Source of the DNA: Candidatus Doudnabacteria bacterium | Lineage (GTDB): Bacteria; Patescibacteriota; Doudnabacteria; UBA920; 2-01-FULL-46-14 | Assembly (NCBI GenBank): GCA_041497195.1 | Contig: JBGQGB010000005.1 | Location: 9,243-73,242 of the forward strand | Length of the DNA: 64,000 nucleotides | Direction: 5' to 3' | Part shown: piece by piece, positions 1 to 64,000 of the stretch | How the letters are laid out: each line of letters begins with the position of its first letter | How positions within the stretch are numbered: the first letter of the stretch is position 1 | Program-made: the position numbers and the translations under genes | Notes under the pieces: model-generated | Told to the model about the DNA's origin: nothing | The model's database searches: none | The model's input: only the letters and a program-made list of their open reading frames with translations

Positions 1-191
1 ACGCGCGGCCTGGTCATGGAAATTCTTTGCTGTCCTTTCGATGGGATATAAAATCTTGCGATCAGGACTCACGCTCATTAGGCTATCCCTCCTTCAAATA
101 TCCAATTTTATCAGTATTGCAAAAAAAACACAACAAAGGGGTCTGCCTCTGGCAGACCCCTTTGTTAGAAAACCAAAAAAAAATAACCTAC

Positions 192-776
192 CTAGCCTTT
201 CGCCCGAGCAGTGCGGAGTGCTTCCGCCCACCACAACAGACTGGTAAACAGATTTTGCAGAGATTGTGCGGCCATGGGATTTTGCGGTTGCCCGGCTTCG
301 TCAAAAGCTTCCCGGATACGCGGGATGAGCACAGCCTGCTCGACCGGGGCCATCTGCAGTTCAATGGCGACCAAGCGCAACTGCTCGACAGCGCGCACGC
401 CGGCGCCAGGCCCACCGTAGCTTATAAAAGCGACGGCTTTTTTGTTCCATTCTTTGTACACCGCATCCAAAGCGCTTTTGAGCACTGCCGGATATCCGTG
501 ATTATACTCCGGCGTGATGATGATGAATCCGTCGCCATCGGCGATTTTTTTACCCCAGGCTCGGACCAGTTCATTTGGGTATTGCCCATCCGTGACCCGG
601 CTCGGAGACGTCGGCTCGTCATAGTAAGGCAGCTGCCAATCCCGCAGATCCAGCAGTTCCAGGTCGGCTCGATCGTCTTTTTGCAGACTGGCCATCACCC
701 AAGCTGCCACCTTTTCGCCCGCGCGGTTTTGCCGGGTGCTGCCGAGGATGATTTTGATTTTTGGTTTAGTTGACAT
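192..776 (-). CDS. NAD(P)H-dependent FMN reductase (flavodoxin-like fold); start taken at internal Met MSTKPKIKIIL (ORF track extends to 809)
   Basis: Translation KIKIILGSTRQNRAG...ITPEYNHGYP matches FMN_red family hallmarks; AGGAAAGG upstream of the 776 start. Confidence 0.7.
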   Translation of the reverse strand: MSTKPKIKIILGSTRQNRAGEKVAAWVMASLQKDDRADLELLDLRDWQLPYYDEPTSPSRVTDGQYPNELVRAWGKKIADGDGFIIITPEYNHGYPAVLKSALDAVYKEWNKKAVAFISYGGPGAGVRAVEQLRLVAIELQMAPVEQAVLIPRIREAFDEAGQPQNPMAAQSLQNLFTSLLWWAEALRTARAKG

Positions 777-810
777 AAAAAATGTACTAGCCTTTCCTGA
801 TTTATCCAAA

Positions 811-1092
811 TTAGCTTTCTGCCCGATCCGATATCACAATCGGCCTGCCGTGAATCAAAGCTTCGGAAACTTTCTTGTAAGCCGAGGTGAGGATCCGCTG
901 AAACGTGCTCTGCGAAATCGCCATTTCCGCGGCGGCCGCGGTCTGGTCCAAGCCCTTGATGTTCTTGAGGCGCAGGGCTTCTGCTTCCTCACGCGAAATT
1001 TCCACAGTTTCCGCCCCCTGCCGCCCAGCGGGGCGGAAAGTCCGGACTCTGGGACAATAGCTGATGCGACAATGACAACGCGGTCTAGTCAT
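811..1092 (-). CDS. DUF134 (UPF0251) family small DNA-binding protein
   Basis: N-terminus MTRPRCHCRISYCP plus C-terminal sigma-70 region-4-like HTH (LDQTAAAAEMAISQSTFQRILTSAYKKVSEAL), typical of DUF134. Confidence 0.65.
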   Translation of the reverse strand: MTRPRCHCRISYCPRVRTFRPAGRQGAETVEISREEAEALRLKNIKGLDQTAAAAEMAISQSTFQRILTSAYKKVSEALIHGRPIVISDRAES

Positions 1093-1202
1093 AAAACTTG
1101 CGATAGACGAGTGAACTTGGTACGCTTCCTCTCAGAGAAAAGCCTTCCGGAGTCCCTTTCCCCAAAATAGAGAAAGGGACCCCATTCCAAAAGGCTTTTC
1201 TT

Positions 1203-1379
1203 CTATTTTTTGTCTGCCTGCTTGGACTGAAGCTCTTCTTTGAAATGACGAATGGTCGCCAGTTTGGCTTCCATTATCTTTTCCCGCTCTTCCAAGAAAG
1301 CGATTTGGTCTTTGTGAGACCACTCACCCAGCGAGTCATACCCGCCGCATCCCCCGCCACACATTCCTTGTCCGTGCAT
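1203..1379 (-). CDS. small DUF5320-like protein, 58 aa (MHGQGMCGGGCGGYDSLGEWSHKDQIAFLEEREKIMEAKLATIRHFKEELQSKQADKK); not in the ORF track because it is <60 aa
   Basis: Hand translation of the minus strand; Gly/Cys-rich N-terminus followed by a coiled-coil, the usual DUF5320 architecture, immediately downstream of the DUF134 gene. Confidence 0.5.
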   Translation of the reverse strand: MHGQGMCGGGCGGYDSLGEWSHKDQIAFLEEREKIMEAKLATIRHFKEELQSKQADKK

Positions 1380-1579
1380 ATTTTTGTAATTTTTCTTGGT
1401 TAATTTTCCGGCGACGACCTTTAAAATATCGCCTTTGTCTTATGAATATATACCCAAAACGAAATATTGTCAAGCCGCGACCGGAGCTGGAAAAACTCTA
1501 ATATGGCAAAATAAATACCGGGCAGGACGCAAACGCATCCAGCCCGGTCGATTGAGTAGCCTAGCCACGCAATCTTCGT

Positions 1580-2410
1580 TTAATCCAAAAGTTGTTCGAC
1601 CTTCCGGCGCAGATCAGCGAGTGAACGACCACGAAGGTGTTTGGGGTTCACCTCCGACGTGATGGGGATCTCCCAGCGCTGCGGCCCGACGATGTCGTGC
1701 AGAAACCGCCGCAATGGTAGCACGCCCTCTTCGGGAAACACATTCCGCCCCTGCAGGTGACCCCAGCTCGGAACAGTGTCTGCCAGATGAATTTCATCCA
1801 CGCGATGACCAAATTCTTGCCAGAAATCAGCATATTGGCCCAGCACCACGTTCCGGTCTGTGGGAATGTTTTCAACCCCATAGGTCTCGAGGGAATACTC
1901 GAGAAAATGCTGGGTGTCAAACACCACGCCCAATTGCTCGTGAGTGCGCAGGATGTGGAGAAAATCCTGATAGGAAAATTCGTATTTCTCCTTCCTGGTT
2001 TGCGGGGTTGGCGCTGCAATGGTCTGGAGTTGAAAGTTCGGATACCTCAGCGCACGTGCCCAGTAATTAGCGTAAATTACGACCGGTTCAACCACCCCCT
2101 TGGGAATCTGTGCTGAAAGCGGCGTGTTCGCTCGAGGTAACTGCCGCGCCCAATCCAAAGGGTGGCTGAACCACATGCTGGGATCATGCCGCAGTTCCCA
2201 GCACTGGTGCCAGCGGACATCAAGTCCGAGGTTGTCGGCTTGGATGAAGAAGCAACTAAAATTCTTGGCCACGTTGGGAGTCAGCAAAATCTCGACTCCG
2301 CCAAATCCAGCCTCTTTAATCGCTCGAAGTCGCCCCAACACAGAAAGACCCAGATGGCAGCCAAACCCAAAAAACCAGTACGGCAAGAACAACCGTGCCT
2401 TCGTCTTCAT
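1580..2410 (-). CDS. xylose-isomerase-like TIM-barrel protein (sugar phosphate isomerase/epimerase family)
   Basis: Motifs VFDTQHF and EIHLAD resemble the conserved D-T-x-H and H-L-x-D of the family; GGAGG RBS upstream of MKTKARL (start trimmed from 2593). Confidence 0.5.
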   Translation of the reverse strand: MKTKARLFLPYWFFGFGCHLGLSVLGRLRAIKEAGFGGVEILLTPNVAKNFSCFFIQADNLGLDVRWHQCWELRHDPSMWFSHPLDWARQLPRANTPLSAQIPKGVVEPVVIYANYWARALRYPNFQLQTIAAPTPQTRKEKYEFSYQDFLHILRTHEQLGVVFDTQHFLEYSLETYGVENIPTDRNVVLGQYADFWQEFGHRVDEIHLADTVPSWGHLQGRNVFPEEGVLPLRRFLHDIVGPQRWEIPITSEVNPKHLRGRSLADLRRKVEQLLD

Positions 2411-2585
2411 CAGAATCCTCCATTCGATCTCTGAAAACATTAGATAATAGCACAAAACCGGCCCCGGGTCAATAGTGTGAGTCCCCTGAGGAAGATATGG
2501 TAGTCGTCTGGAAAACAAAAAACCGCCTTTTGGCGGCTGGAAAATTTGCAAGATGAGGTCTTTCCTCTGCGAATGCGAGCTCGTG

Positions 2586-3311
2586 CTACACAATGCGGGT
2601 TACGAAAAAAATCAATACGATGCCCGCAATCGTCAATAAAATCAAGCTGTAAGAACTCTGCCTGCTGTGCGCCTCAGGCAACAGATCGCTGGCTCCAATA
2701 TAGAGCAGAAATCCGGCAAAAAACCCCAGATACAAAACCAGAAAGTTCACCGGGATCGCAAACAAAAAAGTGGCAAGAACTCCGATGATCGGGGCAATCG
2801 CGTCAATCAGCAAAAGCCGCAGGGCTTTGCGGACCGTGTTTTTGTTCAAAAGCATCAGGCTGACAGTGTTCAGCCCGTCGGAAAAATCATGGGCAATCAC
2901 TGCCAAGGCAATCACCGCGCCGACGCTCGTACTGACCTGAAAACCCAAACCGATGCCGACTCCGTCCAAAAAACTGTGAAACGCCAGGCCGGAGGCGCCG
3001 ATGTAGCCGACCAGCGGGTGGCGATGTTCGGCATATTCCGCTTCGTGAGGACTGTGAATCACGGCCAGCTTTTCCAAAATGTGAATGGCCAAAAACCCGA
3101 CTACGATCGCAATCAAAGGCGGCGTCAGGTCCAGGTGATGTTCGGTTGTGGTGGAAAAAATTTCCGGAATAATGTCAAAAAATGTCACCCCCAGCAAAAC
3201 CCCCGCCGTAAAACTGATGATGAGGTGCAGTTTCCCCCGGTAACGGATGCCAAACAGGCCGCCGGAAAAAGTCGATAAAAAAGTGCCAAAGGCCAAAAGT
3301 AAGCTGATCAT
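2586..3311 (-). CDS. ZIP family zinc/iron permease (ZupT-like)
   Basis: Polytopic membrane protein with a His-rich loop (HSPHEAEYAEHRH) and HDFSDG/HSFLDG motifs typical of ZIP transporters. Confidence 0.75.
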   Translation of the reverse strand: MISLLLAFGTFLSTFSGGLFGIRYRGKLHLIISFTAGVLLGVTFFDIIPEIFSTTTEHHLDLTPPLIAIVVGFLAIHILEKLAVIHSPHEAEYAEHRHPLVGYIGASGLAFHSFLDGVGIGLGFQVSTSVGAVIALAVIAHDFSDGLNTVSLMLLNKNTVRKALRLLLIDAIAPIIGVLATFLFAIPVNFLVLYLGFFAGFLLYIGASDLLPEAHSRQSSYSLILLTIAGIVLIFFVTRIV

Positions 3312-3426
3312 AATATCTTCAATTAATCAATCCCGATTGCGGCTACATATCAACCAATATAACACTTATTCTCCAATTGAAAAACCTGGCGGGGATGGGG
3401 GCAGAAAAATCTGTTATACTTACGGC

Positions 3427-3960
3427 ATGAAAATCCCTACTAATCGTAGGTTCACACTTGCCCTGATGCTGGGCTTTTTATTTGCCACACCACTGCTCTC
3501 CCAGGCTCACGGTGGCGTTTCCCAAACTGTCGGCAATGTGGTGGTGCATCTCAACCAAACCCCGATTTCGCCGCTGCTGGGCGAGGAAGTCACCATGAAC
3601 TTTTCCATTCGGAACTTACAAAATAAACCCATACCCAATTTGCCGATTGAGCTCAACCTGACAGACACGTTCTACGGCGACGCCACCAAAGACAAACTCA
3701 TTCTGACCAAAAACTTCACGACTGATGTCAACGGCGATTTTGCCTTTACTTATAGCTATAATAAAGAAAACTATTTCGATATTGACCTGAATTTCCAAGA
3801 CCCGGACACCAAGCAAGATGAAGAAACCGGATTTCTGGTCCAGCCGCGGGACGCAGTCATCATCTCGACCAAACAAGCGATTTACCAAGACCTCGGGCTG
3901 CTGGCCATGGGGTTTCTCCTGGCCCTCATCGCCCAGGAATACTGGTGGCGGAAAAAATAA
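3427..3960 (+). CDS. hypothetical secreted/membrane-anchored protein (signal peptide plus C-terminal TM helix)
   Basis: Start trimmed to MKIPTNRRFTLALMLGFLFATPLLSQA (signal-peptide-like); C-terminal LGLLAMGFLLALIAQEYWWRKK. Confidence 0.45.
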   Translation: MKIPTNRRFTLALMLGFLFATPLLSQAHGGVSQTVGNVVVHLNQTPISPLLGEEVTMNFSIRNLQNKPIPNLPIELNLTDTFYGDATKDKLILTKNFTTDVNGDFAFTYSYNKENYFDIDLNFQDPDTKQDEETGFLVQPRDAVIISTKQAIYQDLGLLAMGFLLALIAQEYWWRKK

Positions 3961-4017
3961 AAAAACCCTGTCTGCCGACAGGCAAGCGCACCTGAGACGG
4001 TTAGACAAATTTTTATT

Positions 4018-4410
4018 TTAGCGGTTCAGAAAAAATCCACGCAGGGTTTTCACGCTATAATAAAGCGCCAACACAAAAATCACAGCCAGTAGCTGGTTGG
4101 CAGCAAAAAATTTACTCTCCGGAGAGTAGTGCACATACGCCTGGACTGCCCCGGCCTCGAACACAAAAAACCCAGCGACTGACACCACGACGTTGACGAT
4201 AGCGCTCCAATACAGGACCGGGTTGGTCAGGCCGGCCGCCAGAGCCAACACTGCAATGCTTAGGAGGGAAAAGGGTAAAGGCACAGTCAAATATTTTACA
4301 AACCACGGCAGGCCAATGAGCATCAGCAGAGCGGCTACCAAAAAACAGTCGCGGACAATATCTCCGTAATAATGCAAGGACTTTTGCTGACCAGCAGGAA
4401 TTTCTGACAT
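4018..4410 (-). CDS. hypothetical integral membrane protein
   Basis: 130-aa ORF with 3-4 hydrophobic helices. Confidence 0.45.
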   Translation of the reverse strand: MSEIPAGQQKSLHYYGDIVRDCFLVAALLMLIGLPWFVKYLTVPLPFSLLSIAVLALAAGLTNPVLYWSAIVNVVVSVAGFFVFEAGAVQAYVHYSPESKFFAANQLLAVIFVLALYYSVKTLRGFFLNR

Positions 4411-4533
4411 TTGAGATCGAGGACTTACTGACAGGCTTTTCTCTAGTATATACCTAGCTCACAAACTAAATCCAGTAGAATAGCATGGGTCTTATTCATT
4501 TACCAAAAGACTCATGGTTGCTAGACTTCCATC

Positions 4534-5379
4534 ATGCTTTCTTATCTTCAAGCAGTCATTTTGGGTCTCCTCCAGGGGCTCACTGAACTCTTCCCCATCT
4601 CCAGCCTGGGACACAGCGTACTGTTACCCGGCCTGTTGGGTTGGCACTTGTGGCAGACGGACAATTTTTTTCTAATCTTTCTGGTCGCCACGCATTTCGC
4701 CACAGCCCTGGTGCTGGTGGTGTTTTACCGGCAGGATTGGATACGAATTGTGCGCGGCATCTTGCGCTCCCTGAAGCGTCGGGAAATCGGTGACCCTGAC
4801 GCCAAACTAGGCTGGCTTCTGGTCACTGCGACAGTCCCAGCAGGCATTATGGGAGTGCTGTTTGAGGAACAAATCCGCAACTTTTTCCTTTCCGCCAAAT
4901 CTGCTGCTTTCTTTCTCGCTCTCAACGGCGTACTGCTGCTCCTAGCCGAAGTTTTGAGAAAACGCGCCAGTCTTGGCGCAGACTCTCGCGACGCGGACCA
5001 ACGTATTGCCAAATTGACCTGGGGGCAAGCCCTCAAAGTCGGGGCTATGCAGATTCTGGCGCTGTTGCCAGGCTTTTCCCGCACCGGCGCCACCATCGCC
5101 GGCAGCCTGATGGTCGGCCTGTCGCACGAAGACGCCCTGCGCTATTCGTTTCTCCTGGCGACCCCAATCATCGGCGCCGCCGCGGTCCTGAAGCTGCCGG
5201 AACTGAGCAGCTTGCCGGGTCCGGAAATAAAAACCGCTCTGGTGGGAGCGGTTTGCGCAGCCGTAGCTGCTTATTTTTCCGTACGGTTTTTGACGAAATA
5301 TTTCCAGACCAAAACTCTGCGACCTTTTGCCATCTATTGCCTGGCAGCGAGCTTGGTGGCCTGGGCTTTGTTGCGCTAG
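4534..5379 (+). CDS. uppP: undecaprenyl-diphosphatase UppP (BacA)
   Basis: N-terminus LQAVILGLLQGLTELFPISSLGHSVL and overall polytopic architecture match BacA/UppP. Confidence 0.85.
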   Translation: MLSYLQAVILGLLQGLTELFPISSLGHSVLLPGLLGWHLWQTDNFFLIFLVATHFATALVLVVFYRQDWIRIVRGILRSLKRREIGDPDAKLGWLLVTATVPAGIMGVLFEEQIRNFFLSAKSAAFFLALNGVLLLLAEVLRKRASLGADSRDADQRIAKLTWGQALKVGAMQILALLPGFSRTGATIAGSLMVGLSHEDALRYSFLLATPIIGAAAVLKLPELSSLPGPEIKTALVGAVCAAVAAYFSVRFLTKYFQTKTLRPFAIYCLAASLVAWALLR

Positions 5380-5600
5380 GCTGATTTTTTCCCGCTTCGA
5401 AACCACGCCAGCGCCAACGCGCCCAAACCCAAAATCAGCGAGGCTAACCCGTGCTTGAAATGGATTGTTGAGGAGCCTGAAAAATATCCCGGGAAATAAT
5501 GCGGCAGCGACCCCGCCGGGATGCGCCAGTAAATGATCGCGACAATTATCAAAACCACTCCGACAAGGCCTGCCAAAATTGAGATTGATTTGTTGTTCAT
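5376..5600 (-). CDS. small membrane protein, 74 aa (start trimmed to MNNKSISILAGLVG)
   Basis: Two hydrophobic helices; the upstream part of the ORF looks non-coding. Confidence 0.4.
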   Translation of the reverse strand: MNNKSISILAGLVGVVLIIVAIIYWRIPAGSLPHYFPGYFSGSSTIHFKHGLASLILGLGALALAWFRSGKKSA

Positions 5601-5708
5601 AAGCTTGACTGTAGATGATTTTTTCGGCAATGTCCAACTGCGGCAATTAAAAAAATCAATGCGGATCCTGCTATGGATTTTTGATTTTGTGATTTGGTTC
5701 TGATGATT

Positions 5709-5737
5709 GACCTTTGCTCGGAAAAAAGCTAAAATGT
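5709..5737 (+). promoter_or_regulatory. sigma70-type promoter TTGACC-17-TAAAAT upstream of a 33-codon ORF
   Basis: Near-consensus hexamers with a 17-nt spacer. Confidence 0.5.
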
Positions 5738-5820
5738 AATGGCTAGGTCTTGTTACAAGACAATCGTCATGGCAAAGCGACGGTCGAGGCACCTTACCTA
5801 ATAAAGAAAGGAACACTACT

Positions 5821-5922
5821 ATGGCTGGAACCCAGAATCAACCGACAGATAGTTCGGTAGAACCGAAGAAAGAAGAAACGAAAGCCCCAGTACAACCGGT
5901 GCCAGAACAAACAAGTAAGTAA
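5821..5922 (+). CDS. candidate 33-aa peptide MAGTQNQPTDSSVEPKKEETKAPVQPVPEQTSK
   Basis: AAGGAA RBS, upstream promoter and an intrinsic terminator immediately downstream; no homology inferred. Confidence 0.3.
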   Translation: MAGTQNQPTDSSVEPKKEETKAPVQPVPEQTSK

Positions 5923-5933
5923 AATCTTTCCAC

Positions 5934-5972
5934 AAAAAAACGCCTCTTGAAAAGGGCGTTTTTTCTTTGGAA
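5934..5972. terminator. bidirectional intrinsic terminator (acgcctctt-gaaa-agggcgt flanked by A/T runs)
   Basis: Hairpin with a T-tract on the plus side and an A-tract on the other; sits between the small ORF and the 3' end of the helicase gene. Confidence 0.6.
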
Positions 5973-5989
5973 AAATCAAAAAATCAGAT

Positions 5990-7234
5990 TTACCAGCGGC
6001 GCCTGGTGGCGTAACGGGAGCGCCGCGGGAAAAAACTCGCCCGTCCGCGGGAACTGCGCCGGCCAGCTGAAGCATAACTGCGGGACGATTCCAGCTGGGC
6101 GTCGAAAAAACCCGGGACTTTGGTCTTGGGCAAAGTCGCGCGCAAGAGCCTTTCAATCGCGAACACATCGTCTCTTTGATCCGGGGTGGCAAAAGAAATC
6201 GCCCGCCCAACGTGACCGGCGCGGCCGGTCCGACCGATCCGGTGGATATAATCATTGGCACTTTGCGGCAGATCAAAATTCACTACCAGCTCAATCCCTT
6301 TCACGTCAATTCCGCGGGCGGCAATGTCAGTGGCGATGAGGATTCGATACTTTCCTGACTTGAAACCATCCAGGGCCTCGCGTCTTTGGGCCAAAGACCG
6401 GTTGGAATGAATCTCTGCCACCCGGTGACCCATTTCCCTGACGTCACGGGTGATCCGCTTGGCCCCGAATTTGGTCCGGGAAAATACCAGGACCGAACCG
6501 TGATAATCCCCTAACAATTTTTCCAAGAGGCGGACTTTTTCGTCCTTGCGGACCACGATCAGTTCCTGCTCGACTTTTTCCGGCACAGTGCCAGACGGGG
6601 CCATCTCCACGCGCACCGGCAGCTGCATATGCCTGGCCGCCAGCTCCACGATCTCGCGGGGTATGGTTGCGGAAAAAAGCATGGTTTGGCGGTCGCGCGG
6701 CAGGAGCGCCAGGATTTCGTTGATTTGGGGGGCAAAACCGATATCGAGCATGCGGTCCGCTTCGTCCAAAACCAAAATCTTCACATTCTTCAGAGTCAGG
6801 AAGCGCTGGTGCAAAATGTCGATGAGCCGACCCGGCGTAGAAATGATGATATGCGGATTGGCGCGCAGGGTTTGTCTTTGCGCTCCAATCGAAGCGCCAC
6901 CAATCAAAAGCGCTGTCCGCAGACCGATTGTGCGGCCGAGTTTTTGAAAAGTTTCGTTGACCTGTATGGCCAGCTCCCGAGTCGGCAATAGCACCAGGCC
7001 CATGCCTTTCTTTTGCGCCAACCGCTGAATCATGGGAATGCCAAAAGCCAAAGTTTTTCCAGTGCCGGTCTGGGCGATGCCGATGATGTCTTTGCCCTCG
7101 ATCGCCACTGGGATGGATTTGTGCTGGATCGGGGTGGGTACGGTGAATTTGAGGGTATCCAAAATCTGCAACAGCCGCGGGGCGATGCTGAGGCCGTCAA
7201 AGGTCGCAGATCCTTCTGAAAAAGTTTTTATCAT
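5990..7234 (-). CDS. DEAD-box ATP-dependent RNA helicase with Arg/Ser-rich C-terminal tail
   Basis: Motifs AQTGTGKTLAF, DEAD, SAT and HRIGRTGR; start set at MIKTF because the TTGACA-17-TACAAT promoter lies between it and the upstream ATG. Confidence 0.85.
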   Translation of the reverse strand: MIKTFSEGSATFDGLSIAPRLLQILDTLKFTVPTPIQHKSIPVAIEGKDIIGIAQTGTGKTLAFGIPMIQRLAQKKGMGLVLLPTRELAIQVNETFQKLGRTIGLRTALLIGGASIGAQRQTLRANPHIIISTPGRLIDILHQRFLTLKNVKILVLDEADRMLDIGFAPQINEILALLPRDRQTMLFSATIPREIVELAARHMQLPVRVEMAPSGTVPEKVEQELIVVRKDEKVRLLEKLLGDYHGSVLVFSRTKFGAKRITRDVREMGHRVAEIHSNRSLAQRREALDGFKSGKYRILIATDIAARGIDVKGIELVVNFDLPQSANDYIHRIGRTGRAGHVGRAISFATPDQRDDVFAIERLLRATLPKTKVPGFFDAQLESSRSYASAGRRSSRGRASFFPRRSRYATRRRW

Positions 7235-7243
7235 AAGAAATAA

Positions 7244-7272
7244 ATTGTAGCACTTTTTTAGCACTCTGTCAA
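7244..7272 (-). promoter_or_regulatory. sigma70 promoter TTGACA-17-TACAAT, 9 nt upstream of the helicase ATG (leaderless configuration)
   Basis: Read on the minus strand: ttgacagagtgctaaaaaagtgctacaat ttatttctt ATG. Confidence 0.55.
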
Positions 7273-7350
7273 CCTAAGTGCTAAAAAACCGCGGCTGAGC
7301 GGTTTCTCTTGCCACCAATCTTTAGGTTAACAAGCAAAATGAGCTTTGAC

Positions 7351-7503
7351 CTATTGATTTTGCTCGCGCAACTTGCGGACAATAAATTCCGCGTACCAAC
7401 TCGGCCAGTCCGCGTCGCGCTGCCCGAGCTGTTTTTCATATTCAGCGTGCGCCTGCTCAGCTGCCCGCAGCAACTGAGTCAATTGTTCTGTCGTCAGGTC
7501 CAT
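7351..7503 (-). CDS. small conserved-looking protein, 50 aa (MDLTTEQLTQLLRAAEQAHAEYEKQLGQRDADWPSWYAEFIVRKLREQNQ)
   Basis: Well-formed minus-strand ORF 12 nt downstream of the FMN-reductase-like gene, followed by a hairpin-plus-T-tract terminator; the 82-aa plus-strand ORF 7309..7557 is its low-complexity antisense. Confidence 0.45.
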   Translation of the reverse strand: MDLTTEQLTQLLRAAEQAHAEYEKQLGQRDADWPSWYAEFIVRKLREQNQ

Positions 7504-7514
7504 AAATTTTTACG

Positions 7515-8150
7515 CTATTCCCCTTTTGGAACCAGGGGGTTCTGTTTCAAAAGGTGAGCGTAATAGACCAGGTTTCTGGCCAAATTTTTGGCCATGTGCT
7601 GGGTGGCGTCATTGGCCAGACGCCGCTGCCGGTCTGTGCTGACGGGTTGGCCGACTTCCCCAACCCAATAAGCGGCACATTCCGGCGGCAGGGTAAACCC
7701 GAACCAGGTCAAAACCATCATGATCGTGCCCATAGTGCTCAAGGCTCCGTCCTCGCTGCCGGTGATGACGATACCGGCAACTTTGTTGTACAAAGCACTT
7801 CGTCCGTTGGCGACATACTCCTCATCCAGCGCATCCATTCGTTCGATCATTCGCTGCATCAGGCTGGAGCGACCGCCCCACCAAACCGGTGTGGCAAAAA
7901 TGATGATGTCAGCGGTCTTAATTTTTTTGACAATATCCGGCCAGTCGTCGTCCTCACTCTCGCGAAATCCGAGGCCGACGGGAATCTTTTTGTCTGACAA
8001 GCGCACGATTTCCGAGATGACCTTGTGCTTGTTCATATTCTCGAGCACCAGTTCGGAGAGTTCCTGAGTATTGGAAATGTCCTGGCCCTCGTGCTTCAAA
8101 GACGCATTCAAAACTAAAACCTTCAGCTCCTGCTGCCCGCCTGCGGGCAT
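7515..8150 (-). CDS. flavodoxin-like NAD(P)H-dependent FMN reductase family protein (alternative start at 8183)
   Basis: ELKVLVLNASLKHEG...IIFATPVWWGG flavodoxin-fold motifs; GAGGA 7 nt upstream of the 8150 ATG. Confidence 0.65.
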   Translation of the reverse strand: MPAGGQQELKVLVLNASLKHEGQDISNTQELSELVLENMNKHKVISEIVRLSDKKIPVGLGFRESEDDDWPDIVKKIKTADIIIFATPVWWGGRSSLMQRMIERMDALDEEYVANGRSALYNKVAGIVITGSEDGALSTMGTIMMVLTWFGFTLPPECAAYWVGEVGQPVSTDRQRRLANDATQHMAKNLARNLVYYAHLLKQNPLVPKGE

Positions 8151-8196
8151 ATCGCAGTCCTCGCACGGTTTGGTCCTGTACATAGAGTTTGCTTGG

Positions 8197-8556
8197 TTAA
8201 TTCTTATAATTTAAAAAAACTAAACTCACGATTTTCACCAGATTGATCACCAGCAATCCGGTCAAAAGCCAATAGTCGAGCCGGTGTGTAAACAGCTGGA
8301 CCAAAACACCGACTGACAACACGATGGTGCCCGCCACCAAGGCGCTGCGGTTGGCCAGATAGCGGTGCTGCATTTCCCGTTCATCCACGCTCTTGCCCTC
8401 GCCGACAAACGACATGGCCACCACGTAAAGAGCGAGCAGGACTGAGACTGAGAGCATTTGCCCCATGCTCATGGCCACCTGACTGCGCTGAATCAAAAAG
8501 CCAGACAAGAGGGCAATGAAAACCAGAAGCAATAAATAATAGGTGATGACCTTCAT
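8197..8556 (-). CDS. hypothetical 4-TM membrane protein, paired with the upstream XRE regulator
   Basis: Hydrophobicity pattern; 5-nt gap to the HTH gene. Confidence 0.45.
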   Translation of the reverse strand: MKVITYYLLLLVFIALLSGFLIQRSQVAMSMGQMLSVSVLLALYVVAMSFVGEGKSVDEREMQHRYLANRSALVAGTIVLSVGVLVQLFTHRLDYWLLTGLLVINLVKIVSLVFLNYKN

Positions 8557-8560
8557 ATGA

Positions 8561-8758
8561 TTATTTTAAGTGAAACAGCTCTTCCACGCCAACCCGAAAA
8601 AACCGAGCCAGTTGCATACCGAGCATCAGCGACGGCGTATAATTGCCTTTTTCAATGGCCACAATCGTCTGCCGCGACACCCCGACCGCGTCGGCGAGCT
8701 GCTCTTGGGTCACCTCCCGATCTGTGCGTAATTTTTTGATTTCATTGGAAATAGACAT
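8561..8758 (-). CDS. XRE-family helix-turn-helix transcriptional regulator, 65 aa
   Basis: MSISNEIKKLRTDREVTQEQLADAVGVSRQTIVAIEKGNYTPSL is a classic Cro/C1-type HTH; start trimmed from the TTG-initiated ORF. Confidence 0.75.
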   Translation of the reverse strand: MSISNEIKKLRTDREVTQEQLADAVGVSRQTIVAIEKGNYTPSLMLGMQLARFFRVGVEELFHLK

Positions 8759-8765
8759 AGCTCGC

Positions 8766-9809
8766 TCAACCGAATGTGAAAGTGAACGCTTGGAAACCAC
8801 TCCCGACAATCGTGATTTCCAGTAGGTGATCAGAATAGTCGGCTGAATTAAATAAAGTATACAGCTCGGAAGCCTCAACTGTGACTGGTGGCTGCAGCAC
8901 CCCGTCCACAGTGATGCTGAGCTTGGCCGGAGCAGCGCTCTCGCCCACCAGAAACACTTTTCCAGAGTGAAACTTCAGGCGGATCTTGCCAGTCTGCCCA
9001 GCCAGGGTCGCAGCTTCTTTGGTAAAAACCCACGAGCCCTCCAGGGCGAAATTGTTCAAAGCCAAATCTTTTGACAAAGCATAATTCTGCTTCACAAACG
9101 AGGGGGTCTGATCTGGACTCAAATTGGCCAACCTGTCCGTGCCGAAATACATTTCCGGTGACTGAATTTTGTCGAGATTGTCACTGGCATTTCCCATCTG
9201 CTCAGTCTCAAGACCCAGAAGAGTGCGAATCGCATTTTCCGTTTTGTCATAATCGCCTTCGCCAAAATGTATATACACGATATTGCCCTTTTGATCAATC
9301 AGATATTCAGCCGGCCAATATTGGTTATTGTAGGCGTTCCAGGTAGCATATTCATTGTCCTGGGCAACCGGGTAGTGAATGTTAAAATGCTTGATGGCAT
9401 CAGCAACGTTTTTAGTGTCTTTTTCAAAAGCAAACTCCGGGGTATGGACACCCACGACGACGAATCCTTGGTCTTTGTAGGTATCGTACCACTTGGTCAC
9501 ATACGGCAGGGTCCGGATACAATTGATGCAAGAAAAGGTCCAAAAATCTACTAACACGACTTTTCCCTTCAAACTTTGCGTACTAAGCGGCGCGCTATTG
9601 AGCCAATGATCAATGCCCTGAAACTGCGGGGCGGGACCGTAATTCTGAAAATCAATTTTGGCCATAGGGGTTTGGTCTCCGGTTTTGGGGGCGGGGACGG
9701 GATTAATGTTTTTAGGACTAAATTTGGAATGCCGGTCCAGATATGCTCCGGCTGCCACGAACACTATCAAAACGAGAGCGATCAAGAAAAGCTTTTTTTT
9801 CAGATTCAT
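8766..9809 (-). CDS. membrane-anchored TlpA/ResA-like thioredoxin-fold thiol-disulfide oxidoreductase with an extra ~170-aa C-terminal domain
   Basis: N-terminal TM anchor; WTFSCINCIRTLP CxxC motif; redoxin-like core; extended C-terminal domain of unknown function. Confidence 0.7.
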   Translation of the reverse strand: MNLKKKLFLIALVLIVFVAAGAYLDRHSKFSPKNINPVPAPKTGDQTPMAKIDFQNYGPAPQFQGIDHWLNSAPLSTQSLKGKVVLVDFWTFSCINCIRTLPYVTKWYDTYKDQGFVVVGVHTPEFAFEKDTKNVADAIKHFNIHYPVAQDNEYATWNAYNNQYWPAEYLIDQKGNIVYIHFGEGDYDKTENAIRTLLGLETEQMGNASDNLDKIQSPEMYFGTDRLANLSPDQTPSFVKQNYALSKDLALNNFALEGSWVFTKEAATLAGQTGKIRLKFHSGKVFLVGESAAPAKLSITVDGVLQPPVTVEASELYTLFNSADYSDHLLEITIVGSGFQAFTFTFG

Positions 9810-9821
9810 AGACGGGGGTTT

Positions 9822-10523
9822 TTAATATTTGGGACTGAACGCCGGGTAGTGTTGCAAAATCAGGGCATAAATTTGGGTATCGTAATTGAAATAAATAGCC
9901 AGGGCCAGCAGAACGATGACGATGCCGAATGCCCGCTGTAAAAACCCGGCATATTTGGCAATACTTCTGACTTTGGCTGTGGCATACTGACCGCCATAAG
10001 CGATAAGGAGCATGGGGACGGCCGCGCCCAGGGCATAGGCCACGAGCAAGATCCCAGCAGTCAGAAAATTTTGTTGGGCCGCGACCAGGGTCAGCACTGA
10101 GCCCAGAACCGGCCCAGCGCACGGCGTCCATACAATGCCCAAAGTCATGCCCAAAACCAAGCCGCCGATATTTCCCGTGCCCGCACTGGTGCCAACTCGA
10201 CCCATGCTACCAAACCAGGCACTGAGACGCCTGGTGGCGAGCTCAAAGGGCTGCGGCCAAATCATCAATAGCCCGAACAAACCCAAAACGATGATGGCGA
10301 GAGTCCGAATGGAATTGGGGCTGATACCCAAGTGACGCGCAACCAAAGAAATAAACAAACTGGCCAGGGAAAACACGAGGATAAAACCCGCGACAATAAA
10401 CAGCGGTCGCGACCGGCTCGTCTGTCCGACCGCGGTGCCAAGTAAAATCGGCAGAAGCGGCAAAATGCACGGCGCGGCCACGGTCAAAACTCCGGCGAGA
10501 ATGGCAATCAGGATTTGCAACAT
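9822..10523 (-). CDS. ccdA: cytochrome c-type biogenesis / thiol-disulfide transporter CcdA (DsbD transmembrane domain)
   Basis: Two conserved Cys in TM helices (AAPCILPLLP ... WTPCAGPVLG), six-TM architecture. Confidence 0.8.
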   Translation of the reverse strand: MLQILIAILAGVLTVAAPCILPLLPILLGTAVGQTSRSRPLFIVAGFILVFSLASLFISLVARHLGISPNSIRTLAIIVLGLFGLLMIWPQPFELATRRLSAWFGSMGRVGTSAGTGNIGGLVLGMTLGIVWTPCAGPVLGSVLTLVAAQQNFLTAGILLVAYALGAAVPMLLIAYGGQYATAKVRSIAKYAGFLQRAFGIVIVLLALAIYFNYDTQIYALILQHYPAFSPKY

Positions 10524-10535
10524 GACTGAAACGTA

Positions 10536-10937
10536 TTAGGCTTTTTTCTGCAGCATCAGGCAGGCGGAATTAATGCAAAACCGCTTGCCGGTAGTCTCCT
10601 GCGGCCCGTCCTCGAAAACATGACCCAGGTGAGCGCCGCATTTGGCGCACGTCACCTCAGTCCGGCCCATACCCATACTGGAATCATCCTGAAACTCCAC
10701 ACTGCCGGGGATGGCCTGGTCAAAACTCGGCCAGCCGGTGCCGGAATCAAACTTGGTCGCGGAGTCAAACAACTGGTTGCCGCAAGCGGCGCAGGCATAC
10801 ATACCTTGGTCTTTGGTGTGGACGTACTTTCCGGTAAAAGGCATTTCCGTGCCTTTCTCCCGCATAATGTGATACTGCTCCGGGGTCAGGGTTTTTTTCC
10901 AGTCCTCTTCGGTTTTCGGCATTTTTGTGTCTGCCAT
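10536..10937 (-). CDS. msrB: peptide-methionine (R)-S-oxide reductase MsrB
   Basis: CxxC ... CxxC zinc site and GWPSF / [17 protein letters not shown] catalytic region. Confidence 0.85.
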
Positions 10938-10996
10938 GAGATTGATCCTTTCTTTTTAACTATCTTCTACTAATAGTATATCTGAATGAAAAGATA

Positions 10997-11016
10997 ATGT
11001 CAAGTTGACTTGACAT
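10997..11016. promoter_or_regulatory. perfect 9-bp inverted repeat ATGTCAAGT-tg-ACTTGACAT overlapping the -35 of a TTGACA-17-TATACT promoter for msrB
   Basis: Seen directly; about 70 bp upstream of the msrB ATG on the minus strand. Confidence 0.5.
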
Positions 11017-11053
11017 TAGAAAATAACAAGTTAAGGTAAAAATACTTTAGATA

Positions 11054-11101
11054 TAAAAAAAGAAGCGGGGGACTGCCTGTGATAGCACAGTCGCTCCCGC
11101 T
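11054..11101 (-). terminator. intrinsic terminator downstream of the methyltransferase gene
   Basis: GC-rich hairpin gcgggagcgactgtgctatcacaggcagtcccccgc followed by a T-run on the minus strand. Confidence 0.5.
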
Positions 11102-11116
11102 GAGTTCGTTTTCATT

Positions 11117-11977
11117 CTACCGGGCGGTCTGCATCGCCCAGACCTGGCCGAGATCGAGCAGGGCGTTGATTTTGTTCGTATCAATTGACGCCCTATCGGG
11201 AGAGGATAGCCTGGGCACAACTTCCCGCTGGCTCCACCTGGTGATCTTGAAACCGATCTCCATGAAGAACCGCTCAGCTTCTTCGAGAGTGCTGAAGAAG
11301 TTTGATCGGATGTCGCGGCCGACGATAACGGAAAAGGTCCTCATTGTCTCGACGAGGGTTGGATTCATACGGATCATCCCTTCCAGTTGCTCCAGCGGCA
11401 TGACATCGGGGGTAATCCAGATACCGCCGCGCTCAGTTAGAAGATGATGGATATTTCTTGCCGCTAGTTTTTGCTCTTCCCGCGATAAATACATCAACAG
11501 GCCTTCGTTGACGACGGCAATCGGGTCGTTATCAAAAAAAGATCCGATCGACTGGAAACTGCTGTTGTCCACGACATTCACGGAGAGCCAGGATAGATTC
11601 TTTCGCGGTTTACCGCAGAGTATCCCCGTGACGATTTTTTGCTTCTCGGCGAGGATCTCGGGCAGATCGGTCTCCAGGTAGGTGACTTCCTGATCCTGAC
11701 TCCAGATGAGCCCCCTCGGAGAAAGGCCTCCGGCGAGTTCGACTATGTTGCGGCAACCGAAACGGCCGAGCAACCCATCCACTGACTTGTAACGAATTTC
11801 CATGTATGGTGCCGCCCAGAGAAAATCTTGAGCTTTGAGGCCGAGGGTTTTGCTCAGAACTTCATCGGCATGACATGCCATCGCGATTTCCCGCGAGAAC
11901 GGAATGTCAGTAAACACCCGAAGGGCAGCAACCACCTTGGCTGTTGGGCTAATCCTCGAATAGGCCGGGGTATTCAT
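11117..11977 (-). CDS. class I SAM-dependent methyltransferase (LCM/TcmP-like family)
   Basis: N-terminal TAKVVAALRV motif and overall similarity to the putative SAM-dependent O-methyltransferase family; GGAGGAA RBS. Confidence 0.55.
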   Translation of the reverse strand: MNTPAYSRISPTAKVVAALRVFTDIPFSREIAMACHADEVLSKTLGLKAQDFLWAAPYMEIRYKSVDGLLGRFGCRNIVELAGGLSPRGLIWSQDQEVTYLETDLPEILAEKQKIVTGILCGKPRKNLSWLSVNVVDNSSFQSIGSFFDNDPIAVVNEGLLMYLSREEQKLAARNIHHLLTERGGIWITPDVMPLEQLEGMIRMNPTLVETMRTFSVIVGRDIRSNFFSTLEEAERFFMEIGFKITRWSQREVVPRLSSPDRASIDTNKINALLDLGQVWAMQTAR

Positions 11978-12123
11978 TAGATTCCTCCTGCATACTTTGA
12001 TTTGCTTATCTGCCTGTTTGAGAAACAGTATATTGTTGCATACCCCGAAGCCTTGGTCAAGACATAGTTTACATAATCGCCCAAGAATTGAACAATAATC
12101 GCGTAAAAAATCTTCAATTAAAA

Positions 12124-12411
12124 TTAGATTTGTTTCTGCTGAGAACCAAAAAGCGCTGCAAATGAAGGCGCGGCTGCGCTCGGCTGAACTTGAGTTTGGG
12201 AAGATTGTGTCCCAAGGATTGCCGGTGCGTTGCTCGGATGGGGGGTAATGACTGATTTTGCCGCCGTAGGCGAAAATAAGTTTTTACTAGCCACAATCAA
12301 AACTACCAGACTGAGGCTGGCAAAAAATAATTTAGCCCGGGGCAATTTTTTTGATCTCGGAGAAAACCGCTCGTCGGGCCTCACGTTGGCTTGGGTTATC
12401 GTATCATTTAG
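12124..12411 (-). CDS. hypothetical single-pass membrane protein with Ser/Gln/Pro-rich C-terminus (start trimmed to MLNDTITQ)
   Basis: ORF-track ORF; the upstream part overlaps the 16S transcript terminator; weak support. Confidence 0.3.
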   Translation of the reverse strand, partial: LNDTITQANVRPDERFSPRSKKLPRAKLFFASLSLVVLIVASKNLFSPTAAKSVITPHPSNAPAILGTQSSQTQVQPSAAAPSFAALFGSQQKQI

Positions 12412-12477
12412 CATTGGGAGCCATAGTTTATGACGCTTAAAAAGCCGGTTTCTTACTATAGACCTACTTAAATACCT

Positions 12478-12512
12478 ACGAAAAAACACCCTGATTGGGT
12501 GTCTTTTATTTT
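12478..12512. terminator. intrinsic terminator about 200 nt downstream of the 16S 3' end (acaccc-aatca-gggtgt plus T-run)
   Basis: Hairpin with U-tracts on both strands. Confidence 0.55.
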
Positions 12513-12704
12513 GGCCCCTGAATAGTGATAGGAATTACCCTACTTCGCTCTTGCGAGCTATGAAGGGCTTACGCATCAAGCCTTTGAGGAATCTACTTGT
12601 ACATAAGATTCGGGAAAGGACTTTGGCATTTCCGGCCCAGCGTTGTGGGCCAGAAACGATCGACATTCTCCGTAGAAACTACGGAAAATTATTTAATCTC
12701 CTTA

Positions 12705-14168
<1,464 letters not shown>

Positions 14169-14587
14169 AAGGATCGTCCAAAAATCAAAGATTTTCGAAC
14201 ATCCTAATTGGCTCAAGCCTGTCCTCCAAAACTCCCCGAGGAGAGTGAAGGACGAATAAATGAGCTAGCGACAGATATTTTTTACCTTTCGATTTCACTC
14301 AAGGTAACCCTGAGCGAAGTCGAAGGGTTATAATGGTCATCTGTCAAAAACCATCCAAAATCAATTGGAATTGACGCGTAATTGACCCTGCTTCCGAACT
14401 TGACGAACGGAACCAGGGTTTCCTATCACTATTCAGTTGCCAAAGAACTTTTGCCTTGTTTAAGCTCCAAAAGATACAAAAAACACGCGATCCAAAGCGT
14501 GTCATATCCCCCGAACACACGAATTTCTTAGGAATTGCTTGCGACTTTTGTCTCCTTTTAAAAAAGCTTAATAATTAAGGCTCCTTT

Positions 14588-14617
14588 ATTATAGCCCTCG
14601 TTGACCCGTCTTGTCAA
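14588..14617 (-). promoter_or_regulatory. candidate rRNA promoter TTGACA-18-TATAAT about 420 nt upstream of the 16S 5' end
   Basis: Consensus hexamers on the minus strand just downstream of the clpP terminator. Confidence 0.35.
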
Positions 14618-14657
14618 ATCAAAAGCCCTCTCAGAGTGAAAGGGCCTAGTCTCGCCT

Positions 14658-15233
14658 TTAAGTGATGATTTTGTCGATGATGCCGTATTTCTTGGCATCT
14701 TCGGCAACCATGAAAAAATCGCGGTCTGTGTCTTTTTCAATTTTGGCAATAGGCTGGCCAGTGTGTTTGGAAAGAATCTTGTCCACTTGCTCTTTGATGC
14801 GAAGCATTTCTCTGGTTTGAATCGCCACATCTTTGGCTTGGCCTTCCGCCCCGCCCATGATCTGGTGGATAAGGACCCGGGCATTCGGCAGAGAAAATCT
14901 TTTCCCCTTGGCCCCGGCAGCGAGCAGGACTGCGGCCGCGGACGCAGCTTGGCCGACGCAAATCGTGACCACGTCGTTTTTGACGTGCTGCATGGTATCG
15001 TAAATGGCCAAAGCAGCAGTCACGGAGCCACCCGGAGAATTGATATACATCTTGATTTCTTTTTTGGGATCCTCGGCAGCGAGAAACAACAACTGGGCAA
15101 TCACGAGATTGGCCATATGATCATCAATCGGCTCGCCTAAAAAAATGATTCTCTCTTTGAGCAGTCTGGAATAAATATCATAGGCTCGCTCGCCAAAAGG
15201 AGATTTGTCAATGACCATTGGTATTAGAGGCAT
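14658..15233 (-). CDS. clpP: ATP-dependent Clp protease proteolytic subunit ClpP
   Basis: Ser-His-Asp catalytic region ([20 protein letters not shown]) and length. Confidence 0.9.
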
Positions 15234-15271
15234 AATAGTTCCTTTCTTTTTTGCTAAATTAATTCCTCAAA

Positions 15272-16468
15272 CTATTCTGACGGCTTCGGCTCTTCTGCAG
15301 GCAAAGTCTCGGCAAGTGGTTCTTCTGTTGGTACTTCTGTCTCGGTTGCAGGTACCGCAGCCTCACCAACCGGTTCGGCCGGTTCTTCGGAAGGAGCGGC
15401 GACTTCTGGCGAAGCCACTGCTTCACCGCCAAGTTTCTCGCCAGCAATATCTATCTTCCATCCAGTCAGCCGGGCGGCAAGACGGACATTTTGGCCAGCT
15501 TTGCCGATAGCCAAACTGAGTTGGTCTTCCATCACTCCGACTTTGGCTTCTTTCAGCTCCTCGTTGAGCTGCACATTAATAATCTTGGCCGGGCTTAGCG
15601 CGTTGGCAATGAATTTTACCGGGTCATCACTCCATTCGATAATATCGATTTTCTCACCGCCCAGTTCAGCCATGACAGTCTGCACCCGGGTCCCGCGCTG
15701 CCCGACACAAGCACCGATGGGGTCGACTCCTTCTTGGTTGCTGAATACCCCGACTTTGGAACGCGAGCCGGCTTCACGGGCGATCGCTTTGATTTCGATG
15801 ACTCCATTATAAACTTCCGGGACTTCTATCTCAAACAAGCGGCGGACAGCATCCGGATGAGAACGCGACAGAGTGATCTTCGGCCCTTTGGCCGTGGACT
15901 CGACGTGTAAAATCAAAAGTTTTATCCGGGAGCCGATCTTGTATTGCTCGCCGCGAATCTGCTCGGACGGAAACAAAACCCCAGTGGCTTTGCCCAAATC
16001 CACCAAGACCGTGTCTTTTTCCATGCGCTGCACAATCCCGGTCACGAGCTGGCGTTCTTTGGCTTTGAACTCAGTGAACATCACATTGCGCTCGGCCTCC
16101 CGCAGTTTCTGGATGATGACTTGCTTGGCGGTTTGCGCCGCTATGCGGCCAAAACTCGTCCCGGTCTTGGGAGTAATTTCAGTTCTGAGCTCATCGCCGA
16201 CCTTGCAACTCTTTTTGATTTTATGCGCCTCCTCGAGAGCCAGTTCTTTTTGGGGGTCCTCAACCGTCTCTACGACAGTTTTGACGTCAAAAACCTTCAT
16301 GGCCATGGTCTCGGCATTGAGTTCTACTACTACATTTTGGTCCTTTTCGCCGTAATCTTTTCGAAAAGCAGCGGCTAGGGAAGTTTCAATCATTTTCAAA
16401 ACTTCGTTTTTATCAAGGCCTTTTTCTTCGGCAATCTCGTTCAGAGCTGAGGCAAATTCCTCGTTCAT
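15272..16468 (-). CDS. nusA: transcription termination/antitermination factor NusA with acidic Pro/Glu-rich C-terminal tail
   Basis: S1 and two KH domains (GACVGQRGTRVQ, AIGKAGQNVRLAARLTG). Confidence 0.9.
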   Translation of the reverse strand: MNEEFASALNEIAEEKGLDKNEVLKMIETSLAAAFRKDYGEKDQNVVVELNAETMAMKVFDVKTVVETVEDPQKELALEEAHKIKKSCKVGDELRTEITPKTGTSFGRIAAQTAKQVIIQKLREAERNVMFTEFKAKERQLVTGIVQRMEKDTVLVDLGKATGVLFPSEQIRGEQYKIGSRIKLLILHVESTAKGPKITLSRSHPDAVRRLFEIEVPEVYNGVIEIKAIAREAGSRSKVGVFSNQEGVDPIGACVGQRGTRVQTVMAELGGEKIDIIEWSDDPVKFIANALSPAKIINVQLNEELKEAKVGVMEDQLSLAIGKAGQNVRLAARLTGWKIDIAGEKLGGEAVASPEVAAPSEEPAEPVGEAAVPATETEVPTEEPLAETLPAEEPKPSE

Positions 16469-16632
16469 CGTCGCAACTGGTATTACCTTCGCCTCGAGCT
16501 TATTGCTCGAAGGCTGCGGTATACATATTGCTCCTCTTTCCCAAAATCCGCCTGAGGCAGACTACTCGTTTTGGGAATCTTTAATTATCAATACGGGGAA
16601 GGAGTTTAAAAAATGCCGGCTACTCGCCTGCA

Positions 16633-17058
16633 TTAATCTGAATCTTCAACCGCGTTCTCCACTAGTTTAACAGATTTGACGGAGTTGTCAACCGGGTCCA
16701 TTAATACTGCCACCACGTCTATTTGGACCTCAAAATCTTCGAATTCGGGGCGCGCTTGCAAAAAAAGCTGCAACATTCTGCGCAAATACTCCTGTTTCTG
16801 AGCGTCAACCGCTTCCAGGGTGTCCATGAACTCTTCCGTACTTCTGGTTTTGACCTCCACCACCACGAGTTGTCTGCCTTTCCGGCAAATGATATCGATT
16901 TCCCCGAGTTTCTTGCGATCGTAAACCGCGAAATTGCGTTCTAAGATTCGATAGCCCTTCTGTCGGTACAAATAGCTGACCCATTCTTCCCCGGCCATGC
17001 CGGTTGGCAACGCTTTGAGATCAGGCGGCCTCAAAAAAAATTTATTGAGCAGGCTCAC
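16633..17058 (-). CDS. yraN: YraN-family (UPF0102) endonuclease
   Basis: GEIDII...VVVEVKTR motif. Confidence 0.7.
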   Translation of the reverse strand: MSLLNKFFLRPPDLKALPTGMAGEEWVSYLYRQKGYRILERNFAVYDRKKLGEIDIICRKGRQLVVVEVKTRSTEEFMDTLEAVDAQKQEYLRRMLQLFLQARPEFEDFEVQIDVVAVLMDPVDNSVKSVKLVENAVEDSD

Positions 17059-17462
17059 TTTCTTGCCAGGTATTTGCGCTTAGTTGCCTCATCCCGCCAA
17101 GCGCGAACTTGCGGTCCAAAATCAAACAACAAATATTTCAGAATAAACCCAAACCAAACCAGACCCATCAACAAAAAACACAACTCCAAAAAATGAGTGG
17201 ACAGCCAGGGGATGTTCTCGAAACGCATGCCAAACCAAAATAGCGTCAAAAGTCCGGTCGTAAAAAAAAGATGAAAAAAACGGCTCAGCAGATGGCGAGG
17301 CGGGCTGTTTTTCTCAGAAAGCCACACAAAAATTTTGGCAACTATCGCAATGATCACAAACCCAACTCCGATCCAGAAAAAAATATAGTCTGAGCGGGAG
17401 AGACTCAAAGGGTTTGGCCCAAACAAATAGAGGCTATTCCACAATTTATTAAAATCTGGCAT
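17055..17462 (-). CDS. hypothetical membrane protein (start trimmed to MPDFNKLW)
   Basis: Three to four TM helices; ATGA overlap with yraN. Confidence 0.45.
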   Translation of the reverse strand: MPDFNKLWNSLYLFGPNPLSLSRSDYIFFWIGVGFVIIAIVAKIFVWLSEKNSPPRHLLSRFFHLFFTTGLLTLFWFGMRFENIPWLSTHFLELCFLLMGLVWFGFILKYLLFDFGPQVRAWRDEATKRKYLARK

Positions 17463-17520
17463 ATGAACTTGTGAACGCAAAAGTTACCAACCTGCTCACC
17501 CTTAAATTTAGCTTGATCTT

Positions 17521-18090
17521 TTACTTTTGATACAAAAGTGCGTAGTGAAAAGCACCCGCCTGCAGCTCCTTGACCGGCCGAAAACTATATTGCTCCAAAA
17601 GCTTGGCGGCTTCCTCTTTGGGCAAACGCTGGGGCACAGGCGGCCCGAACATAGCGTCAGGCGTATATTCCACGACCAAAATCTGTCCCCCGGTTTTCAA
17701 GATACGATAAGCCTCCCGCAGCACTTCATTTCGGTTCCGAACTTGGTGCAGCAAACTCGAAAGAATTACAAAATCAGTGCCCGTATCCGGCAATTTGGTA
17801 GCCCCGTATTTCTCCAAATCACACTGCCTGGTCGTGATGTTATGCAGTCCGACCAGCCGGGCCAAAGTGGCCGTCTGAGAAAGAGCGTCCTCCATCACGT
17901 CAAAGGCAGACACCTGGCCTTTGGTCCCCACGAGCGCGCCGGCGGCGACCGCGTAATGACCGTTACCCGCACCAAAATCCGCCACTGTCATCCCTGGTTC
18001 CAGAGGAATCGATCTCAAAAGATCCTCCGGCCGCAGAAACTCTTTGGTTTTGTATTTGGTCTGAAACGAAAATGCCATTTTGGATTTCAA
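17521..18090 (-). CDS. class I SAM-dependent methyltransferase (Methyltransf_11/25 type)
   Basis: VADFGAGNGHYAV motif I and post-I acidic residue. Confidence 0.7.
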   Translation of the reverse strand: MKSKMAFSFQTKYKTKEFLRPEDLLRSIPLEPGMTVADFGAGNGHYAVAAGALVGTKGQVSAFDVMEDALSQTATLARLVGLHNITTRQCDLEKYGATKLPDTGTDFVILSSLLHQVRNRNEVLREAYRILKTGGQILVVEYTPDAMFGPPVPQRLPKEEAAKLLEQYSFRPVKELQAGAFHYALLYQK

Positions 18091-18094
18091 AACA

Positions 18095-18895
18095 TCAAAC
18101 GATTTGTCTATAGCTGCTTATATTCAAGCATTTCCCGGAGTCTTCGTCAATCTGGAGAACGACATAATCCATTTCGAATTTTTCCGATTCCGCGATCTCC
18201 AGTCCAACTTCGCCGGGATTCAAAAATCGTTTCAGAACCGGCTCCACTGCTACGCCGATTACCGAATCAGCAGCCGCCACCATACCAACATCAGTGAGAT
18301 AACCCGTGCCTTGGGGCAAAATTTGCGCGTCCGCAGTCGGCACGTGCGTGTGGGTACCGAGCACTGCTGAGACTCGGCCGTCGGCCCAAAAGCCCATACC
18401 GCGCTTTTCCGAAGTGGCCTCGGCATGAAAATCCACGATCCGGATTTTGGCCTGAGAGCCCTCACTAGCGAGAATCTCATTAAGCGCGAGAAATGGGTTG
18501 CCAATCTCCCCCAGATCAAACTGCTTCTCCATAAAAGCCTGACCCAACAGATTGATGACCAGAATCGGCACCCCCTTGACGGTGATGAGGCGAAACCCCT
18601 TCCCCGGCAGTTCCGCGGGAACATTGGCGGGGCGAATAATCCGCTCGGGCCATTTTTCGAAAACCGCTTTGCCCTCGGGTTTGTCAAAGACGTGATTGCC
18701 GGAGGTAAAAAAATCTATGCCGGACTCCAGCATGGCGTTTACGGTCGATAGCGTGACTCCTTTTCCATGAGCCAAATTTTCCGCATTGGTCATGACCAAA
18801 TCCGGCACGTGTGTGGCCCGAAGTTCCGGGAGCAATTTGGCCACCGCGTGCCGGCCGGTTTTCCCGTTGATGTCGCCGAAAAATAATATTTTCAT
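18095..18895 (-). CDS. ymdB: YmdB-like metallophosphoesterase (2',3'-cyclic-nucleotide phosphodiesterase family TIGR00282)
   Basis: MKILFFGDINGKTGR, GNHVFD and GTHTHVPT motifs; immediately downstream of rny as in Bacillus. Confidence 0.8.
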   Translation of the reverse strand: MKILFFGDINGKTGRHAVAKLLPELRATHVPDLVMTNAENLAHGKGVTLSTVNAMLESGIDFFTSGNHVFDKPEGKAVFEKWPERIIRPANVPAELPGKGFRLITVKGVPILVINLLGQAFMEKQFDLGEIGNPFLALNEILASEGSQAKIRIVDFHAEATSEKRGMGFWADGRVSAVLGTHTHVPTADAQILPQGTGYLTDVGMVAAADSVIGVAVEPVLKRFLNPGEVGLEIAESEKFEMDYVVLQIDEDSGKCLNISSYRQIV

Positions 18896-18972
18896 AAGCT
18901 TATAGGAATTAGCTTTTAGCTTGTATGTAATCAACTCGAGCTACCAGCTACAAGCTATTGATTATAAGCTAA

Positions 18973-20490
18973 CTATCTAGCGTACTCCACGACCCGCAGT
19001 TCCCGAATGACCTGCACTTTGATTTCTCCGGGATATTTCAGCTCAGCTTGAATCTTGTTGGCGATTTCGCGGGCCATCTTCATGGCCGCCCAGTCATCGA
19101 CTTTGCTCGGCTCGATAAACACCCGGATTTCCCGGCCGGCCTGGATCGCATAGCTCTTTTCCACGCCCTCAAACGAATTGGTGATTTTTTCCAGTTCTTC
19201 CAGACGTTTGATGTACTGCTCGTAGGTATCTTTGCGCGCGCCCGGCCGGCCACCGGAAATATTGTCGCAGGCGTCCACGATGGCAGCCTCCACGCTGCCG
19301 TGCTCCACGTCCCCGTGGTGGGCAGCAATGGCATTGATGATTTTTTCCGGCAAACCGAACTTTTTGGCAATTTGCACCCCCAGTTCTACGTGCGTTCCTT
19401 CCATATCCTGGTCGAGCGCCTTGCCAATATCGTGCAGCAAACAGCCCTGCTTGACCGCCTGGACATCCGCTCCAAGTTCTTCGGCCATAATTGTGCCGAT
19501 TTTCGCCATTTCAATGGAATGTTTGAGCACATTCTGGCCGTAGGAAGAACGAAAACGCAATCGTCCAATGAGCTGCACCAACTTCGGCGGGAAACTGGTA
19601 ATCCCGAGATCATACACCGCCTCCTCGCCCGCTTCCTTGATCATTTGGCCGACTTCTTTCTTGGCTTTTTCGTAAGCCTCCTCGACTTTGGCGGGGTGAA
19701 TTCGCCCGTCCTGAATGAGTTTTTCCAAAGTGACCTTGGCCACGTATCTGCGGACAGAATTGAATCCGGAAATCACGACTGCATCCGGGGTTTCGTCGAC
19801 AATCACTTCGACGCCCAGCATCTGCTCAAAGGCTTTGATATTGCGGCCTTCTTTGCCAATGATCCGGCCTTTCATTTCTTCATTCGGTAACGGCACGGTC
19901 GTGGTTGTGGTTTCCGTCGAAACCTCGGCACTGGTGCGCTCGATCGCCTGGGTGACGATTTCCCGCGCTTCCCGCTCCGCGTCTTCCCGGGCCTGCGCTA
20001 TCAATTTTTTGGTCAATCCCAAAAGCTCATCGTGCATCTGTTTTTCCGTCTGGTCCAAAAGCACGGTCTTGGCTTCCTCGCGCGTGAGCTTGGCAATCTT
20101 CTCCAAGGCTTCCATTTGTTTGGCTTTGCCGGCAGCCAGGTCATCTCGGCTTTTTTTCAGTTCCTCGGTTTGCTTCTCGAGTCCCAACTTCTGGCGGTCA
20201 AGATCCTTGACCCGCTCATCAAGATCGGTTTCCTTTTTTTCCAAACGGCTCTCCAAACGCAAAATCTGCTGACGGATTTCCGTCTCCTGTTTTTTGGCCT
20301 CTTCAGCTATTTTAAAAGCCTGGTCCTTGGCGGCAAGCAATAGTTCTTTCTCTTTTTGTTTGGCTTCCTCCAAAAGACGCTCGGCCCGGGCCTCGGCCGA
20401 ACCGATCTTGGTCTGCACCTGAAATTTGCGCACAAAATATCCGGCGACCAGAGCGACAACAACAGCGACAATAAAATACAGACTATTCAT
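18973..20490 (-). CDS. rny: ribonuclease Y
   Basis: N-terminal TM helix, coiled-coil, KH domain (GRIIGKEGRNI) and HD domain (HSIEMA...LLHDIGK). Confidence 0.9.
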   Translation of the reverse strand: MNSLYFIVAVVVALVAGYFVRKFQVQTKIGSAEARAERLLEEAKQKEKELLLAAKDQAFKIAEEAKKQETEIRQQILRLESRLEKKETDLDERVKDLDRQKLGLEKQTEELKKSRDDLAAGKAKQMEALEKIAKLTREEAKTVLLDQTEKQMHDELLGLTKKLIAQAREDAEREAREIVTQAIERTSAEVSTETTTTTVPLPNEEMKGRIIGKEGRNIKAFEQMLGVEVIVDETPDAVVISGFNSVRRYVAKVTLEKLIQDGRIHPAKVEEAYEKAKKEVGQMIKEAGEEAVYDLGITSFPPKLVQLIGRLRFRSSYGQNVLKHSIEMAKIGTIMAEELGADVQAVKQGCLLHDIGKALDQDMEGTHVELGVQIAKKFGLPEKIINAIAAHHGDVEHGSVEAAIVDACDNISGGRPGARKDTYEQYIKRLEELEKITNSFEGVEKSYAIQAGREIRVFIEPSKVDDWAAMKMAREIANKIQAELKYPGEIKVQVIRELRVVEYAR

Positions 20491-20806
20491 AAATGAATGA
20501 GTCTGCGCGATGAAAAATCTGGCTTTTTTAGCTTACAACAAAATTAGACCGTCAAGCTACGGTTTGAATGGAAACTATGAGATTGGGGATGCCAAAGATT
20601 GGTACTATTCACAAAACGCTTTGGTAAGCTTGAACTCACAGGAAAGCAGAAAAGCAGTTCTTTAATCGCACAGAACGGTTACCTATAGTTAATTAAATGA
20701 TCAAAGTAATCTAATTATAGCGGAAAAACCTCCTCATTGTCAATCAAAAATTACAAGGCAGGAGGCGAGGTTTCTGAAAAAAGCCAGTTCTTGCTAAAAT
20801 ACTGCT

Positions 20807-22018
20807 ATGTTTGAACGAAAATTCCCTATTCTCAAACGCAAAATCCACGGCCACCGACTGGCCTATTTGGACTCTGCCTCGACCACGCAGAAACCACGAG
20901 AAGTCATTGACGCGATGTCGGATTATTACGAAAATCACAACGCCAACATTCACCGCGGCATTCACACTCTCTCGCAAGAGGCCACTGCAAAATACGAAGG
21001 CGTCCGAGACAAAGTCAAAAAATTTATCAACGCCACCTCCCGCGAAGAAATAATTTTCACGAGTGGGGCGACTGCAGCACTCAATCTCATTGCCGCGACC
21101 TGGGGCGAACAAAACATTAAACGTGGCGATGAAATCTTGCTCACGGAAATGGAGCATCACAGCAACCTCGTCCCTTGGCAAATTATAGCTCGGAAAAAAG
21201 GAGCAAAACTCAAATTTATTCCCATTTCCGAAGCTTACAGCTTACAACTTGCAACTTTACAAAGACTGGTCACTTCTCGAACCAAAATAGTGGCGCTGAC
21301 GCACATCTCTAATGTCCTCGGCACCATCAACGAGCTTTCAGAAATCAGCCAAGCCGCCCATCGCCACGGCGCCATCGTCGTAGCGGACGGGGCTCAGGCC
21401 GGCGGACATTTGCCGATTGACGTGCAAAAACTGGGAGCGGATTTTTACGTTCTAGCCGGACACAAAATGTACGGACCAACAGGGATAGGCGTACTCTATG
21501 GCCGCCGGGAATTGCTCGAAAAGATGCCACCCTACCAAACCGGCGGACACATGGTCAGATCTGTGAGTTGGCAAGCAGCCACCTGGAGTGACCTGCCCGG
21601 GAAATTTGAAGCAGGGACTGCCAATATAGCCGAGGTTATCGGCCTGGGCGCTGCGATTGATTTTTTGAGTTCAGTCGGCTGGGGAAAAATAGCCCGGCAC
21701 GAACAGAACCTGACCAGTGACGCTTTGGATAAACTGCAAAAAATTCCCGGGTTGAAAATTTATGGTCCTACCCGTGCGCAAAACCGGATTGGGGTCATAA
21801 GCTTCACTCTCCGGGACGTGCCGCCGCACGACCTCGCCAGCATCCTTGATGAGCAGGACATTGCCATTCGGACAGGACATCACTGTGCGATGCCGCTGCA
21901 TACCCGATTGGGCATCGAGTCGTCAGCGCGGGTGAGTTTTGGTCTTCACAACAGCAAAAAAGACATTGACGAGTTAATTCGAGGAATCCAACATGCCAGA
22001 CGAATCTTCCAACTATAA
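20807..22018 (+). CDS. sufS: cysteine desulfurase SufS
   Basis: YLDSASTTQKP, PLP-lysine region AGHKMYGPTGIG and active-site RTGHHCA. Confidence 0.9.
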   Translation: MFERKFPILKRKIHGHRLAYLDSASTTQKPREVIDAMSDYYENHNANIHRGIHTLSQEATAKYEGVRDKVKKFINATSREEIIFTSGATAALNLIAATWGEQNIKRGDEILLTEMEHHSNLVPWQIIARKKGAKLKFIPISEAYSLQLATLQRLVTSRTKIVALTHISNVLGTINELSEISQAAHRHGAIVVADGAQAGGHLPIDVQKLGADFYVLAGHKMYGPTGIGVLYGRRELLEKMPPYQTGGHMVRSVSWQAATWSDLPGKFEAGTANIAEVIGLGAAIDFLSSVGWGKIARHEQNLTSDALDKLQKIPGLKIYGPTRAQNRIGVISFTLRDVPPHDLASILDEQDIAIRTGHHCAMPLHTRLGIESSARVSFGLHNSKKDIDELIRGIQHARRIFQL

Positions 22019-22364
22019 TCCAATTGTCCTCGCACACTACCGCCACCCGCGAAATTTTGGTATACTAGAGAACGCGAGCCACAAACGAAATGATCTCAAT
22101 CCCCTGTGCGGAGACGAGATCACGATTTATCTCCAAACTGCCGGACCGCGAATCGAAAAAATGACCTACGAAGCGCGCGGTTGCGCTCTCAGTATCGCGG
22201 CGGCTTCGGTCCTTTCCGAGTTTGTCAGAAATAAAAAGTTTCCGGAAATCAAAAACTTACGCTCCGCTGACATGGCCAAACTTCTGGAAATTCCACAAAC
22301 AAGCGCAGCGCGAGAAAGCTGTCTGACTCTGGCTTTACAATCTCTCAATAAATTAATTTCCTAA
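21993..22364 (+). CDS. sufU: SUF-type Fe-S cluster scaffold SufU/NifU-like
   Basis: NPLCGDE and ARGCALS motifs. Confidence 0.85.
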   Translation: MPDESSNYNPIVLAHYRHPRNFGILENASHKRNDLNPLCGDEITIYLQTAGPRIEKMTYEARGCALSIAAASVLSEFVRNKKFPEIKNLRSADMAKLLEIPQTSAARESCLTLALQSLNKLIS

Positions 22365-22379
22365 AGGAGAAACTAATAT

Positions 22380-22961
22380 ATGAAATTCGAATTGCCCAAG
22401 CTGCCCTATTCCTATGACGCGCTGGAGCCGCACATCGACGCCAAGACTATGGAAATCCACCACACCAAGCATCACCAAACTTATGTGGACAAACTCAATG
22501 CCGCAGTGGAAAAATACGAATCGCTCCAGGACATGAGCGTGGAGGATTTGCTGCGAAACCTCGATTCGCTCAAAGTCGAAGAGGCTGACCGAACTGCCAT
22601 CAGAAACCATGGCGGCGGACACGCCAATCATTCTTTGTTCTGGCAAATCATGGGACCGAAAAAAAAGACTGATGAAAAACTGGTCTCAGAAATCAAAAGC
22701 ACTTTCGGCTCTGTGGAAGAGTTTAAAAAACAATTTACTGATACTGCCACCAAGCTGTTCGGCAGCGGCTGGGCCTGGCTCGCGCGGGACGAAAACGGCA
22801 AACTCCATCTACATGGCCTTCCCAACCAGGACTCACCCCTTTTGCACGGGCACGCACCAATCATCGGCCTCGATGTATGGGAGCATGCCTATTATCTCAA
22901 GTACCAAAATCGGAGGCCAGAATACATCGAAAACTGGTGGAGTGTGCTGAAATTGGTATAA
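22380..22961 (+). CDS. sodA: Fe/Mn superoxide dismutase
   Basis: [14 protein letters not shown] metal ligands. Confidence 0.9.
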
Positions 22962-23015
22962 AAAAATAGGCGAAACCAAAATTACTTTGATTCCGCCCTT
23001 AATGATTTTTACCGC

Positions 23016-23864
23016 CTACCTTTCTCGCCTAGCAAGCAGCTTGATTGCAGCCAAGTTGTGCGGGAAGTTAATTTCAGGGGTGAACGATAAGATGTTCAAT
23101 CTCAAAAGGTTGCCATCGACTGAAACCCCCTCTTCAACAACGTAAGTACTATCCGTTCTGCCACACGTCAAGCTGTCTATTTCTTGGCTACAGGCCTTTA
23201 CGGCAGAATTGGCCAGGACATCCGAGACAACGCTAGGCTTCACCGAAGTTTCACAACGAAGATGGAGGTTACCATGATAAACATAATTGTCATGGGGTAT
23301 GCCTCGCATATAGACCACATCTACCCTAGCAGGAATTCCGGTCAAGGCACTTATTTCTTCCCCGGATTCGTATCCCATGTCAAGCATCCGATCTTTATTG
23401 TTTACCTTGGCGTGAAAGGTATAGATTGATTGAATGTCCAAAGCGCCCTGCAGCGCAACTACCACGTTCAAGGTCGCAAGCGCAGAACACCTGGCAATCT
23501 TTACATAACAGGAAGAAATCCCGGTACTCAAAGGTGCGTAGAAAAGCTCGCACAGTGACGAACTTTCACCATTTTGGAAAATGGCTGGAATTCCGAACTC
23601 TTGGTAAAGCGCCAAGTTAACCGGCCCTTGACCCTTACTGGTGCAATCAACTATGACTTGGGTTTGAGAAAAAATTTCATGAGGCACCATTTGCCAAGTG
23701 CTGTAAGCCGATAGGTGAAGTCTTCTGATCTCTTCTCGTTTTCGCCCATCCCATTCAATTACATACATAATTTTGACCCAGTCACTTTGTCTGGTAAGTA
23801 ACCATGTTACAAATTGAGAGCCAAATTCCCCATAACCAACTATAGCAATCCTGATCTGGTTCAT
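23016..23864 (-). CDS. archaeal-type (class II) glyceraldehyde-3-phosphate dehydrogenase-like NAD(P)-dependent oxidoreductase
   Basis: N-terminal IAIVGYGEFG Rossmann motif; DCTSKGQG...ALYQEFGIPAIFQNGE and a conserved Cys in IARCSALATLN; similarity to archaeal Gap recalled from memory, not searched. Confidence 0.45.
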   Translation of the reverse strand: MNQIRIAIVGYGEFGSQFVTWLLTRQSDWVKIMYVIEWDGRKREEIRRLHLSAYSTWQMVPHEIFSQTQVIVDCTSKGQGPVNLALYQEFGIPAIFQNGESSSLCELFYAPLSTGISSCYVKIARCSALATLNVVVALQGALDIQSIYTFHAKVNNKDRMLDMGYESGEEISALTGIPARVDVVYMRGIPHDNYVYHGNLHLRCETSVKPSVVSDVLANSAVKACSQEIDSLTCGRTDSTYVVEEGVSVDGNLLRLNILSFTPEINFPHNLAAIKLLARRER

Positions 23865-23920
23865 TGTTTCCTCCTGCAGACTTTTTAAAACATCAATTCA
23901 TGAGCATTGAGAATGAGTAC

Positions 23921-23953
23921 AAAAAAACTCCTGGCAAAGAGGCCAGGAGTTTT
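23921..23953. terminator. bidirectional intrinsic terminator (ctcctggc-aaaga-ggccaggag flanked by A/T runs)
   Basis: Perfect 8-bp stem between the rplS operon and the GAPDH-like gene. Confidence 0.6.
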
Positions 23954-24050
23954 GAGTAGAATCGTTATTATGTCAACTCAAAATTTCTGGTCTCTCGTAA
24001 GCCAGTAAAATAAAAAGAAAATTTTGAGCTAGAGTTTAACATATGGGCTA

Positions 24051-24425
24051 TTATTTTTTGAATGTTTTAATTTTCGCCTCTTGACCCAATCGAGTGTAAT
24101 ACAGTTTCGATTTTCTGGCGCGGCCGTCGCGAACCAATTCAATCTTGGCAACAGTCGGCGCGTGAATCGGAAACACCCGCTCCACCCCGACACCCGAAGC
24201 AATCCGCCGAACAGTAATAGTGGCATTGATGCCGCTGCCGTGCTTGGCTGCGATGATTTGGCCTTCAAACATCTGGGTGCGTTCCTTGTAATCAGTAATT
24301 TTCCCGGATTTGGCATCCACCACTGGCTCTTTGATCCGCTGGTGCACGCGCACAATTTGCCCGCTGCGTAATTGCGGAAGGTCTGGTTTGAGATGGTCTT
24401 TGGTGAGCTCTTTGGTGTATGCCAT
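24051..24425 (-). CDS. rplS: 50S ribosomal protein L19
   Basis: Full-length match to the L19 family pattern. Confidence 0.9.
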   Translation of the reverse strand: MAYTKELTKDHLKPDLPQLRSGQIVRVHQRIKEPVVDAKSGKITDYKERTQMFEGQIIAAKHGSGINATITVRRIASGVGVERVFPIHAPTVAKIELVRDGRARKSKLYYTRLGQEAKIKTFKK

Positions 24426-24471
24426 AAAAATTCACTTGCTGCTTTTTGCCGAGCCGAGGGCCCTGCAAAGT

Positions 24472-25401
24472 TCAGGGACTGACTGATTCTAATTTATCCA
24501 AAACACTTTGTAAATCCTGGGGTAATGCGGACTGCAGCTCAAGCCATGTCCCGTCTGGCAAGCGAAACTCCAAACGGGCGGCGTGGAGGAATTGCCGCTT
24601 GAGCAACTCAGCCAATTTCTGCGACTCTGGCTTGCCGTAGAGACTGTCGCCCATCACGGGATGATGCTCAGATGCCAAATGTACCCGAATCTGGTGAGTA
24701 CGACCTGTAAACAATTTTACCCGAATTAAAGTGTAATGGTCAAGGCCTAGGCGATAATAGGACTGGGCCCAATATTCGGTGAGGGCCGGTTTCCCCTGTT
24801 CATCGACGCGCACTTTGCTCTGCCCGCGTTGGCCGATTTTGGTCAAAGGTCGGTCAATTTGGCCGTGCTTGTGCGCCTGCCCATACACCAAAGACAGGTA
24901 CTCTTTGGTGATTTGCCTGGAATTAAATAAAGCCCTGAGATATTGATATGCTGTTTCTGTTTTGGCCAAGATCACCAGCCCGGAAGTGTCTTTGTCCAGA
25001 CGATGGACCACACCCGGCCGACCTTTCTCCCCGACCGTGGTCAATTCGGGAAAACGCGGCAGCAGCCTGGCGACTACGCTGTCGGTTTGAATTTTACTGG
25101 TCGCATACACGGGGATTCCAGCTGGTTTCTCGACTACCAGAAGGTCTGCATTTTCGTATTTAACTGATACGCTTCCCACACTGGCAGCACTGGACGCAGA
25201 CTGCCCATAACGAAACACTGCCCTATCGCCATTTTTCAGTAAAGTTCCTGGCTTACGCACAGTCTGGCCATTAATGCTTAAATTGCCACGCTCAATCGCG
25301 CGCTGGATATCCCGGCGGGTGAGGGCAGGCAAGGATTGGGCCAAAAATTTATCAGCGCGAAACGCCGCCCCCTGGTCATAGATTGTGCGGAAACTTTTCA
25401 T
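24472..25401 (-). CDS. RluA-family 23S rRNA pseudouridine synthase (RluD-like, S4 domain plus catalytic HRLDKDTSG)
   Basis: S4 domain, catalytic Asp motif; start at MKSFRT in ATGA overlap with dedA. Confidence 0.8.
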   Translation of the reverse strand: MKSFRTIYDQGAAFRADKFLAQSLPALTRRDIQRAIERGNLSINGQTVRKPGTLLKNGDRAVFRYGQSASSAASVGSVSVKYENADLLVVEKPAGIPVYATSKIQTDSVVARLLPRFPELTTVGEKGRPGVVHRLDKDTSGLVILAKTETAYQYLRALFNSRQITKEYLSLVYGQAHKHGQIDRPLTKIGQRGQSKVRVDEQGKPALTEYWAQSYYRLGLDHYTLIRVKLFTGRTHQIRVHLASEHHPVMGDSLYGKPESQKLAELLKRQFLHAARLEFRLPDGTWLELQSALPQDLQSVLDKLESVSP

Positions 25402-26018
25402 GGCTCGTTGTAATTGGAGCGGGCTTTCCAGACGGCAAATCTTTGCGAAATATATTGGCCGAACCAAAATTTATAAACCAAAAAGGAGGCTAAAAGAAAA
25501 AACAAAACCAGGCCGGTGCGCGACAAAAACTTGCTGATGTCAGTGGCGTAGCGGCCGAAATAATATCCCAAAATCGCCAAACTTCCGGTCCAGATGATTC
25601 CTCCGGGTATGGTATATTTCAAAACCTTCGGGTAGTTGATCCGCGTCACGCCAGCCAGAACAAACGTACTTTGTGCCAAACCAGTCAAAACCTTGGCGCT
25701 GAAAAAGATTTTGCCCGGATGCTGTTCGAATCTGTCTTTCAGTTTTTGCAATGATTGGTTGCCCTGGTCAATTTGAGAAATTTTAAGCTTTTTTAAAACC
25801 TTTGGACCACCGTGATATCCCGACCAATAATAAATTGTGTCGGAAATCAAATCAGAAATCACCCCCAAAACGATGACTGCCAAAAGATTGAAAAAACCCA
25901 AAGAGCAAAGAAACCCCATCACTATTGTAATGATCGGTCCCTCCAGAATCATGATCGGGACCGCGACGAAATACCCGTATCGGATGAGAAATAGCAAAAT
26001 CGCGGGAAGGGCATTCAT
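25398..26018 (-). CDS. DedA/SNARE-associated (VTT domain) membrane protein
   Basis: VTT-domain pattern, ATGA overlaps on both sides. Confidence 0.7.
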   Translation of the reverse strand: MNALPAILLFLIRYGYFVAVPIMILEGPIITIVMGFLCSLGFFNLLAVIVLGVISDLISDTIYYWSGYHGGPKVLKKLKISQIDQGNQSLQKLKDRFEQHPGKIFFSAKVLTGLAQSTFVLAGVTRINYPKVLKYTIPGGIIWTGSLAILGYYFGRYATDISKFLSRTGLVLFFLLASFLVYKFWFGQYISQRFAVWKARSNYNEP

Positions 26019-26725
26019 AAAAGATCAGGTCGTTTTTTTTTCGTCGATTTAAGGCTTTCAGCTTGGCGCCACGCCTCGATTTTTTGGTGATTGCCGGAGA
26101 GCAAAACCGCGGGAACATTTCGCAACTTGCCTTTAATTTTTATGCTTTCCGGACGGGTATAGTGTGAATATTCCAAAAAACTCATCCGCTGTTTTGCGAC
26201 TATTCCTTTGGTCTTATTAAAAGATTCGTCTGTCAGTGAGGACTGCTTGCCAATCGCCCCGGGCAACAATCTGGTAATTGCTTCCATCAAAACCATGGCT
26301 GGTACTTCGCCGCCAAACAAAACGTAATCGCCGATGGAAATTTCCTCATCCGCAACGTATTGTATCACCCGTTCGTCAATGCCTTCATACCGGCCGCAAA
26401 TCATGACAATTTGCGGATATTTTGCCAGTCTGCGCGCAGTGCCTTGATTGAAGGTTTTTCCTTTGGCGGAAAAAGCGATGACGTGAGTTTGCTTGGTTTT
26501 TTTCAAATCTTGCACTGCTTTTTGAATTGGTTCCACCAGCATCACCATCCCCGCCCCACCGCCATAAGGCCTGTCATCGACACTCTGGTGCGCATCTGTC
26601 GTCCAATCGCGGAGGTTGTGGGTATTGATGGAGATAATTTTTTTCTTCTGTGACCGCGCAATCAGGGCTTCGTTTTTGAAGCTTGTAAAAATATCGGGAA
26701 AGATTGTGAGAATATCAAAACGCAT
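26015..26725 (-). CDS. trmD: tRNA (guanine37-N1)-methyltransferase TrmD
   Basis: MRFDILTIFPD N-terminus and SPOUT-knot motifs. Confidence 0.9.
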   Translation of the reverse strand: MRFDILTIFPDIFTSFKNEALIARSQKKKIISINTHNLRDWTTDAHQSVDDRPYGGGAGMVMLVEPIQKAVQDLKKTKQTHVIAFSAKGKTFNQGTARRLAKYPQIVMICGRYEGIDERVIQYVADEEISIGDYVLFGGEVPAMVLMEAITRLLPGAIGKQSSLTDESFNKTKGIVAKQRMSFLEYSHYTRPESIKIKGKLRNVPAVLLSGNHQKIEAWRQAESLKSTKKKRPDLL

Positions 26726-26791
26726 GAATGTATTTTACCATACAAAAACCCTCCTGCTAAATCAGGAGGGTTTGATTGCGAAGTAGAATCC

Positions 26792-27121
26792 TTAGAGTTT
26801 GAAATCTTCCATTGCGTCCGGCGCTTCCTCGGTCGAGGAAGAGTCCGCTGCTTGCGGCCTGTCTCGGCGGCCACCTTCCGGCTCCACGATCTTGAGATTG
26901 ACGCGAGCTTTGTGCTTGGCACCCACGACCCGCAAAAGGGTCCGCAGGGCTTTGGCAGTCTGTCCGCTCCGGCCAATCACCTGTCCCATGTCTTCGGGAT
27001 GGAGATGAAGGCTGATGAGCACTCCCATTTCGTCAACCGTGCGCTCGGTTTTCACATCGTCGGGATGATCTACGAGCGATTTTACGACAAAGTCGACAAA
27101 AGCGACATCTTGGTCAGCCAT
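26792..27121 (-). CDS. KH-domain RNA-binding protein (KhpA/YlqC-like) with acidic C-terminal tail
   Basis: VIGRSGQTAKALRTLL KH GxxG-type motif; position between rpsP and trmD. Confidence 0.75.
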   Translation of the reverse strand: MADQDVAFVDFVVKSLVDHPDDVKTERTVDEMGVLISLHLHPEDMGQVIGRSGQTAKALRTLLRVVGAKHKARVNLKIVEPEGGRRDRPQAADSSSTEEAPDAMEDFKL

Positions 27122-27289
27122 TTGAGAATTTCCTTTGCCTTACTGATAAACAAAAAGCCAGAAATTACGACCTTACTGGCATCAAAAGAACTGCCCACAA
27201 TTTAGCAAATAAAATTATTTTTGTCAACCAAAAAATAAAAACCCGAACTTTTGTCGGGTCGAAATAAATCTCGGCTTGATGAACAACAA

Positions 27290-27709
27290 TTAATTTGCAA
27301 CTGGGGGCGTCGGTTGCTCGAGAGAATCTTTTTCGGCAGGGGTTTCAGTCTTGGTTTCTGCAACAGGAGCTTCCGTTGGGGCCTTTTCTTGCCCTGGCGC
27401 GGCCGGAGTCGCGGCAGTTTCAGCAGTCGCGTCTTTCTTTACCTTTGGCCGCCAGGCTTTGACCTTGGCCCCGCTGAGAAGCCCTTTGGTGATCAAAAGA
27501 TTTCTGACCGTTGGAGAAATCTCCGCGTGCTGCGCCACCCAGTAGGTGAGGCGGTCTTGATTCTTGACGCCAAATTCTTTGGTGCGCGGGTTGTAATGTC
27601 CCAAAACCTCGAGCACCTGTTTCTTGGCCGCGCGGTATTTTTCCGCCAAAACAATGCGAAAACTCGCCTGATTTTTCTTGCCAACTCGTTGGAGTCGGAT
27701 AGTTAACAT
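27290..27709 (-). CDS. rpsP: 30S ribosomal protein S16 with Ala/Pro/Glu-rich C-terminal extension
   Basis: MLTIRLQRVGKKNQASFRIV N-terminus. Confidence 0.9.
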   Translation of the reverse strand: MLTIRLQRVGKKNQASFRIVLAEKYRAAKKQVLEVLGHYNPRTKEFGVKNQDRLTYWVAQHAEISPTVRNLLITKGLLSGAKVKAWRPKVKKDATAETAATPAAPGQEKAPTEAPVAETKTETPAEKDSLEQPTPPVAN

Positions 27710-27779
27710 ATAGCCAATTCTAAGCTATTTTTTTTCTGATGTCAAACCTCGCCATATCAGCGCCTAAGCGTCAAAAAAA

Positions 27780-28397
27780 TTACTTCACCCGATTCTTCAG
27801 ATGCCTTCTCACCCACCAAGTAATCCCAATAACCGCGGCCAAAACTATCAGCAAATCAACTTTTTGGAAAATCGGATGCAAGGCTTCCCAATTCTGCGCC
27901 AATTTCAACCCTATCCATCCCAAAAACAGGGACCATAGAAAGGACCCGATAAAACACGTCACGCTAAACTGCCAAAACTTCACCCGCGTGACACCGGCGG
28001 GAAGCGAAATATAAGTGCGGACCACTGGCACCATCCGCCCCAAAAACGTAGCCCAATGTCCAAAGCGATTGAAAAACCCATCAACCATTTCCAAATCTTC
28101 ATACGTCACAAAAACGAGGTGCCCATATTTGCGTACCAGGGGCCGGCCCCCGTATTTACCGATAAAATAAGTCAGCCACGACCCCAGAACCGAACCGATG
28201 GCACCGGCTAAAGCAATGCCCAGAAGCGTAAACCGACCAGCATGAACGAGAAATCCGGAAAACGGCATGATGATTTCCGAGGGCAGAGGAATAGCAGCTG
28301 ATTCCAGGCCCATCAGAAACATGATGCCAACATAGCCTCCCGAGTTGATGACTTGCAAAATGAAACCGGTGACACTTGCCAATAGATGGCTGAGCAT
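27780..28397 (-). CDS. DedA family membrane protein (second copy)
   Basis: VTT-domain pattern (GYVGIMFLMGLESAAIPLPSE). Confidence 0.7.
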   Translation of the reverse strand: MLSHLLASVTGFILQVINSGGYVGIMFLMGLESAAIPLPSEIIMPFSGFLVHAGRFTLLGIALAGAIGSVLGSWLTYFIGKYGGRPLVRKYGHLVFVTYEDLEMVDGFFNRFGHWATFLGRMVPVVRTYISLPAGVTRVKFWQFSVTCFIGSFLWSLFLGWIGLKLAQNWEALHPIFQKVDLLIVLAAVIGITWWVRRHLKNRVK

Positions 28398-28406
28398 GAA
28401 AATGTA

Positions 28407-30620
28407 TTAATTTTTCGTGCTATAAACCGCGGCTTGTTCGAGTTTGAGAGACAGCAATTTGCTGATACCGTCTTCGCCCATGGTAATGCCGTAAAGCGTA
28501 TGCGATTGACGCATGGTTTCCCGGTTGTGGGTGATGGTGATGAACTGCGTCCGGTGGGCCAGGGTGCCCAAAATTTTCCCGAACCGAATAGAGTTGGCCT
28601 CATCCAAAGCCGCGTCGACCTCATCCAGCACCACGAACGGCGAAGGATAAGTCGCCAAAATCGCACAAAGCAGGGCAATGGAGGTCAACGCCCGCTCTCC
28701 CCCGGAAAGTGCCGATATACCGGCCAACTTTTTTCCAGGGGGAGTGGCTTTGATCTCAATTCCCACGATCTCCGTCTTGCCGGTGGTTGATGGAAATTCT
28801 TTGAGTTCCTTTTTTTCCGATTCAACATCTTCGGCGTCACTCTCCTCAAACTCAGTCCGGGGACGTTCCCGCAAAATGCTCATAGTCGCGCGGCCTCCGT
28901 TGAACAAAATCCGAAAATACTCCGCGAACTTTTCGGAAATTTTGGTAAAGGCCTCATGAAACTCTTTTTTGATGACTTCGTCCAGCTCGGCAATGGCTGT
29001 CTTGAGATCCTTTATCCCTTTGTCCAAATCCGCTGATTGAGTCGTCAGGTATTGATAACGCTCGTCTGTCTCCTTGTATTCCTGAATGACCAAATCATCG
29101 ACCCCTCCGATCATCTGCAGCTGTTTTTTGAGACTGGCAATTTTTTCCGTCAGACCGGCGGGCATGGAGCCGCCGGGAACCTGGGTCACGAGTTCCTGAA
29201 ATTTGTGTCCCAGTTCCGCCCGCCCTTCTTGTTCGTATGCTTCTTTTCGGGTCACCAGCTTGGCCTGCTCGACCGCTAACAAATTTTTTTGCTCCGAGGT
29301 TTTGACCAAAGTTTCCTGTTTATTTCGCAGCAGTCGGTCTTTGACGAAAATCTGTTGTTTTTTTTGCTCCTCTTGTTGGACAAATTTGGCCAAATCAGTT
29401 TCCAAGGCTTGGATTTTGGCAAAAAGCTGCTGCAGCCCCTCGTTCAAGCGCTTTTCTTGAATTTCTAGATCTTGTAAAGTCCGGGGCTTGTTCCGGTCGT
29501 TGCCGCCTTCATCGGCTTCAATCAAACCGGCCACTTCGGTAAAAAGTTTCTCCACTGTTTTGGCGTCCTCCAGATTGAAATTTTTCAGTAAACCTAAAAA
29601 TTTCTGGTAGGCGCTGCGAAACTTGACCCTGATAACAGACCAGTCAGGATGCACGTCTATGCTAGGATGCAGCGCTTCCGCTTTCATCTGGCCTTTGATT
29701 GTGGCCAATTGCTCTTGGAGATCTAGTTTTTGCTTATGCCAGGCCTCCAGATCGGCTTTTAGTTTTTTTTGTTCACTGGCAGCGCTCCCTTTGGTTTCCA
29801 GCTCGTGTTGCTCAATGGAACTGGTCAGCTCTCTGATTTCTGTGCTCAAATCTTGTGTTTGTTTATCAAAAACGTTAAATTTGCCAGAGATCTCTTGGAT
29901 CTGCTGAGCAAGACCGCGCAAAATCTGCGCATAGTGCAAAGCCTGGGCGTTTCGGAGCTCTTGCTCCAATCCCTCGCGCTCCGCCAGCCGCTTGGTCTGC
30001 CGCCTGAGCGAACGCAGCCGCGGCTCGATCTCGGAAATGAGCGCTCTGACCTGTACCACGTTGCTCTCGGTTCGTTCCAGACGCCTGAGCGTCCGTTCAC
30101 GCTTGTGGTAATAGGGTTTGACCCCTGAGGCTTCTTCCAGAAGTTCTTTGATGGCGGCCGGCCCGCCTGCCACGAGCTGATCGATAGTCCCCTGACCGAT
30201 GACATGATAAGAGGTATTACCAAAATCAGATTTGGCCAAAATCTCCTGAATATCCAACAGCCGGACTTGATTGTGGTTGATGAGATATTCCGAGTTCCCG
30301 TCGCGAAATAACCGTCTGGTGATGACCACTTCGGCGTAGTCAATCGGGATTTGGTGATCAGTATTGTCAAAGCTCACGGAGACCTCGGCGCCGCCCAGGC
30401 GCGCCTTCTGGTCACTGCCGGCGAAAATTACGTCTTCGGATTTTTTTCCGCGCAGGAGCTTCATCGACTGTTCGCCAAAAACCCAGCGCAAACTGTCCGC
30501 GATATTTGATTTGCCCGAACCGTTCGGACCGACCACGGAAATGATCCCTGGCTCAAATTCGAGAACGGTTTTTTTGGCAAAACTTTTAAAGCCGTGAATT
30601 TCTACTCTTTTGAGATACAT
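28407..30620 (-). CDS. smc: SMC-family chromosome segregation ATPase, unusually short (737 aa) with no recognisable globular hinge
   Basis: Walker A VVGPNGSGKSN, Q-loop, C-terminal signature LSGGERALTSIALL and Walker B VVLDEVDAALD; rnc-smc synteny. Confidence 0.75.
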   Translation of the reverse strand: MYLKRVEIHGFKSFAKKTVLEFEPGIISVVGPNGSGKSNIADSLRWVFGEQSMKLLRGKKSEDVIFAGSDQKARLGGAEVSVSFDNTDHQIPIDYAEVVITRRLFRDGNSEYLINHNQVRLLDIQEILAKSDFGNTSYHVIGQGTIDQLVAGGPAAIKELLEEASGVKPYYHKRERTLRRLERTESNVVQVRALISEIEPRLRSLRRQTKRLAEREGLEQELRNAQALHYAQILRGLAQQIQEISGKFNVFDKQTQDLSTEIRELTSSIEQHELETKGSAASEQKKLKADLEAWHKQKLDLQEQLATIKGQMKAEALHPSIDVHPDWSVIRVKFRSAYQKFLGLLKNFNLEDAKTVEKLFTEVAGLIEADEGGNDRNKPRTLQDLEIQEKRLNEGLQQLFAKIQALETDLAKFVQQEEQKKQQIFVKDRLLRNKQETLVKTSEQKNLLAVEQAKLVTRKEAYEQEGRAELGHKFQELVTQVPGGSMPAGLTEKIASLKKQLQMIGGVDDLVIQEYKETDERYQYLTTQSADLDKGIKDLKTAIAELDEVIKKEFHEAFTKISEKFAEYFRILFNGGRATMSILRERPRTEFEESDAEDVESEKKELKEFPSTTGKTEIVGIEIKATPPGKKLAGISALSGGERALTSIALLCAILATYPSPFVVLDEVDAALDEANSIRFGKILGTLAHRTQFITITHNRETMRQSHTLYGITMGEDGISKLLSLKLEQAAVYSTKN

Positions 30621-30688
30621 CAGTTAGCTTTTTAGCTGACAGAAAAAAATACTGGGAGCCGAAAAATCTATTTGGGCCAAAACTGGTA

Positions 30689-31372
30689 TTAAAAATCTTG
30701 CTTTTGCATAGCGTCGGCAGCCGCACCGACTTCGGCTTCCTGCTTGGATGGGCCAGACCCCTCGCCGATGAGGCGGTCATCAATATATACCCCGACAATA
30801 AAAGTCTTGGCGTGGTCAGGTCCAGCTTCGGACAAAACCCGATAACTCGGGGTGATGGCCATCTTATCCTGAATGATTTCCTGCAACTGGGATTTGGGGT
30901 CAAGGAACGTCTGCTCCTTCAAAATCTGGGGCAACCGACTGAGGACAAATTGCTCAATAAAAATGCTGGTTGCTGGCATATCTTGATCGAGATAAATCGC
31001 CCCGATCAGTGCCTCCAGAGCGTTAGCCAGGATGACCTGGCGAGCTCGTCCGGTATCTTTAGCCTCGCCCCGAGAGAGCAAAATATAATCTTCGATCCCG
31101 ACATCGCGCGCAATCTCGGCCAGCAATCGATAGTTCACCAAGGAAGAACGCAGGTTCGTGAGCTCCCCTTCCGGGTTTTCAAAATTGCGATAGAGATATT
31201 CGGTGGTGATGAGTTCCAGTACCGCGTCGCCCAAAAACTCTAACCGCTCGTTGTGAGGCAAATGGTAGGACCGGTTTTCGTTGAGATAAGACCGGTGCGT
31301 CAGCGCCGTCTGCAGTAAATCTGAATTTTTGAATTTGATGTTTATTTTCGTCTCGAGTTTGGAGAGATCCAT
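30689..31372 (-). CDS. rnc: ribonuclease III
   Basis: ERLEFLGDAVL catalytic signature plus C-terminal dsRBD. Confidence 0.9.
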   Translation of the reverse strand: MDLSKLETKINIKFKNSDLLQTALTHRSYLNENRSYHLPHNERLEFLGDAVLELITTEYLYRNFENPEGELTNLRSSLVNYRLLAEIARDVGIEDYILLSRGEAKDTGRARQVILANALEALIGAIYLDQDMPATSIFIEQFVLSRLPQILKEQTFLDPKSQLQEIIQDKMAITPSYRVLSEAGPDHAKTFIVGVYIDDRLIGEGSGPSKQEAEVGAAADAMQKQDF

Positions 31373-31467
31373 TCGTAGATTTGATCAAAAGGCAAGAGTC
31401 AAACTGCAAAAATAATTTGCACTAGGACTTTTAACTTTTGACGATTGGGTTAAGTTTAAAAACTGCT

Positions 31468-31543
31468 GGTGGGCGGTGCAGGACTTGAACCTGCGACCCC
31501 ATTCACGTCAAGAATGTGCTCTACCAACTGAGCTAACCGCCCA
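31468..31543 (-). tRNA. tRNA-Val (anticodon GAC)
   Basis: Hand-folded cloverleaf: acceptor GGGCGGT/ACCGCCC, D-arm GCTCAGTTGGTAGAGC, anticodon loop TTGACGT, T-arm GCAGGTTCAAGTCCTGC, CCA 3' end. Confidence 0.8.
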
Positions 31544-31578
31544 TGTATTCCTGTCCCGTAGTCTGACAAAATAAATTT

Positions 31579-32550
31579 TTAACCTACTGGCTCGGCGGCC
31601 AAAACCTTTTCTTCCTCATTCAATTTGCCGGTTTTGACCATATGCATCACCGCCAAAACCCAAGCGATATTTTGAAAAACCGCAAAAGCAGCGCCGAGCA
31701 GAACAGTATAGGCAACGCTCAACGCGGCCGCTACAATCAAAAGCGCATAAACCCCGGCCACAAAACCCAATTTTATCAACAAAATCGCCAGTATGAAAAT
31801 GGGGATGCTGAGAAGAATTATACTAAAAACTAGAAGAAAGATGAACAATATGCTCAAACCCGCCAGAAAAGCCGCCAAAAGGACGCTTTCTTTGAGTTTT
31901 TGCCAAATCAAATTGAAAGCGTGCTGGATGGCGTCGCCGATGCGGGCGTGATACAAAACGATAAATATTGGCCCATAGATATGAATAAAACTAAAAATCA
32001 AAATGGCCGGCAAAAAAATGACCGCGCCGATAATGGTCAGAATCAGGGCCTTGCCCACGGCCCCAGCCGCGAACATGTAGATAATTGGCACTCCGAAAAT
32101 TGAGAGCAATAGAAAAAAAATAAGGGTGGTAAAAACTTGGAGTCCAATAATCTGCCAGGCATATTTCCGTCCTTGCCGGAAAGCCTGCCGAAACCCCACT
32201 GGTTCGGTAGTGATTTTTCCTTCAGCTTCTTCGGACAATTTCGGGATGGCCCAAACCACAGCCCCCCGCGACAATCCGGACAAAAAAATCAGGCCAACCA
32301 GAACGAGGAGAGCCACACCCACTAACAATGAAAAAATCTGGGGGTGCGAGGCAATCCAAGTAGTCCAGGCCTGAAAAAGTAATTTTGGATTTGGTATCGT
32401 TTGGGGTTTGACCGGAATGAGGTAATTGATGCCGCCGAAATTCAAACCCGTGGTGCCGCCAACGAAAAGTCCGAAAACCCACAGCCAACGATTTTTCAAA
32501 GTCAGCTCGTAAGCTTTTTTAACGATATCGAGATAAGGAAAAGGGGGCAT
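31579..32550 (-). CDS. hypothetical polytopic membrane protein (about 8 TM)
   Basis: Hydrophobicity only. Confidence 0.45.
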   Translation of the reverse strand: MPPFPYLDIVKKAYELTLKNRWLWVFGLFVGGTTGLNFGGINYLIPVKPQTIPNPKLLFQAWTTWIASHPQIFSLLVGVALLVLVGLIFLSGLSRGAVVWAIPKLSEEAEGKITTEPVGFRQAFRQGRKYAWQIIGLQVFTTLIFFLLLSIFGVPIIYMFAAGAVGKALILTIIGAVIFLPAILIFSFIHIYGPIFIVLYHARIGDAIQHAFNLIWQKLKESVLLAAFLAGLSILFIFLLVFSIILLSIPIFILAILLIKLGFVAGVYALLIVAAALSVAYTVLLGAAFAVFQNIAWVLAVMHMVKTGKLNEEEKVLAAEPVG

Positions 32551-32556
32551 CGTAAT

Positions 32557-34428
32557 TTAAGCTGCGGCCTTGGCTGGGGTTTTGCTTTGGGCTTTTTTTT
32601 CTGGTGGTAAAATATCAGCGACTATTTGATTAAACTCGGCCTGTTCGATGGTTTCATTTTTAACCAAACGAGCCGCAATCTCATTCAGTTTGGAGCGGTA
32701 TTTTTTGCAAATCTCGAGCGCTGTTTTGTAAGCGGCGCCGAGAAACCTGGAAATTTCTTCATCAATTTTAGTGGCGATTTTTTCCGAATAATTCCGCTGC
32801 TCCCCGATTTCTTTTCCCAAAAACACCAGTTCGTGCCGATCGCCGAAAGTGATCGGCCCTAATTTCTCACTCATGCCGTAGAGCATCACCAGCTTGCGCG
32901 CTAGGTTCGTAGCTGCTTGCAAATCATTAGAAGCACCCGTGGTCAACTGGCCAAAAACTAGCTGTTCGGCCGCATACCCGCCCATGGCCACGGCCAGTTC
33001 GGCGAGAAATTGACTCTTGGTCTGCAAATGCCGGTCTTCGGTGGGCAATTTGAGGGTATAGCCGGCGGCGCGGCCGCGGGAAATCACCGAAACCTTGTGG
33101 ACTGGGTCTGCTTCGGGAAGCGCTGTGGTAACCAAAGCGTGACCTGCCTCGTGATACGCGGCAATTTCTTTTTCGGTTTTCGACAAGATGTGGCTCTTGC
33201 GTTCCGGACCGAGCATAACTTTTTCAATGGCTTCGAAAAACTCCTCCTGGTCAACCTGCTTTTTATTCCGCCGCGCGGCCAAAATCGCTGCTTCATTCAC
33301 CAGGTTCGCCAGATCCGCGCCGGAAAATCCGGGCGTGCGTTCCGCCACGAGCCGCAAGTGCACACTCCGGCCTAAGGGCTTGTTGCGGGCGTGGACTTCC
33401 AAAATCGCTTCGCGATCCTTGATGTCTGGCTGGTCGATGACCACTTGCCGGTCAAACCGGCCGGGTCGCAGCAAGGCCGGATCCAAAACATCTGGCCGGT
33501 TGGTGGCGGCGATGACGATAACGCTCGTATCAGTGTCAAATCCGTCCATTTCCACCAGGATTTGGTTGAGGGTTTGTTCCCGCTCGTCGTGAGAGCCGCC
33601 CAAACCAGCCCCCCGCTGTCGCCCGACTGCGTCAATCTCATCGATAAAAACGATGCAAGGAGAGTTCTTTTTGGCCCGCCGAAACAAATCCCGAGTCCGC
33701 GAGGCGCCGACGCCGACAAACATTTCCACAAATTCCGAACCGGACATGTGAAAAAACGGAACATTGGCTTCCCCAGCCACGGCTCGGGCCAGTAGAGTTT
33801 TGCCGGTACCGGGCGGACCCAAAAGCAAAACCCCTTTGGGAATCCGCGCGCCAATGTTCAAAAACTTCTGCGGATAGCGCAAAAACTCGATAATTTCCCG
33901 CAGTTCCTCTTTGGCTTCCTGCACCCCGGCGACGTCATTGAACGTGACCTTTTGCCGCGGCGTGTTGGTATCAGACAAGCGCGCCTGGGACTGCCCGAAA
34001 GACATGGCTCGGTTGTTTGCGCCGGCGACTTGGCGCATCAAAAAATAAATAAATCCGGCTATGAGTAGGAAAGGAATCAGAAACGGGAGAATCGTGGACA
34101 CAAAAATGGTAGCACCGGAGGGGCCTTTGATTTCAATATTCAAATTGCGCACGGCGGCCGCGGGCACGCCGAGATTGGTCAAACTCTGGGAAAAAGACGA
34201 CTCTGGTTCTTTGGTGGCTTCTTCCTGGGTTCCGTCTTTAAGAATAACGGTAAGTTTATTGTCTGTAATCTGGATTTTGTCGACTTGGCCAGCGGTGACC
34301 TGTTCGGCGACCTTGCTCAAAGGAACTTGGGCGGCAGTGGTGTTGCTGCCCAGGGTCAAACTAAAAATTCCCGCAATGATGAGAAAAATAACCGAAGCTA
34401 CTACTAAATTTTTGACGAATTTTTTCAT
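32557..34428 (-). CDS. ftsH: ATP-dependent zinc metalloprotease FtsH
   Basis: AAA Walker [17 protein letters not shown] zinc motif. Confidence 0.9.
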
Positions 34429-34437
34429 AATATAGAA

Positions 34438-34466
34438 ATTATATCCTCAAAAACGTTCGCTCGCAA
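34438..34466 (-). promoter_or_regulatory. sigma70 promoter TTGCGA-17-TATAAT, 9 nt upstream of the ftsH ATG (leaderless)
   Basis: Read on the minus strand. Confidence 0.45.
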
Positions 34467-34581
34467 GGGACAAAGGGGCCCCGGAAAATCTTTTGATTTT
34501 TGGGGAGAGGGGGCATTCATTTGAAAACCGTAGCCGAACGGCTCTGCGCCCTTGGCGAAGGTAGAAACATGAATTGACCCA

Positions 34582-34668
34582 TGGTGCCCCCGGCAGGACT
34601 TGCACCCGCACGACCTTTCGGTCACAAGGTCCTAAACCTTGTGTGTCTGCTAATTCCACCACGGGGGC
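34582..34668 (-). tRNA. tRNA-Leu (anticodon TAG) with long variable arm; T-loop reads TGCAAGT (G at position 55)
   Basis: Hand fold: acceptor GCCCCCG/CGGGGGC, anticodon stem CAAGG/CCTTG with loop TTTAGGA, variable arm GACCGAAAGGTC, CCA end. Confidence 0.7.
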
Positions 34669-34781
34669 GCTTCAGCCCTCGAATTATACCGAAAAACTTC
34701 AGGATTGACAAGGCATTGAAAATCTGGTATTGTTTCCACTCAACCAAAAGGGGGAAAAAATTCTACTAAGGAGCGAAGAAT

Positions 34782-35189
34782 ATGAGAGAACGCCTTGCAA
34801 GATTTTGGCTATCGCTGCGCAAGTGGCTCAGTGAAAGGGGAAAAACCAACCAATCAGGCTGGTACAGAAAATTCGTAATGATGTTCGTGGCCACTACCAG
34901 AAGCCAACTCCAAAGCATGTTCGACTTTGTCGGCGACATTCTCTACTGGGTGCCAGTCGCAGTAGCTGCGGTTTTGGCGGCAATCTCAGTAGTGTTTGCC
35001 ATATTGCAGAAGGAGTTCCCGATTACCGCTTACATTTGGCCAACAGCTTTAGTTCTCGCTTTTTCACTCCTCTTCTGCCGACTTGTGCTACTTAGACGAT
35101 CAGGACTGGCTGTTCTCTTCTGGGGAACAATCAATCCGCTCACAATCATCTGGGTCGCTGGCTGGGCAGTCTGGATCTCGCGCTCTTAG
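34782..35189 (+). CDS. hypothetical 3-TM membrane protein, first gene of the tRNA-Leu-adjacent plus-strand island
   Basis: AAGGAG RBS; followed by an intrinsic terminator. Confidence 0.45.
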   Translation: MRERLARFWLSLRKWLSERGKTNQSGWYRKFVMMFVATTRSQLQSMFDFVGDILYWVPVAVAAVLAAISVVFAILQKEFPITAYIWPTALVLAFSLLFCRLVLLRRSGLAVLFWGTINPLTIIWVAGWAVWISRS

Positions 35190-35209
35190 CGTTTGAACTA
35201 AAACAACCC

Positions 35210-35246
35210 AAAAGGGGGGCTTTCGAGCTCTCCTTTTGTTTTTGTC
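35210..35246 (+). terminator. intrinsic terminator (G-rich/CU-rich stem plus TTTTGTTTTT)
   Basis: Seen in sequence. Confidence 0.45.
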
Positions 35247-35252
35247 TAATTA

Positions 35253-35281
35253 TTGACAAAATGCCCAAAATTTGCTATTAT
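35253..35281 (+). promoter_or_regulatory. consensus sigma70 promoter TTGACA-17-TATTAT followed by a roughly 220-nt 5' UTR ahead of the cold-shock-domain gene
   Basis: Seen in sequence. Confidence 0.55.
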
Positions 35282-35499
35282 GCACTGTCAAAAAACAATT
35301 AAATCAAATGGATTTTTAAGCCTAGGGAACAGGTCTCAAAGGCGAAGAATTTTGCTACTTGTTCTTTGGGCTTACGGTTCGATCCCGTAACTCAAGATCT
35401 TTACCATCCAAGGATTTCAATTTCGCTTCGCTCGTTTTGCGTTTCTTCCGATTTCAGCAAAATCGGTGGCGCCGCTTGCGTGTGGAGCAGGAGGAAAAT

Positions 35500-36099
35500 A
35501 TGAAGGGAAAGATAACAAAATTCCTGACTAACAAAGGCTTCGGTTTTATCGAGCCAGAGGACGGTCAGGGAGATGTTTTCATGCCGCCGAGGTCTTGGGT
35601 CGCGGGATACAACCCGAAGCCTAACGACGAGGTGGAATACGAGCTGGACACTGCGCGGAAGGGTAAATCCCGTGCCGCGAAGAATGTCCGACTCGCAAGC
35701 TCATCAGCCACTTCCTATTCTCCCGCGCCTTCAGAAGCAAAGGGGGGAAAGGAAGAACTCAAAAAAGCCACTCCCACTTCCACGCAAGCTCCAGTCCGAC
35801 AGATTGCGGCTGACCCAGATCTCGACCCGGACAGCAAGGGACGATTCAGGGTCAGTATTTGCACCAGGGATAAGGCAGGCAAACCACATGAGATGAACTT
35901 TCGCGCCATCGTTCTTCAAGGAGAAAAAGTAAAATTCTTCAAGAAGAACGGGGCAGGGTTCACCGAAGTGGGCAACCTCGATTTGCGTACTGGGTCATCT
36001 GGCCGCCTCGAGCTATATCTAAAGTTCGCAGGCGAACAGGCCACAGTCAAGTTTGAGCTCGACAACGCACAATGCATTGTATCCGATTTTACGAAATAG
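35500..36099 (+). CDS. cold-shock domain (CspA-like) protein fused to a roughly 130-aa C-terminal domain of unknown function
   Basis: N-terminus MKGKITKFLTNKGFGFIEPEDGQGDVFMP has the RNP1-like KGFGFI motif; GGAGG RBS; start trimmed from 35359. Confidence 0.7.
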   Translation: MKGKITKFLTNKGFGFIEPEDGQGDVFMPPRSWVAGYNPKPNDEVEYELDTARKGKSRAAKNVRLASSSATSYSPAPSEAKGGKEELKKATPTSTQAPVRQIAADPDLDPDSKGRFRVSICTRDKAGKPHEMNFRAIVLQGEKVKFFKKNGAGFTEVGNLDLRTGSSGRLELYLKFAGEQATVKFELDNAQCIVSDFTK

Positions 36100-36108
36100 G
36101 AGGAAACT

Positions 36109-36699
36109 ATGTCAGACAAGAGCTTGGCAGAAGCATTACTGGGAGACGTCGCCACCGCGGCACTGCTCTCCTTTTTTCTCTCTCTGCGCGAGGGCAAGAT
36201 GCGGATAGACCCGGAAAAACTTCGGAAAGAAGCGCCTCACGCAGTCAAGACAGCCGAACATGAGGCAACCTACGCGGGGGTCATCGCAGAGCTACCTGAC
36301 GCCCTCAAGAAAAGGCTCCTGGAAAGATGGATGCCAAGTCTGGGGCGCAACCAACACGCAGACCTTGTTCTGTCAGTCAAAGACATGGCTGGCAAGGACG
36401 AGCGGAAAAAGGCAATAGAGCTACTCACCTACATCGCTCACCGTCCGACCAACAAGGACAAAACCAAGGCCGCGGTTCATATCAAGTTCATGAAGCTCCA
36501 CGAGAAAGACTACAAAATAGTACAGCTTCTAAACGCGGCACAAAAACTCCGTGATGAAGGTGAGAAGGTCTACGATTGGCTGAAAGAAAAACTCACGGAA
36601 CTGGACAAGTGGCTAAAGATTTTACCAACAGGAACAACCATTCGCACGAACGCTCAAGGATTTCGAGCGCGCGCGGCTGCAGCACGGGCACGCCTCTAA
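36109..36699 (+). CDS. hypothetical soluble protein (196 aa), Lys/Glu-rich helical
   Basis: GGAGG RBS, operonic spacing. Confidence 0.45.
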   Translation: MSDKSLAEALLGDVATAALLSFFLSLREGKMRIDPEKLRKEAPHAVKTAEHEATYAGVIAELPDALKKRLLERWMPSLGRNQHADLVLSVKDMAGKDERKKAIELLTYIAHRPTNKDKTKAAVHIKFMKLHEKDYKIVQLLNAAQKLRDEGEKVYDWLKEKLTELDKWLKILPTGTTIRTNAQGFRARAAAARARL

Positions 36700-36720
36700 G
36701 GCTGCGAAAGGAGAATAAAA

Positions 36721-38781
36721 ATGGAGTTCATTTCTGCAGTGATTTACGCAGCCCTGATCGGACTGGGCCTGCGGCGGTTCGTATGGTTTCGTCAAAGCGT
36801 TGGTGATTATGTCGTTGGCGCGAGGGATTACGGCATAGTCGGCGCAACCCTGACATGGCGCTGGACCAGGCAGTTTCTCATCTGCCTAGTTGTAGTCGCC
36901 ATGTTTTTCCTCGGCCTCCTGACAATGGCAATTCTCTCTGGCAACGAACTCTTTTTGCTGGGAGTCCTGCTTCTGGAGGCGATCCCAGTGTTTTTTGCAG
37001 CCCTTACTCTCCACATCTTGCGGCGACCGCTTGCCGAGTCAGGGAAGTTGCTTCGCGAGAACGGAAACTGGCTGCGTAAAAGCATGGGCAACGGCATCAA
37101 GTTGTTCAAGCTGGAGAGTGCCAAGGTTGGCGAGATGAAAGTGCTGGACGCAATCGAGTATCTTGCCAAGTTTGGCCTAAACCTCGGCATAAGCGTGCTA
37201 AACGGTTTTTATCTTCTGCTTGCTCTTCCGGTCAAGCTGACGGGTGGTGCAATCGAGGTCATCGGTCGGCTCGTTGAGTCAGCCGAAAAACCCGCGCGCT
37301 GGTTTGCAAGACTCCTCGCAGGTCTTTCACTCACTCTCCTCTTCCTCACCGCTGTGGCTATCTGGGATTTGCAGTATGACCTGGGCATACTCAAAGATCC
37401 TCTGGTCATCGGTCTCGTAAGCCTCATCGCCATGGTGTCGATCACCCTCGGAATCTTCGCGGGGGATGCCTTCAGCGGTGGAGCACGCAAATCCCGGAGT
37501 CCTGCTTTTTACGGAGGATTTGCAATCCTGCTTCTGGGTACTGTTCTCGCTAGTCGAATCTTCCCCAAAATTTCCAATGGGGTCGTATATATAATTGAGA
37601 ACGGACACACGGCGGCAGTACGTACCATCAGGGCTCTGGGTCTTCGTAGTGATGCGACGGACGATATTTTTGTCCGCGCGAGGTTCGCCACGAAGATTCA
37701 ATATCAAGCAAAATCTGACGTACTATCCGGCAAGGTCCAATGGGAAAAGATCGAAACCCCAGAGATTCCGATAAACGCATGCGGGGTAGTCGTCCGACCA
37801 AAGGATCGCGCCGAAAAAACAGGTACTCGCCGAGCCATGGTTGAGGTCTACTGGGCAACCCCGGAGGATCCCGACCTGGTCTTGGTGGATACCAAAATCC
37901 AGTCAGGCCGAGCCGAAACCAGATGGGTACCTGACGACTGGGTTGAGAAGATCGACGGGAGATGCAGTTACTCCCAGCCGCTACCTCCTCAGCCAGTTGC
38001 TAGTCTCAAACCTATCTGGTTGACACCGCAAATACCTGTCTCGCCACCAGGCGCAGCAGTACTGCCAGCAGACGTGGCCGGGATGGTTCAAGCGGCAGCT
38101 GCGAAAAACGGCGCGCCACTGGACCTCATGACCGCGATCTGCGTCCACGAGTCGGGATGCAATCTCAACGCTCCCGACGGCCGCAATGGCGAGATCTGCG
38201 CTATGCAGGTCAAGCCAGACACGGCGAGGCAATTCGGGACAGAGCCACAATCGCTTCGCAATCCAGAAGTTTGCTTTGATACTGCAGCCAGAATCTTGGC
38301 CAAGTATCAGGCAGACTACGGGATGAAGCGAACCGATCTCGTGGCCCTCGCATACAATGCCGGCGCTGGCACTGCGGACAAGTATCTCAATGTCCCGTGG
38401 GGCCAAGTTCCGGCAGAAGCACTACGTGGAGTGAATGCGCAAGGCGTGCCTTACGATGCCTACGCATATACAAACGCTGTGTTGGGGATTCTGAGCCGGG
38501 GGGGCGGACAAGTATTTACTGCCCGAACCAACCACTCAACAGCAAGCATAGTCACCGTGGCCTGGGTGATTAATAACAGGCCCCAGCCGATTCTGGTCTG
38601 CCATTCGAGGGACCAGGAAGGTGACTGCAGTACTATACCGCCTGGCAAAGGGTGGTATGGCAGTGTCGGCGCCGAGCTCCGGGAAGGAGAACGGCTCACA
38701 GTCAAAGACACAGGGGGAAATATTCTCCGTGTCGTCACGCTGTCTGACGAGCTCTCGTCAGGCGGCAAAGTCTATATCTAA
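36721..38781 (+). CDS. polytopic membrane protein with C-terminal lytic transglycosylase (SLT) domain and a terminal beta-rich domain
   Basis: About 8 N-terminal TM helices; SLT catalytic region LMTAICVHESGCNLNA ... AMQVKP ... LVALAYNAGAGT. Confidence 0.7.
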   Translation: MEFISAVIYAALIGLGLRRFVWFRQSVGDYVVGARDYGIVGATLTWRWTRQFLICLVVVAMFFLGLLTMAILSGNELFLLGVLLLEAIPVFFAALTLHILRRPLAESGKLLRENGNWLRKSMGNGIKLFKLESAKVGEMKVLDAIEYLAKFGLNLGISVLNGFYLLLALPVKLTGGAIEVIGRLVESAEKPARWFARLLAGLSLTLLFLTAVAIWDLQYDLGILKDPLVIGLVSLIAMVSITLGIFAGDAFSGGARKSRSPAFYGGFAILLLGTVLASRIFPKISNGVVYIIENGHTAAVRTIRALGLRSDATDDIFVRARFATKIQYQAKSDVLSGKVQWEKIETPEIPINACGVVVRPKDRAEKTGTRRAMVEVYWATPEDPDLVLVDTKIQSGRAETRWVPDDWVEKIDGRCSYSQPLPPQPVASLKPIWLTPQIPVSPPGAAVLPADVAGMVQAAAAKNGAPLDLMTAICVHESGCNLNAPDGRNGEICAMQVKPDTARQFGTEPQSLRNPEVCFDTAARILAKYQADYGMKRTDLVALAYNAGAGTADKYLNVPWGQVPAEALRGVNAQGVPYDAYAYTNAVLGILSRGGGQVFTARTNHSTASIVTVAWVINNRPQPILVCHSRDQEGDCSTIPPGKGWYGSVGAELREGERLTVKDTGGNILRVVTLSDELSSGGKVYI

Positions 38782-38815
38782 GGAGGACTACCGCGCCCAG
38801 CAAGGGCGCAATCAC

Positions 38816-38869
38816 AAAACCCGGGAAGAAAGTCGCAAATGCGACAATCTTCCCGGGTAATTTTTTTTG
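38816..38869. terminator. bidirectional intrinsic terminator between the convergent SLT gene and the pilin array
   Basis: cccgggaag...cttcccggg 9-bp stem with an inner gtcgc/gcgac stem, A-run upstream and T-run downstream. Confidence 0.6.
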
Positions 38870-38885
38870 CCAAAAAAATCCTGCC

Positions 38886-39251
38886 CTAAACCACACCCAA
38901 GGTCAAAGCATTGGCAATCACGCGGACAATCACGAAAGACAAGATCACGATGACAATACCGATGATGGCATGGGTAATGGTCAGTTTGGCTGCCTCAGCT
39001 TGTTCCTCATTGCCGTGCGCAGTCACATACCGAAACCCGCCGATAATCACGTACAAGACTGCCACCAGTCCGACTACAGCCAGGAGAATATTAATGATAT
39101 AGATGATCAGCATCGTGGCAGTCAAAGAGCCGGCTGGCCCGAAGAAACCGATGACCCAGGGGACCGGGACCGGGCCAGTTCCCGGGGTGACCACGCCTAC
39201 CAGCACAGAGGCTGGAACCGATTTTTTGATTTTTTGGAAAAGTTTTGCCAT
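38886..39251 (-). CDS. VirB2/TrbC-topology pilin-like small membrane protein, paralog 1
   Basis: Shares the C-terminal module IIGGFRYVTAHGNEEQAEAAK-TITHAIIGIVIVILSFVIV with six neighbours. Confidence 0.6.
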   Translation of the reverse strand: MAKLFQKIKKSVPASVLVGVVTPGTGPVPVPWVIGFFGPAGSLTATMLIIYIINILLAVVGLVAVLYVIIGGFRYVTAHGNEEQAEAAKLTITHAIIGIVIVILSFVIVRVIANALTLGVV

Positions 39252-39254
39252 GGT

Positions 39255-39665
39255 TTAGGGGACTCCAGTTACCAAAACGTTTGTGACGATTGTGATGACC
39301 GCAAAAGACAGAATCACAATAACCAATCCGACCACGGCCTGCACCATCATTTTCTTGGCTGCTTCCGTGGCTTCCTCGTTGCCTGCCGCAGTCAGATAGC
39401 GAAACGCCCCGATAATCAAAAAGAGCACTGCCAAGGTCCCGACAATCAGGAGGGCGATGTCCAAAATCAAAGTCGTGATATTACCAAAAGTCGTGCTGCC
39501 GGCCGGACCAGAGGCGCCGTTTAAAGGACAGGGTACTCGGACGAAAGTGCTGCCGCCAACATTACAAAAACCTGCCGCTGCCTGAACCTGCGGTACCATC
39601 ATCAGGAACAAAAAAACCGCAGACAAGATTAGAAAACTGATTCCCCCGAAATAGCCTCTGCTCAT
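39255..39665 (-). CDS. pilin-like paralog 2 (signal peptide plus IIGAFRYLTAAGNEEATEAAKK module)
   Basis: Signal peptide MSRGYFGGISFLILSAVFLFLMMVPQVQAAAG; conserved module. Confidence 0.6.
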   Translation of the reverse strand: MSRGYFGGISFLILSAVFLFLMMVPQVQAAAGFCNVGGSTFVRVPCPLNGASGPAGSTTFGNITTLILDIALLIVGTLAVLFLIIGAFRYLTAAGNEEATEAAKKMMVQAVVGLVIVILSFAVITIVTNVLVTGVP

Positions 39666-40060
39666 AGTCCGAGCCCTCCCGTGCCTTGCAGTAACACTGA
39701 AGAAATAATCTGCACGATGGCAAAGGACAAAAGCACCACCACCAGACCAATGATTGCACCAGTGATGGTTTTCTTGGCTGCCTCAGTTTGCTCTTCATTG
39801 CCATGGGCGATGACGTAGCGATAGCCGCCAATGATCAACCACACTGTGGCCACAGTCCCCACCACAATCAGTAAAATTTGTACGACAAGTAACGCCAAGC
39901 TCCCCAAGGTATTAGCTCCGGCCGGGGAACCAGACCCGGCGCCAAAGGCTGGCCCGAGATTCTGGAAAGTGGGGGAATTGATCCCTGACTGGGCCAGATA
40001 AATAGCTGAGAAATAGCTGCCGATTTTCGCGACTGAATTGGCAATTTTATTTTTGTGCAT
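39662..40060 (-). CDS. pilin-like paralog 3 (IIGGYRYVIAHGNEEQTEAAKKTIT)
   Basis: Conserved module; ATGA overlap with paralog 2. Confidence 0.6.
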   Translation of the reverse strand: MHKNKIANSVAKIGSYFSAIYLAQSGINSPTFQNLGPAFGAGSGSPAGANTLGSLALLVVQILLIVVGTVATVWLIIGGYRYVIAHGNEEQTEAAKKTITGAIIGLVVVLLSFAIVQIISSVLLQGTGGLGL

Positions 40061-40203
40061 ACATCAGGTGAGCGAGCTCACCATAAGCCGATTGAGTACG
40101 CCACTTCAAAGTCCAAAAATATGGAACAATTTGGAGGCGTACTCAATCAGAGCCTACATAGGATTGTCTTTTTTTAAAAAAGGATTGCCGCTGACAAATG
40201 AGT

Positions 40204-40578
40204 CTAGACTGTATTGCTGATCAGAGCATTGGCAATCACACGGACGATCACGAAAGACAAGATTATAATCACGATACCGATGATGGCATTGGTGATGGTC
40301 TTTTTCGCTGACTCGGATGATTCTTCATTGCCACCGGCGGTGATGTAGCGGAACCCACCAATGATCAGAAAGACGACAGCGACCAAGCCCGCCACAGCCA
40401 AAAGAATCTGAATGACGGTGAGCAAGATCTGGGAAAAGCTGGCCTGATTCGGCAAGTTCGTGCCAGTCGAATTCGGCACATTAAACTGCGCCCCGGCGGT
40501 AAAGGGCATCAAGGCCAGACTCAACATGGTCACTATGGTCAAAACATTCGCGATTTTAATCAGATTGTAATTTCTCAT
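40204..40578 (-). CDS. pilin-like paralog 4 (IIGGFRYITAGGNEESSESAKKTIT)
   Basis: Signal peptide ending AGAQF; conserved module. Confidence 0.6.
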   Translation of the reverse strand: MRNYNLIKIANVLTIVTMLSLALMPFTAGAQFNVPNSTGTNLPNQASFSQILLTVIQILLAVAGLVAVVFLIIGGFRYITAGGNEESSESAKKTITNAIIGIVIIILSFVIVRVIANALISNTV

Positions 40579-40688
40579 TTTATTTCAAGTATCCCTAAAT
40601 TAATGGCTAAATAACCTCGACCTGGTTACGTGTAAATGTAAGGTTTAACTAGCTGAACCAATTATCAACAACTGAACCAATTATAGTA

Positions 40689-41081
40689 TTACGAGGGCTG
40701 TGTCGTCAAAAGCGTATTCACAATCGACACAATCGCGTAGGCCATCACGATAATCACGATGCCGATTATGGCGCTAGTGACAGTCTTTTTGGCTTTCTCC
40801 ATAGCCTCTTCATTGCCGCGGGAGGAGACATACTGAAAGCCTCCAATCATCAGAAATACTACCGCGATTGCTCCGGCAAAAGTCAGAAGTGTCAGCACAG
40901 CCTTAGCCAATAAATCACCAAAATTATCAATATGAACCAGGTAGTCTGGAGCCGGGTTTTGGATTGCCCCGGGCGTTCCGACATTGCCAGTGCCAGCGGC
41001 GGCTGGCAGAGCTGCAAACAAACTCACTAACAAAACCAGGACAGAGGAAATGAGAGCAAAAAATTTTATTTTTTGTTTCAT
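40689..41081 (-). CDS. pilin-like paralog 5 (MIGGFQYVSSRGNEEAMEKAKKTVT)
   Basis: Signal peptide; conserved module. Confidence 0.6.
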   Translation of the reverse strand: MKQKIKFFALISSVLVLLVSLFAALPAAAGTGNVGTPGAIQNPAPDYLVHIDNFGDLLAKAVLTLLTFAGAIAVVFLMIGGFQYVSSRGNEEAMEKAKKTVTSAIIGIVIIVMAYAIVSIVNTLLTTQPS

Positions 41082-41087
41082 GCGATT

Positions 41088-41735
41088 TTACGAAATTAAA
41101 AACTTTTGCACTGAACCGATGATGGTATAAGCTAGGATGCTGGCGGCAAAGCCAATGACTGACCAGCGCAAGCCGCTTTTCGCTTTCTCCACTGCTTCTT
41201 CATTGCCGGCGGATGTGACATACCTGTACCCATAATAAACAATCATCAAAATCGTGGCAAATCCGAGGATGCCCAAAAAACTAGTCATCACGAAAACCAA
41301 TACGTCAATAAAACTGGCCGAGTTGCCTGCGCCCCCGATATTGACCGGATTTTGCAAAGTATTGGTGGGAGCCGTGCTGGGCTGCTGAAAACCCAAAAAT
41401 TTGGCCACCCCGGAAACAATGGTATAAGTCAGGAGTGCGACCACGAATCCCCCCACCGACCAGGTCAAGCTCCTTTTCGCGGTTTCCAGCCCTTCCTCAC
41501 TCGTGGCAATCACAATCTTGAATCCGCTGAACACGCTAAAAGCGATCGCAATGGTACCGATGAGCAGGGCAAACCCGGCAATGACTTTGGTGATGAGCCC
41601 TGCTGGATCATTAACACTGATAAAATTGAGGGGATTGTCCAGGTTGGTGGCAGCCTGAGCCATCTGATCGCCGAATAAAAAAACCAGGACTAAAAAAGCT
41701 TCGAGAGTGAGAAATAAAAGTATCAACCTTTTCAT
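41088..41735 (-). CDS. pilin-like paralog 6, internally duplicated (two tandem copies of the TM-GNEE-TM module in one 215-aa protein)
   Basis: Motifs ATSEEGLETAKRSLT and SAGNEEAVEKAKSGL each flanked by hydrophobic helices. Confidence 0.6.
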   Translation of the reverse strand: MKRLILLFLTLEAFLVLVFLFGDQMAQAATNLDNPLNFISVNDPAGLITKVIAGFALLIGTIAIAFSVFSGFKIVIATSEEGLETAKRSLTWSVGGFVVALLTYTIVSGVAKFLGFQQPSTAPTNTLQNPVNIGGAGNSASFIDVLVFVMTSFLGILGFATILMIVYYGYRYVTSAGNEEAVEKAKSGLRWSVIGFAASILAYTIIGSVQKFLIS

Positions 41736-41759
41736 AGTTTGTCTTTGCCGATTACCCTC

Positions 41760-42203
41760 TCAGGACCAACAGCTAGAATTTGGTAGATAAATGCATTGTG
41801 GATCCCACCACGGCCGCGTTGCTCCGGCTTTGCCAAACAGCCCGTTGACTAGCAAGTTCACAAACACAAAGGCCAAAACAATTATGGCAAACCCCACGAC
41901 TGCGTTGGACAGGCCGGTTTTGGCTTTTTGAATTTTTTCCGCATTACCGAGGGCGATAATGAGATTGAATCCGCTGGTCAAAATATAGTACATGGCCACC
42001 AAAGCGGCCACGGAAATGAGATAATTAATCACGATAATTATCATGGAAATCAGGTCCGGAAAGGTACATTGAGTGACTGTCGCAACGTGCGTAACTGGAT
42101 CAACCACCTCCTGCCCGCAAGGCACGAGCGCCGCATGGCTCAGGGCCGGAACCATCAATAAACCTAGTCCAATCACAACTAGACTAACCAAAAAATATTT
42201 CAT
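41760..42203 (-). CDS. pilin-like paralog 7, divergent, with four Cys (LGNAEKIQKAKTGLS module)
   Basis: Signal peptide; divergent module; Cys pairs near the N- and C-termini. Confidence 0.5.
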   Translation of the reverse strand: MKYFLVSLVVIGLGLLMVPALSHAALVPCGQEVVDPVTHVATVTQCTFPDLISMIIIVINYLISVAALVAMYYILTSGFNLIIALGNAEKIQKAKTGLSNAVVGFAIIVLAFVFVNLLVNGLFGKAGATRPWWDPQCIYLPNSSCWS

Positions 42204-42211
42204 AGATTTTT

Positions 42212-43525
42212 TTATTGGTTTCGCAGTAATAAATTAATTTTTTGGACCGCGGCATTGACCGCGTCTGCAGGCACGACATTGTGGAGAATGACATTGTCAA
42301 TCATCTGCAAAAACACTGACTCAATCGCATTGCTATCCGGCTTGTAAACACTTTTGGCAGTCAGGGCATTTTCCGCAAATATTCCGATGTCCGGATCAGA
42401 GATCTGTTTTTCGATGATGTCTTTGCGGGGCGAGGCTTGTTTTTGGACTTCGTAGTATTTAGTGAGGACATTTGACTGCGTGATGAATTTCAGAAAAGTC
42501 CAAGCCGCCTGGGTATTTTGGCTTTGCTTGGAAACTCCCTGCCCCCAGTAATTCGCGAAATTTATTTTGTTTCTGACCGAGTCAATCTGCGGCACCGGCG
42601 CGATGCCATAATTCAAAAATGGCGCTTTGGCCGCCAGGGTCGGCCGCAAATACGAATAAGAAAAAATCATGGCCACTTTTCCGGCGGCGAAAGCTTCAAT
42701 CGAATTGTTACTCTGGCTGTTCCAAGTATACGTCACTTTGGCCGGGTTCGCGAACTGAGTGTAAAATTCCAGCGCGCGCGCCGCTGGCGAAAAAGGATTG
42801 CCTTTATCATCCGTCAAGTTTTGTCCCATCGCCGAGTTGTTGAAATCCGGAGAATAAAATTGCGTTCCGTTCTGGAGCATCAACAGCTCCAAAATGTCCG
42901 GAGCGCGGTTGACGTTATCAGAGGTGCCCAGGGCGACCGTGCTTCGCAAAAAATTACCCTGGTTGTCCTGCCTGGTGATTTTGGGAACCATATTCACCAG
43001 CTCTTCCCAAGTAGCCGGCGAGCGAGCGATTCCGGCGGAAGACAAAATGTCTTTGTTGTAGTACAGGGTCAGTACGTCCAATCCCAACGGAACCGCATAG
43101 ACTTTGTCATCTGAAACAAAATCAGAAATGGCGACTTCCACAAAATTTTGCTGATAATCTCGGAGGCTGAAAATGCTTGTCGGCGCCGGAGCGAGTTTGT
43201 CTTTGTGTTTTGGCAGCCAATCGTTATGGATGGCAAAAATGTCGGGTCCCTGACCGGCGGCTAGAGCATCGATCAATTCTTCCTCATAAGTATCGACGTT
43301 TTTCTGAACATAGTGAATGTGGGTTTTGGGGTTGGCTTTCTGAAACGCGTCGATCAAAGGCTGGACAACAGACTGATCATCAAACGGCTGCCACCAGGTC
43401 AAATCAATCTCCTTGCCTCCCGCTTTGGAAGGGCCGCCCAAATTGCAGGATTGGGCAGTGAGTGCCACTGCCAAACAAAGGATGAAAAGTTTTCCCGCGA
43501 TTTTTTGTTTGTTTTGATTGAGCAT
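42212..43525 (-). CDS. ABC transporter substrate-binding lipoprotein (carbohydrate family 1)
   Basis: Lipobox LTAQSC, SBP_bac_1-like length and pattern. Confidence 0.7.
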   Translation of the reverse strand: MLNQNKQKIAGKLFILCLAVALTAQSCNLGGPSKAGGKEIDLTWWQPFDDQSVVQPLIDAFQKANPKTHIHYVQKNVDTYEEELIDALAAGQGPDIFAIHNDWLPKHKDKLAPAPTSIFSLRDYQQNFVEVAISDFVSDDKVYAVPLGLDVLTLYYNKDILSSAGIARSPATWEELVNMVPKITRQDNQGNFLRSTVALGTSDNVNRAPDILELLMLQNGTQFYSPDFNNSAMGQNLTDDKGNPFSPAARALEFYTQFANPAKVTYTWNSQSNNSIEAFAAGKVAMIFSYSYLRPTLAAKAPFLNYGIAPVPQIDSVRNKINFANYWGQGVSKQSQNTQAAWTFLKFITQSNVLTKYYEVQKQASPRKDIIEKQISDPDIGIFAENALTAKSVYKPDSNAIESVFLQMIDNVILHNVVPADAVNAAVQKINLLLRNQ

Positions 43526-43528
43526 ATT

Positions 43529-44386
43529 TTAGGAAACAAAAATATCTTTGATTTTGTCGCGATAATCCGCGCGGTTCATTGCAAACGCCCGAATCGCTTG
43601 CAGATAAGAAATCGGATCGCCGGTCGTATACCACTGCCCGTCAACGACATCACTATAATAAGCCTTGGTGCCTTTCTTTAGTAAATACTCAATACCGTCA
43701 GCAATCCACCTCTCACCGCCCTTTCCCGGGGGGATGCTCAATAACGCCTCGAAAATCTCCGGGGTTAGAATATACCGCCCGAAAATTGCCAACCGCGAAA
43801 CAGTGGACCCGGCCGCTGGTTTTTCAATAATTGATTGAATTTGATTTTGCTCTCCTCTCTTTTTAGGTTCGACAATCCCATATTTTTTTACTTCCTCTGC
43901 TTTGACCTCCTGCACTCCGATATAAATTCCTGGGTTTTTCTCATAAGCTTGGAGCATGCTTCTGGTAAAGGGCTCTTTGGAAAGAACCAAATCATCGCTA
44001 AACGCGTAGACAAACGGCTCGTTACCGAGCAAGTGCTGGGCATTCAAAACAGGCGTGCCGTTTCCATAAGTACCTTTTTGTCGGATATAACTAAAATTGG
44101 CAAGCTCTGCGATATTCCGAATCTGGAGCATCTCCTCGGTTTTTTTGTTTCGTTCTAGCCATGTCTCCAACTCCGGGTGATAATCAAAGTGATCTTCAAT
44201 GGCTCGCTTGTTTTGGCCAGTTACAAAAATTATGTCGGTTATGCCGGAAGCGACCAATTCCTCCACCACGTATTGCACAACCGGTTTATCCACCACTGGC
44301 AACATTTCTTTCGGCATGGCTTTGGTCACTGGCAAAAATCTGGTGCCAAATCCAGCGACCGGGATTACTGCTTTGGTGATTGCCAT
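43529..44386 (-). CDS. galU: UTP--glucose-1-phosphate uridylyltransferase
   Basis: AVIPVAGFGTRFLPVTKAMPKEMLPVVDKP N-terminal signature. Confidence 0.85.
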   Translation of the reverse strand: MAITKAVIPVAGFGTRFLPVTKAMPKEMLPVVDKPVVQYVVEELVASGITDIIFVTGQNKRAIEDHFDYHPELETWLERNKKTEEMLQIRNIAELANFSYIRQKGTYGNGTPVLNAQHLLGNEPFVYAFSDDLVLSKEPFTRSMLQAYEKNPGIYIGVQEVKAEEVKKYGIVEPKKRGEQNQIQSIIEKPAAGSTVSRLAIFGRYILTPEIFEALLSIPPGKGGERWIADGIEYLLKKGTKAYYSDVVDGQWYTTGDPISYLQAIRAFAMNRADYRDKIKDIFVS

Positions 44387-44399
44387 ATCGGTGATTATA

Positions 44400-45908
44400 T
44401 CACATTTCCGCTTTGGGCCGAAAGATTAGAGCCTCGGCAATATGCTCAACTTTGACCTTGTCGTCTTGCGCCAGGTCGGCAATGGTTCGAGCCAGTTTCA
44501 AAACCCGGTGATAAGCGCGGGCCGAGAGGTGCTGGGTTGCCACCGCATTGCGTAAGAGGGTCAGACCGGTTTCATCTGGCCGGCAATAAGCTTTGATTTC
44601 CGCGATCGTCATTTCTGCGTTAGTTTTACGGAACCGCTCCTGTTGACGCGCCCTAGCGGCCTCGACGCGAAGCCTCACAGTGGCCGAATCCTCCTGGTCG
44701 CGTTCATCTTCAATTTTTTCAAAAGACAATCTCGGCACTTCAACGTGCAAATCAATGCGATCCAGGAGGGGACCGGAAACTTTTTTCTGATAACGCAAAA
44801 GTTGAGTCGGGGTACAAACGCAGGTTCTTTCCGGATCGCCGCTGAACCCGCACGGACAAGGATTTTGCGCTGCCGCCAAAATAAACTTCGCTGGAAAAGT
44901 CACGCTGCGGGTCACTCGGGCCACGTTGATGGTTCCGTCCTCCAAGGGTTGCCGCAAGTTTTCCAGCACGTCGCGATTGAACTCGGGGAATTCATCCAAA
45001 AACAAAACGCCGCGGTGGGCCAGGGTGATTTCGCCGGGCCTGGGATCAGTTCCCCCGCCGACCAGCGCAATGCCGGAAGCGGTGTGATGTGGGGAGCGAA
45101 ACGGTCGTTTTTGAATAAGTCCCAACCGACCTGGCAGCAAACCAGCGACACTATAGATCTTGGTCACATCCAAGGCTTCTTGTTCGGTCAAATCAGGCAA
45201 AATCGTGGAAAGCCCCCGAGCCAACAAAGTTTTGCCCGAACCAGGCGGACCAGACATTAGAATATTATGCCCGCCGCTGGCCGCAATTTCCAAAGCGCGT
45301 TTGGCCAACTCCTGGCCCCGGATAAACCGAAAATCCCAGGCCGTCTCCGCTGTTTGTTCTTTTGGAGTTTGAGTAGCCCGCTGAAAATAGGTAAAAGGAG
45401 AAAACCCGCCGAGCATTCGAAGCAATGCTGCCAGATTTGCCACGGACACGACTTCCAAATTCGGAATCAAAGACGCTTCAAACGCATTTTCTTCCGGAAC
45501 AAATAAAGTCTTGAAACCCTTGGCCGCAGCCGCTTCCGCAATCACTAACATTCCGGGAATGGGCCGCAGATTGCCGTCCAGGGCCAGTTCGCCGACAAAC
45601 AGCTTGTTTTTTGGGTCAAAATCTACCTGGCTGCTATTCAAAAGTATAGAAACCGCAATCGGCAGGTCATAGTGAGTACCGATTTTCGGCAAATCAGCCG
45701 GGGCCAGGTTGATTGCCACCCGACTCTTCGGAAAACGCATTTCCGAGTGTTTGAGCGCTGATTTGACGCGTTCCCGCGCCTCCCGAATAGCCGCATCCGG
45801 CAGGCCGACAATCACAGTCGAGGGCAACCCAGAGGAGATATCAGTCTCGACTTCGACCACGGCGGCTGACAACCCGATCACGGCAGCCGAATAAACTTTA
45901 CGAATCAT
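44400..45908 (-). CDS. comM: YifB/ComM-family Mg-chelatase-like AAA+ ATPase
   Basis: Lon-like N-terminal domain plus AAA core GPPGSGKT. Confidence 0.85.
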   Translation of the reverse strand: MIRKVYSAAVIGLSAAVVEVETDISSGLPSTVIVGLPDAAIREARERVKSALKHSEMRFPKSRVAINLAPADLPKIGTHYDLPIAVSILLNSSQVDFDPKNKLFVGELALDGNLRPIPGMLVIAEAAAAKGFKTLFVPEENAFEASLIPNLEVVSVANLAALLRMLGGFSPFTYFQRATQTPKEQTAETAWDFRFIRGQELAKRALEIAASGGHNILMSGPPGSGKTLLARGLSTILPDLTEQEALDVTKIYSVAGLLPGRLGLIQKRPFRSPHHTASGIALVGGGTDPRPGEITLAHRGVLFLDEFPEFNRDVLENLRQPLEDGTINVARVTRSVTFPAKFILAAAQNPCPCGFSGDPERTCVCTPTQLLRYQKKVSGPLLDRIDLHVEVPRLSFEKIEDERDQEDSATVRLRVEAARARQQERFRKTNAEMTIAEIKAYCRPDETGLTLLRNAVATQHLSARAYHRVLKLARTIADLAQDDKVKVEHIAEALIFRPKAEM

Positions 45909-45917
45909 GGAAAAAAA

Positions 45918-46307
45918 TTAATTAGCCAACAATAACACGCCGATGCCCGCCACAATGGCCAAATCGGCAAAATTCAGGGTGCTGATCCCGAAGTTGATAA
46001 AATCCGTCACTGAGCCGTGCAGGAACCGGTCAACTAAGTTGGAAGCAGCTCCGCTGACAATCAAAACAAACCCGACTCTCAGTCGCGGCCGAGAAAAATA
46101 GCGAAAATACAAACTGACGAAAACTGCCAAGACAATCGCGACCACCAAGGTATCAAAAAATCCTGGCAAATGAATCCCGAAAGGGAGCCCAGGATTTTGA
46201 ATAACGCGAATTTTAAAAACACTCTCTCTCCGTACTAATAATTTGGTCAACTGATCAAGGCCCACAACTCCGACAGCTAACCAAAAATTATTCTTTGGCG
46301 GATTCAT
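45918..46307 (-). CDS. lspA: lipoprotein signal peptidase II (short form)
   Basis: NPGLPFG and SGAASNLVDR / VTDFINFG motifs; start trimmed to MNPPKNNFW. Confidence 0.7.
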   Translation of the reverse strand: MNPPKNNFWLAVGVVGLDQLTKLLVRRESVFKIRVIQNPGLPFGIHLPGFFDTLVVAIVLAVFVSLYFRYFSRPRLRVGFVLIVSGAASNLVDRFLHGSVTDFINFGISTLNFADLAIVAGIGVLLLAN

Positions 46308-46650
46308 GTTCAATGCAATTTTCTGCTTCCGGAATCGCGGCAAGTCGCTCAAGCGGCATTTCTTCCCCGCCCTTCCGACAAATCCCGTAAGTGCCTTGAG
46401 CAATCCTCTCCAAGGCGGCGGAGACTGCACGAAGCTTTTGCGCCAAGTCTCGTTCCTCGGCGATGTTCTCTTCATACGTCTCCACTTCGGAAGCGTTTTC
46501 GTCTTCTTGGTCTCCGAAGTTTGGGTACTTGGCTTGAAATTCGCCGGCGGCTTTACCCGGTTTGGCAATGCGACTGAGCAAGACTTGCAAGCGGGTTTGC
46601 TCTTTCAAAAGTCTGTCTTTGTTTGCGGCAATCAGTTTTTGATCAATCAT
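46288..46650 (-). CDS. DksA/TraR-family C4 zinc-finger protein
   Basis: Coiled-coil followed by GTYGICRKGGEEMPLERLAAIPEAENCIEHE. Confidence 0.7.
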   Translation of the reverse strand: MIDQKLIAANKDRLLKEQTRLQVLLSRIAKPGKAAGEFQAKYPNFGDQEDENASEVETYEENIAEERDLAQKLRAVSAALERIAQGTYGICRKGGEEMPLERLAAIPEAENCIEHESAKE

Positions 46651-47242
46651 AACCTGGTTATTATAACAAATCCGAGCAAATAAAAAAGGACCGCGCTGAT
46701 TGCCTCTAAAATAAGAATATTATATAGGCCAAACGCGGCCCCTGTCCCTTCACAGGGCTGGGCCACGCACCATGTCTAGTGCCCTTTTTGCTTTAAGAGC
46801 GCCAGGCACGGTGCGTGTTCCAACACTACGTCGTGAAGAAACGAATCTTGTATTATCCAACCTATCTACAAGGTGCAACTCCTGTACTGTCCTTATGGTC
46901 AGAAACCTGACCTTAAACATTTTTGTTTATTTTGGTTTTTATAGATGAGACCTAACTGCTGCAACTAATTTTGGTTGCAACTTTTCATTTTGTTTTTGTT
47001 TTACGAAAAGGCGGGTTGGAACGCCTACGACGGACAGTAAGTCAGGAGGGGGAAGCTCCTAGAACCCTCGCCCCCCCGACTTATTTGGAATTGGCCAACT
47101 ATATGATTATATTGAGCTGGTTCCTAAGAGCTAAAATTTTGCTCTTTCGTCACCGTCAAATATAAAATCCGCTACAATTAGCCGCGGATTGTTTGAGAAA
47201 GAACCTAGATTTCAAGCTTACACGACCAGATTAGCAGAAATC

Positions 47243-49666
47243 TCAGCCCTTGTCAATTGTGGATATCTGAAAATCTGGAAATTCCTGAAGATATTTTACG
47301 AATGCCTGGTTATAATCAGTCGAGGTCCTGGGGTCAAGCAAATAAACCTGTGTGCCTTTGGCACCAGAGGCCAAAACTCGCGACAAGATGGTATGCAAAA
47401 TCTGGACTGCCCGAGGCAGTACATGATCGGCGAACACGTTGGCGGTAAAACTCCCGAGCAGGGAGTGTTTCGTCCCGGGTGCTTCAAATGGCAAGCGCAA
47501 CAACACGAGTTGATCAACAGGCGGCAAGTGTACAAAAACCCGTAAAAAGACATTTGTGGTCAGGATCAGGATTATGTTTGGCGATTTGGCGAATTTACTT
47601 TTTAGCAATGACAAATTCCCGCTGTATTTATACGCGATGACCTCGGCTCCTTCGGATTTAGCGGAAAAGAAGTGTTCGTAAACCTCTGCCAACTGAGTTT
47701 CGTTTGGCACCACCAGCAGACTCCGCCCGGAAAAACGAGCAGTCAACTCAAATAGCTCGTGAGTAGTGAAAGCACTAGTGGCGATTTTCACCGGAGTCAG
47801 AGAAAATTTTGCCGCGCTCGCTGGCATTTTTTGCACCAGCAAATCGCTCAGCCCAAGGCGGTCTTGAAAATACTTCAGGGCTGACTCCGGAGTTTGGGCA
47901 TCGAGAAGAGTCAGCGAACGAAATTTCTGGGCAAAGTCCTGCCATGGTTTAGCCAGGCTCGTCGGCAATAAATTTAGATCAACCCATTTAGAGTTAAACT
48001 TGAACCAATGCAACTGCTCTGGGGAACGATCCAAAAAAAACTCTTTGACGAAATTCTTAAAGGATTCCAGTTTCGCTTGCAAGGCCAATAATTCCAATTT
48101 CAATTCTCCGGTCTCTGCCGAACTCTGCAAGGCAAGATACGCAACAAAAGTTTCCAGTTTGCCTACGAGCTTCTCTGCCGGACTTAAAAGTTTACCGAAT
48201 CGCTCGCTACCCGTCTCCTCCTCGTCCACTAAAATATTTTCGGCGAACGCCCCGGGCTGTTTGAGATAAACCAAATGCAAAATCCCAAAAAACAAATCGA
48301 GCTCGTTAGCAACTTTCTCAACCTCTTTAGGCAAGCGCTGGTACCAGCTGGCGCTGGGGCTTTCGTTCTCAAGCGGAAACACCAGGCTCAGTAAACTGCG
48401 AATTTTTCGGAGATTCCAGACTGTGGTGAGCGCTTCGGTAAATTCCTCCTCAATTTTAGATAATTCCATCAAAAAGACTGGCTCTGCCGTAAAATCCACA
48501 GGCCAAAACAGGCCCAAACTAAAGATAGCCTGCAAAAACCCGCCGTAGATTTGGTTTTTTTTAAGTTTCAAGGACTGAAAATACCCGCACTGATGCTGCG
48601 GGCAGAGGTCAGGATCTGCCAGAACACTGTCTAAAAAACCGTGATCATCGGCATTCCACTTGAGCTCGGAAAGGTCTAAACTTTCGGATTTATCACGGAA
48701 AATGGCGATTTTGATGAGGCTGCGCCCGGCAATTCCACTCAATTTTTCCCGGCTTTTGGCCCAATCCAGGCGCTTCTCGCACAGCGCCCACTCAGGATTG
48801 GCCAATTTTTGCCGCTGCGGAATTTGATTCAGATAAATTTCGTGGGCAATACCAAGCAATCCGCTGCGGCGGCGCTTGGACAAAACCATCAAAAGTTCTT
48901 CTTGCTGACTAAAGGACAGGGGCAAAACCACCAAAGTTTTAGGCGGCCACTCCTGTTCCAAAAGGTCAAATTCCTCGCCAACCTTCAACGATCCGGGCTT
49001 TTGCCCAGCAAGCTTCTGAACCCTACGAGCTTCCCGCACTTTTATTTCCGGCAGGTCCAAAAACCAGTCTCGAAAATCAAGCTGAGTTTTACCCAAAAGT
49101 TCCCTGATTGATTGCTTGAGCTTTGGGCCAAAGCTCAAAAACTCGTTCAAAATTTCCGCCAGAACCACAGACGAGCTTCTGCTGTCGGCCAAGGCGCGGT
49201 GGGAAATAGTGTCACGGATTTGGAAAGTCTCCACTAAAAATTCGAGGGAATGCGCCGGCAAGAGCGGCAAAAAAACCTGAGCCATTTCCAGGCTGTCCAA
49301 GTATGGATTTTTGAGGGCGAGCCCCTGACTGCGTAAAAATTCCAGATCGAATCCCAGATTGTGTCCCAGCAATAACTCAGTCCCTAAAAATTTTTTTAAG
49401 GGCTGTTTGACCTCGCTCCAAAGAGGCGCTTGGGCCAGTTCAGTGCGCGTAATGCCCGTGAGCATCAGCGCCGTCGGCGACGGCTCGACTTCGGGATTGA
49501 CCAGGGTGTCAAATACTTCCCCAAACTGGGCAATGATTTTTTTCTGTTCGCTATCATATACCAATTCCACCTTAACCGCGCCGATTTCCATGATCCGGCC
49601 GGTTTCCATGTCCAAATCAGTGGTCTCCAAATCCAGAGCGATAAATTGTTTGCGATACTGCATCAT
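47243..49666 (-). CDS. dinG: DinG-family protein with N-terminal DnaQ-like 3'-5' exonuclease domain and C-terminal helicase-like domain
   Basis: Exo I motif FIALDLETTDLD, Exo III HRALADS; large helical C-terminal region as in the Firmicutes-type DinG. Confidence 0.65.
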   Translation of the reverse strand: MMQYRKQFIALDLETTDLDMETGRIMEIGAVKVELVYDSEQKKIIAQFGEVFDTLVNPEVEPSPTALMLTGITRTELAQAPLWSEVKQPLKKFLGTELLLGHNLGFDLEFLRSQGLALKNPYLDSLEMAQVFLPLLPAHSLEFLVETFQIRDTISHRALADSRSSSVVLAEILNEFLSFGPKLKQSIRELLGKTQLDFRDWFLDLPEIKVREARRVQKLAGQKPGSLKVGEEFDLLEQEWPPKTLVVLPLSFSQQEELLMVLSKRRRSGLLGIAHEIYLNQIPQRQKLANPEWALCEKRLDWAKSREKLSGIAGRSLIKIAIFRDKSESLDLSELKWNADDHGFLDSVLADPDLCPQHQCGYFQSLKLKKNQIYGGFLQAIFSLGLFWPVDFTAEPVFLMELSKIEEEFTEALTTVWNLRKIRSLLSLVFPLENESPSASWYQRLPKEVEKVANELDLFFGILHLVYLKQPGAFAENILVDEEETGSERFGKLLSPAEKLVGKLETFVAYLALQSSAETGELKLELLALQAKLESFKNFVKEFFLDRSPEQLHWFKFNSKWVDLNLLPTSLAKPWQDFAQKFRSLTLLDAQTPESALKYFQDRLGLSDLLVQKMPASAAKFSLTPVKIATSAFTTHELFELTARFSGRSLLVVPNETQLAEVYEHFFSAKSEGAEVIAYKYSGNLSLLKSKFAKSPNIILILTTNVFLRVFVHLPPVDQLVLLRLPFEAPGTKHSLLGSFTANVFADHVLPRAVQILHTILSRVLASGAKGTQVYLLDPRTSTDYNQAFVKYLQEFPDFQISTIDKG

Positions 49667-49813
49667 AATACAGTAATTGTACCAGGTTTTTGCTCGCTTC
49701 TGTAATAAATAAAAAACCTTCTTCCGAAGGCGATAGAGCTACTGAGCGCGGGCTGGCGATTATCAATACCGTCTATTTGATTAGTTTATTTCTAGGACTA
49801 CGGGGATAGAATA

Positions 49814-50257
49814 CTAAGTCACGCTTTCCCAGGTATCGACTGCCACTCCTTTGGCTTTTAACTCTACATCCATTCCATCCAAAATGCTCTGTACGCGTGC
49901 GGCTCGGGCAGCGTAATCTTGACTTGAAGCTTCATCGCTAGAGGCGAAAGTCTCTTGAAAATGGCGATACTTTCCCAAAGCCCCGGTGAAGTATTCATAT
50001 GGGGCAGTGCCGGTTCCAGAGAAACTTCGACCATCTTTTTCATACTGATAAGACACTGGGTTTAAATATTCTCCTTCGGCTATTACTTGACGGTATGTGC
50101 TCACTAAATGTTCAAATCCTTCAATGGACCGCCCTGGTCGGTTTAAAAGATCGTCAAAAAAAGCATTCGCCTCTTGAGTTATTCTCTCCTTTGTTTCTTC
50201 TCCCGCTGACCTAATGTCTGCTGCTGACGGGTTGTATTCTCCAATATCTCCAGACAT
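49814..50257 (-). CDS. hypothetical protein immediately downstream of recA (position where recX usually sits; no recognisable RecX repeats)
   Basis: ORF only. Confidence 0.35.
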   Translation of the reverse strand: MSGDIGEYNPSAADIRSAGEETKERITQEANAFFDDLLNRPGRSIEGFEHLVSTYRQVIAEGEYLNPVSYQYEKDGRSFSGTGTAPYEYFTGALGKYRHFQETFASSDEASSQDYAARAARVQSILDGMDVELKAKGVAVDTWESVT

Positions 50258-50289
50258 AGTTTGTAATTATTTTAAAAGGGCAAAATATA

Positions 50290-51327
50290 TTATTCTGCTG
50301 CTTGTTTTTCTTTCACCGTTTTCCTCAAGGCTGCATCAATAGTAGCCGCGATTTTGGGATTGTCGCGCAAAAATTGTTTCGCGGTTTCCCGACCCACCCC
50401 GAGCCGCTCCTCGCCAAACAGATAAGAATTGCCGGATTTCGTGACTGTGCCGTGTTCGGTGGCTGTATCCAGAAGATCGCCTTCATAAGAAATTCCCTCG
50501 TTCCACATCAGATCAAACTCGGCCACGCGGAAAGGCGGGGCGACTTTATTTTTGACGATCTTGACCTTGACCCGATTACCGATAATTTTTTCGCCCTGCT
50601 TGATTTGCGCCGATTTCCGAATTTCCATGCGGACGGAGGAATAAAATTTCAAAGCCTGACCACCAGTGGTAGTCTCCGGATTACCAAACACCACGCCAAT
50701 CTTCATGCGAATTTGATTGATAAAAATTACCGTGGAGTGAGATTTGCTGATAATGCCGGCGAGCTTCCGCAAAGCCTGGCTCATCAGCCTGGCGTGCAGC
50801 CCCATATGCGAATCACCCATTTCCCCCTCGATCTCCGCCCGCGGAGTCAACGCGGCCACCGAATCCACGACAATGACATCCACGGCATTGCTTCGCACCA
50901 AAGTCTCGACAATATCGAGGGCCTGCTCGCCGGTGTCGGGCTGGGAAATCAACAGGTCATCCAGTTTGACGCCGATTTTCTCCGCATAGTCAGGGTCGAG
51001 CGCGTGCTCAGCATCCACAAACGCCGCGTTGCCTTTGCGTTTTTGCACCTCAGCCACCATGTGCATCGCCAAGGTGGTTTTGCCGGAAGACTCGGGACCA
51101 AAAATTTCAATAATCCGTCCTTTGGGAATACCGCCCACCCCCAACGCCAGGTCCAAAGAAATGGAACCGGTGGGAATAGTTTCCACATTCATGGTCCGGG
51201 CTTCTTTGAGCTTCATAATGGAACCATCGCCAAACTTCTGGCGGATCTGCTCCACCGCTCCTTCCAAAGCTGCGGCTTTCCCGGAAACTTCGGTTTTTTC
51301 TCCCTGGGTTGTGACTGTTTTTGCCAT
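50290..51327 (-). CDS. recA: recombinase RecA
   Basis: Walker [11 protein letters not shown]1/L2 loops, full-length. Confidence 0.95.
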
Positions 51328-51336
51328 AGTAGTTGA

Positions 51337-51345
51337 TTATATCAA
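51337..51345 (-). promoter_or_regulatory. extended -10 element TGaTATAAT, 8 nt upstream of the recA ATG (leaderless)
   Basis: Read on the minus strand: tttTGATATAATcaactactATG. Confidence 0.45.
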
Positions 51346-51368
51346 AATTTAAGCTCTTTGAAAAAGTC

Positions 51369-52319
51369 TTATTTCGTAAATTCAATATCCCGAATAACCT
51401 CGCCCTCTTTGCCCAAAATCCCCAAATCCTTGCCGTTGAGGATGACCCGGGTCTGGCCGGCGTTGCGCGTGGTCAAAACTATTTTGCCAGTAGCAGTGAC
51501 GGTCCGAGTCGAGCCCGGCAGCATCGTACCGGAATAATCCTGGACTCCGTCCGTTTCCAAATAAATCCAGGTTGCCTCCGCCCCGATGCTGACCTCCACA
51601 GTCGGACCAGTGGACACTTCGGTATTGGCAGTAAAAGCCCCGGCCACCTGTTTTTCCTGGAGCATAATCGAGCGAGTCACTTGTGTCTGCTGGCCGAATT
51701 GATTGACGGCTCTGACCACCAGTTGATTTTGGCCTGGCCCCAAACTCAAATTTTCGCGAAACTCCCCGCTCTCATCCACCACCAAAGGCTGGTCATTCAG
51801 ATAGACCCGAGTGCCCGGCTCGGCTTTCCCGGAAACCACCAGAAGACTCGAATCCACGACCCCGTCCTTGTCCGGGGACAGAACTTGCAGTACCGGGGCG
51901 CGCCGCAATGAACTGACCTGAAAATACAAATAGGAAAGACTTAACAAAGCCAGAAACACCGCCCCCAAAATCGTTAAGGTTTTGGGGCTGAAAATGAACC
52001 GGGGTAAAAAAAATTTGGGTTCTTGTTTGGCTTTTTCCGCTGACTGCAAGTGGATGGCGATCTCTTGTTCGGCCGCATATTGCTGCAACAGTTGAGTCTC
52101 GCCCAAACCATAAACTTTTGCCAAAGTTTTCAAAAATCCTTTGACGTAAACTGTTGCTGGCAACTCCTGGTATTGCCCTTGCTCTAGGGCGAGTAGAAAC
52201 TTCGGCTGGATTTGTGAAATCTTCGCCACCTCGTCCGGGGAGAACCCCAAATGTTCCCGAGAAGACAAAAGGTACTCTCCTAAGGTTTGCAAATTGACTT
52301 TTCTGGTTTTGAATATCAT
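51369..52319 (-). CDS. rodZ: RodZ-like cytoskeleton protein (N-terminal HTH, TM helix, C-terminal DUF4115-like domain)
   Basis: LGEYLLSSREHLGFSPDEVAKISQIQPKFLLALEQG HTH, single TM helix. Confidence 0.65.
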   Translation of the reverse strand: MIFKTRKVNLQTLGEYLLSSREHLGFSPDEVAKISQIQPKFLLALEQGQYQELPATVYVKGFLKTLAKVYGLGETQLLQQYAAEQEIAIHLQSAEKAKQEPKFFLPRFIFSPKTLTILGAVFLALLSLSYLYFQVSSLRRAPVLQVLSPDKDGVVDSSLLVVSGKAEPGTRVYLNDQPLVVDESGEFRENLSLGPGQNQLVVRAVNQFGQQTQVTRSIMLQEKQVAGAFTANTEVSTGPTVEVSIGAEATWIYLETDGVQDYSGTMLPGSTRTVTATGKIVLTTRNAGQTRVILNGKDLGILGKEGEVIRDIEFTK

Positions 52320-54544
52320 GAAACGTCTTCTTCCTCATTGTCATTATAATCTTCGCTTGTCGCGATGTATACGTCGCGAGGCTTAGCCCCCTCGCCCGGC
52401 CCGATGACACCCTTTTCCTCCATCAAATCCAAAAGACGGGCGGCGCGGGCATAACCAACGCGCAGCCGTCGCTGCAACAAAGAGGCGGAGGCTTTCCCGG
52501 CTTGCTTGACCACGTCGATGGCTTCGGAGAGCATATCGTCCTCGTCGTCATCCCCGTCAAAACCAGGAATCACACTGCCTCCTTTCGGCCTTTCCAAAAT
52601 TTCTTGATCATAGAGTACCGCACCCGCTTGCTGATGGACAAAATCCACCACCCCGCTGACTTCTTTTTCGGAAATGTAGCTGCCCTGGATGCGCTTGGGC
52701 TTGCCCAGCTCCGCCGTGATATAGAGCATGTCGCCGGAACCCAAAAGTTTTTCCGCCCCTGAGATATCCAAAATCGTGCGCGAATCCACTTGCGACGCCA
52801 CGGCAAATGCCATCCGGGCGGTGATGTTGGCTTTGATCAGTCCGGTAATAATATCCACGGACGGCCGCTGCGTGGCCAGCACCAGATGGACCCCGACGGC
52901 CCGGGCCATTTGCGCCAGCCGCACCACTGCGGCTTCCACGTCTGCCTGAGCCACAGCCATCAAATCAGCCAGTTCGTCCACCACGATGACGATAAAAGGC
53001 AATTTTTCTTCTGCCGCGGCATTGTACTCGACAATATTGCGTTTATTTCTGCTGGCCAGCAACGTGTAGCGGCGGTCCATTTCCCGCACCGCCCATTTCA
53101 GGGCATTGACGGCTTTGTTGTAATCAGCCACCACTTCGGTCAAAAGATGCGGAATGCCGTTGTACGAAGTCAGTTCCACCCGCTTCGGATCAATCACGAT
53201 CAGACGCAGCTCTTCCGGGGAATTGCGATACAAAAGACTGATGAGCAGGGAATTGATCGCGACACTTTTGCCGGTGCCGGTGGCGCCAGCGATCAAAAGA
53301 TGCGGCATCCGGGCCAAATCCGAAACTACTGGATGGCCCGCCACATCACGGCCAAGAGCGAAGGCCAGACTGGATTTGTGATTCACGAAATTTTCCGTCT
53401 GAATGACGTCTTTGATCCGCACTATGGCCGTGGCTTTATTGGGCACCTCGATACCCACCAGTGCCCGGCCGGGGATGGGCGCTTCGATCCGGATCGAAGG
53501 CGCGGCCAAAGTCAAAGCCAAGTCATTCTGCAAAGCCAAAATTTGGGAAAGTTTTACGCCCTGGGCCGGCCGCAGCGTGTATTGGGTCACGGTCGGGCCA
53601 ACGTTGACCTCGCCCATTTCCACCTCAATGCCGAAATCAGCCAAGGTTTTCTGAATAATCGTCACGTTGGCTTCGATATTGCCGCTATCCACAATATTAT
53701 GCGAGTCCTCCAAAAGCGAAATGGGCGGAAGTTGCCAATTGGTTTTGCGATATTTGGCGGCCAAAATTTCGTGCGAGACTAGTTTTGCCGTTTTTTCACC
53801 CACGGTCAAAGTCTCATCTGATACTTCTTCTGTTTCGTTTGTGAGTTTCGCCAGCAAAGGCGAGGGCGAAGAGACTTTGGCTGTGCTGAAATCCGCGACT
53901 GGCATTTTGTTGATTTTGATGTCATTACCGCCGACATTGATTCTGGCTGGCTGGCCTCGGACAGCCCCGTCTCGTCTGCGCCGCCACAGGGCCGCCAGAT
54001 TGAGATTGTAAACCAAAACCAAAGAAACTATCAGTAGCCCGGCCAAAATCGCGACTGAAGCCCAAAAGTCCAAAAGACTAAACAGGGGCAACGCAACTAA
54101 AACTCCCAAATAACCACCACCGAGGGAGTGGGTGGCGAGGTCTACAGCCGTCTCAGGAGCCGGCCGCATGGCTATCAAATGCAAAATCCCGGTGAAAGAA
54201 AAAGCAAACAGTAAAGCCCCGAGATAAATGCGCAAATTCGAAGACGGGGCGTCTTCCTCGTCATCCCGTCCCTGCCGCCTTCCGGCCAGAAACAAAGCCA
54301 AGGCCATGCCAAAAAAAATCACCGGGCTAATTAAAGCGCCTGACCCGAAAAAAAAGCCGAGGATTTTGCCGAAAAACTTGCCGAAAGACCCGGCCGCGGC
54401 GAATAATGACAGAAAACTCAAAACCATCAGGAGCAAAAATACCACGATAAGAATCCCCCGCCAAGTCTGCGGCGAAAGCTGAAATTCGGGCAGGTCAGCG
54501 CCATAACTTCTTTTGACTTTGAGTTTTCGGGAACCACGAGCCAT
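52316..54544 (-). CDS. ftsK: DNA translocase FtsK
   Basis: N-terminal TM helices, motor domain Walker A GATGTGKS, C-terminal gamma winged-helix domain. Confidence 0.9.
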   Translation of the reverse strand: MARGSRKLKVKRSYGADLPEFQLSPQTWRGILIVVFLLLMVLSFLSLFAAAGSFGKFFGKILGFFFGSGALISPVIFFGMALALFLAGRRQGRDDEEDAPSSNLRIYLGALLFAFSFTGILHLIAMRPAPETAVDLATHSLGGGYLGVLVALPLFSLLDFWASVAILAGLLIVSLVLVYNLNLAALWRRRRDGAVRGQPARINVGGNDIKINKMPVADFSTAKVSSPSPLLAKLTNETEEVSDETLTVGEKTAKLVSHEILAAKYRKTNWQLPPISLLEDSHNIVDSGNIEANVTIIQKTLADFGIEVEMGEVNVGPTVTQYTLRPAQGVKLSQILALQNDLALTLAAPSIRIEAPIPGRALVGIEVPNKATAIVRIKDVIQTENFVNHKSSLAFALGRDVAGHPVVSDLARMPHLLIAGATGTGKSVAINSLLISLLYRNSPEELRLIVIDPKRVELTSYNGIPHLLTEVVADYNKAVNALKWAVREMDRRYTLLASRNKRNIVEYNAAAEEKLPFIVIVVDELADLMAVAQADVEAAVVRLAQMARAVGVHLVLATQRPSVDIITGLIKANITARMAFAVASQVDSRTILDISGAEKLLGSGDMLYITAELGKPKRIQGSYISEKEVSGVVDFVHQQAGAVLYDQEILERPKGGSVIPGFDGDDDEDDMLSEAIDVVKQAGKASASLLQRRLRVGYARAARLLDLMEEKGVIGPGEGAKPRDVYIATSEDYNDNEEEDVS

Positions 54545-54620
54545 ATGAGCTATTTTATCACAAAAAGAAAAACCTGCCGACTTTGCGGCAGATCAAGGTC
54601 CTGCTTGACAATTTGCAAAA

Positions 54621-55049
54621 TTAGACCTCGGTTTTGACCCGAACTTTTTTGGTTCGGGCGCGCGAGGCCTTGGGCAGCACCAGAGTCAAAATCCCGTCTT
54701 TGAGGTCAGCGGTCGCGCGATCGACATCAATCTCCACCGGCAGATTGAGTGAGCGAGAAAACGCGCCCCAGTAGCATTCTTGGTAAAAATAATCCTCGTC
54801 CTTGATGGCTTCTTCTTGTTTACGGTCCCCCCGGATGGTCACCGACTCACCACTGAGGGTAATATCCAAATCCTCGGGTTTGACCCCCGCAATCGTGGAC
54901 TTGATGAAAACATTATCCTTGTCCTGATAAACATCAACAGTCAGCTGTCCCTCTTCCCCCTCGCCTCCAGCCTCATCACTGGCAACGAGTCCAGCCTCTC
55001 CGTCGTCATCGTCTTCGCTGCTAAAAACTTTTTTAAACCAGGCTGTCAT
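54621..55049 (-). CDS. Hsp20/alpha-crystallin family small heat-shock protein
   Basis: ACD pattern (GILTLVLPK). Confidence 0.8.
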   Translation of the reverse strand: MTAWFKKVFSSEDDDDGEAGLVASDEAGGEGEEGQLTVDVYQDKDNVFIKSTIAGVKPEDLDITLSGESVTIRGDRKQEEAIKDEDYFYQECYWGAFSRSLNLPVEIDVDRATADLKDGILTLVLPKASRARTKKVRVKTEV

Positions 55050-55072
55050 ATATTCCCATCTTAATGAGGCCG

Positions 55073-56215
55073 CTACAACATGTCAATCACGGCTTCAGCC
55101 GCCAGGGCGGCCGCCTCCGGCTGGCTCAACTGCCGAGTTCGGTCGCGAACCTCCTGGTAAAACTTTTTATCCTGAAGCAGCCGCTCCACCCACAACCGCA
55201 GTTCCTGACTATCCTTGGCAAACAAACCCACTCCGCGCTTGCGCAAATAGTCGAGATTGAGCTCCTCCATCGCCGGCAGCGGATTGACCAAAATCATCGG
55301 TAAATTTTTCAGAAGCGCTTGGGCAATCGTGAGCCCGCCCGGCTTGGTCACCAAAATTTTCGCCACCGAAAATAATTTAGCAATCGCCAAACTTTCCAAA
55401 TGCCCAAAAACTTTCAAAACCCTGGGGTGATTGGCGGCCAAGTCTCGCAGCTCCTGCAAAAGTTTTTTATTGTAGCCGGTGACGACCGCGATTTGGATTT
55501 CAAAGGCACTCTCCAATAAACCCTGGATATTAGCCAGCGTGACGCCCCAGCCGCGGCTGCCCCCCATGACCAAAATTATCGGGGTGCGGTGACTGAGATC
55601 AAACTCCCGGCAAATTTCCCCTTCATCGTAGTTCTCGCTGAACAACGGATCGACCGGCAAACCAGTAATAATTACTCTTTTTTCCGCAAAGCCCGATTTC
55701 ATGACTGCCTGCTGCTGTTCCGCAGTCATCACCAGGTAGCGATCAACCCCGGCATAAACCCAATACGGCTGAAAGTGAAAATCGCTAAAGGTCGTGACAA
55801 TCGCACCCAAGTATTCCTTTTGCTGTTTGAGGGACACGGCCAGAGCCGTGGCAGTCGGGTGGGTAGTCAAAATCAAATCAGGTTTGAGCTTGACCACAAA
55901 GTCGCGATACTTCCGCAGTTGCCACGTAGCCACGGGGACGCGCAGCGGCAAAGTCACTCGCAAAAACCAGGGATTTGTGTAAAAAAACCGCCATAGCCCG
56001 GGCCAGTGCCGCAAGATCCAGGTGTAGAGTCTAGCGCTCTGGCGGGTAAAGACATTGTCATAAAGCTCAAGCGCATCCAACATGTCAATCCGAATGCCAG
56101 GATACGTGCGCAGAACCGCGGCAATGTTCTCTGCCACGACCTTGTGCCCCAAACCGACTGAGCCGGAAATTACTAAAATTTTCTTAGTTATCGCAACGGA
56201 TTTTGGCTGCATCAT
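55073..56215 (-). CDS. MGDG-synthase/UgtP-like diacylglycerol glycosyltransferase (GT28 family)
   Basis: N-terminal GLGH motif, C-terminal GT28 domain (KPGGLTIAQAL). Confidence 0.65.
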   Translation of the reverse strand: MMQPKSVAITKKILVISGSVGLGHKVVAENIAAVLRTYPGIRIDMLDALELYDNVFTRQSARLYTWILRHWPGLWRFFYTNPWFLRVTLPLRVPVATWQLRKYRDFVVKLKPDLILTTHPTATALAVSLKQQKEYLGAIVTTFSDFHFQPYWVYAGVDRYLVMTAEQQQAVMKSGFAEKRVIITGLPVDPLFSENYDEGEICREFDLSHRTPIILVMGGSRGWGVTLANIQGLLESAFEIQIAVVTGYNKKLLQELRDLAANHPRVLKVFGHLESLAIAKLFSVAKILVTKPGGLTIAQALLKNLPMILVNPLPAMEELNLDYLRKRGVGLFAKDSQELRLWVERLLQDKKFYQEVRDRTRQLSQPEAAALAAEAVIDML

Positions 56216-57816
56216 TTTGATTCATGCTGAAAAATCAAGGCCACATTGTCGCGATAAACTGTTTGCCAGCCCTGTTGCTTGAGCGCTGCTTCAAACAGAC
56301 AAGGTAAATTATTTTTTCCCGGGGGACCGAAGACAGCCGCGAGCTTGGCCAGGTAGGGTCGTAGAAACGCTGGGCTTTTGGACACAGTTTTATTGCTACA
56401 ATTCGAGTTAGGAATGAGCACTGTGGCGATACGATTGCGCGCAAACACATCCTGCCACTCCCAGTGATCAAGGCTCCTGGGATAAAAGACCTTCACGTAA
56501 TCCGCCATCGCCGAGTACCCAGTCTGCGGATCGAGCCAATGGGGCATCCGCCCGTCAATAAATACCGGCACCTCAGGAAGCGTCCAAATCAAATAACCGC
56601 CCCAGCCATAAAAATTGAACAGATTGCCCACCTGGTTTTGCCCAGCCAGCTGATGCAAAACTAGTGTCGCCTGCTGCGGATAAACCATGGGCCCGGCAGA
56701 AACCGCCGCCGCCAGCAGTAAACAAGCCAAAAAAAATACCAAACCAATTTTCAGCCAGGAAAAAATTTGCAGCTCCCTGGGCAAAAACGGAAACTTGTCC
56801 CGGGCCGCCTTGATGTCCTGCCATAAGTAAACAAACCCCAGAGAAAACAGCGGCATCACGCTCAAGAAAAAAAACGGCCCGTATTTGATACTTTTCACAA
56901 ACGCCAGAAAAAAAATGAGATTGACCAAAATGAGTGGCAGCGGATATTTTCGATAATACCGCGCAATCAGCCACACGTAGACTCCAGCCAGCAAAGTGAT
57001 ACTTGCAAAAACAGACAAAGACAGCCACGGAGAGTCAAATAAACCAGGCAAAGAGATGAGGGGTTGCCATTCGTTGATATAGCGGGCCGTATCTGACGAA
57101 ACAAACACCCGAAAAATCTCGCCATACAAGTGCAGTCCATAGGGATTCAGCAAAGTCGCGACAACACTCAGTACGAAGCTCAAAAGATCAACAGACAAAT
57201 TTCGGAGTTGCTCTGTGTCGCGCCTGGTAAAGGATTGATAAAGACTCGCCAGTAAAAACAAAGCCCACGTGGCCAAACCAGCAGCAAAACCAGCGTGCAG
57301 ATTAGCCCACACCCAAAACATCACCGGAAAAATCAGGAGCACCAGTTGCGCAATCTTTTTGGACCCGCGGGCCACATACCTTTTCAGGCAAAGCTCAAAG
57401 ATCAAAAAAAAGAAAAAAAACGAAATGACTTGCGGCCTGATGCCGATATATTCGCTCATCAAGACGGCCAAAAACCCGACGAACCACAATTCGAACCAAT
57501 TCTTGTAGCGCCTCAGCCAAACCACAAACGGGGCGGCTGCCAGCAGCCCAAAAAATATTACTGCCACCGGCCACAGGTGGTGCCCTTTCAACCACGCTAG
57601 CGCGGCTTCCACGAGCCATTCGTGATCGACCCAGTGGTAACCGGCCATACTGAAGCTGAATGCGTCTGCCACGGGAACTGTTCTGGTCTGCAAGGTCAGC
57701 TCCCCGACACGTAAATGCCAGCCCAAATCCGGGTCAATCCTGGTAGCGGCAATCCAAATAAAACCAACCACAATGAAAATGGCCAGGATGGATTTAAAAA
57801 TTTTTCCCCAACTCAT
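56212..57816 (-). CDS. large polytopic membrane protein, probable GT-C-fold glycosyltransferase-like
   Basis: More than 10 TM helices plus a C-terminal soluble domain; no firm family assignment. Confidence 0.4.
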   Translation of the reverse strand: MSWGKIFKSILAIFIVVGFIWIAATRIDPDLGWHLRVGELTLQTRTVPVADAFSFSMAGYHWVDHEWLVEAALAWLKGHHLWPVAVIFFGLLAAAPFVVWLRRYKNWFELWFVGFLAVLMSEYIGIRPQVISFFFFFLIFELCLKRYVARGSKKIAQLVLLIFPVMFWVWANLHAGFAAGLATWALFLLASLYQSFTRRDTEQLRNLSVDLLSFVLSVVATLLNPYGLHLYGEIFRVFVSSDTARYINEWQPLISLPGLFDSPWLSLSVFASITLLAGVYVWLIARYYRKYPLPLILVNLIFFLAFVKSIKYGPFFFLSVMPLFSLGFVYLWQDIKAARDKFPFLPRELQIFSWLKIGLVFFLACLLLAAAVSAGPMVYPQQATLVLHQLAGQNQVGNLFNFYGWGGYLIWTLPEVPVFIDGRMPHWLDPQTGYSAMADYVKVFYPRSLDHWEWQDVFARNRIATVLIPNSNCSNKTVSKSPAFLRPYLAKLAAVFGPPGKNNLPCLFEAALKQQGWQTVYRDNVALIFQHESK

Positions 57817-58979
57817 ATGGTTTGTTCGCGTGGCTTCGCGATTAGGGTCACAAAGCTGACTATCAAAACCAGAACCCCTAAAATCAGGAATAAACGACTG
57901 AGGCCGAGTTGGTCAGTGAGGAAACCAAACAAAAACAACGTCAAGGCAGCCGCAATCGTCGCTATCATACTCTGCACGGAAATGACCGTGGCGCGGTGTG
58001 TGGAATCAATATAACGATTAGTATAAGTACTCAAGACTGGCTGCAGGATGCCTTGCAAAAACGCATAGCCAAACAAAATCGCCAGGCCCTGTTTCGTGGT
58101 CAAGATGCCAAGCAGTCCGACCAGAATACCCAGGGCCGTCAGACAAAAAGCAAAAATTTTATTTTCCCCAAGCCAAACATAAATTTTCCCTGAAACCATT
58201 CCGCCGAGGGCTTGGATAACGAACATTACCGGCAGGATGACACTAAAAGCGTGAATTGAAAAACCCAAATTTTGCAAATAGGGCTGATAAGAATTGCTCA
58301 AAGTATAAGCCACGCCAAAAACCATTGATAGCACGGCTATAGCCCAGAGCACGAAGCGATTCTGATAGGCAATCAGGACTCCGGTTTTGATCTGGGCCCA
58401 ATGCGCAGTCAGGGTGAACTGGCCCTGCCTCCCCCGATTTTCCTGAAAAAATAACAAGGCGCTGCCAGCGAGAAAAAACGGGATGGCAGAGGCCAAATAC
58501 GCTGAGCGAAAATTAAGCGAATACAGATAGGGGCCGACCACGCCAGCAAGCGCCATACCGGACAGGGCGAAAAAATGGGAGCGACCGACGACTTGGGCGT
58601 AGGTTTTTTCATCCTGTAAGCGATCGTACAGCATAGCTTCATCCGCTCCAGAAATCATAGAAAAACCAAACGACCACAGGAAAAAACTGAAAAAGACTTG
58701 AGTGAAAGTGTGGCTCAGCCCGGTGGCCACAGCGCCTAGAGCCAGGGCCCCACAGCCGATCATCACAGTCGCTTTGCGACCAATCAGATCAGCAAAAGCC
58801 CCGCTGGGGATTTCAAAAATTACAAACATCAGCATATACACGGCGCCCAAAATAAAAATCCTGGAAAAGGAAAATCCCAGGACCCGCTCAAACAGGACAG
58901 TCGTGCCATTAGCGATATAGAGGCCGATGAAAAAACTGTAGAGATAAAAAACTATGACGTCTTTGCGCAGTTTGTCCAA
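57813..58979 (-). CDS. MFS transporter
   Basis: 12-TM pattern with GRKAT-type loop (DLIGRKATVMIG). Confidence 0.75.
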   Translation of the reverse strand: MDKLRKDVIVFYLYSFFIGLYIANGTTVLFERVLGFSFSRIFILGAVYMLMFVIFEIPSGAFADLIGRKATVMIGCGALALGAVATGLSHTFTQVFFSFFLWSFGFSMISGADEAMLYDRLQDEKTYAQVVGRSHFFALSGMALAGVVGPYLYSLNFRSAYLASAIPFFLAGSALLFFQENRGRQGQFTLTAHWAQIKTGVLIAYQNRFVLWAIAVLSMVFGVAYTLSNSYQPYLQNLGFSIHAFSVILPVMFVIQALGGMVSGKIYVWLGENKIFAFCLTALGILVGLLGILTTKQGLAILFGYAFLQGILQPVLSTYTNRYIDSTHRATVISVQSMIATIAAALTLFLFGFLTDQLGLSRLFLILGVLVLIVSFVTLIAKPREQTI

Positions 58980-58996
58980 AATTATTCCAGCCGAAT

Positions 58997-59644
58997 TTAT
59001 TTTTGCAAACTTTCCTGCCGAAACTCAAAATACGAATACCCAACTGTCCACAAAGCCACTCCCAGAATGGGCACCAGCACAAACCAAAACGCGTATCGCG
59101 GCACCACCATGCCCAGCAACCCCACAACTGCAGCCGCGCGAAACAGCTTGCCCCCGAGCTCGTGGGTTTTGCGCCACACAGTCTCACTGCTTAAAGTCCA
59201 GGGAGTGCGGATCCCGATACTCCAATTGGGTTCGGCGTGCGCCACCAAAACGCCGATGCCATAAAATAAAATCACTATGCCCGGCACCAAAAATCGTACG
59301 AAATCAAACTGGTATCCCAAATTCCAAGCCAAGGTTAGGGCGTAGGTATAAAACAGGAAGGCGAAAAAAACCAGGATAAACACGTCAAAGTGCTGGCGAA
59401 ACTTCCGAATATTCTCTTTTTTCGGATCAATCCGCGGGAAAACGAGAAACAACAGCCACAGAACAAAAATAATCACAGGAAACAAAAACGTGCCCCAAAA
59501 CCGCGACATATAGCCGCTTGGCTTACCGCTGGTATTCCAGTGCGAAACGACGAGGGTAGGCAAATGAGGATACGCATACCAACCGACGCCGATGGATACC
59601 AACACCAAAATCAGGACCACGATTTCACTTTTATATAGTTTCAT
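58997..59644 (-). CDS. DUF1648/SdpI-like membrane protein
   Basis: HWNTSGKPSGY motif typical of the DUF1648 N-terminus. Confidence 0.5.
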   Translation of the reverse strand: MKLYKSEIVVLILVLVSIGVGWYAYPHLPTLVVSHWNTSGKPSGYMSRFWGTFLFPVIIFVLWLLFLVFPRIDPKKENIRKFRQHFDVFILVFFAFLFYTYALTLAWNLGYQFDFVRFLVPGIVILFYGIGVLVAHAEPNWSIGIRTPWTLSSETVWRKTHELGGKLFRAAAVVGLLGMVVPRYAFWFVLVPILGVALWTVGYSYFEFRQESLQK

Positions 59645-59779
59645 AAAGCGAAAAAAATACCAAACCGAAATACTCTATCATTATAAGGGGTTCGGCGAAA
59701 CCGCACCAGAATTTTTTCCAAACTGCTGCACCAACCAAAAAGCCCCTGTAACAGGGGCTTTTTGACTTGTGAATCTTTA

Positions 59780-60097
59780 CTATTTCGCCGGGGTCGTAGT
59801 CTGCGGCTGGGCTCCAGAATTGAGCGGCACTGGCTGCATCATATAAGGAGGCCAGTTTATATCGCGATCGTAATGCATGCGGTAGCCATAATCTCCGCCA
59901 AACTCGGCTTTGAATTCGCCAATCTTCATGCCGAGACCGAAAACGATGCCGAGAATGGCAAGCCCCAAAAGCAGGCGCAGAAAAAAGTACCCGTGATACC
60001 CATGACTATGCCCGTATCCGCAATCGCAATTGCCCCAATGGCCGTGCCCGTCTTTGTGACTTCCCTCTTTCATTCCGTCTTTATTCATTTCTTCCAT
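59780..60097 (-). CDS. His/Gly/Tyr-rich small membrane protein (possible metal-binding)
   Basis: GSHKDGHGHWGNCDCGYGHSHGYHGY followed by one TM helix. Confidence 0.45.
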   Translation of the reverse strand: MEEMNKDGMKEGSHKDGHGHWGNCDCGYGHSHGYHGYFFLRLLLGLAILGIVFGLGMKIGEFKAEFGGDYGYRMHYDRDINWPPYMMQPVPLNSGAQPQTTTPAK

Positions 60098-60279
60098 AGA
60101 TTGTGTGTGTAATTTAGAACTAAAAATTATATTCCCTCAACCGACCTTTGCAGACATTGTAGCAGTTTTTTGTCGTCCAATCAATTGAGGGAAATGAAAC
60201 GAGCTACATATGCTCGACACGCCGGATCCCCAAAACTGATCTTCTACAGTCGAATCTTGACACAAAGCGGGAAACAATT

Positions 60280-60432
60280 TTAAGTTTTTCGAATATCCGC
60301 CCAAAGAGAAATGATACCCAAGCACAGAAACAGTATTGCTTCCAGCCAATTATGTTTTTGCAGCGCCTCAATCAACGCGATACCAAAGAAAATGATAAAT
60401 ACCGCTATGTTTGTAAATTTCAAGTTTCCCAT
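60280..60432 (-). CDS. candidate 50-aa two-helix membrane peptide MGNLKFTNIAVFIIFFGIALIEALQKHNWLEAILFLCLGIISLWADIRKT (coordinates +/-1)
   Basis: Hand-translated; not in the ORF track (<60 aa). Confidence 0.3.
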   Translation of the reverse strand: MGNLKFTNIAVFIIFFGIALIEALQKHNWLEAILFLCLGIISLWADIRKT

Positions 60433-60923
60433 GTTGGTATGATCAAAGATAATAAATTGTCTTGGCGGAGAGGGTTAAACTTCACTTCGTTTCGCTTAAC
60501 TTAACTACTCTTCCATTCTTAAACTTCTTCAGCGCCTACTAAGCGAAGCGTTAGCGAAGTTTAATGGCGCAGCTCTACGCCTTTCTTCAAACCTATTTTA
60601 GCAGAAAACAGGGGTAATTTACCCCTACATTCACCCCTACATTCGCTATCCCTCGGAATGTAGGGGTAGCTAGTCTCGATATTGGCTTCAATGCTCGGCT
60701 TTCTCGCTCTCGCTGGGAAAAATCTCAACCCCCACTTCACTCCGCATTACCCCCTCCTTGGTGCCTCCGTTCGAGCCTGTGATTTGATCACGCCCAACTC
60801 GTCGCCGAGTCTGTGCCTTACCGCCCTGCGGGCGGGGGGGTCGGGCGCCCAAAATTCCTCCCCTTGAAAATAATTAGCTCACGGCCGCATGGCCGAGAAC
60901 CGCAAGCGCGAGCGCTTGATCAA

Positions 60924-61715
60924 CTAAGAATCAAGAAACTCGCTCGCTTTCTCTAGCCATTGGTCGGGGTGCGCCCACATGAGCGCATGGTCCGCACCTG
61001 CTATTACGACAAGCTTCGACCCGGCGATGCCGTCGTGGAGCATGGAAGCGTGATGCATCGGAACAGCGTTGTCGTTTGAACCGGCGATGATGAGCGTCGG
61101 ACATCTGATTTCATGCAAACGGCTGCGGCTGTCGAAAGCCATCGCTTCCCTCCACGCGAGCGCAATGGACTTGGCGTCTGCTTCGCCCCAAGTGCTGGCG
61201 ATAAGATTCGCAACCCACGCCCCCTGCTCCTTCGGGATTTGTTTGAGGCCTTGCGATATCATGAGCTTGACGAAAAGCCGCACGCCGAGCAGGCGGATGA
61301 GGAGAGGGACGATATGGCCTTCCAGTTTCTCTTTCATGGTCGCCATGTTGTACGCGTAGGTGTTCGAGAGGATAAGGTGGCGCACTTTCGCCGGATAGTC
61401 GAGCGCGAGTTCCTGAACCACCGGGCCGCCTTGCGAATAGCCGAGTGCGTCCGCCGAAGTGATGCCGAGATGGTCGAGCAATACAGCCAAGTCCGCCGCC
61501 TGTTGTTTTACGGAATAGGGAGGCGGCAAGTTGCGGCTTCTACCCCAGCCGCGAAGGTCGGGAATGATGAGTCGGTGGCGCTTCGAGAGCGGCTCCACGA
61601 CCGGCTCGAACATGTCTCCGCTCATTCCCAGCCCGTGCACCAAAAGTAGCGGCGGCCCCAACCCGCGCTCGGTGAAGTACAGGAGGTCTGACGATGTAGG
61701 AGAGTTCATTTCCAT
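60924..61715 (-). CDS. alpha/beta hydrolase fold protein, conspicuously GC-rich relative to the window
   Basis: HGLGMSG oxyanion region, nucleophile elbow GYSQGG, C-terminal His (GADHALM). Confidence 0.75.
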   Translation of the reverse strand: MEMNSPTSSDLLYFTERGLGPPLLLVHGLGMSGDMFEPVVEPLSKRHRLIIPDLRGWGRSRNLPPPYSVKQQAADLAVLLDHLGITSADALGYSQGGPVVQELALDYPAKVRHLILSNTYAYNMATMKEKLEGHIVPLLIRLLGVRLFVKLMISQGLKQIPKEQGAWVANLIASTWGEADAKSIALAWREAMAFDSRSRLHEIRCPTLIIAGSNDNAVPMHHASMLHDGIAGSKLVVIAGADHALMWAHPDQWLEKASEFLDS

Positions 61716-62259
61716 GAATAATTAAGCATGACTTACGACTTCCTCTCAAATTCCATGAGGAGCGAGAGATAGTGCTTTTAGGTATCTGCATCAATCCAAG
61801 ATGTCGCGAGGGGAGGTATCTTTCCATCTGAAAGGATGATGCGGTTTATTGCATCAAAGTAAAATCCTTCCGGCGTCGCTAGAAAAAGCCACGCGACAGT
61901 CCAGTACTCGCGCACTTTGGCAAAAAGCGATGATAACCAAAACGTGCGCGGGTTCCTCGAAAAGATTGGTTCGAACTTCCGGCTCGCCGCACGGCGGCTC
62001 GATTTTTCCTACACGAACGATTGGATTGTACTATCCGAAAACGACGAACGATTTAATTGGCGGTGACGATGTCCACAACTTTGAACCGAAAGTGCGGCTC
62101 AAATTCGAGAATCTTGATAAAAGTATACAGGAATTAAGACGAATTTATAAGGTTCATCCAGAATGGTTTGAAACACCTAAACCAAAGTCGGATAAGGGTA
62201 AAAACGTCGTAGATTATTCTGTTTTATCTTAGAACTCCACCGCGAGCGGTAAATCCTTG

Positions 62260-62661
62260 TCAGGCTAAAATTTTTCTCTCGCCAAGATAATTCTTCGTTA
62301 TGAACCCAGTCTCGCCCGTAATCTTTGCAACTTGATATGAACTCTCGACAGAATCAATAACAAAGTCGAGACTGTAGAACGATGAAATCGCAATCATTAT
62401 GTCAGTGATGGGCACACTACTCTTAAACGTTCCTCGTTCATCGTCTTTCTCGATTTCAAAAAATTTTTCACTTTCGATTAACTCTTTCAGATGACCATCC
62501 TTAATTCTTCGATCCTGAATATCACACTTTTTAACTTTCCATCCTGCATCTTTTAGCCTTTTTTCTATAGTTGAAGTATCTACTAGGATTGTGACCCACA
62601 AATGTCCCATCATGAGTCGCACGCAATTTTTTGCTGACAAAGGCATAACAGAGTAAGGCAC
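62260..62661 (-). CDS. hypothetical protein (possible start at MMGHLW)
   Basis: ORF only; AT-rich; lies within the decayed element region. Confidence 0.35.
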   Translation of the reverse strand: MPYSVMPLSAKNCVRLMMGHLWVTILVDTSTIEKRLKDAGWKVKKCDIQDRRIKDGHLKELIESEKFFEIEKDDERGTFKSSVPITDIMIAISSFYSLDFVIDSVESSYQVAKITGETGFITKNYLGERKILA

Positions 62662-62695
62662 AATATTGCGAGTAAATTGTCCGTTTTCCTCGTAG

Positions 62696-64000
62696 AAACT
62701 CTCTTGGAACCCGGATCGTCTCGCCAGAAATTCTATAGACGGAGGACAAATTATTTATCTCTTGGACACAGGAAAGATTAAAGATTTGAAATTTCCAACA
62801 CATTGGTTTGAAAATACTCCCCAAGGAAAATTCATGCTAAACATTGCCTTTGGGCAAAGCAAATATTATGTTGATAATCTTTCAGAAAACATCAAACGTG
62901 GACATAGAGCAAAACTTCGCAAAGGAATTTGGCCTAGCTTTGCCCCGCTTGGTTATGTGAACAATCACAAGACGAGAGATGTTGACCTTGATACTGAAAA
63001 AGCTCCGCTAGTCCGAAAAGGTTTTGAGTTATACGCAACAGGTAAATATACACTGAAGCAGATTGCAAGAGCGTTGAAAGACCTCGGACTGCGGAGCTAC
63101 AAAGGCAATGTTCTTGCAGTTTCCTGTGTCCAGAGAATTTTGAAAAGCACTTTTTACTATGGAATTTTCGAGTTCAAGGGCGAGATGCATCAAGGTTCGC
63201 ACGAGCCGTTGATTTCAAAGAAACTTTTTGATAAATGCCAAGAAGTGATGAAAGATCGCGGACATATTAAAACGAGAAAAGCAGAGAACACTTTTCCATT
63301 TCGCAGATTACTCACTTGTGGAGAATGTAGTTGTATGATTACCGCCGAAACACAGAAGGGGCATAACTATTATCGTTGTACTAAAAAGAAAAGTGCTTGT
63401 TCACAAAAATATGTCCGCGAAGAATTACTAACCGAACAAGTGAAAAGTTTTCTTCAAAAAGTTTCTTTGCCAAGCCAAGACACCGAGAAAGTTTTGTGCG
63501 AGCTGGACAAGGACGAGCAGAAAGCTAGGGAGAATAGTAAAGTTTTCGTAGAAAATCTCAAAAGTGAGTTAGCTGATGTTGAAGTACGGTTAGACAAATT
63601 GCTTTCTGCCTATCTCGATGAAGTAATCACGTCAGAAGAATATGCCGCGCAAAAACAAAAAATGCTCGACCAGAGAGTAGAGCTTAAAGAGAAAATCACT
63701 GAAATTGAAGACAAGGGTGTGTCTTGGCTCGAACCGGCTCGTGCGTGGGTTAAATCCTTGAATCAGGCGGAGAACTTGCTTGAGAGTGGGGATAAATCGG
63801 AAATGACAACATTTCTAAAACAAATCGGCTCGAACCATATTTTGATTGATAAATCCTTTTCCTTTTCGCCCAAAAAGTCCTTTCAAATCCTATGCGAGCG
63901 GCGCGTTCCGCGCCGCGAGGTTGAGCTTTCTTTCTTGCAAAATTCCAATTGGCGGTGTGTATTGAACGAAGTTCGAATGTATTTTGAATTGAATCCTGAC
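62696..64000 (+). pseudogene. large serine recombinase (resolvase/recombinase/zinc-ribbon type), N-terminal catalytic region interrupted by two in-frame stops; 3' end runs off the window
   Basis: Downstream frame reads ...DRLARN..., the recombinase domain and a C4 zinc ribbon (CGECSCM...YYRCTKKKSAC) with no stop before 64000; upstream in the same frame FFADKGITE-TAA-GTILRVNCPFSS-TAG-KLSWNPDRLAR; no catalytic Ser motif recognisable. Confidence 0.55.

Follow-up and report, generated by a model that had tools for sequence, protein, structure and literature searches.

The plus-strand block beside a tRNA-Leu gene is read here, with a probability of about 0.5, as a conserved accessory module of the envelope in a Patescibacteria (CPR) lineage that is related to Candidatus Doudnabacteria, encoding a VirB1-like wall-cutting or host-interaction protein tied to a pilin locus. 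The reading builds on observed gene structure, domains, motifs, family rarity and synteny, and on the distinct SD sites and codon usage of the block. The module would consist of a 3-TM gene, lineage-specific and flanked by a promoter and terminator of its own, followed by a three-gene operon with a long leader, encoding a cold-shock-domain (CSD) protein, a protein of about 200 residues and a membrane protein.

Architecture of the block

The window, the whole 64-kb stretch of DNA analysed, holds this tRNA-Leu-flanked block inside a Patescibacteria (CPR) genome. As the first-pass annotation described, four plus-strand ORFs after tRNA-Leu break a long minus-strand run, and the block converges on a pilin array, made up of seven PF18895 T4SS_pilin genes. 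The features are as follows.

32557-34428: ftsH, left landmark together with tRNA-Leu(tag)
34582..34668, minus: tRNA-Leu (anticodon TAG); ARAGORN, Rfam tRNA 47.8 bits
34705..34733, plus: promoter-like site 5' of gene 1, TTGACA-17-TATTGT with TG extension; consensus scan
34782..35189, plus: gene 1, 135 aa, 3 hydrophobic helices, SD AAGGAG; ORF list, hydropathy
35209..35238, plus: intrinsic-terminator-like hairpin, 13 pairs, then T run; terminator scan
35253..35281, plus: promoter-like site for the three-gene operon, TTGACA-17-TATTAT with TG extension; consensus scan, 11/12 matches
35289..35499, plus: predicted 5' leader of the CSD gene, ~210 nt; extent taken from the promoter position
35500..36099, plus: gene 2, 199 aa, CSD protein, SD AGGAGG; Pfam CSD 3.4e-9
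36109..36699, plus: gene 3, 196 aa, SD AGGAGG; ORF list, no library match
36721..38781, plus: gene 4, 686-aa polytopic membrane protein, SD AAGGAG; Pfam, hydropathy, family search, alignments
38083..38388, plus: SLT (family-1 lytic transglycosylase) domain of gene 4; Pfam SLT
38819..38858, no strand: 19-nt inverted repeat, 89% complementary, 2-nt loop, between convergent stop codons; repeat search
38886..42203, minus: seven VirB2-like (PF18895 T4SS_pilin) genes, convergent with gene 4; products of 121, 136, 132, 124, 130, 215 (double) and 147 aa; Pfam

The block faces the 5' end of tRNA-Leu(tag), and the tRNA and ftsH form a conserved left landmark, also found left of the module in lineages L008, L018 and L022. 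The site at 34705..34733 is the predicted promoter of gene 1 from the consensus scan, and the hairpin at 35209..35238 would close this gene as a separate transcription unit. The operon promoter has an aligned counterpart in L008, TTGACA-N17-CATACT, ~225 nt upstream of the L008 CSD gene. The leader of the CSD gene folds better than its shuffles (-65.8 kcal/mol, z=-3.0) and matches no Rfam family at E<=1, the cspA leader included. The inverted repeat, whose shorter core (38832-38845) is also picked up by the terminator scan, is likely a bidirectional terminator, which would part the operon from the pilin array.

Gene 1 matches nothing in Pfam, PHROG or NCBIfam, tblastn finds it in none of the related loci, and it is missing from L008, where the interval between tRNA-Leu and the CSD gene is visible; from these comparisons it appears to be lineage-specific. 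The product of gene 2, in which the first-pass annotation correctly recognized a CSD, joins an N-terminal CSD with an intact KGFGFI motif to a beta-rich C-terminal domain of ~110 aa, and is predicted to be cytoplasmic. The cold-shock domain is an OB-fold that binds single-strand nucleic acid. In L008 (E 4e-22), L012 and L015, homologues of gene 2 stand at the corresponding place of the operon; a CSD is also detected in the L012 and L018 counterparts, and none is detected in those of L009, L017 and L022. Gene 3 encodes a protein that is probably helical for the most part, with a predicted N-terminal helix of weak hydrophobicity and a basic C-terminal tail (RARAAAARARL), and that has no match in Pfam, NCBIfam, PHROG or known defence and signalling families. 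It has an orthologue in L008 (E 3e-26), and in all other lineages its position is held by a 213-245-aa protein with a similar basic tail, for which no homology to gene 3 is detected. The proposed model does not account for what the CSD protein and gene 3 do, which counts against it.

Gene 4 joins a membrane domain to an SLT head

Hydropathy places 7-8 TM helices in residues 1-290 of gene 4, followed by a conserved juxtamembrane beta-rich domain (residues ~300-420, TRRAMVEVYW...EDPDLVLVD...WVP), the SLT domain (residues 455-556, Pfam 1.3e-12) and a beta-rich C-terminus (~590-686), in line with the polytopic SLT protein first annotated. The catalytic Glu477-Ser478 pair is intact (codons at 38149-38154), as are AMQ (residues 494-496) and AYNAG (544-548). 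Gene 4 is thus predicted, from these motifs, to be an active membrane-anchored lytic transglycosylase, and the topology would place its C-terminus outside the cell. Structure models are poor (pLDDT 58 and 37).

By sequence, the SLT domain best matches transglycosylases of phage virions and conjugative plasmids. T7 gp16, phiKZ gp144 and phi6 P5 match it best in both sequence and fold, and the catalytic Glu aligns; unlike these phage enzymes, gene 4 lies in a locus that carries no other phage feature. A tblastn search of 50,697 phage records gives no match, and phage and plasmid collections hold no homologue of the membrane domain, only weak SLT-domain matches. The family is rare, with 17 representatives among the 1.84 billion proteins searched. 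Its members have the 7-8-TM and juxtamembrane domains in common and vary at the C-terminus, where the head is SLT in 4, a PA-IL lectin in 2 and other domains elsewhere. Evolution is fast, with 33-37% identity where FtsH retains 81%.

Gene 4 is unlikely to be an ordinary housekeeping membrane-bound lytic transglycosylase (Mlt-like) acting in growth or division, with its pilin adjacency an accident of conserved gene order. Such a role would agree with the equal synteny of the unrelated neighbours SBP, NTP-transferase and ComM, and with four lineages that have no pilin neighbour, but it is opposed by the rarity and fast evolution of the family, by the absence of the SLT head from most members and the PA-IL lectin head of two, and by the phage and conjugative-plasmid enzymes as best SLT matches. 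A match to a housekeeping Mlt/Slt family, which the first-pass annotation named as evidence against a secretion role, is not found in NCBIfam.

The module in related genomes

Eight other lineages (L008, L009, L012/L013, L014, L015, L017, L018 and L022) share the operon order of CSD-type protein, 213-245-aa protein and membrane protein, and L024 has the last two genes only, downstream of a coupling-protein-like ATPase. The locus order in relatives is ftsH, tRNA-Leu(tag), plus-strand module and convergent pilin array, followed by SBP, NTP-transferase and ComM where the contig continues; it is kept in relatives with 81% and 55% FtsH identity, and the right flank in L009, L018 and L022. The similarity order of the membrane protein, L008 > L009 > L018, is that of FtsH and ComM identity. 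No integrase, transposase or flanking direct (att) repeat is found for the block, which borders the 5' and not the 3' end of the tRNA. Judged from the relatives that carry the module at the same place, the block is not a recently inserted tRNA-targeted island, and the discrete acquisition at a tRNA first suggested is not borne out.

The content beside the tRNA varies, with gene 1 in the window, nothing in L008 and a kinase set in L018 and L022, and at least four unrelated genomic contexts harbour the module. A Ser/Thr kinase gene stands directly upstream, tightly spaced, in L013, L017, L018 and L022. In L018 and L022 it is the last of Zn-ribbon-PP2C, VWA, Zn-ribbon and kinase genes, and in L017 a double-zinc-ribbon protein, in which no PP2C is detected, precedes the VWA, Zn-ribbon and kinase genes. 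These sets resemble the TerY-P triad, which reportedly comprises a vWA protein, a PP2C phosphatase and a Ser/Thr kinase, in an account attributed to Anantharaman, Iyer and Aravind from 2012. It is highly improbable that the CSD protein, gene 3 and the membrane protein are the output of such a kinase/PP2C/VWA set, forming an envelope signalling or stress module with the membrane protein as sensor or effector. The upstream genes and the long, apparently structured leader of the CSD gene are consistent with this, but the window and L008 lack the triad, only its position connects it with the membrane protein, neither gene 3 nor gene 4 matches a known defence or signalling family, and the enzymatic and lectin heads are left unexplained.

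Translation signals and codon usage

Strong SD sites (AAGGAG, AGGAGG, AGGAGG and AAGGAG for genes 1-4) precede 4/4 block genes vs 4/43 other ATG-start genes (Fisher p=3.9e-4). The genes for ftsH, recA, RNaseT-helicase, sufS, ftsK, trmD and NTP-transferase are leaderless, since their -10 box ends 6-9 nt before the ATG, so the reported contrast between SD-led block genes and leaderless core genes holds. The reported GC contrast, 55% vs 48%, does not: 55.2% is reached by the 686-aa gene alone (50.2-52.8% in the other three), the block has 52.3% vs 49.4% for the rest, 7% of equal-sized windows are as GC-rich, and ftsH, recA and sufS have 52.6%, 52.1% and 51.1%. Block GC3 (0.56-0.59) equals the window mean of 0.587.

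The real compositional signal of the block is synonymous codon choice. By codon-usage deviation (G-test, synonymous codons) the block genes rank 1, 4, 5 and 6 of 48, with shifts relative to the rest in GCA (0.36 vs 0.10), TTG (0.09 vs 0.34) and AAG (0.54 vs 0.29). In codon usage all four deviate in a common direction (mutual r=0.70-0.76), along which recA scores -0.55 and ribosomal protein S16 0.16, and the tetranucleotide deviation is centred on 36-40 kb (z=2.5). The block is thus compositionally distinct as first claimed, by codons and tetranucleotides instead of GC. The first-pass annotation held that conserved synteny with uniform composition would speak against acquisition: the position is conserved in relatives, the composition is not uniform.

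In the relatives, the gene 4 SD is present in every lineage examined, with flanking genes mostly lacking SD sites. Module GC3 is 0.72-0.89 vs 0.42-0.57 for the flanks in L018 and 0.66-0.80 vs 0.34-0.54 in L022, and is far above the flanks also in L011, L012, L017, L014 and L024. Across lineages the module has SD sites in every one and raised GC3 in most.

A foreign origin of the block, old or recurring, is possible. The module (CSD gene, genes 3 and 4, plus the kinase/PP2C/VWA set of some lineages) would then have entered horizontally, by acquisition or repeated replacement, with the stretch from tRNA-Leu to the pilin array as a hot spot and a donor pool that uses SD sites and is richer in GC; this is a tentative reading, at somewhat less than even odds. 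The common codon direction, the G-test ranks, the SD sites, the raised GC3 in seven relatives, the variable tRNA-side content and the unrelated contexts argue for it. Like tRNA-linked genomic islands, the block adjoins a tRNA, stands out in codon usage and translation signals and differs in its tRNA-side content among relatives; unlike them, it lacks an integrase and att repeats, lies on the 5' side of the tRNA and keeps its site across deep relatives, down to 55% FtsH identity, with a similarity order that tracks housekeeping genes. Also against a foreign origin are the lack of phage or plasmid homologues of the membrane domain and the unraised GC3 of the window block, and the shift elsewhere, always GC-richer, could reflect selection or GC-biased gene conversion. 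This horizontal reading keeps the first-pass idea as a weaker claim, of an older or recurrent event; it bears on origin and is compatible with the wall-cutting function proposed below.

The pilin array and known secretion systems

Among 10 lineages with visible downstream DNA, the convergent pilin array follows the module in 6/10, the window and, with homologous arrays, L008, L009, L011, L018 and L022, which agrees with the convergence noted at first pass; the operon has no neighbouring array in L012, L014, L017 and L024. In the Doudnabacteria relative L009, the membrane protein has no SLT and an SLT is fused to a T4SS_pilin protein of the array; it is not a close relative of the gene 4 SLT (BLASTP E=0.33). 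The shared convergent arrangement and the L009 fusion lend comparative support to a putative functional link between gene 4 and the pilins. The adjacency could also be plain inherited synteny, because SBP, NTP-transferase and ComM are conserved alongside equally well. No virB4, virD4, virB6 or other T4SS ATPase or channel gene lies within the 64-kb window, which counts against the favoured reading.

The seven divergent tandem PF18895 genes on a CPR chromosome resemble the VirB2-like arrays of Patescibacteria described in PMC12102498, and are not near virB4 within the window. Such an array is reported there to be essential in Ca. Southlakia epibionticum (Quinonero-Coronel et al. 2025, PMC12102498), and section 13 of that paper makes no mention of a convergent CSD/gene-3/membrane-protein operon. 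According to PMC12102498, VirB1 homologues are mostly missing from Patescibacteria, with other glycosidases suspected as substitutes.

In monoderms, VirB1 homologues are membrane-anchored with extracellular enzymatic domains (PMC12857230). Like TraG of pIP501, PrgK of pCF10 and Orf14 of Tn916, gene 4 would be an anchored protein with an extracellular wall-cutting domain, as judged from its predicted topology; its SLT is of the kind in TraG, beside T4SS-type pilin genes in a monoderm. The anchor differs, with 7-8 TM helices in ~290 aa instead of the short single-TM anchor drawn for monoderm homologues (PMC12857230), as do the absence of a CHAP or LytM partner domain and of a neighbouring virB4, and the non-enzymatic domains that replace SLT in most family members. 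By hhalign, gene 4 and PrgK show no relation beyond what SLT would give.

The first-pass annotation also proposed a VirB6-like N-terminus. A fusion of a divergent VirB6-type channel subunit with a wall hydrolase, as a true T4SS component, is very unlikely. At least 5 TM helices followed by large hydrophilic C-terminal domains do resemble 'extended VirB6' (PMC12857230), gene 4 adjoins VirB2-like pilins, and in L024 the gene-3-like/gene-4-like pair lies ~250 nt downstream of the coupling-protein-like ATPase (TrwB_AAD_bind 8.9e-11). PMC12102498 moreover reports few or no detectable VirB6 homologues for some Patescibacteria classes, suggestive of extreme divergence. Unlike extended VirB6, however, the hydrophilic part of gene 4 is predicted outside and enzymatic. 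No Pfam TrbL/VirB6 signal appears (4 members at E<=10, all 17 at E<=0.01), hhalign gives a probability of 0.3% against pCF10 PrgH and Tn916 Orf15, single-sequence templates of limited power, and no structural similarity is detectable with a weak gene 4 model that likewise limits power. No virB4 lies within 64 kb, and the L024 pair has its own SD/GC3 signature and looks inserted beside the ATPase.

Proposed function

In the accessory envelope module favoured here, the 7-8-TM protein would display, outside the cell, the juxtamembrane domain and a C-terminal 'head' that can be exchanged. The head in the window is a family-1 lytic transglycosylase, predicted to sit on the outside of the cytoplasmic membrane, where it may cut glycan strands locally. 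Its target could be the cell's own wall, letting a VirB2-like pilus or another surface structure through in the manner of monoderm VirB1, or the wall of an attached host cell; a role of lytic transglycosylases in breaching host envelopes has been proposed (PMC11665869). That lectin or other heads replace the enzyme in other members suggests a general function in surface contact whose specificity can be swapped. In conclusion, gene 4 is a candidate wall-opening enzyme for the pilus system of ultra-small Patescibacteria/CPR.

Organization of the plus-strand block

The window, part of a Patescibacteria (CPR) metagenome-assembled genome, is dominated by minus-strand housekeeping genes (trmD, SMC, RNase III, ftsH, ComM, lspA, RNaseT-helicase, recA, RodZ and ftsK), among which four plus-strand genes lie between tRNA-Leu(tag) and an array of pilin genes:

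34582-34668, minus strand: tRNA-Leu(tag), its 5' end facing the block
34782-35189, plus strand: gene 1, 135 aa, three hydrophobic helices
35500-36099, plus strand: gene 2, 199 aa, cold-shock domain (CSD; Pfam 3.4e-9), C-terminal domain of ~110 aa
36109-36699, plus strand: gene 3, 196 aa, matchless in Pfam, NCBIfam, PHROGs and PADLOC
36721-38781, plus strand: gene 4, 686 aa, SLT domain at residues 455-556 (Pfam 1.3e-12)
38819-38858, between gene 4 and the pilin array: 19-nt inverted repeat resembling a bidirectional terminator
38886-42203, converging with gene 4: T4SS_pilin array, seven PF18895 genes (Pfam)

The gene content, strand switch, tRNA, Shine-Dalgarno (SD) sites, SLT domain and pilin neighbour claimed in the first-pass annotation are each confirmed. 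In consensus scans, gene 1 is preceded by a promoter and followed by a terminator, and a second promoter at 35253-35281 lies ahead of the operon formed by genes 2-4, implying for it a leader of ~210 nt. The predicted leader (35289-35499) folds better than its shuffled versions (z=-3.0) and includes, at about 35385-35399, a hairpin like a tRNA T-arm, ACGGTTCGATCCCGT. No Rfam family, the cspA leader included, is matched 5' of the CSD gene. In locus L008, one of the related loci from other genomes (L007-L024), a promoter-like site lies ~225 nt 5' of the CSD gene, with slight sequence conservation.

The CSD of gene 2 scores 36.9 bits, with KGFGFI intact and DVFMPP as RNP2, while the score of every NCBIfam Csp equivalog falls far under its cut-off. 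Members of the CspA family are small stand-alone proteins of ~70 aa, whereas gene 2 encodes 199 aa with an added domain. Between the gene-3 proteins of the window and L008 and the proteins at the gene-3 position elsewhere, hhalign detects no homology (probability 1.5%), so the latter are taken as positional counterparts only. A known anti-phage defence system is rejected as an identity for the block, since PADLOC returns generic kinase and CSD matches only.

Elsewhere in the window, a complete 16S rRNA gene occupies 12706-14170; the 64 kb contain no 23S rRNA gene, so the rRNA genes are unlinked. Pfam, PHROGs and NCBIfam contain nothing that matches the 323-aa polytopic membrane protein encoded between tRNA-Val and ftsH (31579-32550).

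The block occupies a conserved site in related genomes

The block had been read as horizontally acquired at the tRNA. Comparison of the relatives' loci speaks against a discrete, recent insertion, as the block lies at the same tRNA-Leu site in L008, L018 and L022. In L008 (FtsH 81% identical), ftsH and tRNA-Leu(tag) are followed by the CSD gene, gene 3, an SLT-bearing gene 4 and the convergent pilin array, without gene 1. In the Candidatus Doudnabacteria locus L007/L009 (ComM 74%, SBP 56%), the operon adjoins the same flank as in the window and the order is retained: operon, pilin array, SBP, NTP-transferase, ComM and lspA. In L018 (FtsH 55%, ComM 58%) and L022, ftsH and tRNA-Leu(tag) are followed by a longer plus-strand block, comprising in order Zn-ribbon-PP2C, VWA, Zn-ribbon, Ser/Thr kinase, CSD-type protein, gene-3-position protein, gene-4 homologue and one further gene, after which come the pilin array and the window's right flank. 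The gene-4 E-values (L008 2.7e-69, L009 2.1e-46, L018 8.3e-21) rank the relatives as housekeeping identity does.

The borders likewise lack the marks of such an insertion. No integrase or recombinase is present among the block genes of the window, L008, L018 and L022, and no direct repeats were found flanking the block. Islands at tRNA genes adjoin the 3' end of the tRNA and repeat that end as a direct repeat at their other border, whereas this block abuts the 5' end of a minus-strand tRNA. The block is not a recent tRNA-targeted island. An earlier foreign origin of the module, or its recurrent replacement, is compatible with these loci, and the module is found in several unrelated genomic contexts. 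Phage or plasmid origin is rejected: there is no phage match, and plasmids yield two weak SLT-domain matches only.

Several of the loci carry further genes of their own. A Ser/Thr kinase gene lies directly 5' of the CSD-type gene in L018 (1062-5793), L022 (2730-7609), L017 (1933-7458) and L013 (302-2299). Zn-ribbon-PP2C and VWA genes also occur in L018 and L022, and L018 and L023 have one more Zn-ribbon gene. In L017, VWA and Zn-ribbon genes accompany a gene for a double-zinc-ribbon protein in which no PP2C is detected. This kinase set, which we liken to the TerY-P triad, shares the module's raised GC3 and SD sites and is absent from the window. In L022, ftsH (1-2131) contains an intein (Intein_splicing, with a faint LAGLIDADG match), and the pilin array is broken up by GIY-YIG and DUF433 genes.

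Translation signals and codon usage set the module apart

Strong SD sites precede all four block genes, as the first-pass annotation had proposed, compared with 4 of the 43 other ATG-start genes (p=3.9e-4). Its leaderless neighbours also hold: at ftsH, recA, the helicase and sufS a -10 box ends 6-9 nt before the ATG, and the same arrangement is seen at ftsK, trmD and the NTP-transferase. From this spacing these housekeeping genes appear leaderless. The boxes (TATAAT, TAAAAT or TACAAT) lie 5' of ftsH (34429-34450), recA (51328-51350) and ftsK, and of the genes at 47243-49666, 43529-44386, 26015-26725, 20807-22018 and 8197-8556. Most remaining genes of the window have neither an SD site nor such a box.

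The feature described at first pass is real and its description mostly right, except for the GC figures, which were overstated: GC is 52.3% in the block and 49.4% outside it, gene 4 alone attains 55%, and ftsH and recA stand at ~52%. The block's GC3 equals the window mean. Its composition is nonetheless atypical within the window by codon and k-mer analysis, mainly through synonymous codons. In the codon G-test the four genes rank 1, 4, 5 and 6 among 48, and they deviate in a common direction (r=0.70-0.76; recA -0.55, S16 0.16); the tetranucleotide deviation reaches z=2.5, centred at 36-40 kb. By composition the block would pass for a genomic island, though the GC difference is small.

This signature extends to the relatives. 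An SD site precedes gene 4 in every lineage examined, with flanking genes mostly devoid of one, and the GC3 of the module is well over that of its flanks in L018, L022, L011, L012, L017, L014 and L024. Strand bias does not account for the codon shift, which holds in L017, where module and neighbours share a strand; other plus-strand genes of the window are also less deviant. High expression is rejected too, as the shift is absent from recA and S16.

Other parts of the window deviate as well. A 282-aa ORF led by AGGAGG (23016-23864; no Pfam match) ranks third of 48 in codon-usage deviation. The most compositionally deviant stretch is 60001-64000 (tetranucleotide z=3.5), in which an alpha/beta-hydrolase gene (60924-61715) has a GC of 0.587 and a codon shift like that of the block (r=0.67), followed at 62-64 kb by a GC of 0.39-0.41.

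Gene 4 belongs to a rare family with variable C-terminal domains

An exhaustive HMMER search with residues 1-450 against 1.84 billion representatives yields a family of 17 proteins at E<=1e-3. Word-index protein searches with the full protein, the C-terminal half or the family alignment return the query alone or nothing, and NCBIfam has no match for gene 4. A three-sequence search for related loci finds one GTDB genome and, in the metagenome collection, none; the nearest species-representative genome with a gene-4 relative is a Candidatus Doudnabacteria MAG. No published description of the operon or of the gene-4 family was found in the literature.

Common to the family is a membrane domain with 7-8 TM helices; many members also have a juxtamembrane domain, recognisable by the motif TRRAMxEVYW...EDPDLVLVD...WVP. 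The C-termini vary: four members carry SLT, two a PA-IL lectin, some extra TM blocks and others beta-rich domains of unknown type. In the AlphaFold model of residues 286-686, spanning the juxtamembrane and C-terminal domains, the pLDDT is 37 (8 sequences).

In the window protein, the SLT profile (PF01464, GH23 fold) matches residues 455-556 at 47.8 bits (gathering cut-off 21.3). The domain also shows the lysozyme-like fold. The motifs H-E477-S478, A494-M-Q496 and A544-Y-N-A-G548 are kept, with Cys-Ala standing for Gly-Leu in the GLMQ-type motif. Among solved structures, the T7 gp16 transglycosylase matches best in sequence, the catalytic Glu of gene 4 aligning with its TES; in PHROGs, lytic tail or internal virion proteins come first. 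Among plasmids, an MPF_T conjugative one supplies the nearest match (43.7% over 87 aa), a lytic transglycosylase encoded next to a T4CP gene. Gene 4 would present an exchangeable extracellular head, here apparently an active lytic transglycosylase.

Gene 4 and the VirB2-like pilin array

The convergence of the SLT gene on a VirB2-like pilin array was noted at first pass. Operon and array converge in this way in six of the ten lineages whose downstream DNA is visible (window, L008, L009, L011, L018 and L022); in L012, L014, L017 and L024 no neighbouring array is seen. Because the six share the whole neighbourhood, this adjacency may be plain inheritance. More telling for the pilin link is a fusion in L009. 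There SLT is missing from gene 4, and the array closes at its far end with a gene for a 386-aa T4SS_pilin+SLT protein (Candidatus Doudnabacteria JAHFJD010000016, 7985-9145; SLT 31.9 bits, pilin 25.9 bits, just below cut-off). Its orthologue in the window (41760-42203, 147 aa, 42% identity) is without SLT. Migration of a single SLT domain between gene 4 and the pilin is rejected, as the two domains are not close relatives; a transglycosylase therefore seems to have been recruited to the pilin locus twice.

Comparison with VirB1 and VirB6

Gene 4 had been likened to the membrane-anchored VirB1-type hydrolases of monoderms. The architecture agrees with this: 7-8 TM segments precede the SLT domain, as in VirB1-type hydrolases, where a membrane anchor is joined to an extracellular peptidoglycan-hydrolase domain, the extracellular site being predicted for gene 4. 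The surroundings do not: such hydrolases sit near virB4 and mating-pair-formation genes, whereas gene 4 adjoins VirB2-like pilins only, no T4SS gene cluster surrounds it, and the large ORFs of the 64-kb window contain no VirB4, VirD4, VirB6 or VirB8 domain. Alignment of gene 4 with PrgK by hhalign gives a probability of 0.2%.

The further proposal of a VirB6-like N-terminus is supported by none of the tests, whose power is limited by single-sequence templates and a weak model. VirB6/TrbL is absent at E<=0.01 in Pfam across the 17 family members. At E<=10, no Pfam family of any kind matches the window protein's membrane domain; P0010 and P0016 give chance-level matches only (Ninjurin, DUF4191) and P0002 SLT only, with no TrbL/VirB6 in the four members tested. 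Family hhalign against the single-sequence templates pCF10 PrgH and Tn916 Orf15 gives 0.3% each, and a PDB sequence-profile search returns nothing relevant. Fold searches with the membrane part recover generic helical proteins only; the model used (pLDDT 58, pTM 0.35) has limited power to reveal a likeness to the solved VirB6 (R388 TrwI). VirB6, TrbL and PrgH are polytopic with 5 or more TM segments, and the 7-8 hydrophobic segments of gene 4 are an unspecific likeness. The N-terminus is not demonstrably VirB6.

A single finding speaks instead for a T4SS channel. In L024, the most distant member, the gene-3-like/gene-4-like pair lies 3' of a coupling-protein-like ATPase (TrwB_AAD_bind 8.9e-11). 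The pair is marked by an SD and GC3 signature of its own and has the look of an insertion beside the ATPase. The ATPase preceding it has 853 aa (2421-4982), and 5.5 kb 3' of the pair a 683-aa protein (12703-14754) has a weak SLT match (E 6e-4).

Discussion

The best-supported reading of genes 2-4 is a conserved, fast-evolving envelope operon. That its enzyme is a VirB1-like wall-cutter or a host-contact protein tied to the VirB2-like pilin locus has roughly even odds (about 0.5). Monoderm VirB1 homologues are membrane-anchored with extracellular enzymatic domains, and 'extended VirB6' proteins exist (PMC12857230). A survey of Patescibacteria lists 441 VirB2-like arrays in 383 assemblies and describes VirB1 homologues as rare, with other glycosidases suspected as substitutes (PMC12102498); most pilin-array genomes have no recognisable VirB1 wall hydrolase (PMC12102498, PMC11665869). 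The T4SS and VirB2-like pilin array are reported as essential, with unknown function, in the sole genetically tested species (PMC12102498). A cultivated member is reported to take up host RNA by an unknown route (2026 preprint, 10.64898/2026.06.21.733656).

A much bolder and improbable reading would unite the operon and pilin array in an apparatus, specific to Patescibacteria, that serves host contact and uptake. The exchangeable head (transglycosylase, lectin or others), placed at the base of a VirB2-like pilus, would bind or open the host's wall or the cell's own, and the cytoplasmic CSD protein would take single-stranded nucleic acid (host RNA or DNA) crossing the membrane domain. In L024 the slot 5' of the gene pair is taken by the T4SS coupling-protein-like ATPase. 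On this reading, the lasting SD sites and the shifted GC3 of the module would be the trace of a host-specificity locus whose alleles are often exchanged. The finding itself is not proof of a new kind of system.

The distinct SD sites, codon usage and GC3 of the module in leaderless or SD-poor genomes pose a small puzzle, of gene flow or of translation control. Patescibacteria rely on host cells. In conclusion, a rare, fast-evolving membrane protein with a transglycosylase or lectin head, retained beside the pilin array in several lineages, offers these organisms' biology a testable candidate for wall opening, be it of their own wall or of the host's.

Follow-up and report, generated by a model that had tools for sequence, protein, structure and literature searches.

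Seven consecutive small genes on the minus strand of a Candidatus Doudnabacteria contig raise the question of what their products are, and whether these products act on their own or together with a type IV secretion system (T4SS). The genes lie in a 64-kb stretch of DNA, referred to below as the window (the whole stretch analyzed), and were originally predicted to encode proteins with the topology of VirB2/TrbC pilins, possibly a stand-alone repertoire of pilus or adhesin subunits rather than a part of a full T4SS.

Gene arrays of this kind have been described in Patescibacteria, namely, 4-6 VirB2-related proteins with signal peptides in Saccharibacteria in 2018 (10.1101/258137), six PF18895 genes (SEML1_0014-0019) located beside T4SS genes and all essential by Tn-seq in 2023 in Southlakia epibionticum, a cultured relative that needs them to live on its host cell (PMC10633639), and 441 arrays of 2-11 genes from 383 assemblies in the 2025 catalogue of Quinonero-Coronel et al. 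(PMC12102498). In the catalogue, an array required two or more genes for pilins of PF04956 or PF18895, either in tandem or one non-pilin gene apart, and the identity between array members averaged 25%, with a maximum of 54%. Of the 3,035 Patescibacteria assemblies in the same study, 2,407 have VirB4, with MPF-FATA affinity, and so does the single genome of the GTDB class Doudnabacteria among the entries listed. The study also raised antigenic or host-range variation by analogy with Bartonella and Anaplasma; its main text mentions neither positional orthology across species nor a link to a solute-binding protein (SBP). No filament built of PF18895 proteins is reported in the cited literature, and a 2025 review goes no further than the "potential to elaborate conjugative pili". 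Since such arrays have already been published, the one analyzed here is a new example of a described feature and, as such, of modest interest.

Organization of the array and the shared hairpin module

The array occupies positions 38886-42203, and the number, strand, tandem order and outer limits of its genes in the list of open reading frames (ORFs) are exactly those originally given. Spacers between the seven genes range from -4 to 143 nt. In the order of transcription, the genes are:

41760..42203, minus strand: p7, 147 aa, opens the array; PF18895 26.6 bits, equal to the gathering score
41088..41735, minus strand: p6, 215 aa, two modules; PF18895 52.7 bits, in two stretches
40689..41081, minus strand: p5, 130 aa; PF18895 42.0 bits, PF04956 29.6 bits
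40204..40578, minus strand: p4, 124 aa, candidate major subunit; PF18895 48.7 bits
39662..40060, minus strand: p3, 132 aa, 4-nt overlap with the start of p2; PF18895 39.2 bits
39255..39665, minus strand: p2, 136 aa, N-terminal Cys pair; PF18895 36.9 bits, NF045849 41.3 bits
38886..39251, minus strand: p1, 121 aa, last gene, short N-terminal hydrophobic region; PF18895 37.9 bits

In each product, an export signal at the N-terminus precedes a short extracytoplasmic segment that is particular to the paralog and a hairpin of two hydrophobic helices, whose conserved charged loop reads R-Y-x-T-A-x-G-N-E-E...A-K-K. The signal peptides look canonical, with AxA-type sites, in p2, p4, p5, p6 and p7; the hydrophobic region of p1 is shorter than in its orthologs, so that its export signal looks weakened, and the signal of the p3 group is weak across all orthologs and species aligned. 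The cleavable-looking signal peptide ascribed to all seven proteins is thus clear for five of them only. The loop motif is likewise shared in part: G-N-x-E and A-K are invariant in all seven paralogs, whereas the longer pattern IIGG[FY]RY..GNEE..KK is strict in p1, p3, p4 and p5, incomplete in p2 and p6b, and degenerate in p7, which has GNAE.

Pairwise identity between the modules of the paralogs ranges from 23 to 68% (mean 40%), compared to a mean of 21% for the mature N-terminal regions, in agreement with the hypervariable N-termini noted originally. Full-length identity to p1 is 27-53% across the array members, and the best repeat pair in the array is formed by p1 and p4, whose C-terminal 195 nt are 75% identical. 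The internal duplication of p6 is borne out by its two PF18895 stretches, by the alignment of the first module (residues ~41-120, which have lost the G-N) with the other modules, and by an AF2 model (pLDDT 80.8) with two hairpins, formed by helices 44-76/80-113 and 142-174/179-214. The AF2 model of p4 (pLDDT 83.9) consists of a signal-peptide helix (2-28), a linker and a hairpin (48-80/85-121), so the predicted helical hairpin is found in both proteins modeled; the helices of the two models have a pLDDT of 85-95, and in the hairpins it exceeds 90. In p7, the signal peptide is followed by a Cys-containing N-terminal region, the hairpin module and a Cys-containing C-terminal tail. The four cysteines reported for this protein are present, and three of them are kept in orthologs, in the contexts LVPCG, C.F and WWDPQC, the fourth being not conserved. 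The original prediction missed the Cys pair of p2 (FC...VPC), which is kept in 6 of 7 aligned orthologs and absent in that of locus L020.

Assignment to the T4SS pilin family

All seven proteins reach the gathering score of the Pfam family PF18895 (T4SS_pilin; 26.6 bits), with scores of 26.6-52.7 bits and E values from 6e-6 to 5e-14, far beyond chance, and the contig's precomputed Pfam annotation gives the same assignments; the T4SS pilin family named in the original prediction was the correct one. The architecture of the family, an N-terminal signal followed by a hydrophobic two-helix hairpin with a short polar loop, is found throughout, with the signal weak in p1 and p3. In the TrbC/VirB2 family (PF04956, gathering cutoff 27.9 bits), p5 alone passes (29.6 bits) and the other six proteins are absent at E<=0.1; many p4 orthologs carry a precomputed PF04956 match that passes or approaches the model. 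The NCBIfam model NF045849 (Mbov_0395 family pilin-like conjugal transfer protein; 80 positions, cutoff 40 bits) matches the hairpin in all seven proteins (E 1.6e-16 to 5e-4), with p6 (59.7 bits) and p2 (41.3 bits) above the cutoff, and p1, p3, p4 and p5 (32.5-36.6 bits) and p7 (19.8 bits) below it. Homologs are labeled "pilin" by NCBI.

Profile-profile similarity to the Agrobacterium-type VirB2 is insignificant, and neither profile-profile nor structural comparison linked the proteins to experimentally characterized pilins; the hairpin is a generic fold of membrane proteins, for which the Foldseek matches include ATP-synthase subunit c, and both the fold searches and the profile comparison are uninformative. 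The class III signal G/[FM]xxxE, the prepilin-peptidase site, is absent from all seven N-termini, and the Pfam output for the seven proteins includes no pilin (type IV pilus type) or N_methyl family. Genuine type IV pilus genes (T2SSE, T2SSF) are encoded elsewhere on the contig. With seven tandem genes of low identity and relatives in Patescibacteria, the locus agrees with the published description of VirB2-like pilin arrays (PMC12102498), and, judged by sequence, it is a VirB2-like "T4SS pilin" array (PF18895) from a member of the Patescibacteria (CPR) close to Candidatus Doudnabacteria.

Conservation of the paralogs across related loci

For comparison, 77 related loci were collected, all from Patescibacteria metagenome-assembled genomes mostly labeled Doudnabacteria. 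The order p7-p6-p5-p4-p3-p2-p1 is common to seven related genomes, with clear best-hit margins and 50-63% identity, and the arrays of most related loci begin with a gene for a p7-like protein. Full-length alignment was possible for 38 orthologs of p6, and the two-module gene is always the second one in close relatives. For p4, 459 homologs were found at E<=1e-5, with full-length alignment at 57-72% identity. The comparison of copy numbers proposed originally shows 4-8 same-strand pilin genes in nearly every locus with enough sequence, and a fixed array size of 5 or 7 in close relatives. The N-termini vary between paralogs, yet stay conserved inside each ortholog group, where paralog-specific motifs are kept: LVPCG...C.F in p7, FC...VPC in p2, PVPVP...GPAG in p1 and NPAP..LV in p5. 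By these alignments, the seven paralogs are of ancient origin and occupy the same positions from species to species, and the two-module gene is a conserved member of the array.

Promoter-like site and spacer repeats around p4

Three features flank p4:

40680..40709, minus strand: sigma-70-like promoter upstream of p4, TTGACG-18-TATAAT, best match (11/12) in an 8-kb scan
40653..40684: two copies of a 13-bp direct repeat, at 19-bp spacing, that overlap and follow the -10 hexamer
40090..40148, minus strand: 13-bp perfect inverted repeat in the p4-p3 spacer, 33-nt loop, predicted stable RNA hairpin

Both repeats had been noticed in the original prediction and lie at the places given there. The direct repeat, CTGAACCAATTAT, is present at 40653-40665 and 40672-40684 and nowhere else in the window (0.12 matches expected); its second copy falls in a 22-nt insertion relative to locus L026 and is thus a lineage-specific tandem duplication. 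The inverted repeat consists of 13-nt arms, GATTGAGTACGCC/GGCGTACTCAATC, at 40090-40102 and 40136-40148, and is likewise unique in the window (0.05 expected). The 156-nt spacer that holds it folds at -50.4 kcal/mol (z = -4.98); no T-run follows the hairpin, and its sequence is not conserved in L026. The p4 ortholog of L026 has the same promoter hexamers and spacing upstream, and a site matching at least 10 of 12 positions precedes p4 in only 3 of 8 genomes (the window and two of the seven relatives). The full-length conservation of p4, its own strong promoter-like site, the best of the region, and the stable hairpin downstream suggest that p4 may be the major subunit.

Gene neighborhood and the search for secretion machinery

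The array belongs to a minus-strand run of genes with short spacers, in which it stands behind an SBP gene; the locus as a whole is a housekeeping block, ComM-GalU-SBP-array-(variable)-FtsH-RNase III-SMC. The two genes that bear on its function are:

42212..43525, minus strand: SBP (family 1, maltose-binding-like), 437 aa; PF13416/PF01547, E 1e-32
36721..38781, plus strand, convergent with the array: 686-aa membrane protein with a C-terminal SLT lytic-transglycosylase domain (PF01464, 47.8 bits)

The end of the SBP gene is 8 nt from p7, and the closest solved relatives of its product are sugar or maltose binding proteins. Of 60 related loci, 50 have an SBP gene directly before the array on the same strand, and 57 do if one small ORF may intervene; by this recurrence the SBP is a partner conserved upstream of the array. 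Among the about 50 large ORFs of the window, none encodes an ABC permease or ATPase. The identities of the SLT protein, ComM and LspA, which had been named as neighbors of the array, are confirmed; as a conserved partner, however, the SLT protein does not hold up, with a homolog adjoining the array in 1 of 77 related loci (L014) and an SLT domain in only 2 of 96 downstream ORFs, including that of the window itself. A role of this protein as a VirB1-like helper is possible.

As originally noted, VirB4 and VirD4 are lacking: no VirB4, VirB6, VirD4/coupling protein, PrgI or relaxase was found among the ~50 large ORFs of the window, and precomputed Pfam tables list none of the T4SS core families in the ~7-8 kb of contig that flank the window on each side. 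The same holds for the relatives, as the 96 ORFs that follow arrays in Doudnabacteria-type loci include no match to a T4SS family, and no such locus has a T4SS core gene within 10 kb of the array. The VirB4-centered arrangement, in which pilin genes lie near virB4, virB6 and prgI/virB3, is not seen at this locus; it is found in L058, L071, L072 and L074, which come from other classes of Patescibacteria and in which same-strand genes of the TrbL/VirB6 (up to 38.9 bits), PrgI (42.4 bits) and VirB4 (P-loop_TraG ATPase, E 3e-31) types follow the array. The full GalU-SBP-array block is present in L058, L071 and L072; upstream of the L074 array, an SBP homolog was not found. Because this block precedes VirB6-like, PrgI/VirB3 and VirB4 genes elsewhere, and VirB4 is so widespread in Patescibacteria assemblies, the suggested stand-alone pilus without a full T4SS appears less likely.

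Proposed function and alternative explanations

The explanation that we favor, with a probability of roughly 60%, is a VirB2-like pilin array whose products are assembled by a T4SS encoded elsewhere into a heteromeric surface filament or conduit, with p4 as the major component. The proteins would be exported by Sec and adopt a membrane topology in which the two termini lie outside and the loop lies inside, from where a VirB4/VirB6 machine encoded elsewhere in the genome would extract and assemble the subunits. The product would be a surface filament or a conduit spanning the cell wall that operates during contact with a host bacterium. Most of it would be supplied by p4, and each of the other six proteins would have a fixed role as a minor subunit, at the tip, at the base or in priming, similarly to minor pilins.

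The neighborhood also lends itself to an explanation without a pilus, in which the hairpins form a hetero-oligomeric ring or channel in the membrane that works with the SBP, for example, in uptake or sensing of host sugars, independently of a T4SS in this lineage. Its arguments are the SBP gene directly before the array in 50-57 of 60 loci, the lack of an ABC permease or ATPase in the window and of T4SS core genes within 10 kb in any Doudnabacteria-type locus, the generic hairpin fold shared with ATP-synthase subunit c, and the unreported status of PF18895 filaments. Nevertheless, we regard such a channel as unlikely, given that the SBP-array block is joined to VirB6, PrgI and VirB4 genes in other classes, that the S. 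epibionticum array lies beside T4SS genes with no SBP between and is essential together with them (PMC10633639), and that the similarity to TrbC/VirB2 and to the mycoplasma ICE "pilin-like conjugal transfer proteins" holds at the family level. That the genes encode unrelated small membrane proteins with two helices, such as holins, bacteriocin or immunity proteins, or lipoproteins, the matches against which the original prediction had been set, is hardly credible: the curated PF18895 threshold is reached by all seven proteins, even with a cutoff of E<=0.1 there is no match to a holin, bacteriocin or lipoprotein family, housekeeping rather than phage or bacteriocin genes surround the array in the window, and homologous arrays are embedded in T4SS operons.

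The paralogs could, finally, be interchangeable versions of one surface subunit, with N-termini diversifying against recognition or for different host strains, as was suggested originally and in the catalogue (PMC12102498). The mature N-terminal regions are indeed the most divergent between paralogs (21% versus 40%) and the more variable part within p4 orthologs as well, with a major-residue frequency of 0.58 compared to 0.81 in the module; furthermore, in four independent assemblies the sequence breaks off within p4, possibly because of strain heterogeneity. This antigenic variation is contradicted by the same-position ortholog that each paralog has, by clear margins, in seven other species, as old paralogs with kept positions argue against a fast-varying repertoire. 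The N-terminal motifs and cysteines conserved per ortholog group, the fixed array size and second place of the two-module gene in close relatives, and the absence of truncated or silent cassettes and of long near-identical repeats (75% over 195 nt in the best pair) point in the same direction and make it quite improbable that the array serves as such a repertoire.

Comparison with known systems

Type IV pili and type II secretion pseudopili, with their unrelated fold and biogenesis and a class III signal that the array proteins do not have, offer an analogy only, that of one abundant subunit encoded together with conserved, non-interchangeable minor subunits. The Mbov_0395/MMCAP2_0565 pilin-like protein of mycoplasma ICEs is similar in the NF045849 match over the hairpin and in the context of conjugation in a monoderm, in line with the MPF-FATA affinity of VirB4 in Patescibacteria (PMC12102498), although 5 of the 7 array proteins score below the cutoff of this model. 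In mycoplasma ICEs, the pilin-like conjugal transfer gene is single and is not known to form arrays.

Classical VirB2/TrbC/TraA pilins (PF04956) have a similar size, a signal peptide, two hydrophobic helices and a short polar loop. After leader cleavage, they form a polymerized extracellular pilus with bound phospholipid, and TrbC and VirB2 are cyclized. The loop motif G-N-E-E...A-K-K is, in contrast, specific to the Patescibacteria family, and several paralogs share the locus here, in an uncultured, ultrasmall organism presumed to be monoderm, whereas classical systems have one gene: in seven MPF_T plasmid operons, a single virB2/trbC lies directly upstream of virB3 and, in 5 of the 7, directly downstream of a lytic-transglycosylase gene (VirB1). 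The homologous arrays of other classes resemble these operons in adjoining VirB3, VirB4 and VirB6 genes.

The closest counterparts are the arrays of the same phylum, including SEML1_0014-0019 of Ca. Southlakia epibionticum ML1, that of TM7x and the 441 catalogued ones. The array described here differs from them in that it adjoins no T4SS core gene and includes a conserved two-module member, and from the S. epibionticum locus in the SBP gene upstream; it shares with them the PF18895 family, the tandem same-strand genes for proteins of ~115-150 aa with a signal peptide and a hairpin, the low identity between members, and the chromosomal location without a relaxase.

Results

Organization of the array and architecture of its products

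The seven consecutive minus-strand genes of the original prediction were recovered in the list of open reading frames (ORFs) with exactly the predicted outer coordinates. They are designated p7 to p1 in the order of transcription and follow a gene for a family 1 maltose-binding-like solute-binding protein (SBP).

Genes of the array and its flanks, with spacers to the next gene in transcription order
42212-43525, minus strand, SBP; 8 nt to p7
41760-42203, minus strand, p7, 147 aa; 24 nt to p6
41088-41735, minus strand, p6, 215 aa; 6 nt to p5
40689-41081, minus strand, p5, 130 aa; 110 nt to p4
40204-40578, minus strand, p4, 124 aa; 143 nt to p3
39662-40060, minus strand, p3, 132 aa; 4-nt overlap with p2
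39255-39665, minus strand, p2, 136 aa; 3 nt to p1
38886-39251, minus strand, p1, 121 aa
36721-38781, plus strand, membrane protein with a lytic-transglycosylase domain (SLT protein), 686 aa, convergent with the array

All seven proteins belong to the T4SS_pilin family (PF18895) and have in common a module of about 75 residues at the C-terminus, a hairpin of two hydrophobic helices joined by a charged loop; G-N-x-E and A-K of this module are invariant across the alignment. Identity among the paralogs is 23-68% (mean 40%) in the module and averages 21% in the short N-terminal segments of the mature proteins. The predicted internal duplication of p6 appears in the alignment as two modules, the first of which has lost its G-N. 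AlphaFold2 models built on deep alignments consist of a signal-peptide helix, a flexible linker and a single helical hairpin for p4 (pLDDT 83.9) and of two hairpins for p6 (pLDDT 80.8). Cleavable signal peptides had been proposed for all seven proteins; a clear export signal was found in five and not in the other two. A conserved cysteine pair in p2 adds to the cysteines noticed before. Compared with its orthologs, p1 has a hydrophobic signal region that is shorter by about 15-20 residues, and no upstream extension is possible because its ATG lies 3 nt after the stop codon of p2, so export of p1 may be impaired.

The NCBIfam model of the Mbov_0395 family, pilin-like conjugal transfer proteins of mycoplasma integrative and conjugative elements (NF045849), is matched by all seven proteins, two of which exceed its cutoff. 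VirB2-like pilins have been stated to be absent from monoderm MPF-FATA systems (PMC12102498); the NF045849 matches suggest that the hairpin protein may have come along with monoderm-type machinery. Direct homology to the Agrobacterium-type VirB2 could not be demonstrated: when hhalign was used to compare the pilin profiles with seven VirB2/TrbC sequences taken from MPF_T plasmids, the probabilities were 2-4%. In the PDB, neither the seven-paralog profile nor p5 had any sequence match other than designed repeat proteins and a GPCR, all with E>0.01. With p6 as the query, an exhaustive search recovered 6,777 representative sequences at E<=1e-3, many of them with two modules and some with up to seven. 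Some PF18895-like polypeptides carry 3-7 hairpin modules (P0169, P0175, P0176, P0221 and others; one has 820 aa and 7 matched stretches) and may be genuine pilin concatemers or else products of read-through gene calling.

Positional orthology across related loci

A genome scan with one genome per species, seeded with a four-paralog alignment (that of all seven being too divergent as a seed), identified 77 related loci, all in Patescibacteria MAGs, the majority labelled Candidatus Doudnabacteria. According to an HMM of the module, nearly every locus with enough sequence has 4-8 same-strand pilin genes. The order p7-p6-p5-p4-p3-p2-p1 is kept in seven genomes, one with eight pilin genes and the others with seven, where the best window match of each gene is the paralog in the same position, at 50-63% identity. 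Arrays of five genes consist of p7, p6, a variable gene, p4 and another variable gene, in that order; the first gene is p7-like in most loci, and the two-module gene p6, of which 38 orthologs were aligned, is second without exception in close relatives. Since the ortholog alignments reveal conserved motifs and cysteines specific to each paralog, the N-termini, which differ between paralogs, are kept within ortholog groups.

Among the more distantly related loci (L028-L083), several members of the arrays (e.g. L046:7954-9537 and L077:5961-7520) have apparent N-terminal extensions of 250-530 aa before a single C-terminal hairpin, lengths that depend on unrefined ORF starts and are possibly overestimated in some cases; their layout looks as though the pilin module served as an anchor for large surface domains. 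The window sequence corresponds to positions 12,821-76,820 of contig JBGPJQ010000005.1 in MAG GCA_041485525.1 and recurs in several metagenome assemblies. Four assemblies (L003-L006), independent and each from another sample, match it with 100% identity, and every one of them stops inside p4 (40309-40389); no long exact repeat that would explain the breaks was found. Strains may differ in the p4-to-p1 half of the array.

Spacers and a promoter-like site upstream of p4

When 8 kb were scanned for sigma-70-like sites, the best-scoring one, TTGACG-18-TATAAT, was immediately ahead of p4. In the relative L026, the p4 ortholog is preceded by an identical site and a conserved leader block of 21 nt; of eight genomes, no more than three (the window and two of seven relatives) have a site matching at least 10 of 12 positions ahead of the p4 gene. 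The leader block, TAACCnGGTCGAGGTTATTTA (40608-40628, minus strand), is kept at 20 of 21 positions in L026, the rest of the spacer having diverged, and may be a 5'-UTR regulatory element. Both spacer repeats of the original prediction are present and are absent from the rest of the window. The 13-bp direct repeat and the -10 hexamer overlap. Relative to L026, the second copy of the repeat is contained in a 22-nt insertion, which rules out a conserved operator and identifies the repeat as a recent, lineage-specific tandem duplication. In the p4-p3 spacer, the inverted repeat is the basis of a very stable predicted RNA structure (-50.4 kcal/mol, z = -4.98). It is not a canonical intrinsic terminator, being followed by no T-run and not conserved in sequence in L026. 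The promoter-like site, the stable RNA structure and full-length conservation together make p4 the best candidate for the major subunit.

Gene neighborhood and the solute-binding protein

The array is part of a conserved block, ComM-GalU-SBP-array-(variable region)-FtsH-RNase III-SMC. The operon-like linkage with the SBP gene is nearly constant: of 60 loci with enough upstream sequence, 50 have this gene directly before the array in the same orientation, and 57 do if one small ORF is allowed. No ABC permease or ATPase is encoded within the window. The SLT protein, ComM and LspA are located beside the array as predicted. The SLT protein is not a conserved VirB1-like partner, since its homolog adjoins the array in one locus only. 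For the majority of the 96 ORFs downstream of the arrays in Doudnabacteria-type loci there was no Pfam match, and for none was there a match to a T4SS family.

The surroundings in the window are otherwise housekeeping genes (16S rRNA, NusA, ClpP, RNase Y, SMC, RNase III, FtsH, RecA and FtsK). The full-length 16S rRNA gene (12706-14170, minus strand) stands alone, with no 23S or 5S rRNA detected across the 64 kb at Rfam gathering thresholds. On the same contig, about 3-6 kb before position 1 of the window, genes of the type IV pilus or T2SS type for an ATPase (T2SSE) and a platform protein (T2SSF; L087:16324-18832) indicate that the organism also has an unrelated T4P system. At the high end of the window, GC falls to 0.40 (about 62000-64000), and two serine-recombinase genes and an HTH gene are found there and just past it (L084:3681-8954); this end is possibly an integrated mobile element.

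Relation to the T4SS core

The array heads a T4SS operon in four loci that belong to other Patescibacteria classes (L058, L071, L072 and L074): directly downstream and in the same orientation come two TrbL/VirB6-like genes and a PrgI/VirB3 gene, with an additional gene for a VirB4-type ATPase in L071 and L072. The GalU-SBP pair is upstream in L058, L071 and L072; the SBP gene also precedes the first pilin gene in loci that have VirB6, PrgI and VirB4 genes downstream. The lineage of the window keeps the array and its upstream partners at this site, minus the core genes: as predicted, no VirB4 or VirD4 ATPase is encoded in the window, nor is a VirB6, coupling protein or relaxase, and the same holds for the adjoining contig, over about 7-8 kb in each direction. 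A protein search with the VirB4 of L072 gave at least 7,999 matches, and none of the 120 matches listed is labelled Doudnabacteria; a literature search for Doudnabacteria and VirB4 found nothing. VirB4 has been reported in 2,407 of 3,035 Patescibacteria assemblies, and pilin genes lie apart from virB4 in about 40% of the genomes having both (PMC12102498); in a part of the table of that survey, the only genome of the GTDB class Doudnabacteria is marked 'Yes' for VirB4.

Discussion

In the mechanism that we propose, the proteins would be exported by Sec and inserted into the membrane as hairpins with the charged loop inside, then extracted and assembled by a VirB4/VirB6 machine encoded elsewhere, with p4 as the major subunit and the remaining paralogs as fixed minor subunits. 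The product would be a heteromeric filament or a wall-spanning conduit for host contact. Divergent N-termini on a common module had suggested an antigenic-variation repertoire, a reading disfavored by the orthology data: each paralog is old, has a fixed place in the order and is conserved in its own right, which argues for a heteromeric structure. Also disfavored is the notion of unrelated small membrane proteins, given the family membership of all seven. The hairpins might instead stay in the membrane, in a complex acting together with the SBP, an explanation compatible with the linkage of the two and with the lack of core genes in the window; we regard it as unlikely, if worth keeping in mind.

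The heteromeric pilus can be extended to a bolder reading, to which we assign, as one joint claim, a probability of only about 0.15. The SBP and the paralogs would form a single conserved module, 'SBP + heteromeric T4SS pilus', in which the maltose-binding-like protein is displayed on the filament or works at its base, for recognition of host-surface glycans or capture of host-derived sugars; the module would be genetically uncoupled from, or even independent of, the VirB4/VirB6 core in the Doudnabacteria-like lineage, with the two-module p6 and the Cys-bearing p7 as fixed adaptor subunits. If this is true, the Patescibacteria T4SS is an organelle of host contact and nutrient acquisition, not a secretion or conjugation device.

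Patescibacteria account for much of the bacterial diversity that is still uncultured and apparently live attached to other microbes. Their unusual T4SS with its pilin array is among the few systems genetically shown to be essential for this lifestyle. The comparison narrows the question of what this T4SS builds or moves: besides favoring a heteromeric structure, it identifies a subunit with two hairpins and a first subunit bearing Cys residues as conserved members, a sugar-type binding protein as the near-constant operon partner, and an array separable from the ATPase and channel genes. All four points are concrete hypotheses, testable in genetically tractable Saccharibacteria.

Pilin arrays of this kind have been in the literature since 2018 (10.1101/258137). 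In 2023, six PF18895 genes adjoining T4SS genes of Southlakia epibionticum were each found to be essential for epibiotic growth (PMC10633639), in 2025 a catalogue of 441 arrays of 2-11 genes across the phylum was published (PMC12102498), and a review grants such systems the 'potential to elaborate conjugative pili'. The array in the window is therefore a further example of a known system, not a new kind. In the cited literature on such arrays we found neither positional orthology with conserved two-module and Cys-bearing members, nor the SBP partner (whose link to the array the 2025 survey does not mention in its main text), nor the separation of the array from the core genes in this lineage; these are useful refinements of the known system.

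Follow-up and report, generated by a model that had tools for sequence, protein, structure and literature searches.

Large serine recombinases (LSRs) are known to make tandem or composite arrays with decayed layers at one chromosomal site in SCCmec and composite SCC, where CcrAB or CcrC act at rlmH. These elements target the 3' end of a protein-coding gene, usually need two recombinases and have no recombinase ORF spanning the att site, and Ccr tolerates several att pairings. In myxophage Mx8, the attP site lies inside the gene of a tyrosine integrase, Int, the target is a tRNA gene, and integration replaces the C-terminus of the integrase. The Gin, Hin and Pin systems, shufflons and the yeast 2-micron plasmid combine a recombinase with a segment that can flip between inverted repeats. 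There, small serine invertases or tyrosine recombinases act on identical sites, and the crossover swaps the 3' ends of coding sequences. In Dehalococcoides, serine-recombinase islands form tandem piles at ssrA, a gene for a small stable RNA, where they insert at the 3' end; repeats of this end delimit them, the integrase adjoins the RNA gene, older layers are without working modules, and DsiB is a CcrB-like serine recombinase (PMC3146451).

Our analysis revealed a similar pile-up at a tRNA gene. The window (the whole stretch of DNA that was analysed, 64,000 nt) ends in 3.5 kb of dead sequence, the older part of a three-element stack. With a probability of roughly 80%, positions 60,462-64,000 are the distal two-thirds of an accretion array of ~7.5 kb, in which three LSR elements were inserted successively at tRNA-Ser(CGA). 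The 7.5-kb array of three LSR mini-elements (E0, E1 and E2) runs from 60,462 to ~67,964 in window-equivalent coordinates, where it meets the 3' end of tRNA-Ser(CGA) (67,964-68,054, ~4 kb past the window end). The locus beyond the window was read in other public contigs of the same genome (L001 and L009, both 100% identical to the window); the E2 and tRNA data are those of other assemblies of the same population, and the window itself ends at 64,000. The array consists of att-delimited modules in one orientation (sites 5, 4, 3 and 1), the oldest farthest from the target gene, and decay grows with distance from the tRNA. The features are collected in Table 1.

Table 1. Features of the array in window coordinates.
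Feature	Position	Strand	Basis or remark
Site 5, distal island boundary	60462..60475	+	TTGGCGG then AGAGGGT
E0, oldest layer	60,469-62,056		GC-rich alpha/beta hydrolase and last 63 LSR codons
E0 left part	60476..60923	.	Decayed element arm and GC-rich (0.59) non-coding spacer
Alpha/beta-fold hydrolase, intact, 263 aa	60924-61715	-	Pfam Abhydrolase_1, 3e-33
LSR3 remnant, last ~63 codons of a third-subfamily LSR	61875..62056	+	tblastn and DNA matches
Site 4 core TTGGCGG	62057..62063	+	E0/E1 junction
E1, second layer	62,064-63,948		Cargo-gene remnant fused to LSR2-delta
E1 element-side (P'-type) arm	62064..62147	+	TGAAC at offset 18 after TGGCGG
E1 cargo-gene 3' remnant, residues ~318-469	62260..62703	-	~469-aa orphan family
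Deletion junction	62695..62703	.	Homologies on both strands; identical in 7 assemblies
LSR2-delta, 5'-truncated LSR, codons ~73-508	62701..64000, stop 64007-64009	+	Pfam, relatives
Site 3 core TTGGCGG	63949..63955	+	LSR2 W-R codons; E1/E2 junction
E2, youngest layer, intact, 4 kb	from 63,956		Almost wholly outside window; remainder L001 3747-7767
E2 P' arm (b), first 45 of 204 nt	63956..64000	+	Rest in L001

The first-pass annotation had described a decayed serine-recombinase island with a foreign hydrolase. The scar and the mobilised DNA were borne out, but they belong to two decayed layers (E0 and E1) of three. A single element that delivered the hydrolase and decayed where it had inserted would fit the one recombinase gene visible within the window and the foreign composition on both sides of it. 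This is very unlikely, because there are three LSR genes or remnants of different subfamilies, each with its own core and element arm, and an intact element lies between the decayed part and the tRNA. The three LSRs of the array, one per subfamily, are 35-48% identical. In two distant relatives (L014 and L015, 57-59% identity), the order rnhB - tRNA-Ser(CGA) - variable region - MFS was kept without LSR or hydrolase; the region was thus absent where synteny persisted, and not conserved as the annotation had allowed. An exact empty site, with the tRNA end joined to the left flank, gave 0 matches among metagenome contigs, and no empty site was found in a close relative. No Rfam family matched in the region at the gathering threshold.

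The array shares an attP within the integrase gene and a tRNA target with Mx8 Int, which belongs to another superfamily and lacks an inverted attP copy inside the element. In contrast to the invertible-segment systems, its inverted repeats enclose the recombinase gene, and the two sites belong to different types, attP and attR. Unlike the ssrA islands, the present elements use tRNA-Ser and a few other tRNAs, are tiny (2.5-4 kb throughout the family), have one recombinase without a DsiA partner, have an ORF that crosses the crossover site and carry one internal inverted attP copy each. The array and its decayed layers are like those of SCCmec (with which PMC3146451 makes a comparison), and several att pairings would presumably be used here too. 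The phage serine integrases A118/LI, phiC31 and Bxb1 have the same Resolvase, Recombinase and Zn-ribbon domains, and one motif recurs in their host and element half-sites with a 5-bp shift. However, their attP lies outside the int ORF, a second inverted attP is absent, and attP x attL/R pairings are excluded (PMC3783163).

Five TTGGCGG cores were found in the array, in the orientations expected, and every layer ends at one. TTGGCGG is the reverse complement of the tRNA 3' end CCGCCAA, and three of the five cores follow an LSR 3' coding end (...WR); the shared core is defined to 6-7 nt. Site 5 carries TGGCGGAGAGGGT (60463-60475), a 13-nt direct repeat of the tRNA-Ser(CGA) 3' end on the reverse strand, which is the far-side att repeat that the first-pass annotation had proposed to look for. 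The P' motif is gone from its arm, so the boundary is set only by the 13-nt match and the composition change; the GC shift starts just inside site 5. The E1 P'-type arm is 76% identical over 93 nt to the corresponding arm of L029. Its motif spacing is that of 60/63 P' arms in the family: CGAA[CT] stands at offset 18 in these element arms and at offset 13 in 42 tRNA arms. This displacement is the 5-bp shift expected for attB versus attP, which was described for LI integrase (PMC3783163).

We propose that crossover takes place at TTGGCGG, where one strand encodes the W-R codons near the LSR C-terminus and the other is the tRNA's terminal CCGCCA(A). Because this core is shared by the LSR end and the tRNA end, a newcomer would land between the tRNA and the previous LSR gene, push older layers outward and give the older LSR a new C-terminal tail. 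The insertions were presumably catalysed by the LSRs themselves. E0 would have entered first and would retain a captured hydrolase gene and just 63 codons of its own LSR; E1 would have come next, before a single deletion fused its cargo interior to LSR2; and E2 would have been placed last, between the tRNA and LSR2. A point that speaks against this model is the pairing of sites: insertion beside an older element would pair attP with an attR-like site (P-type left arm), and attP x attR-like recombination does not occur in the studied serine integrases (PMC3783163).

The left part of E0 contains one hairpin and the repeated motif cccctacattc, and it had no homologue in 100+ related loci. The hydrolase, rightly recognised in the first-pass annotation as a GC-rich alpha/beta hydrolase, occupies the cargo position and orientation of E0 and has a GC content of 0.587 and a GC3 of 0.72, against 0.496 for the window. 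The donor search suggested there found 87.5% nucleotide identity over 782 nt to a contig of 60% GC with non-CPR gene content (sulfatase, NHL-repeat and kinase genes), and the similarity was confined to the gene. The hydrolase was thus acquired horizontally, and composition and match point to a ~60%-GC non-CPR bacterium as its origin. It would have arrived as E0 cargo; its flanks gave no matches, so it may instead have entered E0's remains independently. Downstream, what had been read as ~1 kb of mosaic sequence is actually 0.5 kb, made up of a 63-codon LSR3 remnant (61875-62063) and then the att core and arm. The remnant ends in ...NDERFNWR. It was detected by tblastn (E 0.006-0.008), was 35% identical over 63 aa to the full-length LSR of L099 (E 3e-9) and had DNA matches in the LSR 3' parts of 9 loci. 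Gene callers placed a 127-aa ORF in another frame over this stretch, which is probably spurious.

E1 was killed by one deletion of ~1.5 kb, in which LSR2 lost ~72 codons at its 5' end. The supposed hypothetical gene (62260-62661) is a fragment: phmmer against 1.8 billion representatives identified the cargo remnant as the C-terminal ~152 residues of a ~469-aa family. It is 52% identical to residues 332-468 of P0361, and in-frame homology continues upstream, ESFYEENGQFTR. At the junction (62,695-62,703), cargo codon ~318 is fused to LSR2 codon ~72, and LSR2 homology to intact relatives begins abruptly at 62695-62701 (93% amino acid and 88.5% nucleotide identity). The deletion removed the 5' ends of the cargo gene and LSR2, together with the internal attP copy between them. 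Recombination of this lost attP with a pseudo-site was rejected as the cause, since cargo DNA and not an inverted P' arm lies left of the junction. The first-pass annotation attributed the broken resolvase domain to in-frame stops. However, the TAA (62654) and TAG (62693) belong to the antisense strand of the cargo-gene remnant, outside the LSR homology, and the catalytic serine was lost because of the deletion. The stops are real, as 7 other assemblies were 100% identical over the junction; sequencing error and an alternative genetic code were dismissed on this agreement and on the position of the stops.

As stated in the first-pass annotation, LSR2-delta has no catalytic Ser while its Recombinase (PF07508, 6e-17) and zinc beta-ribbon (PF13408, 1e-8) domains are intact, in this order. 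Only positions 70-144 of the 145 of the Resolvase profile are present and the YARKS motif is missing with the serine; LSR2-delta is therefore a dead member of the large serine recombinases. No remnant of the missing resolvase N-terminus was found by tblastn in the region or in the whole window. A long, charged region lies between the Zn ribbon and the C-terminus, as would be expected of an LSR with its coiled-coil insertion in the zinc-ribbon domain, and the gene is 86-93% identical to intact relatives of 490-550 aa. The gene does not run far off the window end, as had been supposed: its stop lies only 9 nt past 64000, and its final 17 codons, CVLNEVRMYFELNPDDQ, are supplied by the E2 P' arm (b).

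LSR2-delta might have been retained as a catalytically dead DNA-binding protein that blocks or regulates related elements at att sites. An open frame extends over 437 codons, 7 assemblies have an identical sequence, the terminal-branch dN/dS (0.096) is similar to, and not above, that of intact relatives, and databases contain other N-terminally truncated copies. We nevertheless consider such a role very unlikely. The gene lacks an ATG start, and promoter-like sites do not exceed chance; a recent deletion explains the low dN/dS equally well, and the same deletion wrecked the gene next to it, which is what an accident would do. Among the other truncated copies, the best-sampled one, P0050, is the product of an IS110 insertion that splits it: P0050 and its relatives begin at ...DRLARN, and in L110 the IS110 is inserted after WHP. 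On this case, the idea that displaced LSRs are repeatedly cut short at one and the same codon was rejected. No IS remnant was found within the window, and a promoter and terminator scan of 60.1-64 kb gave counts at chance level.

Extension past 64000, a check proposed in the first-pass annotation, revealed a third, intact layer. LSR1, of 522 aa, matches Resolvase profile positions 2-144, and its stop codon lies within tRNA-Ser(CGA) (L001 3662-3752, on the contig that is 100% identical to the window). Inverted repeats of 120 and 204 nt were found here, with arms 100% and 99.5% identical. This near-identity, and the fact that several assemblies break inside repeat b, could suggest an assembly artefact, which is hardly credible given that the same architecture occurred in dozens of unrelated metagenomes treated with different assemblers.

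In a survey of about 85 relatives of the LSR elements in Patescibacteria metagenomes, an inverted repeat of 60-144 nt flanked the LSR gene in 57/62 testable loci, its arms being 77-100% identical across dozens of unrelated metagenomes (92% and 97% in L008). An inverted attP copy lies inside nearly every element, and throughout the family the LSR reading frame runs across the attachment site. A recombinase-sense ORF of 115-157 aa, placed across the internal attP by some annotators, was rejected as a real gene (copies 13-26%, low-complexity). Both orientations relative to the tRNA occur across genomes (state I 54, state II 3), and the LSR adjoins its own P' arm in state II loci only. These repeats and both states, together with L105 (90% identical to LSR1 and located at the same tRNA species), would also fit a chromosomal inversion switch of shufflon or Gin type, of which the window would show a worn-out copy. 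We regard this as improbable: the elements are patchily distributed, have many tRNA targets and their own composition; attB/attP-type arms and tandem stacks are hallmarks of integration, and stacks cannot arise by inversion; the enzyme is an LSR of ~500 aa, and its two sites differ in one arm (tRNA versus P').

Within the array reading, the internal inverted attP may be functional and the LSR cassette a two-state device set by its orientation at the tRNA, a tentative and rather doubtful proposal. In state II, the LSR would end in a tail of its own, xLLxKVRxYFExNPxD, whose codons vary synonymously while the residues are conserved. In state I, its reading frame would run into the antisense tRNA and add a junk tail. 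Elements in state I would thus be trapped, and this would account for both the excess of this state and the stacks. With the spare attP, a putative high-affinity LSR site would persist ~20-45 nt upstream of the start codon, making autoregulation possible. If true, this would be a new control of serine integrase directionality or expression without a separate directionality factor. An internal inverted attP and an ORF spanning attP are in any case foreign to studied serine integrases and raise the question of how directionality or expression is controlled.

The array explains an odd patch of the window as routine mobile-DNA decay, and shows that a GC-rich free-living bacterium contributed a hydrolase gene to a CPR/Patescibacteria genome. 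It also exposed a very abundant family of minimal integrative elements (2.5-4 kb). More than 7,000 homologues were found, some on near-complete genomes of ~1 Mb. No circular free forms were detected by terminal overlaps among 125 loci. A phage origin was rejected: IMG/VR gave only 3 weak or partial matches, and the cargo proteins had no match in PHROGs and PADLOC except for one XRE-type HTH. Neither this architecture nor any LSR element of CPR was found in a literature search; tandem stacking itself is ordinary, while the family architecture looks undescribed. LSR 3' ends were fused to an antisense tRNA in 54/79 cases, with tRNA-Ser in 50/54. Since attP and attB can be read straight from the sequence, with tRNA-Ser isoacceptors as targets, the family is a ready supply of compact serine integrases whose sites are defined, for use in genome engineering, and tRNA-Ser loci may be a major hot spot for gene flow in such reduced genomes. 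Tandem arrays with more than one LSR segment were present in 28/84 loci. Where the fetched flank held a second LSR, LSRs with element-type tails lay upstream of it (L073, L086, L088, L099 and L106), and in L025, at tRNA-Ser(CGA), the same two subfamilies were stacked in reverse order.

The first-pass annotation had read the last 3.5 kb of the window as decayed mobile DNA. The class was correct, but our analysis showed it to be two dead layers, out of three, in a stack of large serine recombinase (LSR) elements at tRNA-Ser(CGA). The layers were inactivated by deletions rather than stop codons, and what appears from its sequence to be the live element begins 45 nt before the window end. The exact hydrolase protein was present on nine public contigs. 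When the locus was followed past position 64000, as had been proposed, two contigs 100% identical to the window, L001 (JGI Ga0534155_0000159, 91.7 kb; L001 coordinate = 71,716 minus window coordinate) and L009 (NCBI GCA_041485525.1, JBGPJQ010000005.1, 79.4 kb), continued it to an intact recombinase, LSR1, and tRNA-Ser(CGA). Five more assemblies showed 100% identity over the recombinase region, indicating that the stops, and the truncation of the in-window recombinase LSR2, are real and ruling out sequencing error. LSR2 ends 9 nt past the window end (stop codon), and its identity to LSR1 is only 48%.

Features of the LSR element stack at the window end and of its continuation
Feature	Position	Strand	Details
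Site 5	60,462-60,468		continues as TGGCGGAGAGGGT
Element E0 (oldest)	60,469-62,056
Alpha/beta hydrolase, 263 aa	60924-61715	-	Pfam Abhydrolase_1, 3e-33
LSR3 remnant	61,875-62,063		63 codons of recombinase 3' end, ending ...FNWR
Site 4	62,057-62,063		directly after LSR3 remnant
Element E1	62,064-63,948
Cargo remnant	62260-62703	-	3' part of a ~469-aa-family gene
LSR2 recombinase-like frame	start ~62,696	+	Resolvase profile positions 70-144 only; Recombinase and Zn-ribbon domains complete
Site 3	63,949-63,955		LSR2 3' end joined to arm b
Element E2	from 63,956		mostly beyond window
108-aa ORF	first after LSR2, beyond window	opposite to LSR2
359-aa membrane protein	after 108-aa ORF	opposite to LSR2
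72-aa XRE-type HTH protein	after 359-aa protein	opposite to LSR2
Site 2	internal, just upstream of LSR1 start codon	inverted	perfect 120-nt LSR1 3'-end copy joined to 204-nt arm b'
LSR1, intact, 522 aa	after HTH gene	same as LSR2	Resolvase positions 2-144
Site 1	tRNA/LSR1 3' end
tRNA-Ser(CGA)	after LSR1		3' end overlaps LSR1 stop codon in antisense

The resolvase domain had been described as broken by in-frame TAA and TAG codons. In fact, both codons are antisense of the cargo remnant (the former "hypothetical gene"), and the domain was lost by deletion. LSR2 homology to intact relatives (93% aa to protein P0002; 88.5% nt to locus L011) begins abruptly at 62,695-62,701, which is codon ~72. On the opposite strand, the cargo remnant was homologous throughout to the C-terminal region of a group of ~470-aa proteins (P0361, 52% identity), extending in frame to 62,703 (ESFYEENGQFTR vs DSFYEAEGQFTR). 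Together the two edges indicate that a single deletion fused two divergent genes, LSR2 and the cargo gene, each in its interior; it took both 5' ends plus all between, and judging from the family design the lost stretch would have held E1's internal attachment-site copy. Terminal-branch dN/dS of LSR2 (0.096) was within the range of intact relatives (0.054-0.107), so either the deletion is recent relative to the divergence, which we favoured, or the frame is still constrained. In L110 (4130-7142), an inserted IS110-family element (DEDD transposase) interrupts a related recombinase gene after ...AWHP, and this split copy was present on 17 contigs.

The heptamer TTGGCGG, which reads as W-R codons in the recombinase frame and as tRNA CCGCCA(A) on the opposite strand, was the attachment core at five places in this genome. 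By itself it is common (16 plus-strand and 14 minus-strand copies across the window), so the weight rests on the context of each site. The LSR3 remnant before site 4 was 35% identical to the full-length LSR of locus L099 (E 3e-9), its DNA matched LSR 3' ends in nine loci, and the arm beyond site 4 was homologous to the equivalent arm of L029. The far-side att repeat that had been sought was found at site 5, where 13 nt of TGGCGGAGAGGGT are identical to the tRNA-Ser 3' end, correctly oriented and at the composition change. tRNA and Rfam searches found no tRNA and no Rfam family in the region at the window end. Inside arm b, a small basic ORF (MMRASDTLADSRVQKPKNF..., 57 or 96 aa) was seen at L001 5441-5614 and 7420-7710, with an ATG that overlaps the recombinase-tail stop codon and with its second copy beginning ~300 nt past the window end; this may be either an accessory gene coupled to the recombinase (directionality factor?) or noise.

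The GC jump over the hydrolase gene was borne out by ORF listing, composition and Pfam (0.57-0.63 vs 0.496 window-wide); GC3 was 0.72 for the hydrolase, higher than in neighbouring host genes (0.55-0.60) and in the recombinase layers (0.36-0.40). The homology search for a donor agreed with a foreign gene: the closest long-contig homologues (protein 80-85% identical, DNA 87.5% over 782 nt) lie on 60%-GC contigs with sulfatase, NHL-repeat, Ser/Thr-kinase, Crp and glycosidase genes, a content that is not CPR, and the homology ends at the gene limits. The ORF is intact, with a GYSQG nucleophile-elbow motif in the translated sequence. Since its position and orientation are those of cargo genes in other layers, we infer that it came in as E0 cargo. 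About 300 nt downstream of it (60590-60680), a hairpin is formed by a repeated cccctacattc with its inverted copy, and a minus-strand T-run comes next; this may be a terminator or leftover donor DNA. Elsewhere, the window holds a complete 16S rRNA gene (12706-14170); 23S and 5S are absent from the whole 64 kb, so the rRNA genes appear unlinked.

Conservation of the region in relatives had been named as a counter-argument. Two distant relatives, L015 (labelled Candidatus Doudnabacteria) and L014, whose MFS proteins share 57-59% identity with that of the window, retain the flanks as rnhB - tRNA-Ser(CGA) - variable DNA (1.3-7 kb) - MFS, and both lack a recombinase and the hydrolase. A search for an exact empty site found none. 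In both, rnhB directly adjoins tRNA-Ser. Beyond tRNA-Ser in L001 (2305-3506, outside the window), the RNase HII gene 3' end is duplicated (2305-2360 vs 3451-3506, 75% identity) around a 271-aa orphan gene, which looks like a separate insertion bringing a replacement rnhB 3' end.

The window finding itself is an ordinary outcome; the part worth follow-up is the LSR element family. Its members are compact serine-integrase elements that target tRNA-Ser, with an ORF running through attP and, as a constant feature, an inverted attP copy inside the element, a design for which full-text literature searches found no description. LSR2 and LSR1 queries each returned >7,000 homologues, with source labels including Parcubacteria group, Sungbacteria, Pacebacteria, Liptonbacteria, Minisyncoccia and Patescibacteria group. 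Among the sampled loci (80 metagenome loci and several others), the recombinase gene lay within a 60-144-nt inverted repeat, mostly 96-100% identical, in 57/62 testable loci. The 3' end of the gene itself forms one arm, and the second is found ~20-45 nt upstream of the ATG. The arms are separated by 1,387-1,486 nt (1,387-1,450 in every case except one), and the core is the outer end of the repeat. The downstream arm was an antisense tRNA in 54/79 cases: 50 tRNA-Ser (GCT, TGA, GGA, CGA and, once, an unusual ACT call), with Leu, Phe, Trp and Ala represented once each. Beyond the upstream copy an element-specific arm was found in all cases, usually (about 35 loci, scored only where the contig was long enough) repeated inverted 0.6-4.5 kb further upstream at the far element end. 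CGAA[CT] followed TGGCGG after 13 nt in 42 tRNA arms and after 18 nt in 60/63 element arms, matching the 5-bp displacement of attB and attP half-sites of LI integrase (PMC3783163). This layout indicates an integrated element of attL (x/P'), cargo, inverted full attP copy, recombinase and attR (P/tRNA). The crossover point lies inside the recombinase ORF, whose tail is antisense tRNA (...WR/RGWDSNPR...) or element arm (...WR/CVLNEVRMYFELNPDDQ and variants); between elements the latter vary mostly at synonymous positions, a sign that these tails are translated. In many loci (e.g. L025, L026, L028, L031, L044) the P' arm carries a GC-rich hairpin 30-60 nt from the core, and its sides co-vary between elements (gtcccgc/gcgggac, gccgcgc/gcgcggc, gcccgcc/ggcgggc), suggesting a conserved structure. 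Recombinase 5' coding fragments (REFAAKEKLEIV, whose antisense includes TTTGGCGG) are dispersed, inverted or repeated, in cargo (L008 147-249, L011 1535-1568, L013 2275-3243) and may be a secondary recombination site.

The recombinase cassette was reversed in three loci. There the tRNA is on the same strand and continues at the core into the inverted upstream arm, while an element tail is retained on the recombinase. One of them, L105, at tRNA-Ser(CGA), has a recombinase 90% identical to LSR1 and a P/P' junction identical to site 2. Either a circular form with two inverted attP copies integrates via either one, or the cassette inverts after integration; a search for a circular contig found none.

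More than one recombinase segment was seen in 28/84 loci, an accretion pattern the same as that of Dehalococcoides ssrA islands (PMC3146451). Element-tailed recombinases stood upstream of a second recombinase in L073, L086, L088, L099, L106 and, for the window, in LSR2 ahead of LSR1 beyond its end, a comparison limited to loci with the second recombinase inside the fetched flank. L025, at tRNA-Ser(CGA), carries the two subfamilies of the window's genome in reverse stacking order. Two recombinase genes in L045 (1-3135), both full-length and from different subfamilies, are convergent, tail to tail, which simple same-orientation stacking does not explain. L013 (1800-2410) has a facing pair of tRNA-Ser genes, and an inverted recombinase arm plus a 73-aa 5' fragment of a recombinase are fused to the second of them, suggesting element-mediated rearrangement between tRNA-Ser loci.
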